Part shown: positions 1-64,000 of the stretch, piece by piece
Numbering within the stretch: position 1 is the first letter of the stretch
Layout of the letters: each line of letters starts with the position of its first letter
Assembly: GCA_963798845.1 (NCBI GenBank)
Contig: CAWCUS010000002.1
Location: forward strand, 576,001-640,000
Length of the DNA: 64,000 nucleotides
Direction: 5' to 3'
DNA from: an uncultured Gemmatimonadales bacterium
GTDB taxonomy: Bacteria > Gemmatimonadota > Gemmatimonadetes > Longimicrobiales > RSA9
Notes under the pieces: model-generated
Databases searched by the model: none
The model's input: the letters and a program-made list of their open reading frames with translations, nothing else
What the model was told of the DNA's origin: nothing
Made by a program: the position numbers and the translations under genes

Positions 1-948
1 ATCTACCTCCAGCTCGCGGCCATGGGCATCACGCCAGAGATGATCGCGAACGAGCGGGATCGTCTGCAGGGCGCGCTGGAGCACTCGCTCAACCCCGACT
101 TCGACCCGCGCCCAATCGTGGGCGACGACTACGCCGACCTGACTCAGCGCCACTACGGCAACACCGACGTGGTCGGCCCCGAGGCGGAGCACGGCACCGG
201 CGTGGCCGGGATCATCGCCGCGGTGCGCGGCAACGGGATCGGCCAGGACGGGGTCGCGCCGAGCGCCCGCATCATGGTCGTGCGCACCGTCCCGGACGGT
301 GATGAGCGCGACAAGGACGTCGCCAACGCCATCCGCTACGCCGTGGACAACGGAGCGAATGTCATCAACATGAGCTTCGGCAAGGGCTTCTCCCCCGGGA
401 AGCCGGCGGTGGACGCGGCGGTGCGGTACGCGGAGTCCAAAGGCGTGCTGCTGGTCCACGCGGCCGGCAACGAGGGCGAGGACCTGGCGGTGGCCGGGAA
501 CTACCCGAACCGCTTCTACGCCGATGGCGGCGAGGCGTCGAACTGGATCGAGGTCGGCGCGTCGGACTGGCACGGCGGCGAAGGGCTGGCCGCCTCGTTC
601 AGCAACTACGGTCAGAAGCAGGTGGACGTCTTCGCCCCCGGCGTTTCCATCACGACCACCGCACCGGGAAACGACTACCAGACGGGCGACGGCACCAGCT
701 TCGCCGCGCCGGTGGTCACCGGCGTCGCCGCGCTCATCATGGCGTACTACCCGGAGCTGACCGCGCAGCAGGTCCGGCAGGTCATCCTGGACTCCGCTCG
801 GCCGTACGGCTCGACCCAGGTGGACGTCCCCGGCTCGCCCGGCGAACGCACGCCCTTCAGCCGTCTTTCCGCCACCGGCGGCGTCGTGGACGCGCGCGCC
901 GCGCTCGAGCTGGCCGCGAAGGTCGCGGCGGGCGGCGGGGGCAAGTAG
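1..948 (+). CDS. S8 family (subtilisin-like) serine peptidase, 5'-truncated by window edge
   Basis: HGTGVAGII (catalytic His), AAGNEG oxyanion motif, GTSFAAP (catalytic Ser); frame is open from base 1. Confidence 0.93.
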   Translation: MYLQLAAMGITPEMIANERDRLQGALEHSLNPDFDPRPIVGDDYADLTQRHYGNTDVVGPEAEHGTGVAGIIAAVRGNGIGQDGVAPSARIMVVRTVPDGDERDKDVANAIRYAVDNGANVINMSFGKGFSPGKPAVDAAVRYAESKGVLLVHAAGNEGEDLAVAGNYPNRFYADGGEASNWIEVGASDWHGGEGLAASFSNYGQKQVDVFAPGVSITTTAPGNDYQTGDGTSFAAPVVTGVAALIMAYYPELTAQQVRQVILDSARPYGSTQVDVPGSPGERTPFSRLSATGGVVDARAALELAAKVAAGGGGK

Positions 949-1021
949 GCCGCGACCAGCACCTGCGTCCACGCGGGGCCGGGGCGCGACGCCGTGCGGG
1001 CGTCGCGCCCCGTTGCCGGCT

Positions 1022-1375
1022 TCAGCTCCGGCCCTTCACGCGCACCAGGTACGCCCCGCTCCCGAGATCGACGGCCCATTCGGCGACCCGGTGCGCCAGC
1101 CACCCGTTCAGCGCGTCGCGCACCACGCCCTGGAGAACCGGCTGGCCAGGTGAGCCAAGGCCCCGGCCCGTGATCACGCGCACGACGTCACCGGGCGCGC
1201 TCGCCGCGACGCGGCCCAGGAACATCTCCAGCCGGCGCTCGGCCTCGTCTGCGCTCGAGCCGTGCAGGTCCAGCTCGTCGGCGACGATGGCCGAGTGAAG
1301 CGTGCGCGGCACGGCCGACGGCGCCGACGCGTCCGGCCCCGGCCTCTCCTTCTTCCGCTTCCGCTTCCTGCCCAC
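1022..1375 (-). CDS. Stand-alone Smr/MutS2 domain protein
   Basis: LDLHG and VITGRG motifs, GAYLV at C-terminus; GTG start at 1375 with GGAGGG RBS; Lys/Arg-rich N-terminus. Confidence 0.88.
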   Translation of the reverse strand: MGRKRKRKKERPGPDASAPSAVPRTLHSAIVADELDLHGSSADEAERRLEMFLGRVAASAPGDVVRVITGRGLGSPGQPVLQGVVRDALNGWLAHRVAEWAVDLGSGAYLVRVKGRS

Positions 1376-1458
1376 GTCCCCCTCCGCCGTTGTTCGCGTC
1401 CGTCGCGGGCTCGCGTGAAGCCGTGCCCGACGTCCTCCGCCCTCCCGGCGCCCTGGCG

Positions 1459-2763
1459 CTACCGAAGCCTGTAGATCAGCAGCGCCGCGCGCTCCGCAGA
1501 CTTCGCGATGGAGGCGAGGTCCACGTCCTCGTCGGGCGTGTGGGCGCCCTCCCCCTCGACGCCGAGCCCCCCCAGCGCGCCGAGCGCAACGTGCCCCGCC
1601 GCGAAGGACAGGTCGGAGGCGCCGCGGCCGCCCGGGTCGAACTCGACCACGGCGCCGTAGCCCAGGTCGCGGCTTGCCCGGTCGTAGAGGGAGAGGAGCT
1701 GCCGGTTCCCGGCCGTGGGCGGCATGCCGGGATAGCCGTCGAAGAAGGTGATCGCGGCGGTCGTCCCGGGGAGGTGCCGGGCGACGATCGCCTCCATTCG
1801 GAGCCGGGCGCTCGCCAGCTGCTCGTCGCTGATGGTCCGGATGCCGCCGTGCACCACCACGCGCTGCGCCACGATGTTCGTCTTGGACGACGCGCTGCCC
1901 CGCACGGTCTCCGGGTCGTAGTCGACATCCGTCCCGCCCACGATCACGGCCGGGTTGAACGTCAGGTACTCCTCCCCTTTCAGCTCGGTGTAGAACGCGT
2001 CCAGGATGCGGGCGGCCTCGAACACGGCCCCGGCGCCCGTCTCCCCGGAGAAGATCCCGGACGAGTGCGCCGTGTGGCCGCCGACCTCCAGCAGCCAGGT
2101 GGTCGAGCCGCGGCGGGCGGTGCTGGCGAAGTCGTGCTCGTCGCCGGAAATGGCAGTCTCGAACTCCAGGGCGACGTCGCTCGAGTCGGCCAGCGCCACC
2201 AGCGGAGCCCGGGCATCGGCGAGCGGCTCGCCCGGCGACTCCTCGTCTCCCGTGAAGATGACGCGGATGGTCCGCCCTTCCAGCGCGCCGACCGCCCGGA
2301 GCGCCCGCAGCGCCATGAGGATGGCGGTGTTGCCGCCCTTCATGTCGTTGACGCCCGGCCCCCTCGCCGTCATGCCGTCGCGCTCGAACCACCCCTCGCC
2401 CTCGAGCGCCGTGTCGAGGTGGCCGATGAGGAGGATGCGCTTGCCGACGGGCCCGGTGCGTTCGGCGACGAGGTGGCCGGCGCGCCCCACGGCGCCGCCC
2501 GGGATCCAGCGCACGCCGAAGCCGAGGCTCCGGAGCTCCGGGCCCATCATCCCGGCAAGACGGCGGATGCCGGCGGTGTCCTGTGTTCCGCTGCCGATGC
2601 GCACCTGCCGGGCGAGGAGATCGATGCCTTCGTCCTCGTGGTCGCGGATGTAGCGCGAGATCTGGCGCTCCCGGGCGTCGAGCTGGGCGAGGAGCGGGGC
2701 GGGCGGCGCGGCCACGAGCAGCGCGGCGGCCAGGGCGGCGGAAACGGCGGCGAGTCTGATCAT
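1459..2763 (-). CDS. Secreted M20/M25/M40 metallopeptidase (glutamate carboxypeptidase-like)
   Basis: Signal peptide; GHLDT, GVNDMKGG, GDEE, GAHTPDE metal-ligand motifs. Confidence 0.92.
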   Translation of the reverse strand: MIRLAAVSAALAAALLVAAPPAPLLAQLDARERQISRYIRDHEDEGIDLLARQVRIGSGTQDTAGIRRLAGMMGPELRSLGFGVRWIPGGAVGRAGHLVAERTGPVGKRILLIGHLDTALEGEGWFERDGMTARGPGVNDMKGGNTAILMALRALRAVGALEGRTIRVIFTGDEESPGEPLADARAPLVALADSSDVALEFETAISGDEHDFASTARRGSTTWLLEVGGHTAHSSGIFSGETGAGAVFEAARILDAFYTELKGEEYLTFNPAVIVGGTDVDYDPETVRGSASSKTNIVAQRVVVHGGIRTISDEQLASARLRMEAIVARHLPGTTAAITFFDGYPGMPPTAGNRQLLSLYDRASRDLGYGAVVEFDPGGRGASDLSFAAGHVALGALGGLGVEGEGAHTPDEDVDLASIAKSAERAALLIYRLR

Positions 2764-2843
2764 GAGGCCAGTGTCGGGGACGGGGACCAGGCGCGCAACC
2801 GCACGTCCACGCGCCGGATGACGGCACGCGCTATATTGCCGCC

Positions 2844-3098
2844 ATGCCGAACTGCACACACGAAGACGCGATCCGCGACGTCACCCCCAGCGGTGACGGC
2901 TGCAAGGAGTGCCTGGAGACCGGCGACGCGTGGGTTCACCTCCGCCTCTGTCTCACGTGTGGCCACGTCGGGTGCTGCGACTCGTCGAAGAACCGCCACG
3001 CGAGCAAGCACGCCCGCGACGCCGGCCACCCCATTGTCCAGAGCTTCGAGCCGGGCGAGACCTGGCGGTGGTGCTACGTGGACCGGACGGAAGTCTGA
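2844..3098 (+). CDS. UBP-type (BUZ) zinc finger protein
   Basis: C-x-H...CKEC...WVHLRLCLTCGHVGCCDSS...HASKH...WRWCY pattern. Confidence 0.93.
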   Translation: MPNCTHEDAIRDVTPSGDGCKECLETGDAWVHLRLCLTCGHVGCCDSSKNRHASKHARDAGHPIVQSFEPGETWRWCYVDRTEV

Positions 3099-3119
3099 CC
3101 CGCGGCCTCGCGCCGCGGG
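3099..3119. terminator. GC hairpin between convergent genes
   Basis: cccgcggc-ctcgc-gccgcggg inverted repeat directly after the stop codon. Confidence 0.4.
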
Positions 3120-3149
3120 CTGCCCCCGCGGTCTCGCGACGTCAGGCCG

Positions 3150-3557
3150 CTACTTCTTCTTCCGCTTCGCCTGACCCTTCCGCTTTCCGCCTCCGCTGAC
3201 CGTGGCGGCCATCGCTTCGAACGCCGCACGCTGGCGGTGGAAGCGCCACCAGAGGAAGAGAACGGCGCCGGCGATCACCTCTACGATGACGCCGGCGACC
3301 ACCGACCAGGCGAACAGCACCGCCCCGAGGATCAGGAGGACGATGCCGGCGCTCAGGAACGCGACCCGCCAGTTCCGCATCATCCGGTAGGACTCGTCGG
3401 GCGTCCGCTCGGCGAACATCTCGATGAGCTTCTCCTGCGTCGCGCTCACCTCGCCGAACTGCTGCTTCGCCCGCTGTTTCTTCAGCTGAGGCGGCTCCTT
3501 GCCGGGCCTGAATCCGCGGATCTGCGGCTGCGGCCCCTGTCCCCTGCGACGCGACAT
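3150..3557 (-). CDS. Hypothetical basic membrane protein (2 TM helices)
   Basis: CAGGAG RBS, high-GC3 codons, hydrophobic hairpin, Lys/Arg-rich termini. Confidence 0.8.
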   Translation of the reverse strand: MSRRRGQGPQPQIRGFRPGKEPPQLKKQRAKQQFGEVSATQEKLIEMFAERTPDESYRMMRNWRVAFLSAGIVLLILGAVLFAWSVVAGVIVEVIAGAVLFLWWRFHRQRAAFEAMAATVSGGGKRKGQAKRKKK

Positions 3558-3668
3558 TTATGCTGCTCCTGTGGCTCCGAGTCCCCGCTGGCGTACCGGT
3601 GAAGGTACCCGCAACCGGCACACCAGCAAGGGGGCGATGCGCGCAGGGGAGGCGCAGCCCGCCCAGGC

Positions 3669-3758
3669 TCAGGAGAGGCTGGCGAGCAGCCGGTCGAGCG
3701 CGGCGTAGCTCTCGTTGAGCCCGCCCTCCATCCCAGTGCGCCCGGTACCGCGATCCAT
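3669..3758 (-). pseudogene. C-terminal remnant of an SRPBCC/AHSA1-family gene
   Basis: Translates TGMEGGLNESYAALDRLLASLS*, resembling the terminal helix of SRPBCC proteins; no matching N-terminal part upstream. Confidence 0.55.
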
Positions 3759-3850
3759 TCGTTCAAGAAGACGGCCAGGGGAACGCTGCCCGTCGGCTCC
3801 CGGATTCACCGGGGTGGTGCGCGCGGGCAGGAGAGGGACAGGTTGATCCG

Positions 3851-3927
3851 CAGCAGGCAGCAGGCAGCAGGCAGCAGGCAGCAGGCAGCAGGCAGCAGTC
3901 AGCAGGCAGCAGGCAGCAGGCAGCAGG
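3851..3927. repeat. Heptamer tandem repeat (CAGCAGG)x11
   Basis: 11 consecutive units, unit 7 is CAGCAGT; degenerate heptamers continue to about 3970. Confidence 0.97.
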
Positions 3928-3988
3928 GTGGCATGCGGCCGCCGGCTGGCGGCAGGCGGCAGGTGGCAGATCCGGAAGGAGGGGCGAG

Positions 3989-4228
3989 ATGCCGGTGGTT
4001 CTGGACGAGGAGCGGCGGAAGCGGATGAAGGCGAGCCTCCAGGGGCTGTACCTTGAGGAGTTCGACGAGGAGCTGAGCGATTTCCGGGCAGAGCGGGTGC
4101 TGGACTTCTTCCTCGAGACGGTCGGTCCCCAGGTGTACAACCAGGCCGTCCAGGATGCCCGCGGCTGGATGCACCGGAAGCTGGACGACCTGGACGGCGA
4201 GGTCTACGTCGCGGCCCGGCCCGTGTGA
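3989..4228 (+). CDS. DUF2164 family protein
   Basis: 79 aa; FRAERVLDFF...GPQVYNQAVQDA signature; AAGGAGG RBS. Confidence 0.85.
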   Translation: MPVVLDEERRKRMKASLQGLYLEEFDEELSDFRAERVLDFFLETVGPQVYNQAVQDARGWMHRKLDDLDGEVYVAARPV

Positions 4229-4333
4229 GGAGGACGCGCCCCGTCGCCAAGGAGGCGCGGGCGCGGGCGCTGCACGGCGAGGTGCTTGCCTCTCCGTGAG
4301 CGTGGAACTGGGGGTACCGAGAAAGGACGGGCC

Positions 4334-4921
4334 ATGAAGTGGATGCGTGGCGTTTGGCTGGTGGCGGTGGGCGTGCTGTTGCCGGGCGGCTGCGCGCACG
4401 GGCGGCAGGAGCCGGAGGTGCGCAAGGGAGCCGACCCGGTCCAGATGCGCGTGCGTCGGATCGTCGGCACGGATACGCAGGTCGTGCGCGTGCGGCCCGT
4501 TTCGGTGGACAGCGTGACGCTCGCCGTACCGACCGACTCGGCAGGCCCGGGGCCGGGGGAGTGCGCGCAGCCGGTGACCATCGATGGGGACCGGGTGCTC
4601 AGGCTGCGCTGGCCCGATGACAATGGGGGCGGGAGGCGCTCCGTGTCGGTGACGCTCGACTCGGCGGGCGACGTCGTTTCCTACAGCGACGCCCGCGGCT
4701 CGTCGCTGGACCGCCAGCCCGTCGACGCCTCGGCACCCGGGACGATCATCATGCTGGCGTTCGGCCGCAGGCAGGCCCTCGTGATGAACCGGGGCGGCAA
4801 AGACGCGGGGAGCTTCGTGGTCCCGTTCGGCGACGCGCTCCGCTCCTCCCGGCTGGACCGTCCCCGCGAGCGGATCCGCGAGATCCTGCGCCGGTGCCGC
4901 GGCGACGCGGGTGCGCGGTGA
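4334..4921 (+). CDS. Hypothetical lipoprotein
   Basis: AAGGA RBS, MKWMR plus hydrophobic stretch and LPGGC lipobox-like end. Confidence 0.7.
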   Translation: MKWMRGVWLVAVGVLLPGGCAHGRQEPEVRKGADPVQMRVRRIVGTDTQVVRVRPVSVDSVTLAVPTDSAGPGPGECAQPVTIDGDRVLRLRWPDDNGGGRRSVSVTLDSAGDVVSYSDARGSSLDRQPVDASAPGTIIMLAFGRRQALVMNRGGKDAGSFVVPFGDALRSSRLDRPRERIREILRRCRGDAGAR

Positions 4922-4961
4922 CGCGGGCGCCCCATGTCCGTGGGCCGGGGCGGCAAGCTCC

Positions 4962-6395
4962 TCAGTCGCCGCCCGCGCAGAAGCGCGCCATCTCTTTCGA
5001 CGCCCGCTCGCTGCGGACGGCCACGCCGTCGAAGGCGCGGCAGACAGCGCGCGCACCGGGCTGGATCCGGTGGGCGAGCTCCAGCGACCGAACGGCGGCC
5101 GCCGTGTCGCCCCGGGCCAGCAGCGCGCGCGGAATGTAGAAACCCGCGTTGACGTAGGCGAGCGCGAGCGAGCGCGCCGCGGCCTGGGCACCGAGCGTGT
5201 CGCTGTCCGTCAACCGGCGGTGTAGCGCATCCAGGTCGAGATCCCGCGCCAACGTGGAAAGCGACGGCACGTCCCGCCCCTCCAGCGCCCGCGTGACCGC
5301 CTCGACCCTCGCGAGCGCCCGGGTCTCCCTGTCGATCCAGCGGTGCAGCGCCTCCCCGGTACGGCGCACGTCTCGCGCCCGGCCGAGGCGCGCGGCCGCC
5401 GCTCCCGCAGAGTCGACCGCGGCACCGAGCCCCGCGTCCAGCCCCTGGAAGCTCGCCGCCAGTCGGGAGTAGGCGAGGAACGCGTCGTGAAGGCGACCTG
5501 CGTCCTCGGCCGTGGCGGCCGCATCCCGCCCGGCGCTGAAGCGCGCCCGCACCCAGGACGAGTCGACCGGCGCGAGGCCCGTCCGCTGGGCGAGCAGCTC
5601 GAGCCACTCCACCGCGTCCCCGGCCACCGACGCCGGCGGCCAGCCGTGCGGCCCCGGGTACGACACCACCGCGTGGTCGACGCGCCGGCCGTCCAGCATC
5701 TCCGCGGCGTGCCACACCTCACCGTAATTGAAGTCGAGCGTGCCCGCGCCGAGGAACGCCGGCGGCAATGGCTTCCCCTCGGCTTCCAGCACCAGGCGCA
5801 TGGAGGGAAGGAGCGCCGCACCGAGGCTGACAATGGCGGGGAAGTGGTCGGGCGAGGAGGAGGCGAGGAGCCACGCCAGCCGCGCGGTGCCGGAAAAGCC
5901 GACCAGATAGAGGCGGTGGAGATCCAGCGACAGCGTCGCGGCGGCATCGTTGACCATCGCCTCCACGGCCGCCTCGCTGTCCTCGAATGACGTGGGGCGG
6001 TCACTGCTGGTGTCGTACGAGCTGAGGATGACGTACCCGAGGTTCGAAGCCGCGGGGCGGAACACCTCGAGCGGCAGCAGCGCCCGGCCGCGCGGGTCCA
6101 TCAGGATCAACGCCGGCCACGATCGCGCGCCGTCGTACGCGGGCGGAAGGAACAGGGCGTAGCTCCTGGTCGTGTCCGCCGACGTCACGCGCCGCGGCAC
6201 GAGGACACCCGCTGCAGCGGCGTCAGCCCCGGCCTGCTGCGCCTGGGCGGGGGAGGGGAGCGCGATCATGGCCGCGGCGAAGCGCGCGGCCAGCGCGGTC
6301 AGGACGGCCCGAACGGAGGAGCGTCGAAGCGGGGCGTTCACGGAAAGAGAACGCGCCTGGCGCAGAGGCCGTGACGCGACCCCGGTCCGTGTCAT
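4962..6395 (-). CDS. Secreted alpha/beta-hydrolase (esterase/PHB depolymerase-like) with helical C-terminal region
   Basis: SYALFLPPAYD, RLYLVGFSG nucleophile elbow, GPHGWP; start overlaps upstream stop (ATGA). Confidence 0.75.
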   Translation of the reverse strand: MTRTGVASRPLRQARSLSVNAPLRRSSVRAVLTALAARFAAAMIALPSPAQAQQAGADAAAAGVLVPRRVTSADTTRSYALFLPPAYDGARSWPALILMDPRGRALLPLEVFRPAASNLGYVILSSYDTSSDRPTSFEDSEAAVEAMVNDAAATLSLDLHRLYLVGFSGTARLAWLLASSSPDHFPAIVSLGAALLPSMRLVLEAEGKPLPPAFLGAGTLDFNYGEVWHAAEMLDGRRVDHAVVSYPGPHGWPPASVAGDAVEWLELLAQRTGLAPVDSSWVRARFSAGRDAAATAEDAGRLHDAFLAYSRLAASFQGLDAGLGAAVDSAGAAAARLGRARDVRRTGEALHRWIDRETRALARVEAVTRALEGRDVPSLSTLARDLDLDALHRRLTDSDTLGAQAAARSLALAYVNAGFYIPRALLARGDTAAAVRSLELAHRIQPGARAVCRAFDGVAVRSERASKEMARFCAGGD

Positions 6396-6712
6396 TCCTC
6401 CGGCTCCTCGTCCTCGCTCGCTTCCAGACCCACCACCTCGCCTTCGAGCCCCATGGCCTCCAGCCGGTCCACGCGGGCGTCCACCACGGCGAACGTCGTG
6501 ATCAGGATGAGGAAGAGGTCGACGAGGAAGATCCCCGTTCCGACGAAGCTGAGCCAGCCGCCGTCGCCGAACCAGATGACGGCCGCGGCGCCCAGGGCGA
6601 CGGAGAACGTGCCGAGCACCGAGAGCCGGGACCGGAGCGTGGGGCGGGGGGGGTGGCCCCAGTGTCGCTCGGGGAGGAGCAGCCCTTCCCTCTTCAGCTC
6701 TTCCAGCGGCAT
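6392..6712 (-). CDS. Small hypothetical membrane protein (106 aa, 2 TM)
   Basis: MPLEELKREGLLLPERHWG..., two hydrophobic helices; start and stop overlap both neighbours. Confidence 0.78.
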   Translation of the reverse strand: MPLEELKREGLLLPERHWGHPPRPTLRSRLSVLGTFSVALGAAAVIWFGDGGWLSFVGTGIFLVDLFLILITTFAVVDARVDRLEAMGLEGEVVGLEASEDEEPEE

Positions 6713-9198
6713 CAGTCTTCCCCCTCCGCCGGCGGCTCCGCGGGGACGGGCGCGTCGGCCTTGCCAGCCCGCCGACCGGCTTCCTTGGTTTCGGCGGGCG
6801 CCTGCGCCTGGTCGCGGAAGAATTCGAAGAAGGACTGGACCTGGAAGTGGAGTCCGCCCGTGCGCCGCTTGACGGCGACGGTGGGGCAGTGGGCGCTCTG
6901 GGCGAGCGTCCACGTGACCTTGCCGAGGACGTGGCGGCCGCCGATGCCACCCGGGCCGGCGCCCAGGACCAGGAGGTCGTAGCCCTGGCTCATGGCCCGG
7001 ATCCGGTCCACCGGGGCGTTGGAGTACTCCGCGCGGAAGTGGACGGTGAGCCCGTCCAGCTCCACCGGCTCTTCCCAGGCGTCGAGCTCCACGCCGGCCG
7101 CTTCGCCCACGGCGTGCGCCATCTCCAGGACGCGCTCCTCCACGGTGTCCCGGTGAGTATCCTCCGGGAAGATCGTGACCACGTCGATGACCTCGGCGTC
7201 CATGGCGCGGGAAAGGCCGTACCCCACGGCGAACGCGACCTGCGCCTGGAGCGGGTTCGAGGCGGGGAACAGCACGCGTCGAACGGGTCGATCCACGTTC
7301 TGGATCACCACGAAGTTGGAGTTCGCCTGCCTCAGGATCGCGTCCAGGTTGCTCCCGAGCACGCGGTTGCGCCCTCGCGTGTGGCCGCGCCAGCCGAGCA
7401 CGCAGAAGTCCGCGCGGCGCGTCTCGATGGTGCGGATGATGGCCGTGGCCGGGCGGTGGGCGAGGCGGACGACGAGCTCCACCTCGACGCCCAGGTCGCG
7501 CAGCATGCGGGCGACGCCCCGCACTTCCTCCCGCCCCTCCTCCACCAGCCGCAGCCCGGCGGAGATCGGTAGCTGCTCGGGAACCGTGACCACGTGCAGG
7601 AGGAGCACGTGGCGGTCCAGCGAGCGGGCGATCCCCGCAGCGGTGCGCACCAGCCCTTCCACACCGTACGGCCGCGCGATGGGCAGGACCACGGGCGGCT
7701 TGCCCGACGTCTCCAGCACGGTCCGCTCCGCCACCACCACCGGGACGGGCTCGAGGTCGCGCACGCGACGTCGCGAGTACAGGAAGTAGACCGCACCGCC
7801 GGCGGCGAGCCACCCCACGGCCGTGAGCAGCACCCCCGTGCTGAAGTGGAGCATTTGGCTCGCGATGACCGCCTGTATCGCTATGGCCAGGAGCGGCACC
7901 GCGGGGAAGAAGGGGGTGACGTACCCGTAGGCCATTCTGTCGCCGTAGCGCCAGCGGATGAACACCGAGGACGCGTTCACCATGAAGAAGAGGAGCAGGA
8001 ACATGAGCGACGCCGAAGCGGCCACGCCCTCCAGCGGGAGCGCCACCAGCATGAACAGGATCAGCGCGCCACTCCCCGCCAGCGCCAGGTGCGGGGTCCT
8101 CCGCTCCGGGTGGATGCGTGAGAAGAAGCCGGGGAGGAAGCGGTCGCGCCCCATGGCGAAGCTCACGCGGGTGGCGGAGAACGTCGTCGCATTGAGGGCG
8201 CTCATGGTGGAGAGCAGGCCGCCCAGGAGGATCACGATGTTGCCGTATGGCATGACCTGCGCGGCCGCGCGCGCCAGCCCCAGCTCCTTCACGTCCCCCA
8301 GCCACTGCCACGTCGAGGGCTCCCCGGGCGGCGGGTCGATGGCGCCCAGCAGCGCGATGCTCACCAGCAGGTAGGTGGGAATGACGATGATCATGGCCGT
8401 GACCACCGCCTTCGGGATCGTGCGTTTCGGGTCCTTCACCTCCTCCCCCGCCTGGACGATGACCTCGAACCCCTCGAACGCCACGTACGTGATCCCCATG
8501 GCCAGGAACACGCCAGCCAAACCGTTGGGCGCGAACGGCTTGAACGCCGCCAACCGCTCCGGATTGTGCAGCAGCACCAGCAGCCCGCCGCCCACGAAGA
8601 GGAAGATCACCAGCACCTTCGCCATGGTGACGAACCGGCCCGCGGCGCCCGTCTCGCTGGCGCCCCGGAAGTTGATGAAGAAGAAGACCAGCGCGATGGC
8701 CACGCCGAAGGCGAGCTCCGGCGCGTTGTGCGGGAGCGCCGCCATGAATCCGGCCGCGGACAGGTCCAGGCCGCCCACGCGCAGGATCTCCACCAGAAAG
8801 CTGCCGAATCCGAGCGCGTAGAGGCTCCCCGCCACGGAGTGGGCGAACCAGCTCATCGACCCGGCGAGGAAGCTGAACGGACCGGGGAGCGCCTGGCGGA
8901 TGAACACGTAGCTCCCGCCCGCCGATGGCATGGCGCTCCCCAGCTCCGCGTAGACCAGGGCCGTGAGCAGGGCGACGATCCCGTTCAGCACGAACGCCAG
9001 GAGCAGCGCCGGCCCCGCGCGTCCGGCGGCGGACCCCACCAGCACGAAGATGCCCGCCCCGATCATGGCGCCCACGCCGATGAGCGTGACGTCCCAGAAG
9101 CCCAGGTCCCGGGTCAGCTCGACTGAGCCGCCACCCGCCGGCCCGCCGCCTGCTCCACCGCCACCGCTGCCGCGGCGGCCGGCGTCGCTCACGACCAC
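6712..9198 (-). CDS. APC-family amino acid permease with C-terminal universal stress protein (USP) domains
   Basis: LIGVGAMIGAGIF, PSAGGSY, FEGFE..AGEEVKDPKRTIP; about 12 TMs then LGWRG...VLGS USP-like region. Confidence 0.92.
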   Translation of the reverse strand: MVVSDAGRRGSGGGGAGGGPAGGGSVELTRDLGFWDVTLIGVGAMIGAGIFVLVGSAAGRAGPALLLAFVLNGIVALLTALVYAELGSAMPSAGGSYVFIRQALPGPFSFLAGSMSWFAHSVAGSLYALGFGSFLVEILRVGGLDLSAAGFMAALPHNAPELAFGVAIALVFFFINFRGASETGAAGRFVTMAKVLVIFLFVGGGLLVLLHNPERLAAFKPFAPNGLAGVFLAMGITYVAFEGFEVIVQAGEEVKDPKRTIPKAVVTAMIIVIPTYLLVSIALLGAIDPPPGEPSTWQWLGDVKELGLARAAAQVMPYGNIVILLGGLLSTMSALNATTFSATRVSFAMGRDRFLPGFFSRIHPERRTPHLALAGSGALILFMLVALPLEGVAASASLMFLLLFFMVNASSVFIRWRYGDRMAYGYVTPFFPAVPLLAIAIQAVIASQMLHFSTGVLLTAVGWLAAGGAVYFLYSRRRVRDLEPVPVVVAERTVLETSGKPPVVLPIARPYGVEGLVRTAAGIARSLDRHVLLLHVVTVPEQLPISAGLRLVEEGREEVRGVARMLRDLGVEVELVVRLAHRPATAIIRTIETRRADFCVLGWRGHTRGRNRVLGSNLDAILRQANSNFVVIQNVDRPVRRVLFPASNPLQAQVAFAVGYGLSRAMDAEVIDVVTIFPEDTHRDTVEERVLEMAHAVGEAAGVELDAWEEPVELDGLTVHFRAEYSNAPVDRIRAMSQGYDLLVLGAGPGGIGGRHVLGKVTWTLAQSAHCPTVAVKRRTGGLHFQVQSFFEFFRDQAQAPAETKEAGRRAGKADAPVPAEPPAEGED

Positions 9199-10928
9199 AG
9201 CCCGACGGGGCGGAACGCGTCCACGTCCACCAGCCCATGGTCAGTGATCTTGAGCGACGGGATCACTTCCAGCCCGAGGAACGACATGGCCATGAACGGG
9301 TCGTGGAGCGGGGAGCCCAGCGCGCGTGCGGCCGCCACGACCGCATCGAGCTGCTCCCGCACCAGTTCCACGCCCGCGAGCGACATGAGTCCCGCCACGG
9401 GCAGCGGCAACGTGGCCAAAACCATCCCGTCCCGGGCGACGGCGAGCCCGCCACCCGTCCGGGCCACCGCCTGCGCGGCCCGCAGCATGTCCCGGTCCGT
9501 GGCGCCGACGACGATGATGTTGTGGTGGTCGTGAGCCACCGTGCCGGCCATCGCCCCCACGTTCAGCCCCATTCCAGCCACCAGCCCCAGTCCCACGCGG
9601 CCGGTGCCGTGGTGCCGCTCGATCACCGCGATCTTGAGGAGGTCCCGACCCGGGTCCGCCACCACGAACCCATCCACCACCGTCGGCTCCAGCCGCTCCT
9701 CTCGGGTGACCAGCTGGTCCGGTACGACGCGGATCACCCGCACCCGTCCGCTCCCGCCCGGCGCGCCGGCGCCGACCCCGGGCTCTGGCGTCGCCGCGGG
9801 AATGCGCAGGTCCACGGCATCCCAGTCGACGTGCATGGAGGGTGGCGGGGGGGGAGGCGGGTCCGGGAGCGGGGCGACCATGGCCCCGTGGCGGGCCACG
9901 AGCTTGCCGCCGGCGTAGACGGCCGCCGCCCGGAAGTCTTCCAGGTCGCGCACCACCACGAGGTCCGCTCGCCGACCGGGAGCGATGGCGCCGCGGTCCG
10001 CCAGGCCGAAGCAGTCCGCCGCGTTCAGCGTCGCCAGGCGGATGGCCTCCAGCGGATCCAGGCCCTCGGAAACGGCGATGCGGATCATCGCATCGATGCC
10101 GCCCTCGTCCAGGAGGTCGCCCGGCTGCCGGTCATCCGTGCACAGAGCCACGCGCCGGAGGTTGCCGGGCGTGAGCGCCGGGAGGAGCGCCCGGAGGTTG
10201 CGGGCGTTCGTCGCCTGGCGCAGGAACACCCAGAGCCCGCGCCGCAGCTTCTCGGCGGCTTCCGCCGGCGTGGTGCACTCATGGTCCGAGCGCGGCCCGG
10301 CGGCCACGTAGGCGTTGAGCGCCTTGCCGGTCACGCCCGGGGCGTGGCCGTCCACCGGTCGGCCCGCGAACGCGTCGAGCTTGGCGGCCATTTCGGGGTC
10401 GCCGTGGATCGCGCCCGGGTAGTTCATGACCTCCCCCAGTCCGAGCACGCGCGGGTGGAGCAGCCCGGCGAGCGTCGCGGCATCGAGGCGGGCGCCGGCC
10501 GTCGCCATGGGCGTGGCGGGGACGCACGAGCTGACCATGACGAAGACCGACAGCGGCAGCCTGTCGCTCGCCTCCAGCATCCACCGCATCCCGTTCAGCC
10601 CGTGGACGTTGGCGATCTCGTGCGGGTCAGCGACCACGGTCGTCGTGCCGCGGGGAAGGACCGCGCGCGCGAACTCCGGTGGCGCCACCATGCTCGACTC
10701 GATGTGGACGTGGGCGTCGATCAGCCCGGGAACGAGAAAGGCGCCGTCGAGGTCCACCGTCTCTGCCGCTTCGTAGCCAGGGCCGAGCCCCGCCACGAAA
10801 GCGTCCGCCACCGCAACGTCGACCGTCTCCACCTCGTCCGTGAGAACGTTCACCACATGGCCGTGGGTGAAGAGGACGTCGGCTGGTTCATCGCCGCGGG
10901 CCACGGCCAAGAGGTGCGCTCGGTCCAT
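9189..10928 (-). CDS. ade: Adenine deaminase
   Basis: PGLIDAHVHIESS, DPHEIANV, DGHAP, DHEC, CTDD, HDHHN, LEVIPSLK motifs. Confidence 0.96.
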   Translation of the reverse strand: MDRAHLLAVARGDEPADVLFTHGHVVNVLTDEVETVDVAVADAFVAGLGPGYEAAETVDLDGAFLVPGLIDAHVHIESSMVAPPEFARAVLPRGTTTVVADPHEIANVHGLNGMRWMLEASDRLPLSVFVMVSSCVPATPMATAGARLDAATLAGLLHPRVLGLGEVMNYPGAIHGDPEMAAKLDAFAGRPVDGHAPGVTGKALNAYVAAGPRSDHECTTPAEAAEKLRRGLWVFLRQATNARNLRALLPALTPGNLRRVALCTDDRQPGDLLDEGGIDAMIRIAVSEGLDPLEAIRLATLNAADCFGLADRGAIAPGRRADLVVVRDLEDFRAAAVYAGGKLVARHGAMVAPLPDPPPPPPPSMHVDWDAVDLRIPAATPEPGVGAGAPGGSGRVRVIRVVPDQLVTREERLEPTVVDGFVVADPGRDLLKIAVIERHHGTGRVGLGLVAGMGLNVGAMAGTVAHDHHNIIVVGATDRDMLRAAQAVARTGGGLAVARDGMVLATLPLPVAGLMSLAGVELVREQLDAVVAAARALGSPLHDPFMAMSFLGLEVIPSLKITDHGLVDVDAFRPVGLWS

Positions 10929-11105
10929 GCTTCGGCTCCGGTGGATGGTCCGGGAGGGAGTCGGGTCTGCAAGCCTACAGCACCGCGTGCGGCGGCGCGA
11001 GGGGTCCGGGAGGGTGTCCGGTCAGGTGGGCCGTCCGCTCCGCACCGACAGCCGGGGCAGACGATCGATCGGCGGGAGCCACGGCCGCGGCTCCCGCCCG
11101 ATCGG

Positions 11106-11282
11106 TCAGACGCGCTGGAGCTTCTTGCGCTTCACGTTGTAGCGCATGGACTTCGAGCGCTGCACGCTGCCGTCGGACAGCGCGCGGTACACGGTCTTCA
11201 ACGCCGCGTCCGGCTCCCTGCGGTCCGACCAGAACAGGTCGGTCGGGGTGCCGTCTGCATTCGCGATGGGGATCCTGGCCAT
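11106..11282 (-). CDS. Small basic hypothetical protein (58 aa; below ORF-track cutoff)
   Basis: GGAGGA RBS; MARIPIANADGTPTDLFWSDRREPDAALKTVYRALSDGSVQRSKSMRYNVKRKKLQRV*; nearly all third positions G/C; TATAAAT upstream. Confidence 0.75.
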   Translation of the reverse strand: MARIPIANADGTPTDLFWSDRREPDAALKTVYRALSDGSVQRSKSMRYNVKRKKLQRV

Positions 11283-11571
11283 ACGTCCTCCGGGTGCTCG
11301 TGGGAATCGCAGGCCGCGGATTCGGCTTGAAATTCAGTGAGAGCATTTATACCCGCCTGCGCCGCTCCGGGTCCCCGGGGAGCTGTCCTGGCGCCTCCAG
11401 CGGGCTGCACAGGCCCGACCTGAGATTCTGGCGTTTTCGCTGGCGGGCAACGCAGATTGGTGCCCCGTCCGGCCAACCTATCCGGCGGCCGGACGCGTCA
11501 CTGTGGCTCTGCGGCCCCTACCCGAACAGTGAGGTGATGGTCATGCGTGTTCGCTTCCCGAGGAGCGCCCG

Positions 11572-12177
11572 ATGAACCCCGGCCTCCTCCAGCTGCTCCG
11601 TGTACTGCATGTCGTCGGTGGCGCTTTCTGGTTCGGCGCCACGGTCATGATGACAGCGTTCGTCGGGCCGAGCGTCGAGGCCGCCGGTCCGGCAGGCGGC
11701 CAGGTCATGGGTCAGATCACGACCGTTCGGAAGCTGCATTTCTGGATGTTCGTGGCCTCCACCACCACGCTCCTCAGCGGGCTCTGGCTGTACGAGTGGC
11801 GTTCCGGCGGATTCAACGGTGGCTGGGTACTCTCGACGCCGGGGCTCACGTACACCGTGAGCGGCCTCTTCGCTCTGGCCGGCAGTCTGGTGGGCGGGGG
11901 GATGGTGGGTCGCTCCGCGAAAGCGCTCGCGGCGCTGGCCGGAGCCCCGCCGCCTCGCCGCGTTCCGGCCCCCGCGATGGCGGGCGGCGCCGGTGGCGCC
12001 GCATCCGTGCCGGCCGCCGCCGCCGGTGCGACGGCCGCCGCCGCCGTGCCGGCCGCCGCCGCCGCGCCGCCGCCGGAGGTCCTGCGCCTCGCGAAGCGAA
12101 TGAAGGTGGGCTCCAGAATCGCCACCGCGCTCCTGACGCTGGCCCTCCTCGGCATGGCGGTGGGCCGCTACATCTGA
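11572..12177 (+). CDS. Four-TM membrane protein (DUF2269/CopD-like) with Ala/Pro-rich insertion
   Basis: LRVLHVVGGAFWFG, LLSGLWLY, C-terminal MAVGRY; GAGGAG RBS. Confidence 0.8.
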   Translation: MNPGLLQLLRVLHVVGGAFWFGATVMMTAFVGPSVEAAGPAGGQVMGQITTVRKLHFWMFVASTTTLLSGLWLYEWRSGGFNGGWVLSTPGLTYTVSGLFALAGSLVGGGMVGRSAKALAALAGAPPPRRVPAPAMAGGAGGAASVPAAAAGATAAAAVPAAAAAPPPEVLRLAKRMKVGSRIATALLTLALLGMAVGRYI

Positions 12178-12262
12178 TGCCGCACGGCTGGACCGTCGGC
12201 GTACGCCGGCGACCGGAGTCTCGACCGTCGCGGCGGGCTCCGGGCGGCTGCGGCGCCGACGC

Positions 12263-15200
12263 TCAGCCCCCGGACTCCTCTGCCGCTCTGTCGGGCTCCG
12301 GCGCCTTCGGCGTGATGGCCGGGAGCTTGCCCTCCATGCGCGTGTTGAAAGCCGGCACCGTGGTGTCCATCAGTGTGTGGTACGCCGTCGTGGCCGACGC
12401 CAGCTCCGACTCCAGGGACCGGAGCCATGCCATCTGCGCGTCGGTGGGCCGGTGGTCGGCGCCGCCCTGGACATCACCGCCGCCAGAGCCGAGGTCGGCC
12501 GAGAGCCAGACGTACTGCAGGTAGAGCCGGTTCTGCTCGACGTACCACTTGTCGTCGGAGTTGAGCTCCTCGCGAGTGAGGAAACGGAGCTCCACGTCCA
12601 TCATCGCGCTGTCGAGCGCGGCCAGCGGAGCGGCGACGCTGTCCTCCTGCGCGTGCGACTTCCCGAGGTCCTCGACCTGCCTGCGCATGATCTCGAGCCG
12701 GTTGGTCATGGCGACCACCGAGTCGATCCCCGCCCGCACCCGCAGCTGCGCGGCCGTGGAGGCTGCCAGCGCGTCATCCGACGCCGGGATGGCCGCGTCC
12801 TTCACCACGTGCAGCGGCTGCGTCAGCGTATCCCCGCCCACGACGACGCGCACCGTGTAGTCGCCGGGGCCGGCGAGCGGGCCCTGCCGCTGCGGCGCCT
12901 CGGTCCCCCAGTGGATGATGGGCCGCGTCTCCTTCCCCTTGAAGCGCGCGCCTTCCCAGATGTGCGGGTTGAGCGGCGCGAGCGTACGCAGCTCGGGCTG
13001 CTTCGGGCCGTCGTAGCGGAGGTCCCAGGTGACGCTGTTGACGCCGGCGCGCGGCGCAGCCTCGATGGTTCGGATCACCTTCCCGGCCGCGTCGAGGACC
13101 TGGACCGCGGCCACGGTGTCGGGCATCCGCGCGACCCGGTACAGGATCTCCGCGGTCCCGCTGCGGGCGTGGCGGATGCCGGGGCGAGGACGGAACAGGT
13201 AGGCGTCGGCGTCTGCGGGGACGGCGTCGCTCTGCTCCAGACGGGTGATGTCGCGCATGACCCACAGCCCGCGCCCGTACGTGGACACGACGAGGTCGTG
13301 GTACACGGGCTCGACCGCGATCCAGCTTACCGGCGCGGCCGGCAGCCCGGTCTGGAGCTGCGTCCACTTCGCGCCGTCGTCCATGGAGTAGTAGAAGCCG
13401 TGGCCCGTCCCCGCGAACAGCATCCCCTCCCGGTTCGGATTCTCGGCAACAGTCATGACGTAATCGAGCGGGTGTTCGTGGGGGAGCCCGTCGCTGATCT
13501 TCGTCCAGCTCTTCCCGTAGTCGGTGGTGCGGTACACGTACGGGTCGCGGTCGTCCATGAATGGCAGTCCACGGTCACGTACGCGGTGCCCGCGTGGAAG
13601 TGCGAAGGCTCGATCCGCCGGATCGTCCCCCATTCCGGCAGCCCGCCCACGTTCTTCGTCAGGTTCGTCCAGTTCTTCCCGCCGTTGCGGGTGATCCAGA
13701 TCAGGCCGTCGTTCGTGCCCGCCCAGATCAGCCCGCGCTCGAGCGTCGATGGCGCGATCGCGAAGACCACCTCCCCGTAGTACTGGCCCAGGTTGTCTCC
13801 CGTGGCGTGCGCCGGCTCCTCCCCGGGAATGCCACCGGAGAAAGCGATGCGCGACGGATCCTGTGTGGACAGGTCCGGGCTGATCACGTCCCAGCTCTGC
13901 CCCCGGTTCCGCGTCCGGAAGACCACCTGGCATCCGTAGTAGACGGTCTCCGGATCGAACGGGTCGATGGCGAGCGGCGGCGTCCAGTGGCACCGGTACT
14001 TGAGCACGTCCGGCGGCGAGTCGAGCGTGTGGATCCACGGGCTCACGCCCCGGGCCAGGCCGGTCCGGGCGTCGTAGCGGGTCACCGTGTTCGCGTAACA
14101 CGTGGCCCAGACGATGTCCGGGTTCGTCGGATCCGGGAGCGTGAACCCGGACTCGCAGCCGCCCAGCGGCCCTTCCCACCGGGGCCGCGCACGACCGCCG
14201 TATCCCCAGGTCTCGTCTTCTCCCTCGATGGCGGCGCGGCGCGGCGGATTCGCGTCGGGCGGCGCGTACGAAGGCACGTTGTCCACGGACACGGGCGAGT
14301 TGCTGGGGCCGCGCATCGAGCCGTCGTCCTGGCGGTTGCTGTAGACCCAGTAGGGCGTGCGGCGGTCCACCGCCACGTGGTACATCTGCCCGATCGGGAG
14401 GCGGACGTACTGGAAGTTGCGCCCGTGGTCGCGCGTCACGCCGGCGCCGCCATCGCCCGTGACGATCCAGTGGTCGGGGTCCAGCATGTCCCACCATACG
14501 TCGTGGCAGTCGCCGCACCCGCCGGCTTCCTCCGGGAACGTCTTCCCCCCGTCCGTGGAGCGGTGCGAGCTGCTGTTCATGACCACCACCTCGTCCGCGT
14601 CCACCGGATTCACCGCCAGGCGGATGTAATAGCCGGCACGGCCGATCAGGGTCCGGTCCCAGCTCACCACGTCCCAGGTCTTCCCGCTGTCATCGGAGCG
14701 CCAGAGCGAGCCCTGCGACCCCGTCTGGATCAGCGCGTACACCCGGTCGGGCCGCGACGGCGCCACGGCAACGTCGATCTTGCCGACGGGCGGGTTCGGC
14801 AGCCCCTCACCGTCGATCCGCGTCCACTCGTCGCCGCCATCGCGCGTGACGTACACCCCGCTCCCGGGGCCGCCGCTGTGCATGACCCAGGTGTGCATGA
14901 CCACGTCCCACGCCCCGGCGAAGAGGACCTCCGGCCGGGTCGGGTCCATGGCCAGCCCGGAGCAGCCCGTGTTCTCGTCCACGAACAGCACGCGGCTCCA
15001 GTGCTCGCCGCCGTCCTCCGTCCGGTAGACGCCGCGCTCCTGCTGTGGCCCCGTGGCGCGGCCCAGCGCGCAGACGAAGACCGTGGCGGCGTCCGTGGGG
15101 TGGACGATGATGCGCCCGATCCGCCCCGTTTGCTCCAGGCCCATGTGGCGCCACGTCTTCCCGCCATCCTTGGAGCGGTACACGCCGTCGCCCATGATGT

Positions 15201-15576
15201 CGGCGTCCCGGATCGCCCACGCCTCTCCCGTCCCCGCCCACACGATGTCCGGGTCGCTCGGCGCCACTGCCAGCGCGCCGATCGCCTGCACCGGCTGGTC
15301 GTCGAAAACCGGCTCGAACGTCTCGCCGCCGTCCACGGTCTTCCACACCCCGCCCGACGCCGCGCCCAGGTAGAACGTCGACGGACGCCCCGGCACTCCC
15401 GCGACGGCCGCGATCCGGCCCGCGCTCGCCGGCCCGAGATAATCGAAATGGAGGGCCGCCGGCTGGCTCACCTGCGGGCCACGGCTCTGGCCCCGCCGCT
15501 GCGCCACCACGATGGACGGAAGGGCGATGATGAGCGCGAGCGCCGCGCCCAGGGGAACGCGCGTCAGTGGCCGCAT
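12263..15576 (-). pseudogene. Secreted VPS10/BNR-repeat beta-propeller (glycosyl hydrolase-like), split by a 1-nt frameshift near 13560
   Basis: Signal peptide, GPASAGRI, many S/T-x-DGG-x-T/S-W Asp-boxes; frame switches in GAC TGC CAT TC ATG GAC between TAYVTVDCH and MDDRDPYVYRTTDYG. Confidence 0.9.
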
Positions 15577-15859
15577 GCTGCCTCCCACGTCGGGAATGGA
15601 GAACGGGATGGTGTGACTCCGGCCGGTCCGCACATGCTATCTCGCGAGGGGCACACGAACAACCGGGCGGCCGACCCATCGGGCGCCGACGGGTCCCGCA
15701 GGGGCCGGGAGCAGTCCGCAGCGATCCTCGCCGGCGCCGTAATCCCGGTTCCCGCGGTAGCCTTTCATTGGCAAGACGTTTGCACCTATCTCACATGAGC
15801 CCAACAGGTTGCGGCTCAATGGGCGCAATCGGAGAAACCTTCGCGGCAGGAGGAGCAGC

Positions 15860-16468
15860 ATGGCGGGCGAACGCTACATGACGATGGACCACGAGCGGAT
15901 CCGGGAGTGGGTGGAGGAGCGCGACGGAAAGCCGTCCACCGTCCGCTCCACCCACAGCGACGATGACGCGGGCCTGATCCGGCTCGACTTCCCGGGCTAT
16001 TCCGGCGGCGACTCGCTGGAGGAGATCTCGTGGGAGGAGTGGTTCGAAAAATTCGACGACAGCGGCCTCGTGCTGCTTTTCCAGGAGACGCTTTCGTCGG
16101 GCGGCCAGAGCAGCTTCAACAAGCTCATCAGCCGCGAGACGGCAGAGGAGAACGACAGCGCCGAGTGGGTCGGCGGCGAGGGTCGCCGGGGCGGCTCGCG
16201 CCCGTCCGCGAGCCGCGAATCCGCGAGCCGCGACTCGCGCTCCTCCGGGCGCGGGGGCAGGCGGACCGGGCGAGTGAACCTGAACACCGCCACGGCCCAG
16301 GAGCTCGATACCGTCTTCGGCATCGGCCCGGCAACGGCGGAGAAGATCGTGCGCTACCGCGACCAGGAGCTCGGGGGCGAGTTCCACAGCGAGCATGACA
16401 TCACCCACATCCCCGGCATCGGCGACAGGACGGCCGAGGCGATCCTGCGGAATGCGCGCGTGCGCTGA
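15860..16468 (+). CDS. Fusion of an uncharacterised acidic N-terminal domain with a ComEA-type helix-hairpin-helix DNA-binding domain
   Basis: AGGAGGAG RBS; DHERIREWVEERDGKP...ISWEEWFEKF N-domain; VNLNTATAQEL..GIGPATAEKIV..R...IPGIG HhH pair. Confidence 0.85.
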   Translation: MAGERYMTMDHERIREWVEERDGKPSTVRSTHSDDDAGLIRLDFPGYSGGDSLEEISWEEWFEKFDDSGLVLLFQETLSSGGQSSFNKLISRETAEENDSAEWVGGEGRRGGSRPSASRESASRDSRSSGRGGRRTGRVNLNTATAQELDTVFGIGPATAEKIVRYRDQELGGEFHSEHDITHIPGIGDRTAEAILRNARVR

Positions 16469-16486
16469 AGCCGGCCAGGCCGGGAA

Positions 16487-18229
16487 TCACCCCTCCGGGT
16501 CCACGCGGAACACTACCGCTTCCAGCCCTCCGACCCCGCCCGCGGGGAAGCGGCCGGCGACCCGACCGTCGGCGCCGACGGACACCCGGGCCGCATTCCC
16601 TGCTCCGAGAAGGGGTGAGATCGTGTAGCGGCCCGGCGCCATCGCTTCCGCGGGCAGGGTCAGTCGCACCGATTCCAGCGGTCGGGACCCGAGGTTCGCC
16701 ACCACCAGCGCGGTCTCGTCACCGGCGCGGCGCACGAATGCCATGACCGTGTCGCTCCCGGTGTCGAGCGGGAGGAAGTCGCCGCGGCCGAGCGCCGCAC
16801 TGCCGGTGCGGAGGTGGATCAGCGCCCGGTAGTGGTTGAGGAGCGAGCCCGGTTCGTCGGACTGCGCTTCCACGTTGGCGGTGAGCGAGTCGGGGTGCGG
16901 CGGCTCCCAGGGCATGGCGGAGGTGAAGCCGAGCCCGGGTCGGGTCGCCCAGGGCATGGGCGTGCGCAGCCGGATGTCGCCCCGGCGCTTGTCCCCCGTC
17001 ATGCCCAGCTCCTCGCCGTAGTAGACGAACGGGAAGCCGGGGAGCGTGAGGAGGAGGGTTGCGGCGAGGCGCGCGCGGGGCTCGTCGCCGTGGAGATCCG
17101 TCATGGTGCGCGTCTGGTCGTGGTTGCGCAGCAGCGTGGCGTAGCGGTGGTCGGGGATCGTGCGCTCGAGTCGCCCGACCTGGGCTTCGAGCGTGCTCTT
17201 CGAGCCCGAGCGGACGGCGCCCAGGATGGCGTCCGACAGTCCGAACATGAAGTAGCTGTCGAGCTGGTCCGGGTAGTACTCCAGGATGGCGCCGATGCTG
17301 TCCATGACCTCGCCCACGGTGAACACGGCGGGGTCCATGGCTTCGAGGGCGTCCTGGTAGTCGCGCAGCCACGGGTGCACCGCGGGCACGCTCTTCCACT
17401 CGCCGTCGGCCCCCTCGAAGAAGTGGGCGACGGCGTCCAGGCGGAAGCCGTCCACCCCCATGCTGTCCAGCCAGAAGCGGGCGATCCGCCCGGCCTCGGC
17501 GGTCACGGCCGGGTTCGCGAGGTCCAGGTCCGGCATGCCGCTCCAGAACAGTCCGTAATAGAACTCGTCGCGGTACGGGTTCCTGTGCCAGGTGGGGGCC
17601 TGCCATCCGGGCGAGGGCTGCGGCGCCGGCGCCCACCGGTACCAGTCGTGGTACGCGGAGGCCGGGTCCAGGAGCGCCTGGCGGAACCACGGGTGCTCGG
17701 ACGAAGTGTGGTTCAGCACGAGGTCGAACAGGATCCGGATCCCCCGACGGTGCGCCTCGTCGGCGAGCCGGCGGAAGTCGGCCTCCGTGCCGTAGTCCCG
17801 GTTGACTGCGAAGTAGTTGGTGACGTCGTACCCGTGGTACGAGGGCGACTCGTTCACGGGCATCAGCCAGATGCATCCGGCGCCGAGGTCGTCGCTCGTG
17901 GCCGGGTCCCCGTCGTTGATGTAGTCGAGTCGGTCGATCAGCCCGCGGAGATCGCCCACGCCGTCGCCATCACTGTCCTGGAAGGAGCGCACGAACACCT
18001 CGTAGCAGACCGTGCTCCGCCACCAGTCACCCGGCTCCGAAGCGCCGGCTCCGGTGGCGGCGGTCTGGGCCGTGAGCCGTCCGGGAGACACCGCCGCCAC
18101 GGCCGCCGCCAGCGCGATCGCGCCGATGGCGATGGCGGAGGCGCCCGGGCCCTTGGCGCCGGGGCAGGCGGTCTTCCGGCCGATTGCGGCCTTCTCTGCG
18201 GGTGGCTGGACGGCGAGCGAGCGAGTCAT
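16487..18229 (-). CDS. Secreted GH13 alpha-amylase/oligo-glucosidase (GH13_36-like)
   Basis: YEVFVRSFQDSDGDGVGDL, YHGYDV, DLVLNH, DGFRLDA, VGEV, LRNHD, YYGEELGM. Confidence 0.93.
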   Translation of the reverse strand: MTRSLAVQPPAEKAAIGRKTACPGAKGPGASAIAIGAIALAAAVAAVSPGRLTAQTAATGAGASEPGDWWRSTVCYEVFVRSFQDSDGDGVGDLRGLIDRLDYINDGDPATSDDLGAGCIWLMPVNESPSYHGYDVTNYFAVNRDYGTEADFRRLADEAHRRGIRILFDLVLNHTSSEHPWFRQALLDPASAYHDWYRWAPAPQPSPGWQAPTWHRNPYRDEFYYGLFWSGMPDLDLANPAVTAEAGRIARFWLDSMGVDGFRLDAVAHFFEGADGEWKSVPAVHPWLRDYQDALEAMDPAVFTVGEVMDSIGAILEYYPDQLDSYFMFGLSDAILGAVRSGSKSTLEAQVGRLERTIPDHRYATLLRNHDQTRTMTDLHGDEPRARLAATLLLTLPGFPFVYYGEELGMTGDKRRGDIRLRTPMPWATRPGLGFTSAMPWEPPHPDSLTANVEAQSDEPGSLLNHYRALIHLRTGSAALGRGDFLPLDTGSDTVMAFVRRAGDETALVVANLGSRPLESVRLTLPAEAMAPGRYTISPLLGAGNAARVSVGADGRVAGRFPAGGVGGLEAVVFRVDPEG

Positions 18230-18353
18230 GGCTTGGCTCCGTTCCCGATGGTGGTTCGCGACGCGACTGTGATAGGTTGCGGGCGAGGATTCCGCAATCC
18301 ACACTGCACCATCCTCCACTCCTCGCCCGGGAGCCGTCCATGAGAGACAGCCG

Positions 18354-19367
18354 GTGAGCGTTTTCACGCTGACCAACGAGCACGGCCTGGAGGCCCGGGT
18401 GACGGACTTCGGGGGAATCCTGCTCTCGCTGCTGGTGCCGGACCGCGCGGGGCGCCTCGGTGACGTGGTCCTCGGCTTCGACCGTCCCTCGGACTACCAC
18501 TCCAACCCCGCGTACTTTGGCGCGCTCGTGGGGCGCTACGCCAACCGGATCGCACGGGCCCGCTTCGAGCTGGACGGCCGGGTCCACGTGCTGGCGGCGA
18601 ACGAGCCGCCGCACCACCTGCACGGCGGCCTGCGCGGCTTCGACCGGGTGACGTGGGAGGCGGAGCCGGTCCGGGACGACGCCGGGGACGGGCTGGTCCT
18701 CCGCTACACGAGCCCGGACGGCGAGGAGGGCTATCCGGGCACGCTCGACGTGCGCGTGCGCTACACGCTCACGGCCGCGGATGAGCTGGTGCTGGACTAC
18801 CACGCGGCCGCCGATCGGGCGACGCCGGTGAACCTCACACACCACAGCTACTTCGATCTCGCGGGGGGCGCCGGGTCCGACGTGCTGGGCCACGTCCTCA
18901 AGCTCGGCGCCGCGACGTTCACGCCGGTGGACCCGACGCTGATCCCCACCGGCGAGGTCCGGGCCGTGCAGGGGACGCCGTTCGACTTCCGGAGCCCCCG
19001 GCGCCTGGGCGAGCGCATCTTCGACCACGACGACCAGCTCCGGTTCGGCGGGGGGTACGACCACAACCTGGTCCTCGGGGCTCCCGGGGACGACGGCCTG
19101 CGCTTCGCCGCGCGCCTGGCCGAGCCCCGGACGGGGCGGGTGCTCGAGATCCGCACCACGGAGCCCGGTCTCCAGCTATACTCCGGCAACGGCCTCGACG
19201 GCTCACTGGTGGGGAAGGGAGGACGGCGCTACGGCCCCAGGGCGGGGGTGGCGCTGGAGACGCAGCACTTCCCCGATTCGCCGAACCACCCGAACTTCCC
19301 ATCCACCATCCTGAGGCCCGGCGAGGCGTTCCGTTCCCGCACGGTCCACCGGTTCCTTTCGGAATGA
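18354..19367 (+). CDS. galM: Aldose 1-epimerase (galactose mutarotase)
   Basis: YFGALVGRYANRI, HLHGG, EEGYPG, NLTHHSYF, GYDHN, ALETQHFPDSPN. Confidence 0.96.
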   Translation: MSVFTLTNEHGLEARVTDFGGILLSLLVPDRAGRLGDVVLGFDRPSDYHSNPAYFGALVGRYANRIARARFELDGRVHVLAANEPPHHLHGGLRGFDRVTWEAEPVRDDAGDGLVLRYTSPDGEEGYPGTLDVRVRYTLTAADELVLDYHAAADRATPVNLTHHSYFDLAGGAGSDVLGHVLKLGAATFTPVDPTLIPTGEVRAVQGTPFDFRSPRRLGERIFDHDDQLRFGGGYDHNLVLGAPGDDGLRFAARLAEPRTGRVLEIRTTEPGLQLYSGNGLDGSLVGKGGRRYGPRAGVALETQHFPDSPNHPNFPSTILRPGEAFRSRTVHRFLSE

Positions 19368-19386
19368 CCGGAGCGAGAGACGCGCA

Positions 19387-22119
19387 ATGAAGCGCCGGGA
19401 GTTCGTCCGTGCCATGGCCGTCGCCGGGGCCTACCCGCTGGTCGGGAGCGCGACCGTCACCGGCCCGTGGGCGTCGCCCCAGGCATCGCCCTCGCCCCGC
19501 GGAGGCTCGGCGCGTCTGGACACGGGCTGGCGGTTCACGCGTGGGGACCCGGAAGGGGCAGCGTCGCCCGCGCTCGATGATGGGACCTGGGAGCCCGTGG
19601 TGCTGCCGCACACGGCGAGGATCGAGGCGCTCGTCACCGGCGAGCCGGGGTCGCCGACCGCGCAGTGGCAGGGCATCTGCTGGTACCGCCGCCCGCTCCG
19701 CATCCCCGTTGAGGCGGCCGGGAAGAAGGTGTACCTGGAGTTCGAGGCGGCCATGAACGTGGCCGAGGCGTTCCTGGACGGAGAGCGGATCGGCGGTCAC
19801 GCGGGCGGCTTCCTTCCCTTCGTGCTGGACCTCACCGGCCTGGTGCAGCCCGGGCGGACGTCCCTGCTGGCGGTGCGCCTGGACAATGCCGACAACCCGA
19901 TCACGGGCCCCAAGCCGCTGCCGCTCCTCGACTTCAACACCTACGGCGGGCTGTACCGGTACGTCCGGCTGGTGGTGAAGGACCGGCTCCACATCACCGA
20001 CCCGATCCTGGCCGACGAGCCCGCCAGCGGCGGCGTGTTCGTCCGCTACCCTGAGGCGAGCCACGAGCGCGCCGTCGTCCGGGTCCAGACCCACGTCGCC
20101 AACGAATACGACGATCCCCGCACCTTCCGCGTTCGCACGACCCTCGTCGACGACGGGGACCAGGAAGCCGCCCGCGCGGTTTCGGGGCCGGTGACGCTGG
20201 CGAGCGGCGAGGCCAGGGCGGTGGTCCTGGAGATCACGGTGGACGCGCCGCGGCTCTGGAGCCCGGCCGAACCGAGCCTGTACACGCTCCGTTCGGACGT
20301 CCTGGCCGCGGGTCCCGGGCCGGGTGTCGTCGACGCCGAAGAGACGCGCATCGGCCTTCGTCGGATCGAGGTCTCGGTGGATGGCGGCTTCCGGATCAAC
20401 GGCGAGCGCATGTTCCTCCGGGGGACGAACCGGCACCAGGAGTACCCGTACGTGGGCTATGCCCTGCCCGCGGCGGCGCAGCGCCGGGACGCGCGCCGGA
20501 TCAAGGACGCGGGCTTCGACTACATCCGGCTGTCCCACTACCCCCAGGCGCCCGCCTTCATGGACGCGTGCGACGAGCTGGGGCTGGTGGTGATGGACTG
20601 CCTCCCGGGGTGGCAGTACTTCGGCAAGGACCCGGCCTTTGCGGAGCTCCAGTACCGGCGCACCCGGGAGCTGCTCCGTCGCGACCGCAACCACCCCTGC
20701 GTTGTGCTGTGGGAGGTGTCGCTGAACGAGACGGCCATGCCGCCGGAGTTCATCTCGAAGACCCAGGCCATCGCCCACGAGGAGTACCCGGGCGACCAGA
20801 TGGTGACCTGCGGCTGGGTGCGCGGCTACGACGTCCTCATCCGCGCCCGCCAGCACGGCGGCTGCGCCGGAATCGAGGACGTGCCGTGCCTCGTCAGCGA
20901 GTACGGGGACTGGGAGTACTACGCCATGACGGCTGGCTTCGACCAGCAGGACTACGCGGCGCTGTCTTCCGACGCGAGCAACAGCCGCCAGCTCCGGTGG
21001 CAGGGGGAGGCGGCCATGCTCCAGCAGGCGACGAACTTCCAGGAAGCCCACGACGACAACCTCGCCTCGCCGGCGTTCGCCGACGGGCTGTGGGTCATGT
21101 TCGACTACAACCGCGGCTACGCGCCGGACATCGAGTCGTCCGGGTGCATGGACCTGTTCCGGCTGCCCAAGTATTCCTACTGGTTCTTCCGCAGCCAGCG
21201 CTCGCCGCACGAGCGGCTCGCCCGGGCGGCCTCGGGGCCGATGGTGTTCATCGCCAGCGAGTGGACGCCTGCTTCCTCGACGGTTGTGCGCGTGTTCAGC
21301 AACTGCGAGCAGGTGGAGCTGCGGCTGAACGGCGTGCGGGTCGGCCGGCAGGGGCCGGACCGGGATCGCAAGAGCCGGCACCTGGCGCACCCGCCCTTCA
21401 CTTTCCACGCGCGGGACTTCGTGCCCGGGACGCTGGAGGCGGTGGGCTACATGGACGGCCGGCCGGCGGCGAGCCACACGTTGCGGACGCCCGGCCCGGT
21501 CGAGCGGCTCGGGGTCTCGTTCGACCTGACCCCGCCGGACACCACCGGAAAGGACCTGCTCTTCTGCCGTGCCCGGCTGGAGGATGCGGCCGGCACCGTG
21601 GTCCCGGACGCGTGGGAGAACGTGGCCTTCGGCGCCACGGGCGACGGGCGGCTGGTGGGCACCGACCCGTTCTCGAGCGACGCCGGCATCGCCAGCATCC
21701 TCCTGGAGACGCCCCCGGAGATGGAGTCCGCCGCAGTCTACGCCCTCTCCATCATTCGCGGGCCGGAGGGAGCGGCGCGGGTGCTGGCCGGAGCTGCGGC
21801 GCTGCCGATGCAGGCGTTGGGCTCGGCGGCCGGACCGGCGCGGTCGCCGTCCGCGGCCGGCTCACCCGAGGGCCCCGGATCCGGGGAGCCGGCGCCGCCG
21901 TACGACGTGCGCTTCACGACGGACGGTAGCGAGCCGGGGCCTGCATCGCCGCGCTACGCCGCCCCGATCGCGGCGGAGGGGCCGGTGCGTGCCGCGTTGC
22001 TCGTGGAAGGGCGCGTGGTGGCCTCGCTGGACGAAAGGACGGAGAGGTTCCGGATCCGGGGCAGCAGCGCGCCACCCCGACGCACGCCGTTCCGACACAC
22101 GAACCCGGGGCCGGAGTGA
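19387..22119 (+). CDS. GH2 beta-glycosidase (beta-galactosidase-like), Tat-exported
   Basis: MKRREFV Tat signal; GTNRHQEYPYVG, IRLSHYPQ, RDRNHPCVVLWE..LNE, VSEYG. Confidence 0.92.
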   Translation: MKRREFVRAMAVAGAYPLVGSATVTGPWASPQASPSPRGGSARLDTGWRFTRGDPEGAASPALDDGTWEPVVLPHTARIEALVTGEPGSPTAQWQGICWYRRPLRIPVEAAGKKVYLEFEAAMNVAEAFLDGERIGGHAGGFLPFVLDLTGLVQPGRTSLLAVRLDNADNPITGPKPLPLLDFNTYGGLYRYVRLVVKDRLHITDPILADEPASGGVFVRYPEASHERAVVRVQTHVANEYDDPRTFRVRTTLVDDGDQEAARAVSGPVTLASGEARAVVLEITVDAPRLWSPAEPSLYTLRSDVLAAGPGPGVVDAEETRIGLRRIEVSVDGGFRINGERMFLRGTNRHQEYPYVGYALPAAAQRRDARRIKDAGFDYIRLSHYPQAPAFMDACDELGLVVMDCLPGWQYFGKDPAFAELQYRRTRELLRRDRNHPCVVLWEVSLNETAMPPEFISKTQAIAHEEYPGDQMVTCGWVRGYDVLIRARQHGGCAGIEDVPCLVSEYGDWEYYAMTAGFDQQDYAALSSDASNSRQLRWQGEAAMLQQATNFQEAHDDNLASPAFADGLWVMFDYNRGYAPDIESSGCMDLFRLPKYSYWFFRSQRSPHERLARAASGPMVFIASEWTPASSTVVRVFSNCEQVELRLNGVRVGRQGPDRDRKSRHLAHPPFTFHARDFVPGTLEAVGYMDGRPAASHTLRTPGPVERLGVSFDLTPPDTTGKDLLFCRARLEDAAGTVVPDAWENVAFGATGDGRLVGTDPFSSDAGIASILLETPPEMESAAVYALSIIRGPEGAARVLAGAAALPMQALGSAAGPARSPSAAGSPEGPGSGEPAPPYDVRFTTDGSEPGPASPRYAAPIAAEGPVRAALLVEGRVVASLDERTERFRIRGSSAPPRRTPFRHTNPGPE

Positions 22120-22274
22120 TCGCCGTGGGGAACCCGCGTCTGCGCTTCGGCCGCATGTCCAACTGGACTGCCCGGCGCCGCGGCTCGGATCGACCTCACG
22201 TTTTCCGTGACCGGTTGTCCCGGGACCGGCTCGCAGCCAGGTCGCTGAAATGCGTGTCGAATCCACGAATCTTG

Positions 22275-22315
22275 TTGACAGAATGGTCGCCACAGATTAT
22301 CGAAATATATCTTTC
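22275..22315 (+). promoter_or_regulatory. Candidate susCD promoter with operator-like palindrome
   Basis: Perfect TTGACA at 22275-22280 in an AT-rich patch; near-palindrome GAAATATATCTTTC at 22302-22315; -10 element unclear. Confidence 0.45.
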
Positions 22316-22532
22316 CCTCCTGGAAACCAGCCGTGACGCAGCACGTCAGGGTGTCGAGACACCAGTGCGACCAGCGGCAGGACCCGACTCTTCACGCCGG
22401 GGCCGTACCCGCGCATGGCTGGCCTGCGGGATACGCGGATTTCAAGGCTCGCAGGTTTGACACGGTTCTCCCCTCGCCCCGGGTCGCTGGCTGGCCAGGG
22501 CGGTTGTCGTACTCTCAGCTTGGAAGATGTCC

Positions 22533-25499
22533 ATGGGACGAACACGCTACAGCATCATCGGTGCGCTCCTGGCGGTGCTCGGTGCAGCACCGCTCCACGC
22601 GCAATCGGCTACAGGTGCGGTCGGCGGACGCATCGTAGACGAGTCCACGCAGCAGCCGCTTGCAGGCGTCCAGGTCAGCATCGCCAACCGCGGGTCGATC
22701 ACCCGGGACGATGGGGTCTACCTCATCACGAACGTGCCGGTCGGCACGTACAACCTCCGGACCACGATGATCGGCTATGCCGAGACAACGCAGTCCGTCA
22801 CGGTCGCCGCGGGCGAGACGGCTGTGGTGAACCTGGCGTTGTCGGTCCAGGTGATCGGCCTGAGCGAGATCGTTGCGACCGGCTACGGCCACCAGCGGGC
22901 CGGTGACATCACCGGTTCCGTGAAGCAGGTCAACTCGGCGCAGTTCAACACCGGTGCCGTTGTAAGCCCGCAGAAGCTGATCCAGAGCAAGATCGCGGGC
23001 GTGCAGGTGGTGGACAACAACGAGCCGGGTGGCGGGCTCAGCGTCCGGATTCGCGGCGCCACCTCCATCAATGCCAGCAGCGAGCCGCTCTACGTCATCG
23101 ACGGGCAGCCCCTCGGCACCGGCGCCGGCGGCGGAATCGCCACCTCGGGGCGGGACGCGCTGAACTTCCTCAACCCGGAGGACGTCGAGAGCATCACGGT
23201 CCTCAAGGACGCTTCAGCCGCGGCCATCTATGGGGCCAACGCCGCCAACGGCGTGGTCCTCATCACGACGAAGCGCGGGCAGGGCGGACCGCAGCTCCTG
23301 TACAACGGCTCCGTGTCCGCCTCCGCGGTCACCCGGCTGCCGGATGTGCTGAATGCGGAGCAATTCGCGGCGGCGGTGCAGGAGTACGCTCCGGCCCGCA
23401 CATCCTTGTTGCTGAACGCGAACACCGACTGGTTCAACGAGATCGCCCGAACCGGCTACGGGCAGGAGCACAACGTTGCCCTGTCGGGCTCGGGCGAGAC
23501 CAACGCCTACCGGCTGTCGATGGGGTACACGGAGCAGACAGGCGTGATCAGGTCTTCGTCGACGGACCGGTTGTCCCTGGGCGTGAATTACGATCAGCGT
23601 CTGTTCGACGACGCCTTCAAACTCACACTGAACGTCAAGGGTTCCCGCCAGCAGGACCAGCTGGTCCCCTCCGGCGTGATCGGGAACGCGGCCTCCATGG
23701 CGCCGACGCAGCCGGTGCTCGATCCCACGAGCGCGACCGGCTACTGGGATTGGAACACGACGAACGCCTCGCCGTCCAATCCGCTTGCTACCGCCGCCCT
23801 CGCCAAGAACAACGCGACGACCTATCGCAGCGTCGGCAACGTGCAGGCGGGCTACGCGTTTCCCTTCGTCACGGGCTTGAAGGCGAACCTGAATCTCGGC
23901 TATGACGTCGGCAAGATGAATCGGACCGACTTCGTGCCGAACAACCTGGCGGCCGAAATCCGTGAGCGGCACGGCCTGCTGAGCCTCACCAACAACACCG
24001 AGGCCAACTCGGTCCTGGAAGGTTATCTGACCTATGCGGCGCCGCTGTCCATCGTGCCGGGCGCCATCGACCTGACGGGCGGCTACTCCTACACGGGGCA
24101 GCACAGAGACAATACCTGGTACACGGGGACGGGTCTGACCAGCAACCTTCTGGGTGAGAACGGCATCACGTCGGCCGACAACGTTGCGAACGGCCAGAAC
24201 ATCACCGACTACAAGCTGATCTCCTTCTTCGGCCGGCTCAACTACAACGTCAGCGACCGCTACCTGTTGGCGGCGACGCTCCGTCACGACGGCTCCTCGC
24301 GCTTCGGCGCCGGCAACCAGTGGGGCACGTTCCCGTCGGTGTCCGTCGGCTGGCGGATCTCGAACGAGTCGTTCTTGCGGGACGTGGCGGGTCTTTCGGA
24401 CCTCAAGCTCCGCGCGTCGTGGGCGAAGACGGGCAACCAGGCGTTCGGCGACTACCTCCAGTATTCCACGTACACCTACAGCGACCCGCTGACGCAGTAC
24501 CAGTTCGGCGACGAGTTCGTCACGACGATCCGCCCGAGCGCGGTGGATCCCAACATCCACTGGGAGTCGACAGAGTCCTGGGACGTGGGCCTCGACTACG
24601 GGTTCATGAACCAGCGTTTCAGCGGCTCCATCGACTGGTACGTCAAGAACACCAATGACCTGATCTTCACCATTCCGGTGGCGGCAGGCACCAACCTTTC
24701 AAATTACGTCACCACGAACATCGGCAGCATGAAGAACCAGGGCGTCGAAGTCAGCCTGGATGCCAAGCTCCTGGATGGCGGCGATGCTGGCCTGAGCTGG
24801 ACGGCCGATTTCACGGCGTCCCACAACACGAACGAACTGACCAGCATCAATCCGACCCAGAGCGTGTCCCAGATCCTGACCGGCGGCATCTCCGGCGGCG
24901 TGGGCAACAACGTCGAGGTGTTCGAGCCGGGCTCGCCGATCAGGTCGTTCTTCGTGTACGAGCAGTTGTACGACGACAACGGCAACCCGATCGAGGGGAG
25001 CTACGCCGACCTGAACAACGACGGCCTCATCAACGACTCCGACCGCCGGCCGTTCCACGATCCGTCGCCGAAGTGGATGCTGGGCCACTCGTCGTACTTC
25101 AACTACCACAAGGTCGACGTGAGCTTCACGCTGCGGGCGTACCTGGGCAGCTACGTGTACAACAACGTGGCGTCCTCCCTGGGCGCCTACCAGAACCTCA
25201 CGGGCGCAGGCATGCCGGCCAACCTGGACGCTTCCGTCCTGGAGACGGGCTTCGTGGTGCCGCAGTATTACTCCGACTATTACGTCCAGGACGCGTCGTT
25301 CCTGCGCATGGACAACATCTCGCTCGGCTACGGCTTCTCATACCGTGGCCAGCCGTTGCGCATCTTCGGAACCGTGCAGAACGCATTCACCATCACCGGT
25401 TACAACGGCGTGGATCCGACGGCCGGGCTCAACGGCATCGACAACAACATCTATCCGCGCTCCCGCACGTTCACCGCTGGCCTGAACGTCCGGTTCTAA
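22533..25499 (+). CDS. susC: SusC/RagA family TonB-dependent outer membrane transporter
   Basis: Carboxypeptidase-regulatory-like N-domain, PLYVIDG, LNPEDVESITVLKDASAAAIYG..AANGVVLITTKRG, SFFGRLNY, DASFLRMDNI, YPRSRTF, terminal F. Confidence 0.97.
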   Translation: MGRTRYSIIGALLAVLGAAPLHAQSATGAVGGRIVDESTQQPLAGVQVSIANRGSITRDDGVYLITNVPVGTYNLRTTMIGYAETTQSVTVAAGETAVVNLALSVQVIGLSEIVATGYGHQRAGDITGSVKQVNSAQFNTGAVVSPQKLIQSKIAGVQVVDNNEPGGGLSVRIRGATSINASSEPLYVIDGQPLGTGAGGGIATSGRDALNFLNPEDVESITVLKDASAAAIYGANAANGVVLITTKRGQGGPQLLYNGSVSASAVTRLPDVLNAEQFAAAVQEYAPARTSLLLNANTDWFNEIARTGYGQEHNVALSGSGETNAYRLSMGYTEQTGVIRSSSTDRLSLGVNYDQRLFDDAFKLTLNVKGSRQQDQLVPSGVIGNAASMAPTQPVLDPTSATGYWDWNTTNASPSNPLATAALAKNNATTYRSVGNVQAGYAFPFVTGLKANLNLGYDVGKMNRTDFVPNNLAAEIRERHGLLSLTNNTEANSVLEGYLTYAAPLSIVPGAIDLTGGYSYTGQHRDNTWYTGTGLTSNLLGENGITSADNVANGQNITDYKLISFFGRLNYNVSDRYLLAATLRHDGSSRFGAGNQWGTFPSVSVGWRISNESFLRDVAGLSDLKLRASWAKTGNQAFGDYLQYSTYTYSDPLTQYQFGDEFVTTIRPSAVDPNIHWESTESWDVGLDYGFMNQRFSGSIDWYVKNTNDLIFTIPVAAGTNLSNYVTTNIGSMKNQGVEVSLDAKLLDGGDAGLSWTADFTASHNTNELTSINPTQSVSQILTGGISGGVGNNVEVFEPGSPIRSFFVYEQLYDDNGNPIEGSYADLNNDGLINDSDRRPFHDPSPKWMLGHSSYFNYHKVDVSFTLRAYLGSYVYNNVASSLGAYQNLTGAGMPANLDASVLETGFVVPQYYSDYYVQDASFLRMDNISLGYGFSYRGQPLRIFGTVQNAFTITGYNGVDPTAGLNGIDNNIYPRSRTFTAGLNVRF

Positions 25500-25514
25500 C
25501 GAAGGGGACGGAAC

Positions 25515-27083
25515 ATGACCATCAGAAGATTGAAGATCGGGGTTGCGGCCGTCCTCCTGGCTGCCGGCATGGCCGGCTGCACGGACCCGACGGTGCTGCC
25601 CAAGAGCACGGTCACGACGGCGAACATCTTCACGGACCCGGGCTCGTACCGCGCATTCCTTGCGAGGATCTACGCCGGGCTCATCGTGACCGGGCAGCGC
25701 GGGCCGGCTGGGAACGCGGACATCCAGGGCATTGACGAGGGATTCAGCGAGTACCTGCGGCTGTACTGGTACCTGCAGGAGGTGCCGACCGACGAGGCAG
25801 TGATCGGCTGGAACGACCCCGGCCTTCCGACGTTGAACACGGACAGCTGGGGTGCGAGCAACAACATGGTCAACGCCATGTACTACCGCATCTACTTCCA
25901 GGTCATGCTGGCCAACGAGTTCCTGCGTCAGACGGTCGACGACTCCCTCGCGGCGAGGGGGCAGAGCGATCTCATGGATCAGGTGCACCAGTACCGTGCC
26001 GAGGCGCGGTTCCTGAGAGCGCTCAGCTACTGGCACGGGATCGACCTCTTCGGGAACATCCCGCTGGTGACGGAGGACGACCCCCTGGGCACGACACCGC
26101 CGAAGCAGGCGACGCGGGCCGACCTCTTCAACTACGTCGTCGGCGAGCTCGAGGACATCAAGAGCCAGCTGCCCGCGCCGGCGCCGACCAGCTATGGCCG
26201 GGCAACTCAGCAGGCGGCGAACATGCTGCTGGCGGAGCTGTACCTGAACGCGGGCGTCTACACGGGGACGCCGGATTGGCCGAACGCCCTGGCGTATGCC
26301 GAGGCGGTCATCAACTCGGGCAACTACAGCCTGAACCCGGTGTTCCGCAACAACTTCACGGCGGACAACAACCTGTCGCCTGAGATCATCTTCGCGGCCC
26401 CGCAGGACGGCAGCCGCACACAGACGTGGGGCGGGATGACGTTCCTGGTCCACGCCGGCTGCGGTGGCAACATGTCGGCGGCCGACTACGGCATGGACTA
26501 CTGCTGGGGCGGGTACCGCCTGAAGCAGCAGGTCTACAACCTGTTCACCCCCGGGGATGCGCGCGGCGCGTTCTTCTGGACGGACGGTCAGACGGTCACC
26601 GTGGACCAGATCGGCGACTTCAAGTACGGCGTCGCTGCGCCGAAGTTCACCAACAAGAACTCGGACGGCACCAACGCCTCGCAGCTCACCATGATCAGCA
26701 CCGATTTCCCCATCTTCCGGTTGGGTGAAGCGTATCTGATCTACGCCGAGGCCGCGGTGCGGTCCGGCACGAACCTGGGCCAGGCGCTGACCTACGTGAA
26801 CGACTTGCGGGAACGGGCGTTCGGCGACGCCACCCATGACATCACGGCGGGTGATTTGACCTTACCGTTCATACTGAACGCGAGGGCCCGCGAGCTGCTG
26901 TTCGAAGCACGGCGTCGAACGGACCTGATCCGCTTCGGCCTGTTCTCGGGAAGCAGCTACCTGTGGGCATGGAAGGGCGGCGCCGCGAACGGGCAGGCGA
27001 TTCCCGAGACCATGGATCTCTATCCGCTACCTGCGAACGAGATCATCGCAAACCCGAACCTCACGCAGAATCCGGGTTACTGA
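25515..27083 (+). CDS. susD: SusD/RagB glycan-binding lipoprotein (starch-SusD-like)
   Basis: Lipobox MAGC; AEARFLRALSYW..IDLFGNIP, FRLGEAYLIYAEA, RARELLFE..RRTDLIRF, NPNLTQNPGY. Confidence 0.97.
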   Translation: MTIRRLKIGVAAVLLAAGMAGCTDPTVLPKSTVTTANIFTDPGSYRAFLARIYAGLIVTGQRGPAGNADIQGIDEGFSEYLRLYWYLQEVPTDEAVIGWNDPGLPTLNTDSWGASNNMVNAMYYRIYFQVMLANEFLRQTVDDSLAARGQSDLMDQVHQYRAEARFLRALSYWHGIDLFGNIPLVTEDDPLGTTPPKQATRADLFNYVVGELEDIKSQLPAPAPTSYGRATQQAANMLLAELYLNAGVYTGTPDWPNALAYAEAVINSGNYSLNPVFRNNFTADNNLSPEIIFAAPQDGSRTQTWGGMTFLVHAGCGGNMSAADYGMDYCWGGYRLKQQVYNLFTPGDARGAFFWTDGQTVTVDQIGDFKYGVAAPKFTNKNSDGTNASQLTMISTDFPIFRLGEAYLIYAEAAVRSGTNLGQALTYVNDLRERAFGDATHDITAGDLTLPFILNARARELLFEARRRTDLIRFGLFSGSSYLWAWKGGAANGQAIPETMDLYPLPANEIIANPNLTQNPGY

Positions 27084-27107
27084 TCCCGGACGCAGCATCT
27101 GCATTCC

Positions 27108-27150
27108 CTGCAGCCCCGCCGCCTTCCGGGTGGCGGGGCTGCAGCATTTT
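27108..27150 (+). terminator. Intrinsic terminator after susD (possibly bidirectional)
   Basis: 13-bp stem ctgcagccccgcc/ggcggggctgcag followed by catttt. Confidence 0.75.
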
Positions 27151-27159
27151 CCACTACCG

Positions 27160-29184
27160 CTACTGCCGCACCGTCGCCCGGCTGCCCACCAGGTTGGTGG
27201 CGATGGTGAAGTCCACAGTGTCGCCGGGCTCCAGCAGCAGTGGGCCGGAGCGCACCTGGTAGCCATCGCCCGTGGTCCCGGCCAGGAATTCGATCTGGCC
27301 GCCGCTGGCCATCAGCGACTCACGCAACATGAAGCGTCTGCCGAGGCCGGGGCTCGCGGTCCCCAGTCGGCTGGTCGTGCTGCCGTTTGCGGCGTAGACC
27401 TCCATGGGCATCGCGTAGTTGTTCGTGACGTAGACGGTGACGGGGGCCGGCCGCGTTCCCTGTCGCCGCTGGCTCAGGAGCACCAGCCCTTGATCCGTCG
27501 TGAGGGCGAGCGTGTCCGCGTGCACCGTGCCGGTCGCACCCGTGTAGCCGTCTTCGAGCTCGGCGCCGTCTGGGAAGGTGCCGAAGACAGGAATGCGCTT
27601 TGCCCCCGTCGGCTGGTCCAGCGCCACCAGCACGCGGTCGGTGGTCAGGTCCAGCTGGAGCGTGCGGCTGAAGATGTACGGCTCCGCCTGTAGCTCGCGG
27701 TGCATGCCCGAGCCGACTGCCGGATGCGCCCGCCGGAACCGCCCCAGCTTCTGCCAGTGCCGCAGGATCTCCGCCGTGCGGCCTCCCCGTGCCAGGTCGT
27801 CCCAGTTCATGAGGCCGCGCAGGTTCGCATCGCCCTGCGCGCCGGCCACGTGGAGCGGACGCGCGAGCTCATCGCCGTAGTAGATCTGTGCGCCGCCCGG
27901 GGCCAGCAGCAGGCGGGTGCCCGCCTCGAACGGGTGGCTGCGGTCCGGGTCGTACGGCGAACCGTCGTCGTGCGAGCTGAGGTAGTTCAGAATGGCCTCG
28001 CCGCCCAGCGGGCCGGACAGCGACGCGGAGTACCGGGCGTAGAGGCTGTCCAGGGAGCCGTGCTCGGCCTTGAACCCGAAGTTGATGAGACCGTCGTATC
28101 CGTAGTCGAAGAAGTCGACAGTGCGGTCGCCGTAGTCGAACGACCGACCCTGCGCCGGGCTCCAGCCATAGACCTCGCCCAGCATGAAGAAGGGCAGGTC
28201 GTCCAGGACCTTGTCGGGGTGCGCAAGCTTCCAGTCCGTGAAGGCGCGGTCCGCTTCATGTTTCAGCTCGGCGCTGACCGCCGCCTCGATATGCTTGGCC
28301 GTGTCCACCCGATAGCCGTCGAAGCCCAGCTCCCGGACCCAGTCGGTGAGCCACTTGATGACGTAGAAGCGGGGCGCGCGAGGGTAGCCGGTGCGCTGGA
28401 AGAAGGAGTCCAGGGAAGCCGTCTCGCGATCAAGGCGGCCTTCACCACGCCATTTGTCGACGAGCCAGCCCGGGAGGTCGACGGGCGTGTCCCGATCGGT
28501 ACGGATGTCGGGCAGGTTGGCCACCAGCGTGCAGTCCACGGTGGTGGCGAAGTCCTGGTACGTGCAGCGCGGACCGGTTCGGACCCAGCTGTCGGGCCAC
28601 CGGGGATCCTCCGGCGTCACGGGACCGGTGTGATTGACCACGGCGTCCATGAGCACACGGATGCCGTGGCGGTGTGCCGCGTCGACGACTGCACGCAGGT
28701 CGGCCTTCGTGCCCAGGGCGGGGTCCACTTCCGTCCAGTCGCGGGTCCAGTAGCCGTGATAGCCGTAGGTCTTCCCGGCGCCCTCGTCCACGGCGCCCCG
28801 GATCTGCTCTTCGAAGGGTGTCATCCACAGGACGTCTACGCCCAGACTGTCGAAATAGCCGTCCTCGATCCTGCGCAGCACGCCCGCCAGGTCGCCGCCC
28901 TCGAAGCTTCGCAGCTTCGCGCCGTCGTTCGCCCGGCCGAGGGCGCGGTCGTTGGTCGAGTCGCCGTCCAGGAAGCGGTCGGTCAGGAGGAAGTAGACCG
29001 TGGCGTCGTTCCAGAACACCGACGGGTCGCCCAGATCGGCCGCCCACGCAGGCAGGGCCTCCGGTGTCGATCCCGGAGGGTTGCCGCTGCAGGCAGCCAG
29101 GAACGCCGCGCCCAGTCCGAAGGTCAGAGCGCCGAGCGCGTTGGCCATCACCCGGCGGAGCAGATCCTCGCGAGGATGTCTCAT
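27160..29184 (-). CDS. GH13 alpha-amylase lipoprotein with extra C-terminal beta-domain
   Basis: Lipobox FLAAC; YFLLTDRF, GGDLAG, YHGYWTRDW, DAVVNH, DGYRVDTAKH, GEVYG, SSHDD, QIYYGDE. Confidence 0.93.
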   Translation of the reverse strand: MRHPREDLLRRVMANALGALTFGLGAAFLAACSGNPPGSTPEALPAWAADLGDPSVFWNDATVYFLLTDRFLDGDSTNDRALGRANDGAKLRSFEGGDLAGVLRRIEDGYFDSLGVDVLWMTPFEEQIRGAVDEGAGKTYGYHGYWTRDWTEVDPALGTKADLRAVVDAAHRHGIRVLMDAVVNHTGPVTPEDPRWPDSWVRTGPRCTYQDFATTVDCTLVANLPDIRTDRDTPVDLPGWLVDKWRGEGRLDRETASLDSFFQRTGYPRAPRFYVIKWLTDWVRELGFDGYRVDTAKHIEAAVSAELKHEADRAFTDWKLAHPDKVLDDLPFFMLGEVYGWSPAQGRSFDYGDRTVDFFDYGYDGLINFGFKAEHGSLDSLYARYSASLSGPLGGEAILNYLSSHDDGSPYDPDRSHPFEAGTRLLLAPGGAQIYYGDELARPLHVAGAQGDANLRGLMNWDDLARGGRTAEILRHWQKLGRFRRAHPAVGSGMHRELQAEPYIFSRTLQLDLTTDRVLVALDQPTGAKRIPVFGTFPDGAELEDGYTGATGTVHADTLALTTDQGLVLLSQRRQGTRPAPVTVYVTNNYAMPMEVYAANGSTTSRLGTASPGLGRRFMLRESLMASGGQIEFLAGTTGDGYQVRSGPLLLEPGDTVDFTIATNLVGSRATVRQ

Positions 29185-29268
29185 GTTCTCGCTCTCAGAG
29201 ACGCGGAGCCGCGCGCCTGTAGTATACCGATTTCGCCGACCGACCCCCCGGCCTTCGAAGATCGGCGG

Positions 29269-30798
29269 TCATCGATCGTCGATCGTCGCCGCCGTCTCGT
29301 CCCGATCCTCCACGCGCAGCGTCAGCGCCGCGGCGAGCACCAGGGACGCACCGCCCACCAGCAGGGCGTAGATCGCCTCGCCGTGGAAGAACTTCCCCAC
29401 GATGAAGCCGAGCGCGGCAGCCGCCACGATCTGCGGGATCACGATGAAGTAGTTGAACACGCCCATGTAGTAGCCCATCTTCGACGGCGGCAGCGACCCC
29501 GTCAGGATGGCGTACGGCATGGCCAGGATGCTGGCCCAGGCGATGCCGATGCCCACCATGGAGCCCAACAGCAGCCGCGGGTCCTGGATGACGAAGATCG
29601 ATCCGAACCCCACCGCGCCGATCACCAGGCAGATGGCGTGCGTCATCCTGCGGCTCGTCCAGCGCGCGAGCACGGGCAGCCCGAACGCAACCAGGGCCGC
29701 CACGCCGTTGTAGACGCCGAAGCCGACACCCACCCAGTTCGCCCCCTCGTTGTACAGCGCCGAGGTCGTGTCGGCGGTGTGGTAGATGTTCGCCGTCACG
29801 CCCGGTGTCGTGTAGATCCACATGGCGAACAGCGCGAACCAGGAGAAGAACTGCACCCAGGCCAGCTGTTTCATGGTCCGGGGCATGTCCTGGAAGTCGT
29901 TCAGGATGGTGATGAAGGCGTTGTCGTATCGGCCCCCGCGCTGCATCAACCCGCCCGCGATGAGCAACAGCCCCACGACGCCTATGCCTGCCGACAGGAT
30001 CATGACCTGGCCGGCCTGCTCCCGGCTGAGCCAGTAGCTGAACGCCACACCCACGGCCACGCAGGCCAGACCGACCGTGACCTGCCGGGCGCCGTTCGCT
30101 GCGTATTCCTGCGACGTTCGGCGATCCCTGAGGACGCCCTCCCGCGCCCGGTTCTCCTCGAACGACGCCATCTGCTCCGGCGAGTATTCCCGCGACCGGA
30201 CCACCGTCCACAGAACCGCGGCGAAGAACACCACGGCGCCAATGTAGAAGGACAGCCGCACCGACTCTGGGATCATGTGCATCGGCGCTTCGTTGCTCAC
30301 GCCGAGATAGCGCGTGAGCAGATACGGCAGCACGGAGGCCACGACCGCGCCGATTCCGATGAAGAAGCTCTGCATGGCGAACCCGATGGTTCGCTGCGTC
30401 GACGGCAGGTTGTCGCCCACGAATGCGCGGAACGGCTCCATCGAGATGTTGATGGAAGCGTCCATGATCCACAGCATGCCCGCCGCCACCCACAGAACGG
30501 GCGAGTTGGGCATGGCCACCAGCGCCAGCGAGGCCAGGATGGCGCCACCCAGGAAGTAGGGACGCCGCCGGCCCAACCGATTCCAGGTGCGGTCGCTGAA
30601 GTAGCCGACGATGGGCTGCACCACCAGCCCCGTCACCGGGGCCGCGATCCACAGGATCGGGATGTTCTCGACCCGGGCACCCAGCGTCTCGAAGATGCGG
30701 CTCACGTTCGCGTTCTGGAGAGCGAAGCCGAACTGGATGCCCAGGAAGCCGAAGCTCATGTTCCAGACCTCCCAGAACGACAAGCGCGGCTTCTGCAT
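29269..30798 (-). CDS. MFS maltose/maltooligosaccharide permease (MalT/SLC45-like)
   Basis: MQKPRLSFWEVWNMSFGFLGIQFGF, QPIVGYFSDRTW..LGRRRPYF, MEPFRAFVGD, YMGVFNYFIVIPQI; AAGGAG RBS. Confidence 0.93.
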   Translation of the reverse strand: MQKPRLSFWEVWNMSFGFLGIQFGFALQNANVSRIFETLGARVENIPILWIAAPVTGLVVQPIVGYFSDRTWNRLGRRRPYFLGGAILASLALVAMPNSPVLWVAAGMLWIMDASINISMEPFRAFVGDNLPSTQRTIGFAMQSFFIGIGAVVASVLPYLLTRYLGVSNEAPMHMIPESVRLSFYIGAVVFFAAVLWTVVRSREYSPEQMASFEENRAREGVLRDRRTSQEYAANGARQVTVGLACVAVGVAFSYWLSREQAGQVMILSAGIGVVGLLLIAGGLMQRGGRYDNAFITILNDFQDMPRTMKQLAWVQFFSWFALFAMWIYTTPGVTANIYHTADTTSALYNEGANWVGVGFGVYNGVAALVAFGLPVLARWTSRRMTHAICLVIGAVGFGSIFVIQDPRLLLGSMVGIGIAWASILAMPYAILTGSLPPSKMGYYMGVFNYFIVIPQIVAAAALGFIVGKFFHGEAIYALLVGGASLVLAAALTLRVEDRDETAATIDDR

Positions 30799-31034
30799 GG
30801 CGGGTTCTCCTTGACGGAAATCGGATGGGGTCCGCCTGCCCAACGGGGAACCCCGGGCAATTTGCACGGTTCGCCCCGAAACCGCGAGGCTCGCGGGCCA
30901 GTGATCGGAGCGCAATGCTCCCCCGGGGGCCGTTCGCGCCATCCGGGCTGGCGCGTGGAGGCGACGGCGGCATATGCTGGTCTTGCTCTCGCTCGCGTGC
31001 GTGTTGCCAGACCCAGACGAACAGGAAGAGAAGC

Positions 31035-33080
31035 ATGCAGCGTTCGACCCGACGGTGGACCCAATGTCTCGTGGTCGTGGCCGCGGGTGCGGGGCTCCTC
31101 CCCGTACGCGCATCCGCGCAGGCCTCCGTCCCGCTCGCATCGCCGGACGGCCGCAACCAGGTGACCGTCCAGGTCCACGACGGCAAGCTCTCCTACAGCG
31201 TCCAGCGCGACGGCCGCAACATCATGATGCCGTCGCGCCTCGGGCTCGAGTTCCGCACGGTCCTGCCGTTGCGCGACAGCCTGGAGATCGTGGGCGTGAA
31301 GCGGGACAGCCTGGACGAGACGTGGACGCAGCCCTGGGGGCAGGTGGCGAACGTTCGCAACCACTACAACGAAGCCCGCGTCACGGTACGGGAAACCGCC
31401 TCGCCCGGGCGCCACTTCAATGTCGTGTTCCGCGCTTTCGACAATGGCGTCGCTTTCCGCTACGACGTCCCGGCCCAGCCCGGCTTCGGTCCGTACGAGA
31501 TGATGGACGAGCTCACGGAGTTCGCCTTCGCTCTCGACGGCCACGCCTGGTGGATCCCCGCCGGGCTGTGGAACCGCTACGAGTTCCTCTACTCCGAGTC
31601 GCCCGTCAGCCGACTGCCCCTGGTCCACACGCCCCTCACGGTCGAGATGCAGAACGGGGTCTACGTGGTGATTCATGAGGCCGACCTGGAGGACTATGCG
31701 GCGATGAATCTCCAGGGCACCAACACCCGCACGCTCACCGCGTCGCTGGCACCGTGGGCGGACAGCGTGAAAGTGCGGGGGGACGCGCCGCTGGTGAGTC
31801 CGTGGCGGACGATCGAGATGGCGGACCGGGTCGAGGACCTGGAGCCCTCGGTGATGGCGCTCAACCTGAACCCGCCCAGCAGGATCGACGACACCAGCTG
31901 GATCGAGCCGATGAAGTACATCGGGATCTGGTGGGGGATGCACATCAACGTCAACACGTGGAGCGAGGGGCCCAAGCACGGCGCGACCACCGCCAACATG
32001 GAGCGCTACATCGACTTCGCGGCGAAGAACGGTTTCGGCGGCGTGCTCGCGGAGGGGTGGAACAGGGGGTGGAACGGCGACTGGATCGCCAACGCGGACA
32101 GCTTCTCGTTCACGCAGCCCTATCCGGACTACGACCTGAAGGGGATCGCGAAGTACGCGCGGCAGAAGGGCGTTGCGGTGATCGCCCACAACGAGACGTC
32201 CATGGGCATCGAGAACTACGAGCGTCAGCTCGAGGATGCCTACACGCTGTACGAGTCGCTGGGCATCCACGCCATCAAGACCGGCTACGTCGGGGACCTC
32301 ACGAAGGAGGGGAACGCCCACCATGGGCAGTACATGGTGCGGCACTGGAGGAGGGTGGTCGAGGCCGCGGCGCGGCACCACATCATGCTGGACGTTCACG
32401 AGCCGATCAAGGATACGGGCGAGCGCCGGACCTGGCCCAACATGATGACCCGGGAGGGCGCCCGCGGTCAGGAGTACAACGCGTGGGGCGGAGAGGGCGG
32501 CAACCCGCCGGAGCACGAGACGATCCTCTTCTTCACCCGCATGCACGCCGGGCCGATGGACTACACCCCGGGCATCTTCGACATACTGATCCAGTCGGCG
32601 AACGGCACGCCCCGCAAGCCGGAGGAATCCCGGGTCCGGACCACGTTGGCGAAGCAGCTCGCCGACTACGTCGTCCTGTTCTCGCCGCTCCAGATGGCCG
32701 CGGACCTGCCCAAGAACTACGAAGGGAATCCCGCATTCCAGTTCATCAAGGACGTGCCCGTGAACTGGGAGCGGACCAGGGTCCTCAAGGGGAAGATCGG
32801 CGACTACGTCGTCGTCGCACGACAGGAACGGGGCGGGCCCGACTGGTACCTGGGCGCGGTCACCGATGAGGACGCGCGCGCGTTCGAGATCCCGCTCGAC
32901 TTCCTGGATCCAGGGAGGCAGTACGTGGCCGAGATCTATGCCGACGGCCCCGACGCCGACTGGCTGAGCAACCCGCTGCCGGTGAGCATCACCCGCCACG
33001 ACGTCGGCGCCACCACCCGCCTGACGCTGAAGCTCGCGCCCGGCGGCGGCACCGCCATCCGCTTCAGAGCCCGGAGATAG
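31035..33080 (+). CDS. susB: GH97 alpha-glucosidase (SusB-like)
   Basis: LASPDG, IHEADL, KYIGIWWGMH, YIDFAA, EGWNRGW, HEPIKDTG.RRTWPN..TREGARGQE, GPMDYTPG, QMAAD. Confidence 0.95.
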   Translation: MQRSTRRWTQCLVVVAAGAGLLPVRASAQASVPLASPDGRNQVTVQVHDGKLSYSVQRDGRNIMMPSRLGLEFRTVLPLRDSLEIVGVKRDSLDETWTQPWGQVANVRNHYNEARVTVRETASPGRHFNVVFRAFDNGVAFRYDVPAQPGFGPYEMMDELTEFAFALDGHAWWIPAGLWNRYEFLYSESPVSRLPLVHTPLTVEMQNGVYVVIHEADLEDYAAMNLQGTNTRTLTASLAPWADSVKVRGDAPLVSPWRTIEMADRVEDLEPSVMALNLNPPSRIDDTSWIEPMKYIGIWWGMHINVNTWSEGPKHGATTANMERYIDFAAKNGFGGVLAEGWNRGWNGDWIANADSFSFTQPYPDYDLKGIAKYARQKGVAVIAHNETSMGIENYERQLEDAYTLYESLGIHAIKTGYVGDLTKEGNAHHGQYMVRHWRRVVEAAARHHIMLDVHEPIKDTGERRTWPNMMTREGARGQEYNAWGGEGGNPPEHETILFFTRMHAGPMDYTPGIFDILIQSANGTPRKPEESRVRTTLAKQLADYVVLFSPLQMAADLPKNYEGNPAFQFIKDVPVNWERTRVLKGKIGDYVVVARQERGGPDWYLGAVTDEDARAFEIPLDFLDPGRQYVAEIYADGPDADWLSNPLPVSITRHDVGATTRLTLKLAPGGGTAIRFRARR

Positions 33081-33264
33081 CTTTCCGCGGCTTCGCGTAT
33101 TCCGAGGTTCTCCGCTCCCTCCGCCGGCTCGCCGCCCGGTTGCCACGGGTTCCCCGCGCCGTCATCTTCCGGCGCGAGCACGGCCGACCGAAGCCCCCGG
33201 CCACGGTCGCGGCGGCGTCCGATGACGGGCGCGGCCATGTGCACCACTGGGGGAGGTCTGCTCG

Positions 33265-34446
33265 ATGAGCACGGGGGAGCTGGGCATCAACAGCAAGCTG
33301 GTCCACGGGACGTATCATCCGGACGCCACGGGCGCGGTGAATGTCCCGATCTATCAGAGCTCCACGTTCGCGTTCCGGAACGCGGTCCACGGGGCCGCGC
33401 TGTTCGCGGGTGAGGACGAGGGGTTCATCTACACGCGCCTCGGAAACCCCACCATCAGGGCGCTGGAAGAGGGTGTGGCGGAGCTGGAAGGTGGGGCCGG
33501 CGGGATCGCCACGGCCTCCGGCATGGCGGCCGTGAGCACGCTCTACATGGCGCTGCTGGGCCAGGGCGCGCACCTGGTGAGCACCGCCTCGGTGTATGGG
33601 CCGAGCCGCGTGGTGATCGACAAGCACTTCTCCCGCTTCGGCGTCTCCGGCTCGTTCGTGGACACGTCCGACCTGGACAACCTGCGCGCCGCAGTCCGCC
33701 CGGAGACACGCCTGGTGTACGTGGAGTCGCCGTCCAACCCTGCGATGCACGTGACGGACATCGCGGGGGCGGCGGAGATCGCCCACGCGGCCGGCGCCCT
33801 GCTCGCGGTCGACAATACGTTCGCCAGCCCGTACCTCCAGAACCCGATCGCGCTCGGCGCCGATATCGTGCTCCACTCCGTGACCAAGTTCATCAACGGT
33901 CACGCGGACGTGGTGGGCGGGATTCTGGTGGCGAGGGAGAAGGACGTCGTGGCGAAGCTCCGGGACGTCATGGTGAACCTGGGCGGGAACATGGACCCGC
34001 ATCAGGCGTTCCTCGTCCTGCGCGGGCTGAAGACGCTGGGGATCCGCATGGAGCGCGCGCAGCAGGGCGCCATGGAGATCGCCTGCTGGCTCGAATCCCA
34101 CCCGAAGGTGGCGTGGGTCCGCTACATCGGGCTCCCCTCGCACCCCCAGCACGATCTCGCGAAGCGGCAGATGCGCGGATCCGGCTCGATGATCGCGTTC
34201 GAGGTGAAGGGGGGGCTGAAGGCCGGCCGGAAGCTCATGGACAGCGTGAAGCTGGCGACGCTGGCCGTCTCGCTCGGGGGCGTGGAGACGCTCATCGAGC
34301 ACCCCGCGTCCATGACCCACGCCTCCATGTCCCCGGAGGCGCGCGCGGCGGCCGGCTTCACGGACGGGCTGGTCCGCTACGCCGTCGGGATCGAGGACGC
34401 CCGGGACCTCATCGAGGACCTGGAGCAGGCGCTGGCGGAAGTGTAG
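33265..34446 (+). CDS. Cys/Met metabolism PLP enzyme, methionine gamma-lyase-like
   Basis: PIYQSSTF, IYTRLGNPT, ASGMAA, VDNTF, HSVTKFINGH (PLP Lys), LAVSLGGVETLIEHPASMTH. Confidence 0.92.
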   Translation: MSTGELGINSKLVHGTYHPDATGAVNVPIYQSSTFAFRNAVHGAALFAGEDEGFIYTRLGNPTIRALEEGVAELEGGAGGIATASGMAAVSTLYMALLGQGAHLVSTASVYGPSRVVIDKHFSRFGVSGSFVDTSDLDNLRAAVRPETRLVYVESPSNPAMHVTDIAGAAEIAHAAGALLAVDNTFASPYLQNPIALGADIVLHSVTKFINGHADVVGGILVAREKDVVAKLRDVMVNLGGNMDPHQAFLVLRGLKTLGIRMERAQQGAMEIACWLESHPKVAWVRYIGLPSHPQHDLAKRQMRGSGSMIAFEVKGGLKAGRKLMDSVKLATLAVSLGGVETLIEHPASMTHASMSPEARAAAGFTDGLVRYAVGIEDARDLIEDLEQALAEV

Positions 34447-34504
34447 GCGACCCGTACCGTGGCACCCTCCTTGCCCATTCTGCGCCGGAAAGGAGGGGGT
34501 TCCC

Positions 34505-34687
34505 ATGGCTACAGCGCTCTACATCGTCGGTTTCATCGTCCTCATCGGCGGCCTCGCCTGGGCCGCTGCCATGGTGGGCGTGCCGAACATATGGATCACC
34601 ATCGGCGTCATCGTCGTGGCCGGGCTGGCCATCATCGGCATCGCCGGCAGCATGCGCCGATCGCCGCCTTCAGAGCGGCTTCCGTGA
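34505..34687 (+). CDS. Small two-TM membrane protein (60 aa)
   Basis: AAGGAGG RBS; ALYIVGFIVLIGGLAWAA...VP..WI pattern. Confidence 0.8.
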   Translation: MATALYIVGFIVLIGGLAWAAAMVGVPNIWITIGVIVVAGLAIIGIAGSMRRSPPSERLP

Positions 34688-34844
34688 CCTGACGCCGGCG
34701 CTCGGGCGGCTCCCGCGCGAGGGTGCGGGCGGCCGCCCGGTGCACTCGCAAGCCGACGAAGGTCATCGGCCTTCCCGCGCTCGCCTTCGCTGTCGCGCCG
34801 TGCGTCCCTAGATTGATCGGCTACCCGAACCTCAGGAGGCGCCC

Positions 34845-35336
34845 ATGGGCGAGCCCGTGATCCCGCTGGACGAGTTCGACCGGGAGATGGAGGCCACCCG
34901 CAGGCTGATCGAGCGGGTGCCCACGGAGAAAGGCGAGTGGAAGCCGCACGAGCGGTCCTTCCCCCTTGGCCACCTGGCCCAGCTGACGACGTGGCTCGCG
35001 GCGTGGGTCGGCCTCACGCTCCGGGACACCGATTTCGATTTCGCGGAGCACGACTTCCGATACACGTTCGAGCCGACGGACAAGCTGCTCGCGATGCTGG
35101 ACGAGGGGGCGAGCTCGAGCCGCGAGGCGCTGCAGGAGGTCACCGGCCACGATCCGCTCGACGCCACCTGGACGCTTCGCTCCGGCGACGTGGTGCTCTA
35201 CAGCGCGAGCAGGCGCACGGCCGCGCGCATGCACCTGAGCCACCTGATCCACCACCGGGCGCAGCTGACCGTCTACCTTCGTCTGCTGGGCATCCCCGTC
35301 CCCGCCATCTACGGGCCGTCGGCGGACGAACGCTGA
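34845..35336 (+). CDS. DinB family protein
   Basis: WKPHERSFPLGHLAQL, HLIHHRAQLTVYLRLLGIPVPAIYGPSADE. Confidence 0.92.
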   Translation: MGEPVIPLDEFDREMEATRRLIERVPTEKGEWKPHERSFPLGHLAQLTTWLAAWVGLTLRDTDFDFAEHDFRYTFEPTDKLLAMLDEGASSSREALQEVTGHDPLDATWTLRSGDVVLYSASRRTAARMHLSHLIHHRAQLTVYLRLLGIPVPAIYGPSADER

Positions 35337-35452
35337 TCGGCGCGAAGGCGGTGGCGCCGCGGTGCGTACGGGCAGCGTCGACCCCGGCGGCCGGGAGGCG
35401 GGCGCGACCGGGCGCCGACGGTGTCGCCGGATTCCAACTGGGAGGCGTCGTG

Positions 35453-37036
35453 ATGCGAGCGATGGCAGCGGGTGCGCTGGGAATGCTGGCCTGGAGCGCG
35501 GCGTCGCTCTCGGCGCAGGGGGAGGAGCGGGCGGCGTTCGTCATGCAGCTGGGGCGGGACACGTTCGCGGTGGAGAACCTGTCGCGCAGCGCCGGTCGGC
35601 TGGAAACGGAGCTCACCGGGCGCGCGTTGGGTCGCCTGGTGATCCGGGCGGACGAGGGGCCCGGGGCCACGATCCGGGCGCTCACACTGACGGCCTGGCG
35701 GCCGGGCACGCCGCCGGACTCCTCACCCGGCAATCAGGCGAGGATCGTCATGACCGGCGACACGGCCGTGGTCACGTTCTCCATTCCCGCGGGCACGCCC
35801 GCGCAGCGGGTGTCGACGCGTGCGGACGCCGTGCCGTACCTGAACCCGTCGTTCGCCATGATCGAGGAGGTGCTCCGCCACGCGCGGGCCATGGGCGGCG
35901 ACACCGTGGCCGTCCCGCTCTTCTTCATCCAGGGCGGACAGACCGCCCCCGCCACCGTTGCCTGGGGGCCGAACGACTCGGTGGCCGTGACGCTCGGGGG
36001 CACTGCGATCCGCCTCCGCTTCTCCCCCGACGGCCGCATCCTGTCGGGCAGCGTGCCATCGCAGAACCTCACGATCGAACGGGTGGAGGGGGCGCACCTG
36101 GCGCCGATCACAATGGTGCCGCCCGACTACTCCGCGCCCGGGGGGGCGCCGTACACGGCGGACAATGTGCGCGTGCCCACGCCCGCGGGGTTCGAGCTGG
36201 GCGGCACGCTCACGCGTCCCGAGGGGAAGGGTCCGTTCCCGGCGGTGGTGCTCATCACCGGCTCGGGATCGCAGGACCGGGACGAGGCGATCCCGACGAT
36301 CGCCGGCTACCGACCGTTTCGCGACATCGCCGACACACTCTCCCGTCGGGGGATCGCGGTGCTCCGGCTCGACGACCGCGGCTATGGCGCGTCCGGAGGC
36401 GATGCGACCAGCGCCACCAGCGCCGACTTCGCCCAGGACATCCATGCGGCGCTCGGCTGGCTGGGCGCGCAGACGGGGATCGACCCGGACCGGCTCGGGC
36501 TGGTTGGCCACAGCGAGGGCGGGCTGATCGCGCCCATGGTCGCGGCGAGCGATACGGAGATCGCGGCCATTGCGCTGATCGCAGGGCCGGCGCAGACGGG
36601 GCGGGAGATCATCCGCTATCAGCAGCGCTGGGCTGTCGAGCACGATCCTGCCATCCCGCCGGCAGCCCGCGACTCGGCCATGTCGTCGGCAGCGCGGCAG
36701 CTGGAGGAGGTCGCGGCGAGGCAGCCATGGCTCGCCTTCTTCCTGGACTACGACCCGCTCCGCACCGCCCGCGAGGTGAAAGAAACCCCCGTGCTCATCC
36801 TGCAGGGAGGGACCGACCGCCAGATCACGCCGGAGCAGGCGGACGCCCTGGCCACGGCTTTCCGGGCGGGCGGCAACCCGGATGTGACGGTGAGACATTT
36901 CCCGGACCTCGACCACCTCATGCTGCCGGATCCCAGCGGCGACCCCGCCGGCTACGCGTTGCTGCCGAGCCGCCGCCCGAGCCCCGAGCTGCTCGGTGCG
37001 CTCGCCGACTGGCTGGTGGCGCGCCTGGAGCACTAG
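35453..37036 (+). CDS. Secreted alpha/beta-hydrolase (S9/S33-like)
   Basis: Signal peptide; LGGTLTRP, ITGSGSQDRD, LRLDDRG, GHSEG nucleophile, QGGTD, LDH. Confidence 0.9.
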   Translation: MRAMAAGALGMLAWSAASLSAQGEERAAFVMQLGRDTFAVENLSRSAGRLETELTGRALGRLVIRADEGPGATIRALTLTAWRPGTPPDSSPGNQARIVMTGDTAVVTFSIPAGTPAQRVSTRADAVPYLNPSFAMIEEVLRHARAMGGDTVAVPLFFIQGGQTAPATVAWGPNDSVAVTLGGTAIRLRFSPDGRILSGSVPSQNLTIERVEGAHLAPITMVPPDYSAPGGAPYTADNVRVPTPAGFELGGTLTRPEGKGPFPAVVLITGSGSQDRDEAIPTIAGYRPFRDIADTLSRRGIAVLRLDDRGYGASGGDATSATSADFAQDIHAALGWLGAQTGIDPDRLGLVGHSEGGLIAPMVAASDTEIAAIALIAGPAQTGREIIRYQQRWAVEHDPAIPPAARDSAMSSAARQLEEVAARQPWLAFFLDYDPLRTAREVKETPVLILQGGTDRQITPEQADALATAFRAGGNPDVTVRHFPDLDHLMLPDPSGDPAGYALLPSRRPSPELLGALADWLVARLEH

Positions 37037-37106
37037 TAATCCGCGCGTTCCGGGCACGTTCCCTGGCCGGGTCGGCGGGTCGCCGCGCCCGGGCCCGGAA
37101 TGATCG

Positions 37107-37142
37107 GAGCCCCCGGTCGCCAGCTCCGGCGGCCGGGGGCTC
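37107..37142. terminator. Hairpin terminator between convergent genes
   Basis: gagcccccggtcgcc / ggcggccgggggctc 15-bp stem with one G-U pair. Confidence 0.7.
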
Positions 37143-37187
37143 TCGTGGTTTCGGTGGTCACGCAGCGCGGAGCCGCGCTCGCCCCCG

Positions 37188-39386
37188 TCAGTTCGTCTGG
37201 TCGGCGGCCGTGGTCTGAAGACCGCGGGCCTCGAGCAGCGGCTCGATGCTCGGATCGCGGCCGCGGAAGGCGCGGTACATGGGGCCCGCCTCCTCGGTCC
37301 CGCCCCTGGACAGGATCATGTCGCGGTAACGCTGCCCGTTCTCACGGGTGAGGCCGCCGTTCTCCTTGAACCAGGCGAACGCGTCGTGGTCCAGAACCTC
37401 GCTCCAGATGTAGGCGTAGTACCCGGCCGCGTAGCCGCCCTCCCAGATGTGGGCGAAGTACGTGGTCCGGTAGCGCGGCGGGACCTGCGGCACGTCGAAG
37501 CCCGCATCCTCCAGCGCCTTGGCTTCGAACGCGTCCACATCCTGCTGCGGTGTGTTCGCGGGGAGCGTGTGCCACGCCATGTCCAGCAGGGCCGCCTCCA
37601 GGTATTCCGTGGTGGCGAAGCCCTGATTGAACGTGCCGGCCTTCCTGATCTTGTCCAGGATCGCCTGTGGCATCGGTTCGCCCGTCTGGTAATGGCGCGC
37701 GTAGTGGGCGAAGACCTCCGGCTCCATCGCCCAGTTTTCGTTGAACTGGGACGGGAACTCCACGAAGTCGCGAGGGACGTTGGTCCCCGAGAGCGTGGGA
37801 TAGGTCACGTCCGAGAACATGCCGTGGAGCGCGTGGCCGAACTCGTGGAACATGGTGGTCACGTCGTCGTAGCTCAGAAGCGCGGGCTGGCCCGGCGCAG
37901 GCTTGGCGAAATTCGCCACGTTGAACACCGCCGGCCGGGTGCCCAGCAGCTTCGACTGCCCCACGAATGCGTCCATCCACGCCCCGCCGCTCTTGTTGTC
38001 GCGCTTGAAGTAGTCGCAGTAGAAGAGCGCCAGCGGTGAGCCGTCCGCGTTGAACACCTCGAAGACCCGCACGTCTGGAGCGTAAACCGGGATGTCGTGG
38101 CGCTCCCTGAACGTGATGCCATAGAGCTTGTTGGCGGCGTAGAAGACGCCGTCCTCGAGCACGCGGTTCAGCTCGAAGTACGGCTTGATCTGTGACTCGT
38201 CCAGGTCGTACTTCGCCTTCCGCACCTGCTCGGAGTAGTACTGCCAGTCCCACGGCTGGAGCTCGAAGCCGCCGCCCTGCCGGTCGATCAGCGCCTGCAT
38301 GTCGGCGGCTTCCCGCTTCGCCTTGGCGGTGGCCGCTGGCACCAGCCGCTCCATCAGGCCAATGGCCGCGTCCGGGGTCTTCGCCATCTGGGAGTCGAGG
38401 ACGTAGGCCGCGTAGTCGGCATACCCGAGCAGCCTGGCTCGCTCGGCCCGCTCCTGCGCCAGCCGCTGCACGAGCGACCGGGTGTCGTTCGCGTCTCCCT
38501 GCTCCGTCCGTCGTGTCGACGCCTCGAACAGCCGCTGGCGCACCGAACGATCCTGCAGCGACGCCTGCGCCGGCTGCTGCGTCGTGTTCTGGAGCGGCAG
38601 CACCCACGCGCCGTCCAGGCCGCGCTGCTCGGCCGCGCTGGCCGCGGCGGCGATCTCGGCATCGCTCAAGCCGTCGAGCTGCGCGCGGTCGCGCACCACC
38701 AGGGCCCCGTTCTTCGTGCCGGCGAGGAGGCGGTTCTGGAACTCCGTGGACAGTTTCGACTCTTCCTGGTTCAACGCCCTCAGCGTGTCCTTCTGCGCTT
38801 CGGAGAGCTGTGCGCCGGACCGAACGAAGTCCTTGTAGTACTGGTCCACCAGGCGCCCCTGTTCGGCGTCGAGGCCGAGGGACTCGCGCTGGTCATGGAG
38901 CGTCCGGATGCGGTCGAACAGCTTGCCGTTCAGGTAGATGGCGTCTCTGTGCGCGGCCAGCCTGGGCGCCTCCTCCGTCATCACCGCCTGGAGCGTGTCA
39001 TCGGTGTTGGCTGACGTGATGGAGTAGAAGACCCGCTGGACCCGGTCGAGCAGCGCACCCGATCGTTCCAGCGCCACAATGGTGTTGTCGAACGTGGGCC
39101 CCGCGGTCTGGTTCGCGACGGCCTCCACCTCCGTCAGGTGGCGAGCCATCCCCTCCTCGAGCGCCGGCCTGTAGTCGGCGTCGCGGATGAGGTCGAACCG
39201 CGGCGCCTGGAAGGGCAGCGGGCTCGGCTCGAAGAACGGGTTCTCCCGCGTCGACTGCGAGGCCGGCGCGGCAGCCGGAGCCGCGGCGCTCGGGCCCGCA
39301 GGCGGTGGCGAGGCAGGGGGCGCAGCGGGGGCACAGGCGCCCACCAGCAGCGCAAACGGGATCAGCAGCGATCGTATTCGCGACAT
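37188..39386 (-). CDS. dcp: M3 family peptidyl-dipeptidase Dcp (lipoprotein)
   Basis: Lipobox LVGAC; KSGGAWM, FHEFGHALH (HExxH), PRDFVEFPSQ, YAAGYYAYIWSEVLD. Confidence 0.94.
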   Translation of the reverse strand: MSRIRSLLIPFALLVGACAPAAPPASPPPAGPSAAAPAAAPASQSTRENPFFEPSPLPFQAPRFDLIRDADYRPALEEGMARHLTEVEAVANQTAGPTFDNTIVALERSGALLDRVQRVFYSITSANTDDTLQAVMTEEAPRLAAHRDAIYLNGKLFDRIRTLHDQRESLGLDAEQGRLVDQYYKDFVRSGAQLSEAQKDTLRALNQEESKLSTEFQNRLLAGTKNGALVVRDRAQLDGLSDAEIAAAASAAEQRGLDGAWVLPLQNTTQQPAQASLQDRSVRQRLFEASTRRTEQGDANDTRSLVQRLAQERAERARLLGYADYAAYVLDSQMAKTPDAAIGLMERLVPAATAKAKREAADMQALIDRQGGGFELQPWDWQYYSEQVRKAKYDLDESQIKPYFELNRVLEDGVFYAANKLYGITFRERHDIPVYAPDVRVFEVFNADGSPLALFYCDYFKRDNKSGGAWMDAFVGQSKLLGTRPAVFNVANFAKPAPGQPALLSYDDVTTMFHEFGHALHGMFSDVTYPTLSGTNVPRDFVEFPSQFNENWAMEPEVFAHYARHYQTGEPMPQAILDKIRKAGTFNQGFATTEYLEAALLDMAWHTLPANTPQQDVDAFEAKALEDAGFDVPQVPPRYRTTYFAHIWEGGYAAGYYAYIWSEVLDHDAFAWFKENGGLTRENGQRYRDMILSRGGTEEAGPMYRAFRGRDPSIEPLLEARGLQTTAADQTN

Positions 39387-39565
39387 GGATGCATCCTCAG
39401 GGTACCGGGCGCGCCGGCGTCGGGCGCGTGCGACTGCGCACCGCGGCCTCGAGCCGCGGCACGGCGGTCGTACTCTACTGCCCCGGTTCGAGTTCCGCAC
39501 TACGGAGGAGCCACCGGGTAGCAAGACCCTGGACGCGCGCACCAGCGTCGGACAGGTTGTCCGGC

Positions 39566-40219
39566 ATGGCCAGTCGCAGCGCTCGCGAGCTGATGGGCAC
39601 CGTCTGGCGTCGCGAAGGCGACAGCGCGGAGCGGTTCTCCTGTCCGACCTGCGGCGTCGAGCGGCCGTGCCACCGCACCAGGCTCCAGCGGCGGATCTCG
39701 ATCCTCGGGCGCCCGCTCTTCCGGATGGGCGGGCCGACCGTGTTCCTCACGTGCGACTATTGCGGCCATGCCTTCGACGCGGCCGCGCTCGCGTCGCCCA
39801 CTCAGGGATCCGGATGCTTCGCCGAGGACGAGGTGGCGCTGGTGTCCATCGTTGCGGCGGTCATTCTCTCCGACGCGGCCGTGCGGGAGGTGGAGAAAGA
39901 GGCGGCCGGAGCGATCCTGCGGCGGTACACGGGAAGAGACCTGACCGACCCCGAGGTCGCGCAGCTGCTGGGCAGTGCCCGCACCGAGTGGGGGGACCCA
40001 ATGCCTCGCCTGGAACGGCTGAGCGGACTGGTGCCCCCGCGCACCCGCCGCAGCCTCGTGGAGGCGGCCTATCTGGTCTGTACCGCCGACGGCGACCTGC
40101 ACAGGCAGGAGAGCCGGCTGCTGGACCGGATCGGGGACGCGCTCGACCTCGGCCCGCGGGAGGTGCGGCGGGCCATCGCTGCCGCCCGCGACGCCCGCCG
40201 CTCCGGAGAGGCGCCGTAG
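39566..40219 (+). CDS. Zinc-ribbon plus TerB-like domain protein
   Basis: CPTC...CDYC; VILSDAAVREVE and VCTADGDLHRQE TerB-type motifs. Confidence 0.8.
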   Translation: MASRSARELMGTVWRREGDSAERFSCPTCGVERPCHRTRLQRRISILGRPLFRMGGPTVFLTCDYCGHAFDAAALASPTQGSGCFAEDEVALVSIVAAVILSDAAVREVEKEAAGAILRRYTGRDLTDPEVAQLLGSARTEWGDPMPRLERLSGLVPPRTRRSLVEAAYLVCTADGDLHRQESRLLDRIGDALDLGPREVRRAIAAARDARRSGEAP

Positions 40220-40243
40220 CCGGAGGGATCCTGCCGCGCCCCC

Positions 40244-41560
40244 TCAGTCCCCTTCGTACCAGTCCCAGCGGCCGAGCGGGACTTCGCTGTGCCCGTCGGG
40301 ATGGGGCTTCGCCATGAGCACCTGGGCCAGCGCCTGGCGTCCCGCCTCGAACTCGAGCGCCGCGCCAGCGAATACCAGGTGCCAGGCGCGCCACGTCGCC
40401 TCGCCCGCCTCGGCCGCGGCCTCTTCGTGGTTCTCCTCCAGCCCCGCCACCCAGCGGCGGAGCGTTAGGGCGTAATGCTCCCGCAGGTTTTCCACGTCGC
40501 GCACGTCGAACCCCGCGTTCTCCGCAAAACGAACCGTTTCCCCCACCGGCACCAGCTCGTGGTCGGGGAACACGTAGCGACTGGAGAGCGTGTCGCCGAT
40601 TGCCGAGCCCCGCAGCGGGTTGGCCGTGATCGCGTGGTGGAGATAGCTCCCGCCCGGGCGGAGCAGGCGGTGGATCGCGGCGAAGTAGGCCGGCGCCCGC
40701 TCCCTCCCGACGTGCTCGAACATCCCGACGCTGGCGACGCGGTCGAACGCCTCCGGCTGGTCCAGGGTGCGCCAGTCCCGCACCTCGACGGTGCAGCGGT
40801 CGTCGAGGCCGGCCTCCCGGACTCGCTCGCGCGCGAGCTCCGCCTGGCGCTGGCTGAGCGTGATGCCCAGCGGGCGGGCACCGTACTCGCGGGCGGCGTG
40901 TATGACGAGGGCGCCCCAGCCGCACCCGATGTCGAGCATCCGATCGCCCGGCCGGATGCGGAGCTTGCGGCAGATCAGGTCGATCTTCCTGAGCTGCGCG
41001 GATTCCAGCGGCTCGTCCGCGTCCCGGAACGCGGCGCAGCTGTAGACCATCCTCGGATCCAAAAACAGCGAGTAGAACCGGTTGGACACGTCGTAGTGGT
41101 GCGTTACGGCCGCCCTGTCGCGCGCCACCGTATGCAGGTCACCGCGCAGCTCCGGCGTTCGCGGCGTCGCGTCCGGGGTCCCATTGCCAGGCGCGCTCCG
41201 TCTGCTCCGCGGGAGCCGCAGGACCCGCAAAGCCAGGCGCGCGCGGTCCCGGACGCCAAGCTGCCTGTGGAGGATCGCCTTGCCCACCGATGGCACCGCG
41301 AAGATGTCGCCCTCGATGCCGATCTCGTCGGCCAGGTACGCCTCGACCAGCCGCGCTTCGTCCCCGGCTACGAGCATCCGGCGCAGCGCGCCCGGCGACC
41401 GGATCACGAGCGTGAACGCCGCCTCCGCGGCTCCTTCCGGCGTCCACACGGTGCCGTCCCAGAGCCGGACTGCGAAACCAGGGACGTGCGCCTCGCTGAA
41501 GAGATCGCCCAGGAGAGCCAGGGCGGCGGATGTGGGTGGGGCCGGGGCGACGGTGCTCAT
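40244..41560 (-). CDS. cfa: Cyclopropane-fatty-acyl-phospholipid synthase family SAM methyltransferase
   Basis: HHYDVSNRFY, MVYSCA, LDIGCGWG, SVGMFEHVG, RYVFPD, LREHYALTL. Confidence 0.93.
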   Translation of the reverse strand: MSTVAPAPPTSAALALLGDLFSEAHVPGFAVRLWDGTVWTPEGAAEAAFTLVIRSPGALRRMLVAGDEARLVEAYLADEIGIEGDIFAVPSVGKAILHRQLGVRDRARLALRVLRLPRSRRSAPGNGTPDATPRTPELRGDLHTVARDRAAVTHHYDVSNRFYSLFLDPRMVYSCAAFRDADEPLESAQLRKIDLICRKLRIRPGDRMLDIGCGWGALVIHAAREYGARPLGITLSQRQAELARERVREAGLDDRCTVEVRDWRTLDQPEAFDRVASVGMFEHVGRERAPAYFAAIHRLLRPGGSYLHHAITANPLRGSAIGDTLSSRYVFPDHELVPVGETVRFAENAGFDVRDVENLREHYALTLRRWVAGLEENHEEAAAEAGEATWRAWHLVFAGAALEFEAGRQALAQVLMAKPHPDGHSEVPLGRWDWYEGD

Positions 41561-41758
41561 GGCGACTCCTCTCTCTGCGTGGACAGGAGCGGCCGGGGCT
41601 GGACGGCGGGCTGAGACCGGCCGTCCGGTGGATCCGGCCGGCGTCAGTCGCATCCAGGATGCGGCCGGATCAGCGCGGGAGCAAGTCGGCTGTCCCCCGT
41701 CGGCCGCGACCCCGGCGGGCCGGACCCGGCGGGCCGGACCCCATGACGTGGCCGACGC

Positions 41759-44700
41759 CTAGCGGGGCTTGCCGGCGGGCGAGTCGCCCGGGACTCCGTC
41801 GATCGCGGCCCGGACGGTCGCGGCCAGCACCTCGGCGGTGAACGGCTTGGCGAGGAAGAAGGCGCCATCGACGAGCGAGGCCGGGTCGGCCGCCTCGTCG
41901 AACGTGTGGCCGCTCATGAGGATGACGCCGAGCTCGGGCCGGGCGGACCGGAGCCGTCGCGCCACCTCGGGGCCCCGGATCCCGGGCATCACCACGTCCG
42001 TCAGCAGCAGGTGGATCGGGCCCCCGTGGGCAGCCGAGGTGCGCTCGGCTTCCGGGCCATCACCGGCTTCGAGCACGGTGTAGCCCAGGCGCAGGAGCAC
42101 GCGACGGACCACGGCCCTCACGGCCGGCTCGTCCTCAACCACCAGCACCACCTCGTCGCCCCCGCCCTGCGGAACGCCGCCCCGTTCTGCGCTCGCCCCC
42201 GAGGCGACCGCGAGAGCCGGAGACGGAAGCGCGGGGAAGTGGAGCGTGAAGGTCGTCCCCCGGCCATCTTCGCTCCGGAACCCAATGTGGCCGCGGTTCT
42301 GCTGCACCATCCCGAATGCCGTGGCCAGGCCGAGGCCGCTCCCCTTGCCCGGCTCCTTGGTGGTGAAGAAAGGCTCGAACACGTGGCGCTGGACCTCCTC
42401 GGACATGCCGCTGCCTGTGTCCGCCACCGTGACCCGCACGGAGTCGCCCGCGCGCAGCTCGGCGCGGTCGCTCTCCGGATCGTCCTCGACGTCGACGCGC
42501 TCCACGGTGATCCGGAGGGCGCCGCCATCGGGCATGGCATCCCGGGCGTTGATCGCCAGGTTGATCAGCACCTGCTCGATCTGGCCCCGGTCCGCGTGGA
42601 TCGGGCACGGCTCCGCCGGCACGTCCACCTCCAGCACCACCTCGTCCCCCAGCAGCCTGTCCAGCATGCGGTGCAGCTCGCGCGCCACCTCGCCCAGTTC
42701 CACAACCGCCGGGTGCGTGCCTCCCTGGCTGCTGAAGTGGAGGAGCTGCCGGATCACGCCCGCGGCCCGGTCGGACGCGTTGACGATCTCCTCCATGTCC
42801 GCGCGCCGGGCGTCGTCGCTCGGGAGCCGGTCCAGGACGAGGTCCGCGTGCCCGCGGATCGCCGTGAGCACGTTGTTGAAATCGTGGGCCAGCCCGCCGG
42901 CGAGCCGGCCCACCGCATCCATCTTCTGCACCTGCTCGAACTTCCGCTGGAGCAGCCGGCTCTCGGTCACGTCCTCCTTCACGGCCACGTAGTGCGTGAT
43001 CTCACCGGACGAGGAAAGCACCGGCGAGATGGCGGCGACCTCCCAGAAGAGCTGGCCGTCCTTGCGCCGGTTCTGGATCTCGCCCCGCCATTCGCGGCCC
43101 GACGTGATGGTCTTCCACATGTCACGGTAGAAGGCGGCGCTTTGATGACCGGATTGGAGGAGCCGGGGATTACGCCCCAGCACCTCGTCCCGGGCGTAGC
43201 CGGTGACCGCAGAGAACTTCGGATTGACGTAGACGATGTCGCCGCTCGGGTCGGTCATGACGATGGACGCGGGGCTCTGGTCCACGGCGCGAGACAGGAG
43301 CCGCAGCCGCTCCTCGGCGCGGTGCCGCTCCAGCTCAGTCGCGGTCATGCGGCCCACCACACGCAACGTCTGCACGTCCTCGTCCAGCCACCGTCTCGGG
43401 GAGAGGCCATAGAGCGCGATGAAGCCGAGCGTACCGTCCTGACCGGTGAGCGGCATGGCCACCGCGCTCCGGATCCCCCTCGCCTCCAGCCGAACGCGCT
43501 CCACCGTGTCCGGCGGGAGCTGTGCGACGTCCTCGATCCGGATCTCGGATCCTTCCTCCAGCTCCGCCAGCTGCCACGGCCCCGGCTCCTCCGGCTCCGA
43601 GGTCGGGAGCTCCACGCCCGGAGCACACCACTCGTATCCGCGCTCGAGCCGCTTCGTGTCCCCCAGCAGCAGGTGGATGCTCGCGCAGTCGACGCCCAGC
43701 AGCCGCCCCACCTCGGCGACCACCCGGTCCGCCGCGTCCGCCTTGCCCGTCGCCAGGTGCGAGGAGATCCGCGCGAGCGCCGCTTCCACTTCCAGCCGGC
43801 GACGCAGCATCACGTCTGACGACTCCCGGTCGGTGACGTCCCGGGCCAGCCCCTGGAGGCCCCGGCTGTCCGGGCCCGTCTGGATCGGTCGCTCGACGAT
43901 CTCCAGCACGAGCCGGCGACCGGAGGCGTGGGAAACCGCCAGCCGGTACGCCGGCTGCCGCTCCCCCGTCGCGAGCGCGAGCGCGGTCAGGTCCGACGAG
44001 GGCTCGTATTCGTCCATGAGAAGAACGTGGTACGGGCGCCCCAGCAGAGTCTCCGGCTCGTAGCCGAGCACCCGGCTCACCGACGGCGAGAGGTAGGTGA
44101 AGCGGCCGGCGCTGTCGTGCTCGAAGAAGAAGACTTCCTCGCTGCCCTCGACCATCAGGCGGAACCGCTCCTCCGCCTCCCGCCGCTCCGTCATGTCGTG
44201 CACGCTCCCGAGGAGCCCCCCGACCGTGCCGTCCGGCCGCCGCCACACTTCCCCACGGGCGTGCACGTACCGGATGCTGCCGTCCGGGCGCACGATGCGG
44301 TGCTCCACCTGGTACGGCTCGCCATCCGCGAGCGCACCCTGCACCACCTCCGCTACCAGGGCGCGGTCATCCGGGTGGACGGCGTCGCGAAACGTGTCGA
44401 CGTCCACGCGCGTCCGGCGCGGGTCGAGACCGAAGATCCGATACAGCTCGTCGGACCACACGACCTCCCCCGTCCGCGCGTCGAGCTGCCAGTCGCCAGT
44501 GTGGGAGATCCGCTGAGCTTCGGCCCGACGCTGCTCGCTCGCCGCCAGCGCGCGATACGCACGCCGCGCCACCTCGAAGATCAGCACCGCCGACAGCACC
44601 ACGAAAACGATCCCCTTCGCCGTCTGGAGCGTCGCCGGATGGTAGCCCAGCATCCAGCCCCGCTCCACCACGCGGTCCGAAAGCAGGATCCACAGCGAAC

Positions 44701-44812
44701 CGAACAACGCGAACAGCCCCGCCACGCGGAGCGCCGATCGCTCGGCCGCACCGAGCGCCGCCCGGCTCCGCATGATGGAGGGAATTCGTCGTCCGGGACG
44801 CTGGTCGCGCAT
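41759..44812 (-). CDS. Membrane-bound PAS/GAF hybrid sensor histidine kinase with receiver domain
   Basis: 2 TMs, three PAS/PAC, GAF, LAGGLAHDFNN H-box, NARDAM, DTGSG, PFFTTK, GLGL, VEDE...TDVVMP REC. Confidence 0.94.
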   Translation of the reverse strand: MRDQRPGRRIPSIMRSRAALGAAERSALRVAGLFALFGSLWILLSDRVVERGWMLGYHPATLQTAKGIVFVVLSAVLIFEVARRAYRALAASEQRRAEAQRISHTGDWQLDARTGEVVWSDELYRIFGLDPRRTRVDVDTFRDAVHPDDRALVAEVVQGALADGEPYQVEHRIVRPDGSIRYVHARGEVWRRPDGTVGGLLGSVHDMTERREAEERFRLMVEGSEEVFFFEHDSAGRFTYLSPSVSRVLGYEPETLLGRPYHVLLMDEYEPSSDLTALALATGERQPAYRLAVSHASGRRLVLEIVERPIQTGPDSRGLQGLARDVTDRESSDVMLRRRLEVEAALARISSHLATGKADAADRVVAEVGRLLGVDCASIHLLLGDTKRLERGYEWCAPGVELPTSEPEEPGPWQLAELEEGSEIRIEDVAQLPPDTVERVRLEARGIRSAVAMPLTGQDGTLGFIALYGLSPRRWLDEDVQTLRVVGRMTATELERHRAEERLRLLSRAVDQSPASIVMTDPSGDIVYVNPKFSAVTGYARDEVLGRNPRLLQSGHQSAAFYRDMWKTITSGREWRGEIQNRRKDGQLFWEVAAISPVLSSSGEITHYVAVKEDVTESRLLQRKFEQVQKMDAVGRLAGGLAHDFNNVLTAIRGHADLVLDRLPSDDARRADMEEIVNASDRAAGVIRQLLHFSSQGGTHPAVVELGEVARELHRMLDRLLGDEVVLEVDVPAEPCPIHADRGQIEQVLINLAINARDAMPDGGALRITVERVDVEDDPESDRAELRAGDSVRVTVADTGSGMSEEVQRHVFEPFFTTKEPGKGSGLGLATAFGMVQQNRGHIGFRSEDGRGTTFTLHFPALPSPALAVASGASAERGGVPQGGGDEVVLVVEDEPAVRAVVRRVLLRLGYTVLEAGDGPEAERTSAAHGGPIHLLLTDVVMPGIRGPEVARRLRSARPELGVILMSGHTFDEAADPASLVDGAFFLAKPFTAEVLAATVRAAIDGVPGDSPAGKPR

Positions 44813-44969
44813 GCGCTCTCTATCGTTCGGAGTGGGCGGTCCGAAGCCGCGCCGGCGTGCGCCCGGGGAGCGGGTGGGGCCCGGCCGGCGAGCGGGCGAA
44901 ACATGAAAGATCAGAGCGAGAATGTCGCCAATCCAGTGCCGCGCGCCAATAGCGGTGGCGAATGTCTCC

Positions 44970-47318
44970 TCAACGCGAGAGGCGGGTGACGACTTCGTCC
45001 AGCGCTGACGCCACTCGCTCGGCATCGGCGGCGGTGAAGGGGAGGGGCGGCTTGATCTTGATGACGTTGGCGTCGGGGCCGTCGGTGCTGAGGAGGATCC
45101 CCCGGTCGCGCATGGCTTCGACCACGTCCGCGGCGAGGCGAGCGTCGGGCGTGCGCCGCTCGGGGTCGACCACGATCTCGACCCCGAGGAAGAGGCCACG
45201 GCCGCGCACGTCGCCGATGGCCGGGTGGTCGGCGGCCAGTCGGCGGAGGTCGGTGAGGAAGCGCTCGCCGACGTGGGCGGCGTGCTCCTGGAGCCCGTCG
45301 TCGTGAATGACGTCCAGGACGGCGAGCCCCACGGCGCAGCTCACGGGGTTTCCGCCGAACGTGTTGAAGTACTCCATGCCACGGTCGAAGGCCGCCGCGA
45401 TGGCCGCGGTGGTGACCACGGCGCCGAGCGGGTGCCCGTTTCCGATGGGCTTGCCGAGGGTGACGATGTCGGGGACGACGTCGTCGCCCTGGGTCTGGAA
45501 TCCCCAGAAGTGGCTTCCCACGCGTCCGAATCCGACCTGGACCTCGTCTGCCACACAGACGCCGCCGGCGGCGCGGACCGCGGCGTACGCGGCGGGGAGG
45601 AAGCCTGCCGGATACTCGATCTGACCGCCACAGCTGGCCAGCGATTCGGCGAAGAAGGCGGCGATCCCTCCGCTCGCCTCCGCGCGCTCGACCGCGGCAG
45701 CGACATCGGCGGCGTACGCGTCGCCGAGCCGGGGGTGTGGTGCGCGGTGGAGGCCGCGGTACGGGTCGGGCAGGGGGGCCACGTGGACCCACGGCGGTGC
45801 GCCCCCTCCGGCGGGGCCATCGAACTTGTAGGGACTCAGCTCGATGGCGGCGTTGGTGTTGCCGTGGTAGGCGGCGTCCAGGACCACTGCGTCGCGACGT
45901 CCGGTGAACGCGCGGGCGAGGCGGAGGGCGAGCTCGTTGGCCTCGCTGCCGGAATTCACGAAGAAGCAGACAGAGAGCGGGTCGGGCAGCGTCGCGGCGA
46001 GCTGCTCCGCGTAGCGCACGAGATTCTCGTGCAGGTAGCGGGTGTTGGTGTTGAGGACGGCGGCCTGGGTGGACAGTGCCTCGACGACGCGCGGATGCGA
46101 GTGGCCCACGTGGGCCACGTTGTTGACGCAGTCCAGGTATTCGGCGCCATCGGCGTCGTACAGGTGCTGCATCCATCCCCGCACAATGTGCAGAGGTCGG
46201 CGGTACGAGACGCTCAGCGACGGTCCGATGTGCCGCCGGCGTCGCTGGAGGATGTCCGGGGTGTCCGCGCTGTCCGCGCTCTCCATGATCCGCTCCGTCG
46301 CCAGCGCCGGGTGAATGACGTCCATGGCTTCGAGCAGCGACCAGGCGGCCGCTTCGCTCACCGAAAGATACGCGTCGTCGGGACGCTGCCCGTGCTGGAG
46401 CGCGGCGATGGTCACGGACATGGCCAGGCGCAGGCCCGCCAGCGCCCAGACCACCTCGAGCTCTGGCCGGGTCAGCGGGTTCGATGCCTGGTACCCGGCC
46501 ACCACGGCCGCCGCGGCCGCGACGGGGTCGGGCTGGCCCATCATGGCGTACGCGGCGCCAACCGCCGCCTCGGCCGGGAGCCAGGAGTACACCGCGTCGC
46601 CGAAGTCCAGCAGTCCGCTCACCCGGTCCGGCTCTGCTGACTCTTCGGGCCGATCGCTGGCCGTCACGAGCACGTTCCAGTCGTTCCCGTCTCCGTGGAG
46701 GAGGCCGATCCGGAGCCGCTCCAGCCTCGACGAAAGCGCTTCGCCCGCCGCCTCGACGCGGCGCAGCAGCAGGGCGCGACGGTCTGGCGGGAGGGCCGCG
46801 GCGTGCTCGGCGACCAGCGCCGGACCTCCGCGCACGTCCCAGTAGAAGTCGCGACGAAGGGCGGTGAGCTCGAGTCCGTCCAGGGCGCGATCCACCGTGC
46901 CGAGCAGCCGTCCCACTTCCCGCAGCAGCGACGGCGGGCGCCGGTCCAGCCGGGCCAGCGGGCGCCCGGGGATCCAGCGGACCACGCGGGCCAGGTGGCG
47001 GGCGTCGCCCGCTTCCAGCGTCTCGATCTCCAGCCCGGCGAGAGAAGGCACCACGAGCGGGAAGAGGAAGGGACGCGCTCGCTCCGCCAGCCGGTGGACC
47101 ATGGCGTTCTGGGCCTCGAGGAGCGCGCGGTCCTCGCCCAGGCGGGACACCTTCAGCACCCAGCGGGCGCCGTCCGGACGCGCCAGGACGAAGTTCCGGT
47201 CGCGCTCGCCGGGAAGCGTCGAGATCTCCCCCTCGAGCCCCCACAGCCGCCGGAGCGCGAGCGCCGCATCGGCGGGTCCGATCCGCGGGGTGCGCTCGCC
47301 CAGCGTCAGCGCGTCCAT
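44970..47318 (-). CDS. APH-like kinase fused to class-III PLP enzyme (hydroxylysine kinase / phospho-lyase type)
   Basis: [56 protein letters not shown]. Confidence 0.92.
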
Positions 47319-47386
47319 GTCGCTACCTGCCGCCGGCCGCGCTCAGCCGCCGCGTGCGCCCGGGGAGCGTCGGAGCGTGCACGTCG

Positions 47387-47839
47387 TCAGCGGCCGCCGC
47401 CCGCGGGGGTGGATTGGAACGCCTCCCGCTGCGTATCCAGGATTTGCTGGCGCCCGAGGAAGCCGGCATCGAGCTGGTGCCAGTGTCCGATCTCGGACTC
47501 GCCCAGCTTCCAGCAGAGGAGCACCGGTCGCCCCGAGTACAGGCTCAGCCAGTCCACGAGCCCCTCGCGGAACCCCTTGAACTGGCAGCCGACCCGGTGC
47601 AGCTCCTGCACGAGGTCGTCCAGGGACTCCGCGCGCGCCGCCACTTCCGCCTTGACCTGCTTCGCCCGCGCGCCATCGCGGGCTTCCGCGGGAAGCGCCT
47701 TCAGCCAGGTGAGCAGCGGCTCGACCTGGCGGTACTCCTCCACGATGTCCTCCACCACGCTGCGCACGTACGGCAGCGTGCGGTTCGCTTCCTCCAGGGA
47801 GAAGAAGCGGACGTCCGGAAATCCGTCGGGTATCTCCAC
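47387..47839 (-). CDS. DUF2203 family protein
   Basis: FSLEEANRTLP, KG..EGLVDW, LCWKLGE..I.HWH..DAGF.GRQ. Confidence 0.9.
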   Translation of the reverse strand: MEIPDGFPDVRFFSLEEANRTLPYVRSVVEDIVEEYRQVEPLLTWLKALPAEARDGARAKQVKAEVAARAESLDDLVQELHRVGCQFKGFREGLVDWLSLYSGRPVLLCWKLGESEIGHWHQLDAGFLGRQQILDTQREAFQSTPAGGGR

Positions 47840-48007
47840 GGCGCTCCCGGCCAGGTGACTCGATGCCGACAACATACCATCGCGGCCAGCTTCGTGCCGT
47901 CGAAACGTCGGAGGGTCGGCCGCCGCTCGCGGCAGGCGGCAGGCGCCGCCCGCGGGCCGGCGCCCCCGCGGGCAGGCGCGGCGCGGGGGAGAGGTGGTCG
48001 TCCTGGC

Positions 48008-49132
48008 TCAGGGGTGATAGTTGGCGAGCGGCAGGAAGCGGAAGTGCTCCTTGTTGCGGGCGATGTTCACCAGGCCGAGCTGGAGACCGTGGAGTTCTTC
48101 CGTGATGTTGACGATCCCGATGGAGAGCCCGTGCTGCTCGCCGCGAATGTCGTTGTATGCGCTGACCACCGCGCCGTGGAGCTCGCCGCCTTCTACCAAC
48201 CGGAAGTATGCCGGGGCGAGCACGACGCCGTGGATGGACTCGCCGCCTGCGCCGATCCCGGAAATCACGAGCCCGTTGATCTCCGGCGCGCCCACGCCGA
48301 GGCCGGCCACGGCCAGACCCCGCAGCTCGCCTCCCGCGCCGAGTCCGAGTCCGGCCACGGCCACGCCCACGAGATCCTCGCCGGCACCGATCCCACCGGC
48401 CGAGAGGGCGATCCCGTGAATCGAGCCACCGCTGCCCACGCCCACACCACCGACCGCGAGTCCGGTCAGATCACCGCCCGCGCCGACGCCGACGCCGCCC
48501 AGCGCGATTCCGTTGAGGTCTCCGCCGCTTCCGGCGCCCACGCCGCCCGCGATGAGCCCGGTGGCCCCCTCGCCCGCGCCGACGCCCACGCCGCCGAGCG
48601 CGATGCCCCGGATCTCGCCGCCGCTCCCGGCACCGATGCCGCCCACCATGAGCCCGGTGATGTCCCCGCCTGCGCCCACACCGATGCCGCCGGCCAGGAT
48701 GCCCTTCATGTCTCCGCCGGTCCCCGCACCGACGCCGGCGAGGACGATTCCGCTGATCTCCTCGCCGGCGCCCATTCCGATCGGGGCCAGCGCAATGCCG
48801 TGGAAAGCGTCGAAGGCTGCGATGCCGGCGCCGAGGGCGAGCCCCTCGATGTCCTTCGCACCGGTCAGCGGGAGTCCCAGCGCGACGCCCTGAACGGAGC
48901 CGTCGACGTCCTCGTAGGGCGTCCAGATCGTGGCGTTGATGCCGCGCACGCGGTCGAGCCGATAGTCGTCGCGGAAGTTGATCCGGAGGCCGTCAATGCG
49001 GGGGACGGGCCCGATCCCGAGGCCCACGTCACCGATGGCGAGCTTGATTCCCTGGGCGGCCCCGGGGAGCGGCGCAAGGAGTAGAGGCAGCGCCAGGCAG
49101 ACGGGGCACAGGCGACGAATCGGGGATGGCAT
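48008..49132 (-). CDS. Secreted Gly-rich repeat protein (LA_2272-like surface repeats)
   Basis: Signal peptide; about 12 repeats of 15-16 aa, consensus G[IL]A[LV]GG[IV]G[AV]G[AS]GG[DE][IL]x; C-terminal GLQLGLVN...FLPLAN. Confidence 0.82.
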   Translation of the reverse strand: MPSPIRRLCPVCLALPLLLAPLPGAAQGIKLAIGDVGLGIGPVPRIDGLRINFRDDYRLDRVRGINATIWTPYEDVDGSVQGVALGLPLTGAKDIEGLALGAGIAAFDAFHGIALAPIGMGAGEEISGIVLAGVGAGTGGDMKGILAGGIGVGAGGDITGLMVGGIGAGSGGEIRGIALGGVGVGAGEGATGLIAGGVGAGSGGDLNGIALGGVGVGAGGDLTGLAVGGVGVGSGGSIHGIALSAGGIGAGEDLVGVAVAGLGLGAGGELRGLAVAGLGVGAPEINGLVISGIGAGGESIHGVVLAPAYFRLVEGGELHGAVVSAYNDIRGEQHGLSIGIVNITEELHGLQLGLVNIARNKEHFRFLPLANYHP

Positions 49133-49334
49133 GACGAGCTCCTGTCTTCTTCGGGTCGCACGGCGGCAACGGCGCCGTCCCCGTGCCGTACGATGCCGGC
49201 GGCGCTGCGGTTTCGGCGTACCCGGCGGCTGCTCCCCGGGGTGAAGCGTCGGGCCCTGCGCCGGCTGCTCCTAGGACGGCGTATTGCCCGGGCCGTGGCC
49301 CCGCCGTTGCAAGAAGGCGCGGCAGGAGCAGAGG

Positions 49335-49961
49335 ATGGACGGTTTCTACACGGAGCGGGAAGAGGTCTTCCACAGCGCGACTCACGGTGCGGGCGCGCTG
49401 ATCGCGGCAGCCGGGGCGGGCTACCTGATCGGCCGGGCGGTGACCACGGGGGACCGGTGGCGCCTGGTGGCGTTCGCCATCTACGGTGTGACGCTGGTGC
49501 TCCTCTACACGGCCTCGACGCTCTACCACGCCGTGCGGTCGCGCGGCCTGAAGGAGACGCTGCGGGTGGTGGACCATTCGGCGATCTACCTGCTGATCGC
49601 CGGGACGTACACGCCCTTCCTTCTGCTGCGGCTGAGGGAGCCGTGGGGGTGGAGCGTGCTGGTGGGGATGTGGGCGCTGGCGCTGGGCGGCGTCGCCTAC
49701 AAGCTGAACTTCCTGGACCGCTACCCGCGGGTCTCCACGGCCATGTACCTGGGTATGTCGTGGCTCGGCCTGGCGATGGGGCTCCCGCTCGTCCAACGGC
49801 TGGGCGCGGTGACCCTCGCCTGGCTGCTCGCGGGCGGCCTGATCTACACGGCGGGCACGCTCCTCTACCACCTGGACCGGGTGCCGTACGCCCACGTGGT
49901 CTGGCACCTGTTCGTGCTGGGCGGGAGCGTGTGCCACTTCGTGGCCATCGCGCGGCTGTGA
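49335..49961 (+). CDS. Hemolysin III / PAQR family membrane protein (TrhA/YqfA-like)
   Basis: EE..HSATHG, STLYH, DHSAIYLLIAGTYTPF, HVVWHLFVL. Confidence 0.94.
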   Translation: MDGFYTEREEVFHSATHGAGALIAAAGAGYLIGRAVTTGDRWRLVAFAIYGVTLVLLYTASTLYHAVRSRGLKETLRVVDHSAIYLLIAGTYTPFLLLRLREPWGWSVLVGMWALALGGVAYKLNFLDRYPRVSTAMYLGMSWLGLAMGLPLVQRLGAVTLAWLLAGGLIYTAGTLLYHLDRVPYAHVVWHLFVLGGSVCHFVAIARL

Positions 49962-50051
49962 GGCGAGGTCCCCGGGCCCGGGCACCTGTCCCGTGGGCCG
50001 GGCCGGGTTAGCTTTCTCGAGACGAGACATCCAGACAGCCGGGGGGCAGAC

Positions 50052-50345
50052 GTGAGGCGGCGCAGGATCTGGCGGGGAATGCTCGCGGCGGCCATGGCGG
50101 GCGTGGTCGAGGCGGCCGGGCTCGGCGCCGTGCGGCCGGACCGGCGTCGTCCGCTGCGGGCCGTCTGGGTGGATGATCGCGAGCCCGCGGACCCGCTGGC
50201 GGGGACCGGCGTGTGGTTCCTGGACCCGCTGGGCGACCCGCGACCCGCTCCATGCGACGTCCGTCGACCCGCTTCGTCGCCGCTCCGCCTCGCGCGGCTG
50301 GAGCCCCGACGCCTCCTCGCCGCGGCGGCCGCGCGCTGGAGCTGA
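50052..50345 (+). CDS. Possible hypothetical protein (97 aa)
   Basis: Fills a gap between genes, high-GC3 codons; no recognisable motif. Confidence 0.4.
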   Translation: MRRRRIWRGMLAAAMAGVVEAAGLGAVRPDRRRPLRAVWVDDREPADPLAGTGVWFLDPLGDPRPAPCDVRRPASSPLRLARLEPRRLLAAAAARWS

Positions 50346-50409
50346 CGGCTCGCCGACCGGCCCGACCGGCGCCGCCAGCCGCCGCGACCCGCTGGGCCAC
50401 GGCGGAGCT

Positions 50410-52365
50410 TCAGCGCGCTGCTTCCTCCAATTGCTGCTCCACCTCTTCCCATGCCTCCATCAGCGCCTCCAGCTCGGCGCCCAGCGTTTCGCGCTCCTGC
50501 TCCAGGGAGCGGATCACTTCAACACGGTCGGCGCCGTAGAGCCCCGGGTCGGTGAACGCGCGCTGGATCTCGGTCAGGCGTGACTCGGCGGCGTCTATCT
50601 TGCCCGTCAGCTCGTCACGGCGCAGCGCCAGCTTGAAGGGGTTGAGCGGCGGCCGACGAGGCTCCGAGGTCGCCGGCCGGGACGGTTCCTCCGCGCCGTC
50701 GTTCGAGCGCGCCGCCTTCTCCTTCCGCTTGCCGGAGCGTGCCTTCTCCAGCACCGCATCGGCGTCCAGGTGGTCATCGCCGAGGGCGTGCACGTACTCC
50801 TCGTACGTGCCGCGGTAGTCGCGGATCCCGGCGGCGGAGATCTCGACGATGCGATTGGCGAGCTGGCCGACGAACCAGCGGTCGTGGGAGACCAGCATGA
50901 GGGTCCCGTCGAACGCCCGGAGCCCGTCCACCAGCGCTTCGATGGACTCCATGTCCAGGTGGTTCGTGGGCTCGTCGAGCACCAGGACGTTGGGGCGGTC
51001 CAGGGCGAGCCGGCAGAAGACCAGGCGCGCCGCCTCGCCGCCCGAAAGCGCGGACAGGCGCTTCTCCGCCTCGTCGCCCGAGAACAGCAGCATGCCCAGC
51101 GAGCCGCGCAAATAGGTGGTGGTGAGCCCGGGCGCGTGGTGCGCGATCCACTGCTCCGCCGTGATCGACTCCTGGCCCAGCTGTTCGTGGTGGTCCTGCG
51201 CGAAGTAGCCGGGCTGCGCCGCGTACCCCCATTCCACCTGACCCGCGTCGGCCTCCATCTCGCCCACCAGGATCTTCAGCAGCGTGGACTTGCCGATCCC
51301 GTTCGGGCCTATGATGGCCAGCCGGTCACCTCGCCGGACCTGGAGGTCGACGCCATGGAGCACCCGGTTCTCACCGAATGACTTTTCGATCCCCCTCGCC
51401 TCCAGAACATCCCGCCCGCTCGGACGCCGGGGGTGGAATCGGAAGGTCGGGTAGCGACGCGACGACGGCGGGAGCGGCTCGAGCTCCTCCGTCCTCTTCT
51501 CGATCAGCCGGATCTTGCTCTGAGCCTGCCTCGCCTTGCTCGCTTTGGCGCGGAATCGGTCGACGAACTGCTGGTGGTGAGCGATCTCCTTCTCGCGCGA
51601 TTCGATCTCCTTCTCGCGCCGCTCGCGCTCCTCCTGCTTCAGCTCCACGAAGTCGGTGTAGTTGCCCGGGTAGGGCGTGACCGTGCGGTAGTCGACGTCG
51701 AGGACGTGCGTGGCCACGTTGTCCAGGAAGCGGTGGTCGTGCGAGATCACCAGCACCGGGCCGGCGAAGTCCCGCAGGAACTTCTCCAGCCAGCGGATGG
51801 ACACGATGTCGAGGTGGTTCGTCGGCTCGTCCAGGAGCAGCGCGTCCGGCTTCCCGGACAGCGCCTGCGCGAGCAGGACGCGCAGCTTGAAGCCACCCGA
51901 GAGCGTGGAGAGCGGGCGACGATGGACCTCGGCCGGGATCCCGAGCCCCTCGAGGATCTCGGCCGCGCGGGCCTCGGCGGCGTAGCCGTCGTGCCGCTCG
52001 ATGGTCTCCTCGAGATGGCCGTACCGCTTCGCGTCGAAATGTTCGGCCGCCCTGGCCAGAAGCCGCTCCTTCTCCACCAGCGCTTGCCACAGCTCCGCGT
52101 TCCCGCGCATGGCCACGCCCAGGATCTCCTCGTCCTCGTAGAGGAACTGGTCCTGCCGGAGCACGCCCAGATCGGCGCGCGACGGGATGGCGACGGAGCC
52201 GGACGACGGCTCCTCGTCGCCCGAAAGGATGCGCAGCAGGGTGGTCTTCCCGGAGCCGTTGGCGCCGACCAGGCCGTACCGCTGGCCCGGGTTCAGCTGG
52301 AAGCTGGCCCGCTCGAACAGCGTCTGTGCGCCGAACGACTTCGACAGGTTGGAAACGGAAATCAT
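50410..52365 (-). CDS. ABC-F family ATPase (YbiT-like ribosome-associated)
   Basis: Two NBDs (GANGSGKT/LSGG/LLDEPTNHLD; GPNGIGKS/LSGGE/LDEPTNHLD), ISHD, no TM, C-terminal coiled coil. Confidence 0.95.
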   Translation of the reverse strand: MISVSNLSKSFGAQTLFERASFQLNPGQRYGLVGANGSGKTTLLRILSGDEEPSSGSVAIPSRADLGVLRQDQFLYEDEEILGVAMRGNAELWQALVEKERLLARAAEHFDAKRYGHLEETIERHDGYAAEARAAEILEGLGIPAEVHRRPLSTLSGGFKLRVLLAQALSGKPDALLLDEPTNHLDIVSIRWLEKFLRDFAGPVLVISHDHRFLDNVATHVLDVDYRTVTPYPGNYTDFVELKQEERERREKEIESREKEIAHHQQFVDRFRAKASKARQAQSKIRLIEKRTEELEPLPPSSRRYPTFRFHPRRPSGRDVLEARGIEKSFGENRVLHGVDLQVRRGDRLAIIGPNGIGKSTLLKILVGEMEADAGQVEWGYAAQPGYFAQDHHEQLGQESITAEQWIAHHAPGLTTTYLRGSLGMLLFSGDEAEKRLSALSGGEAARLVFCRLALDRPNVLVLDEPTNHLDMESIEALVDGLRAFDGTLMLVSHDRWFVGQLANRIVEISAAGIRDYRGTYEEYVHALGDDHLDADAVLEKARSGKRKEKAARSNDGAEEPSRPATSEPRRPPLNPFKLALRRDELTGKIDAAESRLTEIQRAFTDPGLYGADRVEVIRSLEQERETLGAELEALMEAWEEVEQQLEEAAR

Positions 52366-52493
52366 GGCGGCGGGAATCTAGCGGTGGAACCAGGGCGTGT
52401 GCAGGGAGGGGGGCGCAGGAATTGCCCCGGCCGGAGTGAAGGTGGCATCATGCGGGAGTGCGTTCCGACCAGCGATACATCCGGAGGGAAGTG

Positions 52494-52808
52494 ATGGCAG
52501 TGCTCGAATCGCCGACGCCGATGGTCGACCTCGTCGCCTACCAGGAGGGTTCGGTCGTGAGCCGGAAGTTGGTGGCGGAGAAGGGGGGAAACACGACGGC
52601 GTTCGCGTTCGCCGAAGGCGAGGAGCTGAGCGAGCACACGACACCGTTCGCCGCGCTGCTCCACGTCATCGACGGCGAGGCTAGGATCCGCATCGGCGAG
52701 GACTGGCACAGCGTGGCGGCGGGGGAGGGGATGATCCTCCCGGCCAACCGGCCGCATGCGGTGAAGGCGGAGCAGCGGTTCAAGATGCTGCTGACGATGG
52801 TGCGGTAG
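52494..52808 (+). CDS. Cupin domain protein
   Basis: YQEGSVVSR, FAFAEGEELSEHT.PF, PANRPHAV, FKMLL; GGAGGG RBS. Confidence 0.92.
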   Translation: MAVLESPTPMVDLVAYQEGSVVSRKLVAEKGGNTTAFAFAEGEELSEHTTPFAALLHVIDGEARIRIGEDWHSVAAGEGMILPANRPHAVKAEQRFKMLLTMVR

Positions 52809-52971
52809 GAGGGGCCATGGGTCGGAAGAGCAGGCGGAAGGGGAACGGGCGGGCACCGGCTGCGCCAAAGCCCGCGAGGCCGGTGGCGCCGCCCGGGCCG
52901 CCCCGGCGGACGCGGCCGGCGTCGCCCGCGCCGCCTCGTCGCGGCGCCTGAGCCCGTTGCCGCTTCCGGCT

Positions 52972-54027
52972 TCAGTCCGCGAGCTCGCGGGACCAGGCCC
53001 TGAACGCCATCTCCGGGTACCGCCGCGAGAACATGTGCCACTCGCCGAGGGAGGCGGGGACGGTGTAGTCGGCGGCCGCCTGCTCGACCGGTCGCCCGCT
53101 TTCGATGGCCCGGCGCGCGGCGGCCTCCACGTGGTCCAGGAGTGCGATGTATCGGTCCAGGTCCTCCGGTGTGGCCAGCGTGCCGTGACCGGAGACGTAC
53201 GTCTCCGCGTTCTGCGCCCGGAGCGCGCGCACGTGGCGCGAGAGCCGGGACGGGATCGCGTCGACGTAATTGGGGAACATCCCCATCCAGACCAGGTCGC
53301 CGGTGAAGATCACGGGGGCATCGGCGAGCTCGATCACCAGGTCGCTGGGCGTGTGGCCTTCCCGGCCGACCAGGCGAACCGTGCGGCCGCCGAGGTCCAG
53401 CTCCACGGGGTCGCCCTGGTCCGGCAGGAGGTGGTCGGGAAGGAGTACGGGCGTGGCCGACGTGGCGTCGTCGGGCAGCGCCTCCTCGTGCCCCGCGGTG
53501 AGTCGCCGGGTGGTCCGGGTGGCGATCATGGTGGGCGGCGCCCCATCGCGCACGTAGCCCACGGTTCCGCTCGTATGGTCGGCGTGGTAGTGAGTGAGCA
53601 CGACATGGGTCGGGCGACGGCCCACCCGCCGCTCTGCCTCCTCGGCCAGCCACGCGGCGCCCGCCGGGGTCCCGAACCCTTCCACGGCCAGGACCGCGTC
53701 CCGCCCCGCGACCAGGCCGCCGTTGCACACCGTTCGCCGGGCGTCCGGGCTGTCGGCGAGCGGAGTGGAGACCACGGCCCAGGTGTCGTCGGCGATGGGG
53801 ACGAGGCTCCCCCACGGCTCCGGCGCTGGGGCGGCACGAAGCCAGCCGCCGGAGCGAGCCGAGCCCGAAAGGCCGGCCGGGGCCGCGCGAGCGCGCCCGG
53901 GGAGGAGCCCGCCCGCGGTCAGGGCCGCTGCGCCGGCCGCGGCGGCCCGTACGAACGCCCTCCGTCCCATGCCGCCGTCCGCCACGGCTCCAGCCTCGAT
54001 CTTCCGCTCCGGATCCCGCTCGCTCAT
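52972..54027 (-). CDS. Tat-exported MBL-fold metallo-hydrolase
   Basis: MGRRAFV Tat motif; THYHADH, GHTPSD, FTGDL, SGHG. Confidence 0.9.
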   Translation of the reverse strand: MSERDPERKIEAGAVADGGMGRRAFVRAAAAGAAALTAGGLLPGRARAAPAGLSGSARSGGWLRAAPAPEPWGSLVPIADDTWAVVSTPLADSPDARRTVCNGGLVAGRDAVLAVEGFGTPAGAAWLAEEAERRVGRRPTHVVLTHYHADHTSGTVGYVRDGAPPTMIATRTTRRLTAGHEEALPDDATSATPVLLPDHLLPDQGDPVELDLGGRTVRLVGREGHTPSDLVIELADAPVIFTGDLVWMGMFPNYVDAIPSRLSRHVRALRAQNAETYVSGHGTLATPEDLDRYIALLDHVEAAARRAIESGRPVEQAAADYTVPASLGEWHMFSRRYPEMAFRAWSRELAD

Positions 54028-54099
54028 GACCGTTCCTCGCGTCGACTGTGTGTGGTCAATATCGGGTCCCGCCGACCCTCGCGCGACCGGCCGGCCGCG

Positions 54100-54783
54100 T
54101 CAGCGGCTGAGGGGCTCGCGGGCGCCGAGGACGCGGAGGTTGCGGGCGAAGCGGACCAGGAGCATCAGGAACATGATGCCGATGCCCGACGTGACGATCG
54201 GGTTGGCGAACGGCTTGATGGCCGTGGGGGAAAGGCCGTTGATCACGGCGAAGTAGAGCCCCGTGTTGACGATCGCCATGCCGATGCGCCCTTCGGTGGG
54301 GCCGAAGCGACCGTACGAGATGTTGAAGACCCCGTACACCGCCGACTCCAGGTACACGTTGATGGAGAGCATCAGGTAGACGATCACCAGCAGAAGCGAC
54401 ACCCAGAGGGAGATGAAGGGCGAGAGTCCCATCCCGCCCGCGATGAGGGCCGTGGTCACCGCGTCGACGGCGTGGTCGATGTAGTAGCCGTACTTCGGTC
54501 GCTCGCGATGCCGGAGGCGGGCGACGGTGCCATCGAGGCTGTCCCCGAACCAGTTCACCACCAGCATCCCGGTCGCCAGCCACAGCCACCCGGGGCTGAG
54601 CTCCGAGAGTGCGTAGCTCGCGGTGACGCCCACCGCGCCGATCACCCCGACGACCGTCAGCTGGTCCGAGGTCAGCCAGCTGGGGAGACGGCGAGCGATC
54701 GCCTGCAGCACGCGTCGCTCGGGACCGGCCAGCAGGAACGTCATCTCCCGCCGGGATTTCTCGCCGCCGCCCCCAGCGCTCAA
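54100..54783 (-). CDS. CDP-alcohol phosphatidyltransferase family protein
   Basis: DSLDGTVARLR....PKYGYYIDHAVD signature; TTG start with GGAGGTG RBS. Confidence 0.92.
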   Translation of the reverse strand: MSAGGGGEKSRREMTFLLAGPERRVLQAIARRLPSWLTSDQLTVVGVIGAVGVTASYALSELSPGWLWLATGMLVVNWFGDSLDGTVARLRHRERPKYGYYIDHAVDAVTTALIAGGMGLSPFISLWVSLLLVIVYLMLSINVYLESAVYGVFNISYGRFGPTEGRIGMAIVNTGLYFAVINGLSPTAIKPFANPIVTSGIGIMFLMLLVRFARNLRVLGAREPLSR

Positions 54784-54951
54784 ACACACCTCCACGATCG
54801 TCTCGGCTCCGCGTCCGGGGGAGCCTAGCCGCCGCCGCGTGTCTCCGCCAGTCCGCGCGAGCGCCGCCGGTGCCCCGGGGAACGTTGACAAATCACCGCC
54901 CTGGCGCTCTTCATCACGGTCCCGGTTCCCGGCAGCACGAAAGCAGCGCAC

Positions 54952-57069
54952 GTGAGAGCTCTCTCCCTCATTGTCGCCCTCGCCCCGGCCATCTCTTCCA
55001 GCCCCGCGCCGGCGGCATTCCCGATCCCGCCGTCGAGCCTCCAGGCCTCGCCATGGGCGACGACGGTCCCGGCCGACACCGGGGGCGTGGACACGGTCCG
55101 GTCGGACGCCGCCGCGGCGGACAGCTCCGCCGCTGCGTACCGCCTGGGGGAGATCGTGGCCAGCGTGGAGCGCCCGGTGTCGGAAGCCGCGGCAACGGTC
55201 CGGGTGATCACGGCGCGCGAGATCGAGGCGACCGGGGCGAGGACGCTGGACGAAGCGCTCCTGCTGGTGCCTGGGCTGGAGGTCCGCACCGGAGGCCAGG
55301 GAGTGCCGCGAGTCGACCTGCGGGGTCTCCGCTCGCGGCACGTGCTGCTTCTGCTGAACGGGATCCCGCTGAACTCGACGTACGACGGCCAGTTCGATCC
55401 GGCGTTCATCCCGACCGAGGAGATCGAGCGCATCAAGGTGACCACCGGCACGGGCTCGGTGCTGTACGGGGAGGGCGGCCTGGCGGGAACGATCAACGTC
55501 ATCACACGCTCAGGGGGGCGGCGCCTGTCGGGAGAAGCCTCGGCCGAAGCCCGTGAGGTGGATGGGGGGCTGGCCTCGGTACGCGCGGGGACGGGCACGG
55601 AGCACGTGTCGGTGTTCGCCTCGGGCAGCATCGCCTCCGTGAACGGCTTTCCCTCGCTGACCGGGTCTCCCGCGGCCGGCTCGCCAGGTGAGGAGGGGGT
55701 ACGGGGCAACAGTGACAGGAAGAGAGCGAACGGGATGGCGCTGGTGACGGCGTCGCCGGCCGCGGGAGTGCAGCTCGGGCTGGCCGCCGGGGTGAGCCGG
55801 GGCGAGTACGGGATCCCGCCGGAAGTGCAGGCCGATCCGGAAGACCGGTTCGCGCGCAGCCCGACGTACGACCGGGTGGAGGCGCGCGACGACGGCTACG
55901 CGCAGATGGCGGCCTCGCTGGGCTCGCCGGGCGGGCCGCGGCTCCGTTCCTGGGCTTACGTGAACGGCCTGGACCTGCACGAGGCGCGCTACGACGACTC
56001 CACGTACAGCTCCATGGAGGCGCGGGGCAGCTACGATTCCCACACGCGCACGCGGCTCACGGGCGTGGGCGTGCAGGCGGCGTCGAAGGCGGGTCGGCTG
56101 GGGCGGCTGACCCTCGGTCTGTCCGCGCAGCGCGACGCCTGGACGCTGCACCTGCGGGTGCGCAATGCGGCGGTCGGCTCCGGCCGCGACCGCACGTGGG
56201 AAATGCGCTCCTTCCACGACGATCGAACGCTCGCCCGCTACGGCACGGCGCTCGAGTACCAGGTCCGGCCCACGGACCGTCTCGGGATCGTGGCCGGCTA
56301 CATGCACCACTGGCTGCGGCGTGATGCCGCCGCCGACACCGCGCCGCGGGAGGAGGGGACCACCGGCGCGGACGGCTTGATGGCGGCGGTCAGCTTCGAC
56401 GCTTCCTCCAGCACGCGGCTGAGGGTGGCGGCGTCGCGCAAGTTCCGGTTCCCGACGATCCGGCAGCTGTACGACGAGGTGGCGGGGAACCCGACCCTGG
56501 GCACGGAGCGGTCCGACGTGGTGGAGGCGGGTGTGCACCAGCAGTTGCGTCGGGTGATGGTGGACGTGACAGTGTACAGGATGACGATCCACGACTTCAT
56601 CGAGCGCCCGTCGCGGAACGAGCCGTTCGCGAACTTCCAGCGCTACCGGTTCACCGGCGTCGAGCTGGCCGCCGAGGCGCGGCCAACGGACGCGCTCACG
56701 CTGCGGGGCGGGTACACGTTCATGGACGCCGTGGACGCGTCCGCAGGCGCGGGACGGCAGGAGCTCCAGTACCGGCCGCGTCACCACGCCACGCTGGAGA
56801 CGGGCTACGCCTTCCCGTTCGGCTTCGCCGCCACCGCCACCGCGAGCCGCGTCGCAGGTCAGTACTATTACTCCCGCCAGGAGCCGGTGGAGAAGGGGCA
56901 GCTCCCCGACTACACGATCGTGGGCCTCCGGCTCGTGCAGGACCTGTCCTGGCAGAACGCGGCGGTCTACGCCGGCGCGGACAACCTGTTCGACGTGGGG
57001 TACGAGGAGGAGTACGGCTCTCCCCGGGCGACCCGGACGCTCTACGTTGGAGCGCGCGTCCGATGGTGA
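54952..57069 (+). CDS. TonB-dependent receptor (BtuB/CirA-like, non-SusC)
   Basis: Signal peptide; plug VITAREIEATGARTLDEAL..VPG, LRG, IERIKV..G.GSVLYG, GTINVIT; ADNLFD..YEE, C-terminal W. Confidence 0.93.
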   Translation: MRALSLIVALAPAISSSPAPAAFPIPPSSLQASPWATTVPADTGGVDTVRSDAAAADSSAAAYRLGEIVASVERPVSEAAATVRVITAREIEATGARTLDEALLLVPGLEVRTGGQGVPRVDLRGLRSRHVLLLLNGIPLNSTYDGQFDPAFIPTEEIERIKVTTGTGSVLYGEGGLAGTINVITRSGGRRLSGEASAEAREVDGGLASVRAGTGTEHVSVFASGSIASVNGFPSLTGSPAAGSPGEEGVRGNSDRKRANGMALVTASPAAGVQLGLAAGVSRGEYGIPPEVQADPEDRFARSPTYDRVEARDDGYAQMAASLGSPGGPRLRSWAYVNGLDLHEARYDDSTYSSMEARGSYDSHTRTRLTGVGVQAASKAGRLGRLTLGLSAQRDAWTLHLRVRNAAVGSGRDRTWEMRSFHDDRTLARYGTALEYQVRPTDRLGIVAGYMHHWLRRDAAADTAPREEGTTGADGLMAAVSFDASSSTRLRVAASRKFRFPTIRQLYDEVAGNPTLGTERSDVVEAGVHQQLRRVMVDVTVYRMTIHDFIERPSRNEPFANFQRYRFTGVELAAEARPTDALTLRGGYTFMDAVDASAGAGRQELQYRPRHHATLETGYAFPFGFAATATASRVAGQYYYSRQEPVEKGQLPDYTIVGLRLVQDLSWQNAAVYAGADNLFDVGYEEEYGSPRATRTLYVGARVRW

Positions 57070-57776
57070 CGGCCGGCCCGGGCATGCAGCGCTTCCTCAC
57101 GCTCGATGAGGTCCTGCTCGGGCAGTCCCGCGTCCCCACGCTGGCGGGGCGCCACCGCGTGCGGGCGGCGGAGCTCGCCACGCTGCTCGGTCTCGGGATC
57201 TGCGCCGCGGCGCTCACCACCTTCGTACACCTCGGGCTGCGCGTGCCCGGGCACCACATCGTTTTCGCAGTGTTCCCCGTGGCGCTCGGGCTCGCGCTCG
57301 TGCCGCGACGGGCGGCCGGGTCGGTCATGGGCGCGGGCGCGGCGGCGGGGGTCGTCGCCTTCGGCTTCATGGGCTTCCACCTTCCGGGTCCGGGGGCGCT
57401 GACCAGCTTGCTCCTCACCGGTCCGCTGCTGGACGTGGCGCTCCGCATCGGCCGACGCGGCGTTCGCCTGCACCTTGCCTTCCTCCTCGGCGGCGCGGCT
57501 GCCAACGCCATCGCCTTCGTCGTGCGCGGCGCCACCAGGGCCGCCGGGCTCCACGCAATGGCGGGCGCGCGGCCGTTCCCGGCCTGGTTCTCGCAGGCCG
57601 TCTGGACGTACGCTGCCGCCGGGCTCGTGGCGGGCGGCGTGAGCGCCCTCGCCTGGTTCCACATCGGCGTGCGGTGGAGAGGCGAGCGAGGTAGCGGGGC
57701 CGATGCCCCAGCCGGGACGGATGAGCCTGGAGCAGAAGACCCCGGGCGCGACCGACGCCCTCGCCGGAATCCGTGA
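57063..57776 (+). CDS. Hypothetical 5-6 TM membrane protein, ECF S-component-like
   Basis: Hydrophobic Gly/Ala-rich helices, LRVPGHH motif, GPLLD; start overlaps receptor stop. Confidence 0.7.
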   Translation: MVTAGPGMQRFLTLDEVLLGQSRVPTLAGRHRVRAAELATLLGLGICAAALTTFVHLGLRVPGHHIVFAVFPVALGLALVPRRAAGSVMGAGAAAGVVAFGFMGFHLPGPGALTSLLLTGPLLDVALRIGRRGVRLHLAFLLGGAAANAIAFVVRGATRAAGLHAMAGARPFPAWFSQAVWTYAAAGLVAGGVSALAWFHIGVRWRGERGSGADAPAGTDEPGAEDPGRDRRPRRNP

Positions 57777-57791
57777 CGGGAGAGGATCTCG

Positions 57792-58745
57792 ATGGAGCTG
57801 CACGGCGTTCACCACCTGACCGCGATCACCGCCGATGTCCGGGAGAACCACCGCTTCTACACGCGCGTTCTCGGCCTGCGCCTGGTCAAGCGGAGCGTCA
57901 ACCAGGACGACGTCTCCGCGTACCACCTCTTCTACGCCGACGGCGAAGGGCGTCCGGGCACGGACATCACGTTTTTCGACTGGCCCGTCCCCCCCGAGCG
58001 ACGGGGCACGCGCAGCCTGGTGAGGACGCACATGCGGGTGGCCGACCGCACCTCGCTGGAATGGTGGCTCGAGCGCCTGGACGGGAGCGGAGTTGCGCAC
58101 GCCGGGATCGTGGAGCGTGACGGCCGCGCCACCATCGACTTCGAGGACCCCGAGGGGCAGCGGCTGTCGCTGATCGAGGACGGCGGCGAGGGCGATCCGC
58201 CGTCGTACTGGGACGGGTGCCCGGTGCCGCAGGAGCACCAGATCCGCGGCCTCGGGCCGATTGTCATGAGCGCCCCCACGCTGCAGCCCACGGACATCAT
58301 CCTCACCGAGGTTCTCGGCATGAACGCGGTCAGGGAGTATGACGACCCGGTTTACGGCCCTGGCGGGGTGCACGTCTTCCGCATGGCCGCCGACGGCCCG
58401 CAGGGGGAGCTGCACGTGGCGGTGCAGCCCGATCTCCAGCCCGCGCGCCAGGGCGCCGGCGGCGTCCACCACGTGGCGTTCCGCACTCCCGACGAGGACG
58501 AGTACGAGGCGTGGGTGGAGCGGCTCGGCGAGCTGGGCGTCCCGAACAGCGGCCCGGTGGACCGCTTCTGGTTCCGCAGCCTCTATTTCCGCGAGCCGAA
58601 CGGCGTCCTCTTCGAGATCGCCACCGACGGACCCGGCTTCGCCGTGGACGAGAACCCCGACACACTGGGCGAGAAGGTTGTCCTGCCCCCGTTCCTGGAG
58701 CCGCGGCGCGACGCGATCCTGGCGGGGCTCAAGCCGATTGAGTAG
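57792..58745 (+). CDS. VOC-family ring-cleaving dioxygenase (MhqA/MhqO-like)
   Basis: GVHHLTAI, LVKRSVNQDD...YHLFY, GTDITFF, VHHVAFR, DRFWFRSLYFREPNGVLFEIATDGPGF. Confidence 0.95.
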   Translation: MELHGVHHLTAITADVRENHRFYTRVLGLRLVKRSVNQDDVSAYHLFYADGEGRPGTDITFFDWPVPPERRGTRSLVRTHMRVADRTSLEWWLERLDGSGVAHAGIVERDGRATIDFEDPEGQRLSLIEDGGEGDPPSYWDGCPVPQEHQIRGLGPIVMSAPTLQPTDIILTEVLGMNAVREYDDPVYGPGGVHVFRMAADGPQGELHVAVQPDLQPARQGAGGVHHVAFRTPDEDEYEAWVERLGELGVPNSGPVDRFWFRSLYFREPNGVLFEIATDGPGFAVDENPDTLGEKVVLPPFLEPRRDAILAGLKPIE

Positions 58746-58764
58746 GGCCGCCAGCGCAGGTGAG

Positions 58765-59602
58765 ATGGGGCCGGCCGCCGGGCCCGACCTCCTCATCGGC
58801 CTGGACGACACCGACGTCGTGGGCTCGCCGGGGACCAACCAGCTCGCGCGCCGCATCGCCGACGCGCTTCCGCATGGGTTCATCGCCGACGTGGTGCTCC
58901 GGCATCAGCTGCTGAAGGACCCGCGGATCCCGTTCACGAGCCAGAACGGCAGCGCCTCGATCGGCGTCCGGGTGTCCGCGGAGATGGCCCGGGCGCTGCC
59001 CGTCGGCCCGTCCGCCGCGCTGCCGATGGCGGAGGCTGTCGACTCGCCCCTCCACGGCCTGCTGGCCTTCCTGCGTGCCGAGATCCTGGCGTTCGCGCCT
59101 CCGGGCAGTGATCCCGGGCTCGCCGTCGCGCACGCCCGCCTGTTTCCGCCGACGCGGACGCCACACTCCGCCGGCAGCGGGCCCGGCCAGCCGCGGTCGG
59201 ACGCTGGCGGCTTACGGCCGCCGCTGCCAGAGCGAGCCGATCACACAGGGAGCGGCGAGGGAGCTGGCCGGGAGCCACGGCATTCACCTCGAGGGGCTCG
59301 GTGGAACCGAGGACGGCATCATCGGCGCGCTCGCCGCCGTGGTCCTGCGGGCGGGCGGCGAAGATGGCCGCGTGGTCCACCGCCGGGGCTGGCCCTGGCC
59401 CGACCCCTTCACGGGCCTTCGCACGGTCGAGGAGGTGCACGCCCGCGGCGTGGATGAGGTGAGGGTGCTCGCCACGGGAGCGCCCGTGCACCAGGGGCTC
59501 GTCGATGTCGGGAAGCGGCTCCGCCCGGCTTTCCGCGGGGGTCGGGTCGTCCTGTTCGTCGAGTCCGGTGAGGCGGCGTGGCGCGGGCTCAAAGTGCCGT
59601 GA
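58765..59602 (+). pseudogene. TiaS N-terminal kinase-domain-like protein (IGLDDTD family), frameshifted between about 59135 and 59200
   Basis: Frame 1: IGLDDTDVVGSPGT, RHQLLKDPRIPFTSQNGSA, GSDPGLAV; +1 frame: YGRRCQ, HLEGLGGTEDGIIGALAAV, GEDGR. Confidence 0.82.
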
Positions 59603-59656
59603 CTGGCGGCGCGGGGCGTCGTATGTTGCCGGGTCGCTCGCAGAAACGACCGTGAG

Positions 59657-60379
59657 GTGGCCGTGGCCGTAACGAATTCCGATCGCTTTCTGGTCTCGTT
59701 CGCGCAGGCGGAGGACGCGCTCAAGCGGATGCTGGGGACGTCGTCGAAGGACTCGTTCCGCTGGACGGTCAGGCAGGCGGCGAAGCGGAGCGCAGTGGTG
59801 CGCTCCGTGGAGGAGGACCTCCTCGAGTTCGCGGATCTCCGGAACGCAATCGTGCACGACCGCGGCGGCGGGTACGTGATCGCGGAGCCGCACGTCGCGA
59901 CGGTGGAGCGGCTGGAGGTGATCGTCGCGCTGCTCACCGATCCGCCGCGCATCGACGGCACCATGTCGCATCCCGTGGTCACCTGCTCGGCGGAGGACCC
60001 GATCGGGGAGGCGGCCCAGCGCATGGTGAAGGGCGGATTCACGCGGCTTCCCGTCTACTCCGGCGACGAGCTGGTCGGCCTCCTCACCGCGCACGCCATC
60101 GCCCGCTGGATCGCCACGAAGCTGGCCGGGCCGCTCGACACGCTTCACGAGGAGCCGGTCCGCGCCGTGCTCGAGTACGGGAACGGCGTGAAGCGGTTCG
60201 AGCTGGTGTCGCGGGATCGACTGGTGGCGGACGTGGTCCGGCTGTTCACCGGGGCCACCGAGCGCGGGCGCCGGCTGGAAGCGGTCCTCGTCACGGCGAA
60301 CGGGCTGCCGACGGAGCGGCTGTTGGGGATCGTGACGGTCCAGGACCTCCCCCGCCTCTACGGTGTCATCGCCCCCTGA
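59657..60379 (+). CDS. CBS domain protein with helical N-terminal domain
   Basis: N-terminal NSDRFL..F..AE, LRNAIVH; CBS pair (MSHPVVT, FTRLPV, LGIVTVQDL). Confidence 0.88.
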   Translation: MAVAVTNSDRFLVSFAQAEDALKRMLGTSSKDSFRWTVRQAAKRSAVVRSVEEDLLEFADLRNAIVHDRGGGYVIAEPHVATVERLEVIVALLTDPPRIDGTMSHPVVTCSAEDPIGEAAQRMVKGGFTRLPVYSGDELVGLLTAHAIARWIATKLAGPLDTLHEEPVRAVLEYGNGVKRFELVSRDRLVADVVRLFTGATERGRRLEAVLVTANGLPTERLLGIVTVQDLPRLYGVIAP

Positions 60380-60391
60380 CCGTTCCGGGCG

Positions 60392-60985
60392 CTAGCCGTT
60401 GTAGATGAGCCCGCCCCGGCTGGCGTAGAGCTGGAGCACGGCGCGCGCTTCGTCGCGCAGGACGCCAGGCACCATCTCGATCCCGCGCTCCTCCACGTAC
60501 CGGATCGATTCCGGGAAGACCGGCCCTTCGTCGAACTGAAGGCGCAGGGCGTCCTCGCGCCCGGCGCCCCACGCCAGGCGGCGGACCCCGCTCCACAGCA
60601 CCGCGCCGAGGCACATGGCGCACGGAGCGCACGACGACACCAGCTCGTGGGCAGGCAGGCCCTCCGCCGCCAGCGTGAACGTGCCCAGGCGCTGCTGGGC
60701 GAACATGAGCGCGGTCATCTCGGCGTGAAGCGCCGAGTTCCTGAGCCGCTCCACGCTGTTCAGCCCCACGCTCACGAGCCTGCCGCTGTCCCGCTCGAAA
60801 ACGGCGGCGGCGAACGGACCGCCCGCCCGGCGGAGCACGTTCTCGCGCGACAGCTCGATCACCAGCCGCATGCGATCTTCGAGCGATGCGAGCACCGCGT
60901 TCGCCGGCACCACCTCCAGGACCCACCCGGGGAGCGACACCTCCACCCCCCGGGTGGGGATGCGTCCTTCGCCTGCTTCTGCCAT
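60392..60985 (-). CDS. Zinc-dependent nucleoside/nucleobase deaminase (CDA/TadA/guanine deaminase superfamily)
   Basis: GGPFAAAVF, HAE, SCAPCAMCLGA, FDEGP; AAAGG RBS. Confidence 0.92.
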   Translation of the reverse strand: MAEAGEGRIPTRGVEVSLPGWVLEVVPANAVLASLEDRMRLVIELSRENVLRRAGGPFAAAVFERDSGRLVSVGLNSVERLRNSALHAEMTALMFAQQRLGTFTLAAEGLPAHELVSSCAPCAMCLGAVLWSGVRRLAWGAGREDALRLQFDEGPVFPESIRYVEERGIEMVPGVLRDEARAVLQLYASRGGLIYNG

Positions 60986-61054
60986 GGCACCTTTCTTCGA
61001 AGCGGGACCTGCCATCGGGCGGCCCCGTTCCGTACGCCCCGGCGCGCTCCGCGG

Positions 61055-63310
61055 CTACCGCTGCGGCGCGATCGCGTACCCCGCGGGCGGCTGCGCGCCG
61101 AGCAGGTTCTTCACGAAGTAGTCCCACCGCCGCCGGATCATGTACGGCGTCATGGCGAATCCGTGCCGCTGGTCCGGGAAGAGGATGAGGTCGAAGTCCT
61201 TGTTCGCGTCGATCAGCGCCTGCACGACGAGCAGTGTGTTGTAGTACGGCACGTTGTCGTCCACCGCGCCGTGGGCGAGGAGCAGCTTCCCCTTCAGGTT
61301 GTTCGCGAGCAGCTGGTTGGCCTGGTTGTCGTAGCTGGTCTTCCCGTTCCCCAGATCGCGCAGCAGCCCCTGCCACTTCTCGCCCCAGTCGTCCTCGTAC
61401 ATCCTGTTGTCGTGGTTGCCCGCCTCGCTCACCGCCACCTTGTAGAAGTCGGGGTAGCGCAGCATGGCGTCCGTGGACGCGAAGCCGCCGCCGGAGTGGC
61501 CCCAGATCCCGACCCGGTCCAGGTCCATCCAGGAGTAGCGCTCGGCCAGCTGCCGGATGCCCGCGATCTGGTCCGGGAGCCCGTTGTCACCCATGTCCCC
61601 ATAGTAGGCCGCCTGGAACGACTGGGTGCGCATCGGCCCGCCCATGGCGTTCAGGGCGACCACCACGAAGCCGAGCTCCGCCAGCGACTGGTGGTCGCGG
61701 CGCGCGCCGCTCCACCCCCACGTGCTCACGCTCCCGCTCTGCGGGCCCGGGTAGACGTAGTTGATCACCGGGTACCGCTTCGACGGATCGAAGCTCGTTG
61801 GACGGAACAGCAGCCCGTACAGGTCCGTCTTCCCGTCCCTCGCCTTCACCGTGAACGGCATCGGCGGCTGCCAGCCCGTGGCCAGCAGGCGCGAGATGTC
61901 CGCTGTCTCGAGCTGTGCCACGACGTGGCCGTCGGCGGCGTCGCGCAGGACCGTGACCGGGGCCGTGGTCGGGGTCGAATACGTGTCCACGAACCAGCGT
62001 CCGTCCGGCGACAGCGAGACGTCGTGGTTGGCGCTGTCCGGGGTGAGCAGTGCCGGCGGACCGCCGTCGAGGCTGACGCGATAGAAATCGGTGAAGTAGG
62101 GGTTTCCCACCTGGCCGCCGTTGCCGACGAACCAGACCGTGCGGCTGTCCGGATCAACGCGCAGCACGTCGAGCACGTTGTAGTGGCCGGGTCCGATGGG
62201 GTGCTTCAGAGACCCGGTATCCAGGTCGTACAGGAAGAGCCTGCCCCAGTCGTCGCGCCGGGAGTACCAGATCAGCTCGTGGCTGTCGGGGAGCAGTCGC
62301 CAGTTCCAGTCGTCGTAGCCGGTCTCGAGGAACGTGGGCGACGTTTCCTCGAGCACGGTCCGGACCTCCCCCGTGGCGGCATCCGCTACGCGCAGGGTGG
62401 CGTGCTGGTGGTCTCGGGAGGTGGACACGAAGGCCACCCGTCGGCTGTCCGGCGTCCACTCCAGGTCGGCGAACGTGCCGTTGCAGTAGACGTGGTCGCA
62501 CACCGAGGAGCGGTGCGGGTCGGGCGGCATCTTGAAGCGGATGATCTCCGGCGACGCCGGGTCGCTCACGTCGACGACCAGCCGCTCGATGCGGAAGATC
62601 ACCGTGTCTTCCGGGAGGGGATAGCGCCACGAGTCCAGCTCGGGGTGCCCGGCGCGCGTGTGGGTGACGTACATGCGGCCAACGCCGCGGGCGTCGTGAC
62701 GGAACGTGGCGATGTGCTTGGAGTCCGGCGACCAGCGGAGCACGGGCCTGTCGCTTCGCACCCATCCCGCATTGTTGGTGGCGTAGCCGTAGTCTTCCTG
62801 GCCGTCCGTGGTCAGCCGGTGGTCCTCGTGCGTGGCGAGGTCGCGCACCCAGAGGTCATGGCCCCGGATGAATGCGCCCCACTTCCGGTCGGGGGAGACG
62901 ACGGCGTTCCGCAGCCACGCTTTCCCCTCCTCGCTCGCCGTCCAGCCCGTGTCCGCCGGCATCAGCGCCTTCGCCCGGGGGTCGTCGCCCGCCAGCCGCT
63001 CCACCTCCCCGCTGGACGGCGTGACCAGCACCACCTGCTCGCCGTCCGGCGTGGTGGTCCGGTACCAGAAGCGGCCGTCATCCAGCCAACTGGGAGAGAC
63101 GCGCGCGCCGAACACCTCGTCCTGCACGGTCGGCTGGAGGAACTGCTCCGCGCGCTCGTAGTCCGCGCTGGTCAGAGAGTCCGGGGCGTACCGGGTCGTT
63201 GTGGGCCCGACGGGCGTCGGCGCGGCGACGGCGGGTGCTCCCGCGCTGCCGCACGCGGCGAAGAGCGCGGCGCCGGCGAGCGCCGCAAAGGGGACGAGAC
63301 GGTGTCGCAT
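61055..63310 (-). CDS. S9B dipeptidyl peptidase IV family lipoprotein
   Basis: Lipobox FAAC; WSPDS propeller, YPGPQ, GIWGHSGGG nucleophile, HGAVDDNV, QRHG. Confidence 0.94.
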   Translation of the reverse strand: MRHRLVPFAALAGAALFAACGSAGAPAVAAPTPVGPTTTRYAPDSLTSADYERAEQFLQPTVQDEVFGARVSPSWLDDGRFWYRTTTPDGEQVVLVTPSSGEVERLAGDDPRAKALMPADTGWTASEEGKAWLRNAVVSPDRKWGAFIRGHDLWVRDLATHEDHRLTTDGQEDYGYATNNAGWVRSDRPVLRWSPDSKHIATFRHDARGVGRMYVTHTRAGHPELDSWRYPLPEDTVIFRIERLVVDVSDPASPEIIRFKMPPDPHRSSVCDHVYCNGTFADLEWTPDSRRVAFVSTSRDHQHATLRVADAATGEVRTVLEETSPTFLETGYDDWNWRLLPDSHELIWYSRRDDWGRLFLYDLDTGSLKHPIGPGHYNVLDVLRVDPDSRTVWFVGNGGQVGNPYFTDFYRVSLDGGPPALLTPDSANHDVSLSPDGRWFVDTYSTPTTAPVTVLRDAADGHVVAQLETADISRLLATGWQPPMPFTVKARDGKTDLYGLLFRPTSFDPSKRYPVINYVYPGPQSGSVSTWGWSGARRDHQSLAELGFVVVALNAMGGPMRTQSFQAAYYGDMGDNGLPDQIAGIRQLAERYSWMDLDRVGIWGHSGGGFASTDAMLRYPDFYKVAVSEAGNHDNRMYEDDWGEKWQGLLRDLGNGKTSYDNQANQLLANNLKGKLLLAHGAVDDNVPYYNTLLVVQALIDANKDFDLILFPDQRHGFAMTPYMIRRRWDYFVKNLLGAQPPAGYAIAPQR

Positions 63311-63544
63311 GGTTCCTCTCGAGCGTGTCCTCGGGTTGTGTCAGGTCGGAGCGGGAAGATGCGGCCGGGGCGACGAGGCGGCAAACCCGCAGCCCCGGGT
63401 AGCCGGCGAGCGGAGCGTTCCGGGTCTCTCTCTGCACGGCTCCGGGCCCACCCGGGCCGCCCCGATTGCGGCCGCGCCGTGGGTGCCGCCATCTTCGGCC
63501 CTCGGCTCGAGACGAAATCGCGTGACCCCCGGTCCCGACGGCGA

Positions 63545-64000
63545 ATGAGCGGAACAGAGAACGAGAACGCGACTGTGGCTTCGACGGAGACCGGGGCGAG
63601 TCCGGCACGTCCGCCGGAGCGGGTGGTGTGGCCGGAAGCGACCGAGCGGCTGCGTGCCGACCCGTCGTTCGGGCCGCTGGTGGAGCGGGTAGGGCCAGTG
63701 CGCCTGCGGCCGAGTCGCGGCGAGGCCTTCCAGGCGCTGGCCGCCGCGATCGTCTATCAGCAGCTGGCGGGCGCCGCCGCCCGGACCGTGCACGGGCGCT
63801 TCGTGGCGGCGCTGGCGGGTGAGGTGACGCCCGAGAACGTGCTCTCGGCGGACGACGGTACGCTGCGCGGCGCCGGCCTCTCGGGTGCGAAGATGCGGGC
63901 GATCCGGGACCTTGCGGCGAAAGCGGTGTCCGGTGAGGTACCGCTGCACGACCTGGCGTCGCTGACGGACGAGAAAGTGGTGGAGCGCCTGGTCCGGGTG
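63545..64000 (+). CDS. DNA-3-methyladenine glycosylase II (AlkA/HhH-GPD family), 3'-truncated by window edge
   Basis: Own translation: FQALAAAIVYQQLAGAAARTVHGRF, LRGAGLSGAKMRAIRDLA, LTDEKVVERL; absent from ORF track because there is no stop. Confidence 0.9.
   Translation, partial: MSGTENENATVASTETGASPARPPERVVWPEATERLRADPSFGPLVERVGPVRLRPSRGEAFQALAAAIVYQQLAGAAARTVHGRFVAALAGEVTPENVLSADDGTLRGAGLSGAKMRAIRDLAAKAVSGEVPLHDLASLTDEKVVERLVRV

Follow-up and report, generated by a model that had tools for sequence, protein, structure and literature searches.

We describe here a locus of an uncultured Gemmatimonadales bacterium, found in a 64,000-nucleotide stretch of DNA (referred to as the window), in which a TonB-dependent receptor, an inner-membrane protein resembling an ECF S-component and an ATP-using enzyme related to the archaeal tRNA-modifying enzyme TiaS are encoded together. 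With a probability that we estimate at about 55%, the core of this locus represents a hitherto undescribed three-part uptake module linked to molybdenum or tungsten (Mo/W) supply. The conserved unit is smaller than the five genes present in the window, consisting of the membrane protein and the TiaS-TCKD-like (TCKD-like) enzyme as a core, joined by the receptor in part of the loci.

ORF analysis of the window revealed five co-oriented genes on the plus strand, at 54952..60379, flanked on both sides by genes on the minus strand:

ends near 54861, minus strand, CDP-alcohol phosphatidyltransferase gene (flank of the block)
54952..57069, plus strand, TonB-dependent outer-membrane receptor, 705 aa (Pfam Plug and barrel)
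57063..57776, plus strand, six-helix inner-membrane protein resembling the ECF S-component fold, 237 aa (structure comparison)
57792..58745, plus strand, predicted two-module VOC ring-cleaving dioxygenase of the MhqO/PcpA type, 317 aa (Pfam, PDB sequence matches)
58765..59602, plus strand, TiaS-TCKD-like ATP-using enzyme, frameshifted near 59163 (profile and structure matches to TiaS)
59657..60379, plus strand, CBS-pair protein with an N-terminal part of about 95 aa without assignment, 240 aa (Pfam CBS)
60392-61015, minus strand, cytidine-deaminase-type gene (flank of the block)

According to the ORF coordinates, the receptor and membrane-protein genes overlap by 7 nt (57063-57069), and the intergenic gaps in the block are 15, 19 and 54 nt. 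The preliminary description of this DNA had given this gene order, overlap and spacing correctly, together with the absence of ECF A and T genes from the window, but had overlooked that 58765-59602 is not an intact reading frame. This interval is 838 nt long, which is not a multiple of three, and is spanned by no single ORF. The N-terminal part of the enzyme (GLDDTD...) is read in the frame of 58765, that of ORF 58339-59457, while ORF 59075-59602 supplies the frame of the C-terminal part. When the DNA was aligned with the intact orthologue of a same-genus sister genome (G001, L002:1027-1818:-), one extra base near 59163 and a 3-base indel became apparent, both inside a variable-length linker. 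The only public run found, in the form of contigs, has 59134-59700 outside its coverage, and the frameshift may be either a real mutation or an assembly error. Since the enzyme gene is frameshifted, and may thus be dead here, the module may be inactive in this assembly.

The conservation of the unit was assessed in a close branch comprising 80 loci in genomes of Gemmatimonadota, Acidobacteriota and Planctomycetota. In 79 of these, the membrane-protein gene lies directly upstream of the TCKD-like gene, commonly with stop/start overlaps; the sole exception, L006, is located at a contig end. At 27 of the 80 loci, the pair is accompanied by a receptor belonging to the same cluster. The receptor, the membrane protein and the DDTD protein therefore occur together in other genomes, which is the outcome of the co-occurrence check proposed earlier. 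The branch with solitary S-type proteins forms one group in the tree (support 100), which includes planctomycete loci embedded among AOR and Fwd genes. The TCKD-like module as a whole comprises at least 705 clusters at 50% identity, distributed in soil, freshwater and sediment phyla, and the enzyme family is currently annotated as hypothetical or mis-named.

The relationship of the enzyme to TiaS (archaeal tRNA(Ile2) 2-agmatinylcytidine synthetase; 3AMT, 3AMU, 3AU7, 4RVZ, 3U02) was evident at several levels. The family profile matched TiaS PDB chains over profile positions 2-156, with E values of 1.6e-15 to 5.2e-14. The model of the G001 orthologue (pLDDT 92.2) retrieved TiaS in all of its top 9 Foldseek matches and superimposed on 3amt_A with a VIA Z of 20.9 and an rmsd of 1.9 over 153 residues, bearing out the earlier call of a TiaS-like kinase as a TCKD-type enzyme. 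The gathering score of the Pfam family TiaS_TCKD (PF22641) was missed, at 18.2 and 22.1 bits versus 27, and many homologues carry a precomputed PF22641 label. Among 117 family sequences, the DDTD motif is invariant at D11, D12 and T13 and at least 90% conserved at D14. In the HMMER alignment, the nearly invariant Thr of a "GT" pair (T21 in G001 numbering) aligns with Thr18 of TiaS, the autophosphorylation and catalytic residue of that enzyme. TiaS splits ATP into AMP and PPi and phosphorylates the C34 carbonyl. Family members are 230-265 aa long, and the OB fold and zinc ribbon of TiaS are absent: TiaS chains align with the model only up to TiaS residue 220, and a short beta-rich domain closes the model at residue 264. 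The protein thus keeps the ATP site of TiaS without its tRNA-binding domains. It is also bacterial and encoded with importers, in contrast to TiaS, which is archaeal and whose gene stands alone.

The membrane protein (57063..57776) matched no Pfam and no NCBIfam family. In VIA, the top 14 rows for its AF2 model (pLDDT 86.1, pTM 0.80) were all ECF S-components (Z 10.8-7.8, 150-176 residues aligned), including ThiT (10.8), YkoE (10.6), RibU (10.3), NikM (8.7), BtuM (8.2) and PanT (7.8), and the following row dropped to Z 6.0. These matches, which agree with the previous assignment as ECF-S-like and with the fold expected from it, point to a six-helix S-component fold, at Z scores (best 10.8) within the range below about 13 that can also come from helical bundles. 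The best Foldseek match was RibU, with an E value of only 0.044. In addition, hhalign related the protein (probability 96.8%, E 2e-10) to an ECF-linked family, A8, in which genes for CbiQ/EcfT and an ABC ATPase accompany that of the membrane protein. Neither the window nor the immediate neighbourhood of the 79 close-branch pairs contains a T or A gene, and the single CbiQ of the window's own genome (G000) sits in a CbiM-CbiQ-CbiO cluster on another contig. Since no ECF module is adjacent, the membrane protein may work as a solitary S-component, in the way that BtuM and some BioY proteins are reported to do.

The pairing of a TonB receptor with an S-component-fold protein and no adjacent ECF module resembles BtuB with BtuM. 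The obligatory cytoplasmic TCKD-like partner, which BtuM is not known to have, sets the module apart, as do the lack of a cobalamin riboswitch or cob genes and the Mo/W regulatory context in relatives. PMC11109136 notes solitary S-components and states this role for BtuM. The Group I ECF systems CbiMNQO and NikMNQO offer a second comparison through the distant-branch S-like homologue, which is found in an operon with CbiQ/EcfT and an ABC ATPase, but T and A genes do not adjoin the module here or in the 79 related loci. CbiM and NikM carry an N-terminal metal-binding motif that is not evident in the membrane protein.

The receptor, already recognised as a TonB receptor in the preliminary description, contains the plug (PF07715, 1.2e-25) and the 22-strand barrel domain (PF00593, TonB_dep_Rec_b-barrel, 2.1e-28) of this class. 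Its best NCBIfam matches are of BtuB and siderophore type and all lie far under the cut-offs; the top match, TonB-B12, scored 130.1 bits versus 599.7, and BtuB membership was not reached (TIGR01779 and NF007926, 130.1 versus 599.7 and 97.9 versus 836 bits, respectively). The receptor is 46-55% identical to module-adjoining receptors of Gemmatimonadota loci and 33-42% identical, over its full length, to distant-branch receptors in L126, L149, L128, L151, L158 and L110. It is therefore a member of a subfamily that travels with the TCKD-like gene.

The link to Mo/W comes from the relatives. In the close branch, some Mo/W-type neighbour is present at 29 of 80 loci, and ModE-like HTH genes (TIGR00637, E 3.4e-17) occur in 19, four of which are Gemmatimonadota loci where they adjoin the module (L011, L012, L015 and L021). 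In L058, L059 and L063, AOR is followed by the membrane gene, the TCKD-like gene, FwdD/B/A and Ftr, and MoeA-PBP lies upstream; the downstream order recurs in L072, with neither AOR nor MoeA-PBP detected there. The distant branch, represented by 80 metagenome loci, encodes enzymes only about 30-40% identical to those of the window's branch. Here, importer linkage was observed in 52 loci, including those where the enzyme gene is located in Big_5-FecCD-ABC-Peripla_BP_2 operons (29 loci) or in TBDR-ABC-CbiQ-S-like operons (17 loci); of the 28 loci with no transporter part, 17 are contigs under 4.1 kb. Moco/W riboswitches (RF01055) were detected in 15 of the 39 distant-branch loci scanned (2/9, 4/10 and 9/20). 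They lie immediately 5' of the enzyme gene in L121, L125 and L138, and precede an enzyme-terminated operon in L129, L132, L134, L143, L165, L175 and L180. Homologues of the molybdenum storage protein (2ogx_B, E 3e-72) are found in 8 of the 80 distant-branch loci and Fdh-alpha-type molybdoenzymes in 4. Judging from these sequences, the module of the relatives appears to be switched by Moco/W riboswitches or ModE-like repressors. The earlier proposal of a cofactor, a quinone-like compound or a modified nucleobase as substrate gained no support, the evidence in relatives pointing instead to Mo/W.

In the window's own genome, no feature links the locus to Mo/W, and regulatory confirmation is absent there. 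An Rfam search of the window gave no matches, and hence no riboswitch; RF01055 and ModE-type domains were found nowhere in G000, G001 and a further genome compared (G003), and AOR was not found in these three genomes. Likewise, none of the 11 Gemmatimonadota and 8 Planctomycetota/Acidobacteriota close-branch loci scanned yielded a riboswitch. ModA, a weak discriminator, was not found in G000 or G001 and is present in G003. Because G000 has a TupA/TupB-like ABC transporter, which adjoins MoeA, no Mo/W transporter is missing. Given the low identity of the distant branch to the window's branch, the function may have shifted.

The two remaining genes are additions limited to this genus. The VOC protein (Pfam Glyoxalase, 9.4e-22, in 2 stretches) matches the PDB sequences 1zsw (3.6e-72), MhqO (3oaj, 1.4e-50) and PcpA (4huz, 3.5e-27); two VOC modules with full-length similarity over residues 4-317 predict an enzyme of the MhqO/PcpA type, consistent with its initial naming as a VOC dioxygenase. 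The CBS protein also retained its first assignment (Pfam CBS, 6.5e-16), and its PDB sequence matches are CBS-domain chains only. In G001, the VOC gene is inserted at the equivalent position, between the membrane-protein and TCKD-like genes, and the CBS gene is again 3' of the TCKD-like gene.

This layout bears on the pathway originally put forward, in which all five genes, with VOC and CBS as integral parts, import and ATP-activate a quinone-like compound, a cofactor or a modified nucleobase. All five genes are tightly spaced, four of them recur in the same order in the sister genome, and the VOC gene, lying between otherwise adjacent genes, is probably co-transcribed with them. However, VOC and CBS genes adjoin the module in 0 of the 80 close-branch loci, G003 has the receptor, membrane-protein and TCKD-like genes in order without a VOC gene, and the arrangement is confined to one genus; a single five-gene pathway is thus unsupported and seems improbable. 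A role of the TCKD-like protein in RNA modification, as for TiaS, with an incidental transporter neighbourhood, would accord with the clear homology to the TiaS catalytic domain. The small size of the protein, with a short domain past the TCKD and neither OB fold nor zinc ribbon, and the importer linkage conserved in both branches (79/80 and 52/80) make this reading highly implausible.

The remaining alternatives concern the cargo. One is that the module imports not the metal but a pterin-type precursor or breakdown product of the Moco or W cofactor, which the TCKD-like enzyme re-phosphorylates or activates, in the manner of vitamin uptake with kinase trapping. Such salvage would fit repression by a Moco riboswitch equally well, and the usual cargo of TonB receptors, ECF S-components and BtuCDF-type importers is an organic cofactor or a chelate, not a free oxyanion. 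The enzyme model also shows a weak likeness to HPPK (Foldseek E 0.011-0.05, VIA Z 5.2-5.5), which is at noise level and only a lead. Moco and its precursors are labile, though, we know of no bacterial Moco salvage route, and the molybdenum-storage-protein homologues and ModE-like regulators nearby indicate the metal; pterin import is accordingly unlikely. We regard it as similarly unlikely that the Gemmatimonadota module imports another metal chelate or micronutrient (an iron siderophore, nickel or cobalt) and that the Mo/W link is not transferable, even though the three genomes lack a Mo/W regulator or riboswitch, ArsR/SmtB metalloregulators lie within 8 kb in 4 loci, and the sub-threshold receptor matches include siderophore types. 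Against this stand the ModE-like genes beside the module in Gemmatimonadota, the fully supported grouping with the AOR/Fwd planctomycete loci, and the occurrence of receptor orthologues in the distant branch, at loci of ECF and ABC type; the same branch holds the riboswitch-led loci. For corrinoid uptake of the BtuB plus BtuM, BtuCDF or ECF-CbrT kind, with the enzyme as a corrinoid-processing kinase, one may cite that B12 transport is known for each of the three importer types that accompany the enzyme, along with the TonB-B12 and BtuM matches. Yet the scans of the window and of 58 loci detected no cobalamin riboswitch, as opposed to Moco/W elements in 15 (the sole other riboswitch being one c-di-GMP-I element), and the neighbours are Mo/W rather than cob/cbi genes, leaving this explanation very improbable.

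In the Mo/W module that we favour, the receptor would carry a scarce Mo/W species, probably a chelate and possibly an oxyanion, across the outer membrane. The S-component-type protein, with its fold and homology established, would then take this species through the inner membrane; in other lineages, members of this family are encoded together with an EcfT and EcfA of their own. In the cytoplasm, the TCKD-like enzyme would spend ATP on the imported cargo, either trapping it or releasing or activating the metal for cofactor synthesis or storage; its homology to TiaS is established and this cargo chemistry is putative. PnuC-NadR and vitamin-kinase pairs likewise combine a small membrane carrier with a cytoplasmic enzyme using ATP on the cargo, an analogy of logic only; their folds are unrelated, and cargo phosphorylation is putative here. 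To our knowledge, no S-component or TonB receptor carrying an oxyanion has been described.

Textbook Mo/W uptake relies on ModABC, TupABC and WtpABC. The module in relatives shares Moco/W riboswitches and ModE regulon membership with mod/tup genes, and MolBCA (HI1470-72), a type II importer, shares its ABC type with the FecCD/Peripla_BP_2 operons found in the distant branch. None of these known importers includes a TonB receptor, an S-component or a TCKD-like enzyme, and G000 carries its TupA/B-like system separately. We tentatively suggest, at somewhat less than even odds, a widespread and unrecognised Mo/W acquisition route in which a dedicated TonB receptor subfamily works with either a BtuCDF-like importer or a dedicated family of ECF S-components, solitary or paired with an EcfT/A of their own, and with a recruited TiaS-type kinase domain. 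If true, the TonB receptor and the S-component would be the first of their kinds specific for Mo/W, a new enzymatic step would link Mo/W uptake to cofactor synthesis or storage, and a TiaS-type kinase domain would have moved from RNA modification to small-molecule or metal processing. The module bears on how bacteria supply themselves with Mo/W when these metals are scarce or bound to organic matter, its members in relatives belonging to the Moco/W riboswitch regulon. It offers three objects for testing: the receptor subfamily, the S-component family and the ATP-using enzyme family, whose sole characterised relative modifies archaeal tRNA. Knowing the reaction of this enzyme could bring to light a new step in the handling of Mo/W and would assign a function to proteins that current annotations list as hypothetical or under wrong names.

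The window belongs to genome G000 (Gemmatimonadota; 4.26 Mb in 6 contigs, ~72% G+C), in which the five-gene block and its borders are arranged as follows:

ending near 54861, minus strand: CDP-alcohol phosphatidyltransferase gene, left border
54952-57069, plus strand: TonB receptor gene
57063-57776, plus strand: membrane protein gene
57792-58745, plus strand: VOC dioxygenase gene
58765-59602, plus strand: gene of the TiaS catalytic-domain (TCKD)-like enzyme
59657-60379, plus strand: CBS protein gene
60392-61015, minus strand: deaminase gene, right border

The block had been presented in the preliminary description as five co-oriented genes with a 7-nt overlap and gaps of 15, 19 and 54 nt. The spacing agrees with the ORF coordinates and four of the genes are ORFs, while the stretch 58765-59602 (838 nt) spans no single ORF. 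The two halves of the TCKD-like gene, N-terminal (GLDDTD...) and C-terminal (...LEGLGGTEDGIIGALAAV...LKVP), are in separate frames. Compared with the intact 264-aa orthologue of G001, a genome of the same genus, the window carries one extra base near 59163 (59141-59203) and a 3-base indel, both located in a linker of family-wide variable length. The frameshift near 59163 reflects either a pseudogene or an assembly error; the one public DNA data set found, stored as contigs, gave no coverage of 59134-59700, and no RNA data set was listed. Elsewhere in G000, a weak second match to the N-terminal part of TCKD was observed at C1:754823-754987 (L004; E 5.3e-4), with one in-frame TGA. A promoter and terminator scan of window positions 54000-61200 returned 0 sites of each kind. 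The window also contains a polysaccharide-utilisation-like cluster (16487-33080) with a SusC-type receptor (22527-25499), SusD (25515-27083), two alpha-amylase-family genes, GH97, GH2 and an aldose epimerase.

The proposed TiaS-like kinase was supported by profile, structure-model and motif comparisons, all of which agree with the TCKD of TiaS. The family consists of stand-alone proteins of ~235-265 aa, with at least 938 matches and, in a separate count, at least 705 clusters at 50% identity, and its profile matches the TiaS TCKD domain with E ~1e-14. For the G001 orthologue model (pLDDT 92.2), VIA gave Z 20.9 against TiaS with an rmsd of 1.9 Å over 153 residues, the next unrelated row having Z 6.3, and the 9 best Foldseek rows were all TiaS. 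The DDTD motif is kept in the family, together with a Thr aligning with TiaS Thr18. A resemblance of the TCKD model (m36b09e55bb63) to the pterin pyrophosphokinase HPPK is weak and near noise (Foldseek E 0.011-0.05, VIA Z 5.2-5.5), and is mentioned because of the Moco context described below. Residues 129-177 of the L002 protein, in the C-terminal motif region, matched TIGR03280, "methanogenesis marker protein 11" (E 6.2e-08, far under its cut-off), which hints that this archaeal protein may also be TCKD-related. Long fused forms were limited to 4 proteins (P0279-P0282, 837-942 aa) joining the TCKD-like domain to an FAD-dependent oxidoreductase, 3 of them with an additional BFD-like [2Fe-2S] domain; these fusions are too rare to be interpreted.

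Among 41 related genomes, a set that takes in the unpublished G017 and G026 for this and the AOR and ModA tallies below, the TCKD-like gene was found only in G000, G001 and G003. The gene order is membrane gene - VOC - TCKD - CBS in G001, and receptor - membrane gene - TCKD, without the VOC gene, in G003. The neighbourhood analysis was extended to 80 close-branch loci from species-representative genomes; by record title, 23 come from Gemmatimonadota, 13 from Acidobacteriota and 43 from Planctomycetota, with 1 left unassigned. Co-occurrence of receptor, membrane protein and DDTD protein, which the preliminary description had proposed as a check, was observed to different degrees. In 79/80 loci the gene immediately upstream of the TCKD-like gene is the membrane gene, the exception being at a contig end, and stop-to-start overlap of the two is frequent. 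A receptor of the same cluster accompanies them in 27/80 loci: 18/23 in Gemmatimonadota, 9/13 in Acidobacteriota and 0/43 in Planctomycetota. VOC and CBS genes are adjacent in 0/80 loci; one VOC match was located ~7 kb away on the opposite strand in L012. Given the 79/80 pairing, against 27/80 for the receptor and 0/80 for VOC and CBS, the S-component-like protein and the TCKD-like enzyme constitute the conserved unit. In two phyla, Gemmatimonadota and Acidobacteriota, this pair is usually joined by the receptor, and the VOC and CBS genes have been added in a single genus.

Neither Pfam nor NCBIfam gave a match for the membrane protein. In a VIA comparison of its AF2 model (pLDDT 86.1), the 14 best rows were all ECF S-components (Z 10.8-7.8), including ThiT, YkoE, RibU, FolT, BioY, NikM, BtuM and PanT, with the next row at Z 6.0; the tool warns about helical bundles in such cases. 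Since Foldseek alone was weak (RibU, E 0.044) and this warning applies, the assignment rests also on homology detected by hhalign between the window protein and the S-like protein of ECF-type operons in the distant branch (96.8%, E 2e-10, 168 columns). With these two lines, the earlier ECF-S-like designation is retained. This homology is visible at the profile level only: tblastn of close-branch membrane proteins against distant-branch loci gave 3 weak matches, 1 of them adjoining the enzyme gene. Long poly-glycine insertions of up to ~40 residues were observed in the loop between helices 5 and 6 (alignment A2; L021, L024, L046, L066). A complex prediction for the natural pair of membrane and TCKD-like proteins of L010/P0030 (alignments A4, A5) scored 0.00 and weighs neither way.

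The remaining proteins of the block also correspond to their original descriptions. Plug and barrel domains are present in the TonB receptor, whose NCBIfam matches (BtuB, siderophore and haem types) are all far under cut-off. Its full-length identity of 33-42% to receptors of distant-branch loci indicates that the receptor belongs to the system too. Similarity of the VOC protein to MhqO of B. subtilis (1.4e-50) and to PcpA (3.5e-27) extends along the whole sequence, and the last protein of the block contains a CBS pair.

Molybdenum/tungsten (Mo/W) links were observed when neighbouring ORFs of the close branch were clustered de novo and the clusters scanned against family libraries; at least one Mo/W-linked neighbour is present in 29/80 loci. 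The usual planctomycete layout comprises a ModE-like HTH gene, the membrane gene, the TCKD-like gene and a DUF1559 prepilin-type protein. ModE-like genes occur in 19 close-branch loci (TIGR00637, E 3.4e-17, under its cut-off), including four from Gemmatimonadota (L011, L012, L015, L021), and DUF1559 genes in 26. The DUF1559/H-X9-DG prepilin-type gene (L056:10761-11693 and 25 further planctomycete loci) immediately follows the TCKD-like gene, with 25/27 copies on the same strand, and holds the slot taken by the TonB receptor in other phyla. The pair is flanked in L058, L059 and L063 by an aldehyde:ferredoxin oxidoreductase (AOR) of the tungsten type on one side and by FwdD-FwdB-FwdA-Ftr(-FwdC) on the other, with MoeA-PBP fusions upstream; L072 shares the downstream genes, and AOR and MoeA-PBP were not detected there. 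No riboswitch was found in the 19 close-branch loci scanned (Rfam). These lineages use ModE-like proteins or other regulators.

The distant branch was assembled by scanning metagenome contigs with 12 more distant family members, which yielded 80 loci. A transporter part was identified in 52 of them, and 17 of the other 28 are contigs under 4.1 kb. The TCKD-like gene occurs in [Big_5 lipoprotein]-FecCD-ABC ATPase-Peripla_BP_2 operons (type II, BtuCDF-like; 29 loci), in TonB receptor-ABC ATPase-CbiQ/EcfT-S-like operons (17 loci), and with TonB receptors (13 loci) and ExbB/ExbD (7 loci). The Moco/W riboswitch RF01055 was detected in 15 of the 39 distant loci scanned with Rfam (2/9, 4/10 and 9/20), with scores of 49-80 bits, all above the gathering score of 36. 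The element immediately precedes the TCKD-like gene in L121, L125 and L138, and stands ahead of the Big_5-FecCD-ABC-BP-TCKD operon in L129, L132, L134, L143, L165, L175 and L180. In other positions it is found before an additional receptor (L118), ECF genes (L125, L133) or a gene of the formate-dehydrogenase type (L156, L165). Apart from RF01055, the scanned loci contained a single riboswitch, a c-di-GMP-I element (L149:10595-10684) ~1.9 kb downstream of the TCKD-like gene. In addition, 8 distant loci carry a gene of the amino-acid-kinase family whose product is clearly homologous to the molybdenum storage protein of Azotobacter (2ogx_B, 3e-72; 2ogx_A, 4.6e-48).

Other features of these loci include tandem RF01055 elements, with three in a row before the formate-dehydrogenase-type gene (L165:9176-9756), two before a TonB receptor (L118:4380-5031) and two before a molybdopterin oxidoreductase (L156:1879-2311). 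The Big_5 (bacterial Ig-like) gene is the first of the riboswitch-led FecCD-ABC-BP-TCKD operons (L119:4202-4996 and 13 further loci), and its product may be a surface or periplasmic capture protein. A ~70-aa protein with a conserved C-terminal "SCYNCRYRRW"-like motif and no Pfam match is encoded directly downstream of the TCKD-like gene in 12 distant loci, for example L127:2232-2444, L167:2522-2743 and L172:3006-3215. A FastTree phylogeny of 155 family members places the 79 sequences whose partner is a solitary S-type protein together on one side of a branch with support 100; partners of the ECF and type II kinds replace one another, about five times each. No order of events was read from this tree, because sampling differs between the genome and metagenome collections.

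In the window's own lineage, no riboswitch was found at the locus, and neither RF01055 nor a ModE-type domain was found anywhere in G000, G001 or G003; AOR was likewise not found in these three genomes. An AOR link within the window's family was dropped, AOR being present in 1/41 genomes and that genome not being a module carrier. ModA was not found in G000 or G001, is present in G003, and is over cut-off in 25/41 genomes. G000 encodes a TupA/TupB-like ABC transporter ~3.4 kb away from MoeA (C1:366785-372000; L098, L093), with all scores under the equivalog cut-offs; the argument that G000 is missing a Mo/W transporter was therefore abandoned. Since nothing in G000 itself confirms the Mo/W link, the proposed Mo/W function is transferred to the window through homology (~50-65% identity within the close branch) and gene partnership.

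Other explanations were weighed against Mo/W uptake. A different metal chelate could be imported in the lineage of the window, whose assignment is a transferred one; its receptor has relatives in the distant-branch system, and this option is considered unlikely. Salvage of the cofactor (pterin) would suit the Moco riboswitches equally well, but the neighbouring homologues of a molybdenum storage protein point to the metal; this reading has a similarly small chance of being correct. The five-gene pathway of the preliminary description fits the compact block of the window, and the adjacency of VOC and CBS is confined to one genus; as a pathway it appears improbable. Corrinoid uptake would have counterparts in BtuM, among the fold matches, and in the BtuCDF-like importers; Rfam scans of the window and of 58 loci found no cobalamin riboswitch, and we regard this reading as very improbable. 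An RNA-modifying role of the TCKD-like enzyme would draw on its homology to TiaS. In TiaS, however, OB and zinc-ribbon domains hold the tRNA, whereas the TCKD-like enzyme has neither and, as a homologue, falls outside TiaS on its tRNA-binding domains; such a role is hardly credible.

Mo/W uptake is proposed for three core proteins whose folds and homologies, conserved partnership and, in other lineages, membership of Mo/W regulons are shown. The receptor would import a scarce Mo/W species, which the S-component would move into the cytoplasm, here on its own; in other lineages EcfT/A accompany it, or a BtuCDF-like importer takes its place. The TCKD-like enzyme may then spend ATP on the cargo, which would either be trapped in this way or be released or activated so as to enter cofactor synthesis or storage. 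More speculatively, the cargo might be a catechol- or hydroquinone-type chelate, and the genus-specific MhqO/PcpA-type dioxygenase would then serve to destroy the ligand. Searches of openly accessible full-text literature found no paper on the module. The present module would work in the manner of BtuB and BtuM, a TonB receptor paired with a solitary S-component (PMC11109136), and adds a cytoplasmic enzyme. The module is a putative micronutrient uptake system, known in kind, with an added enzyme family.
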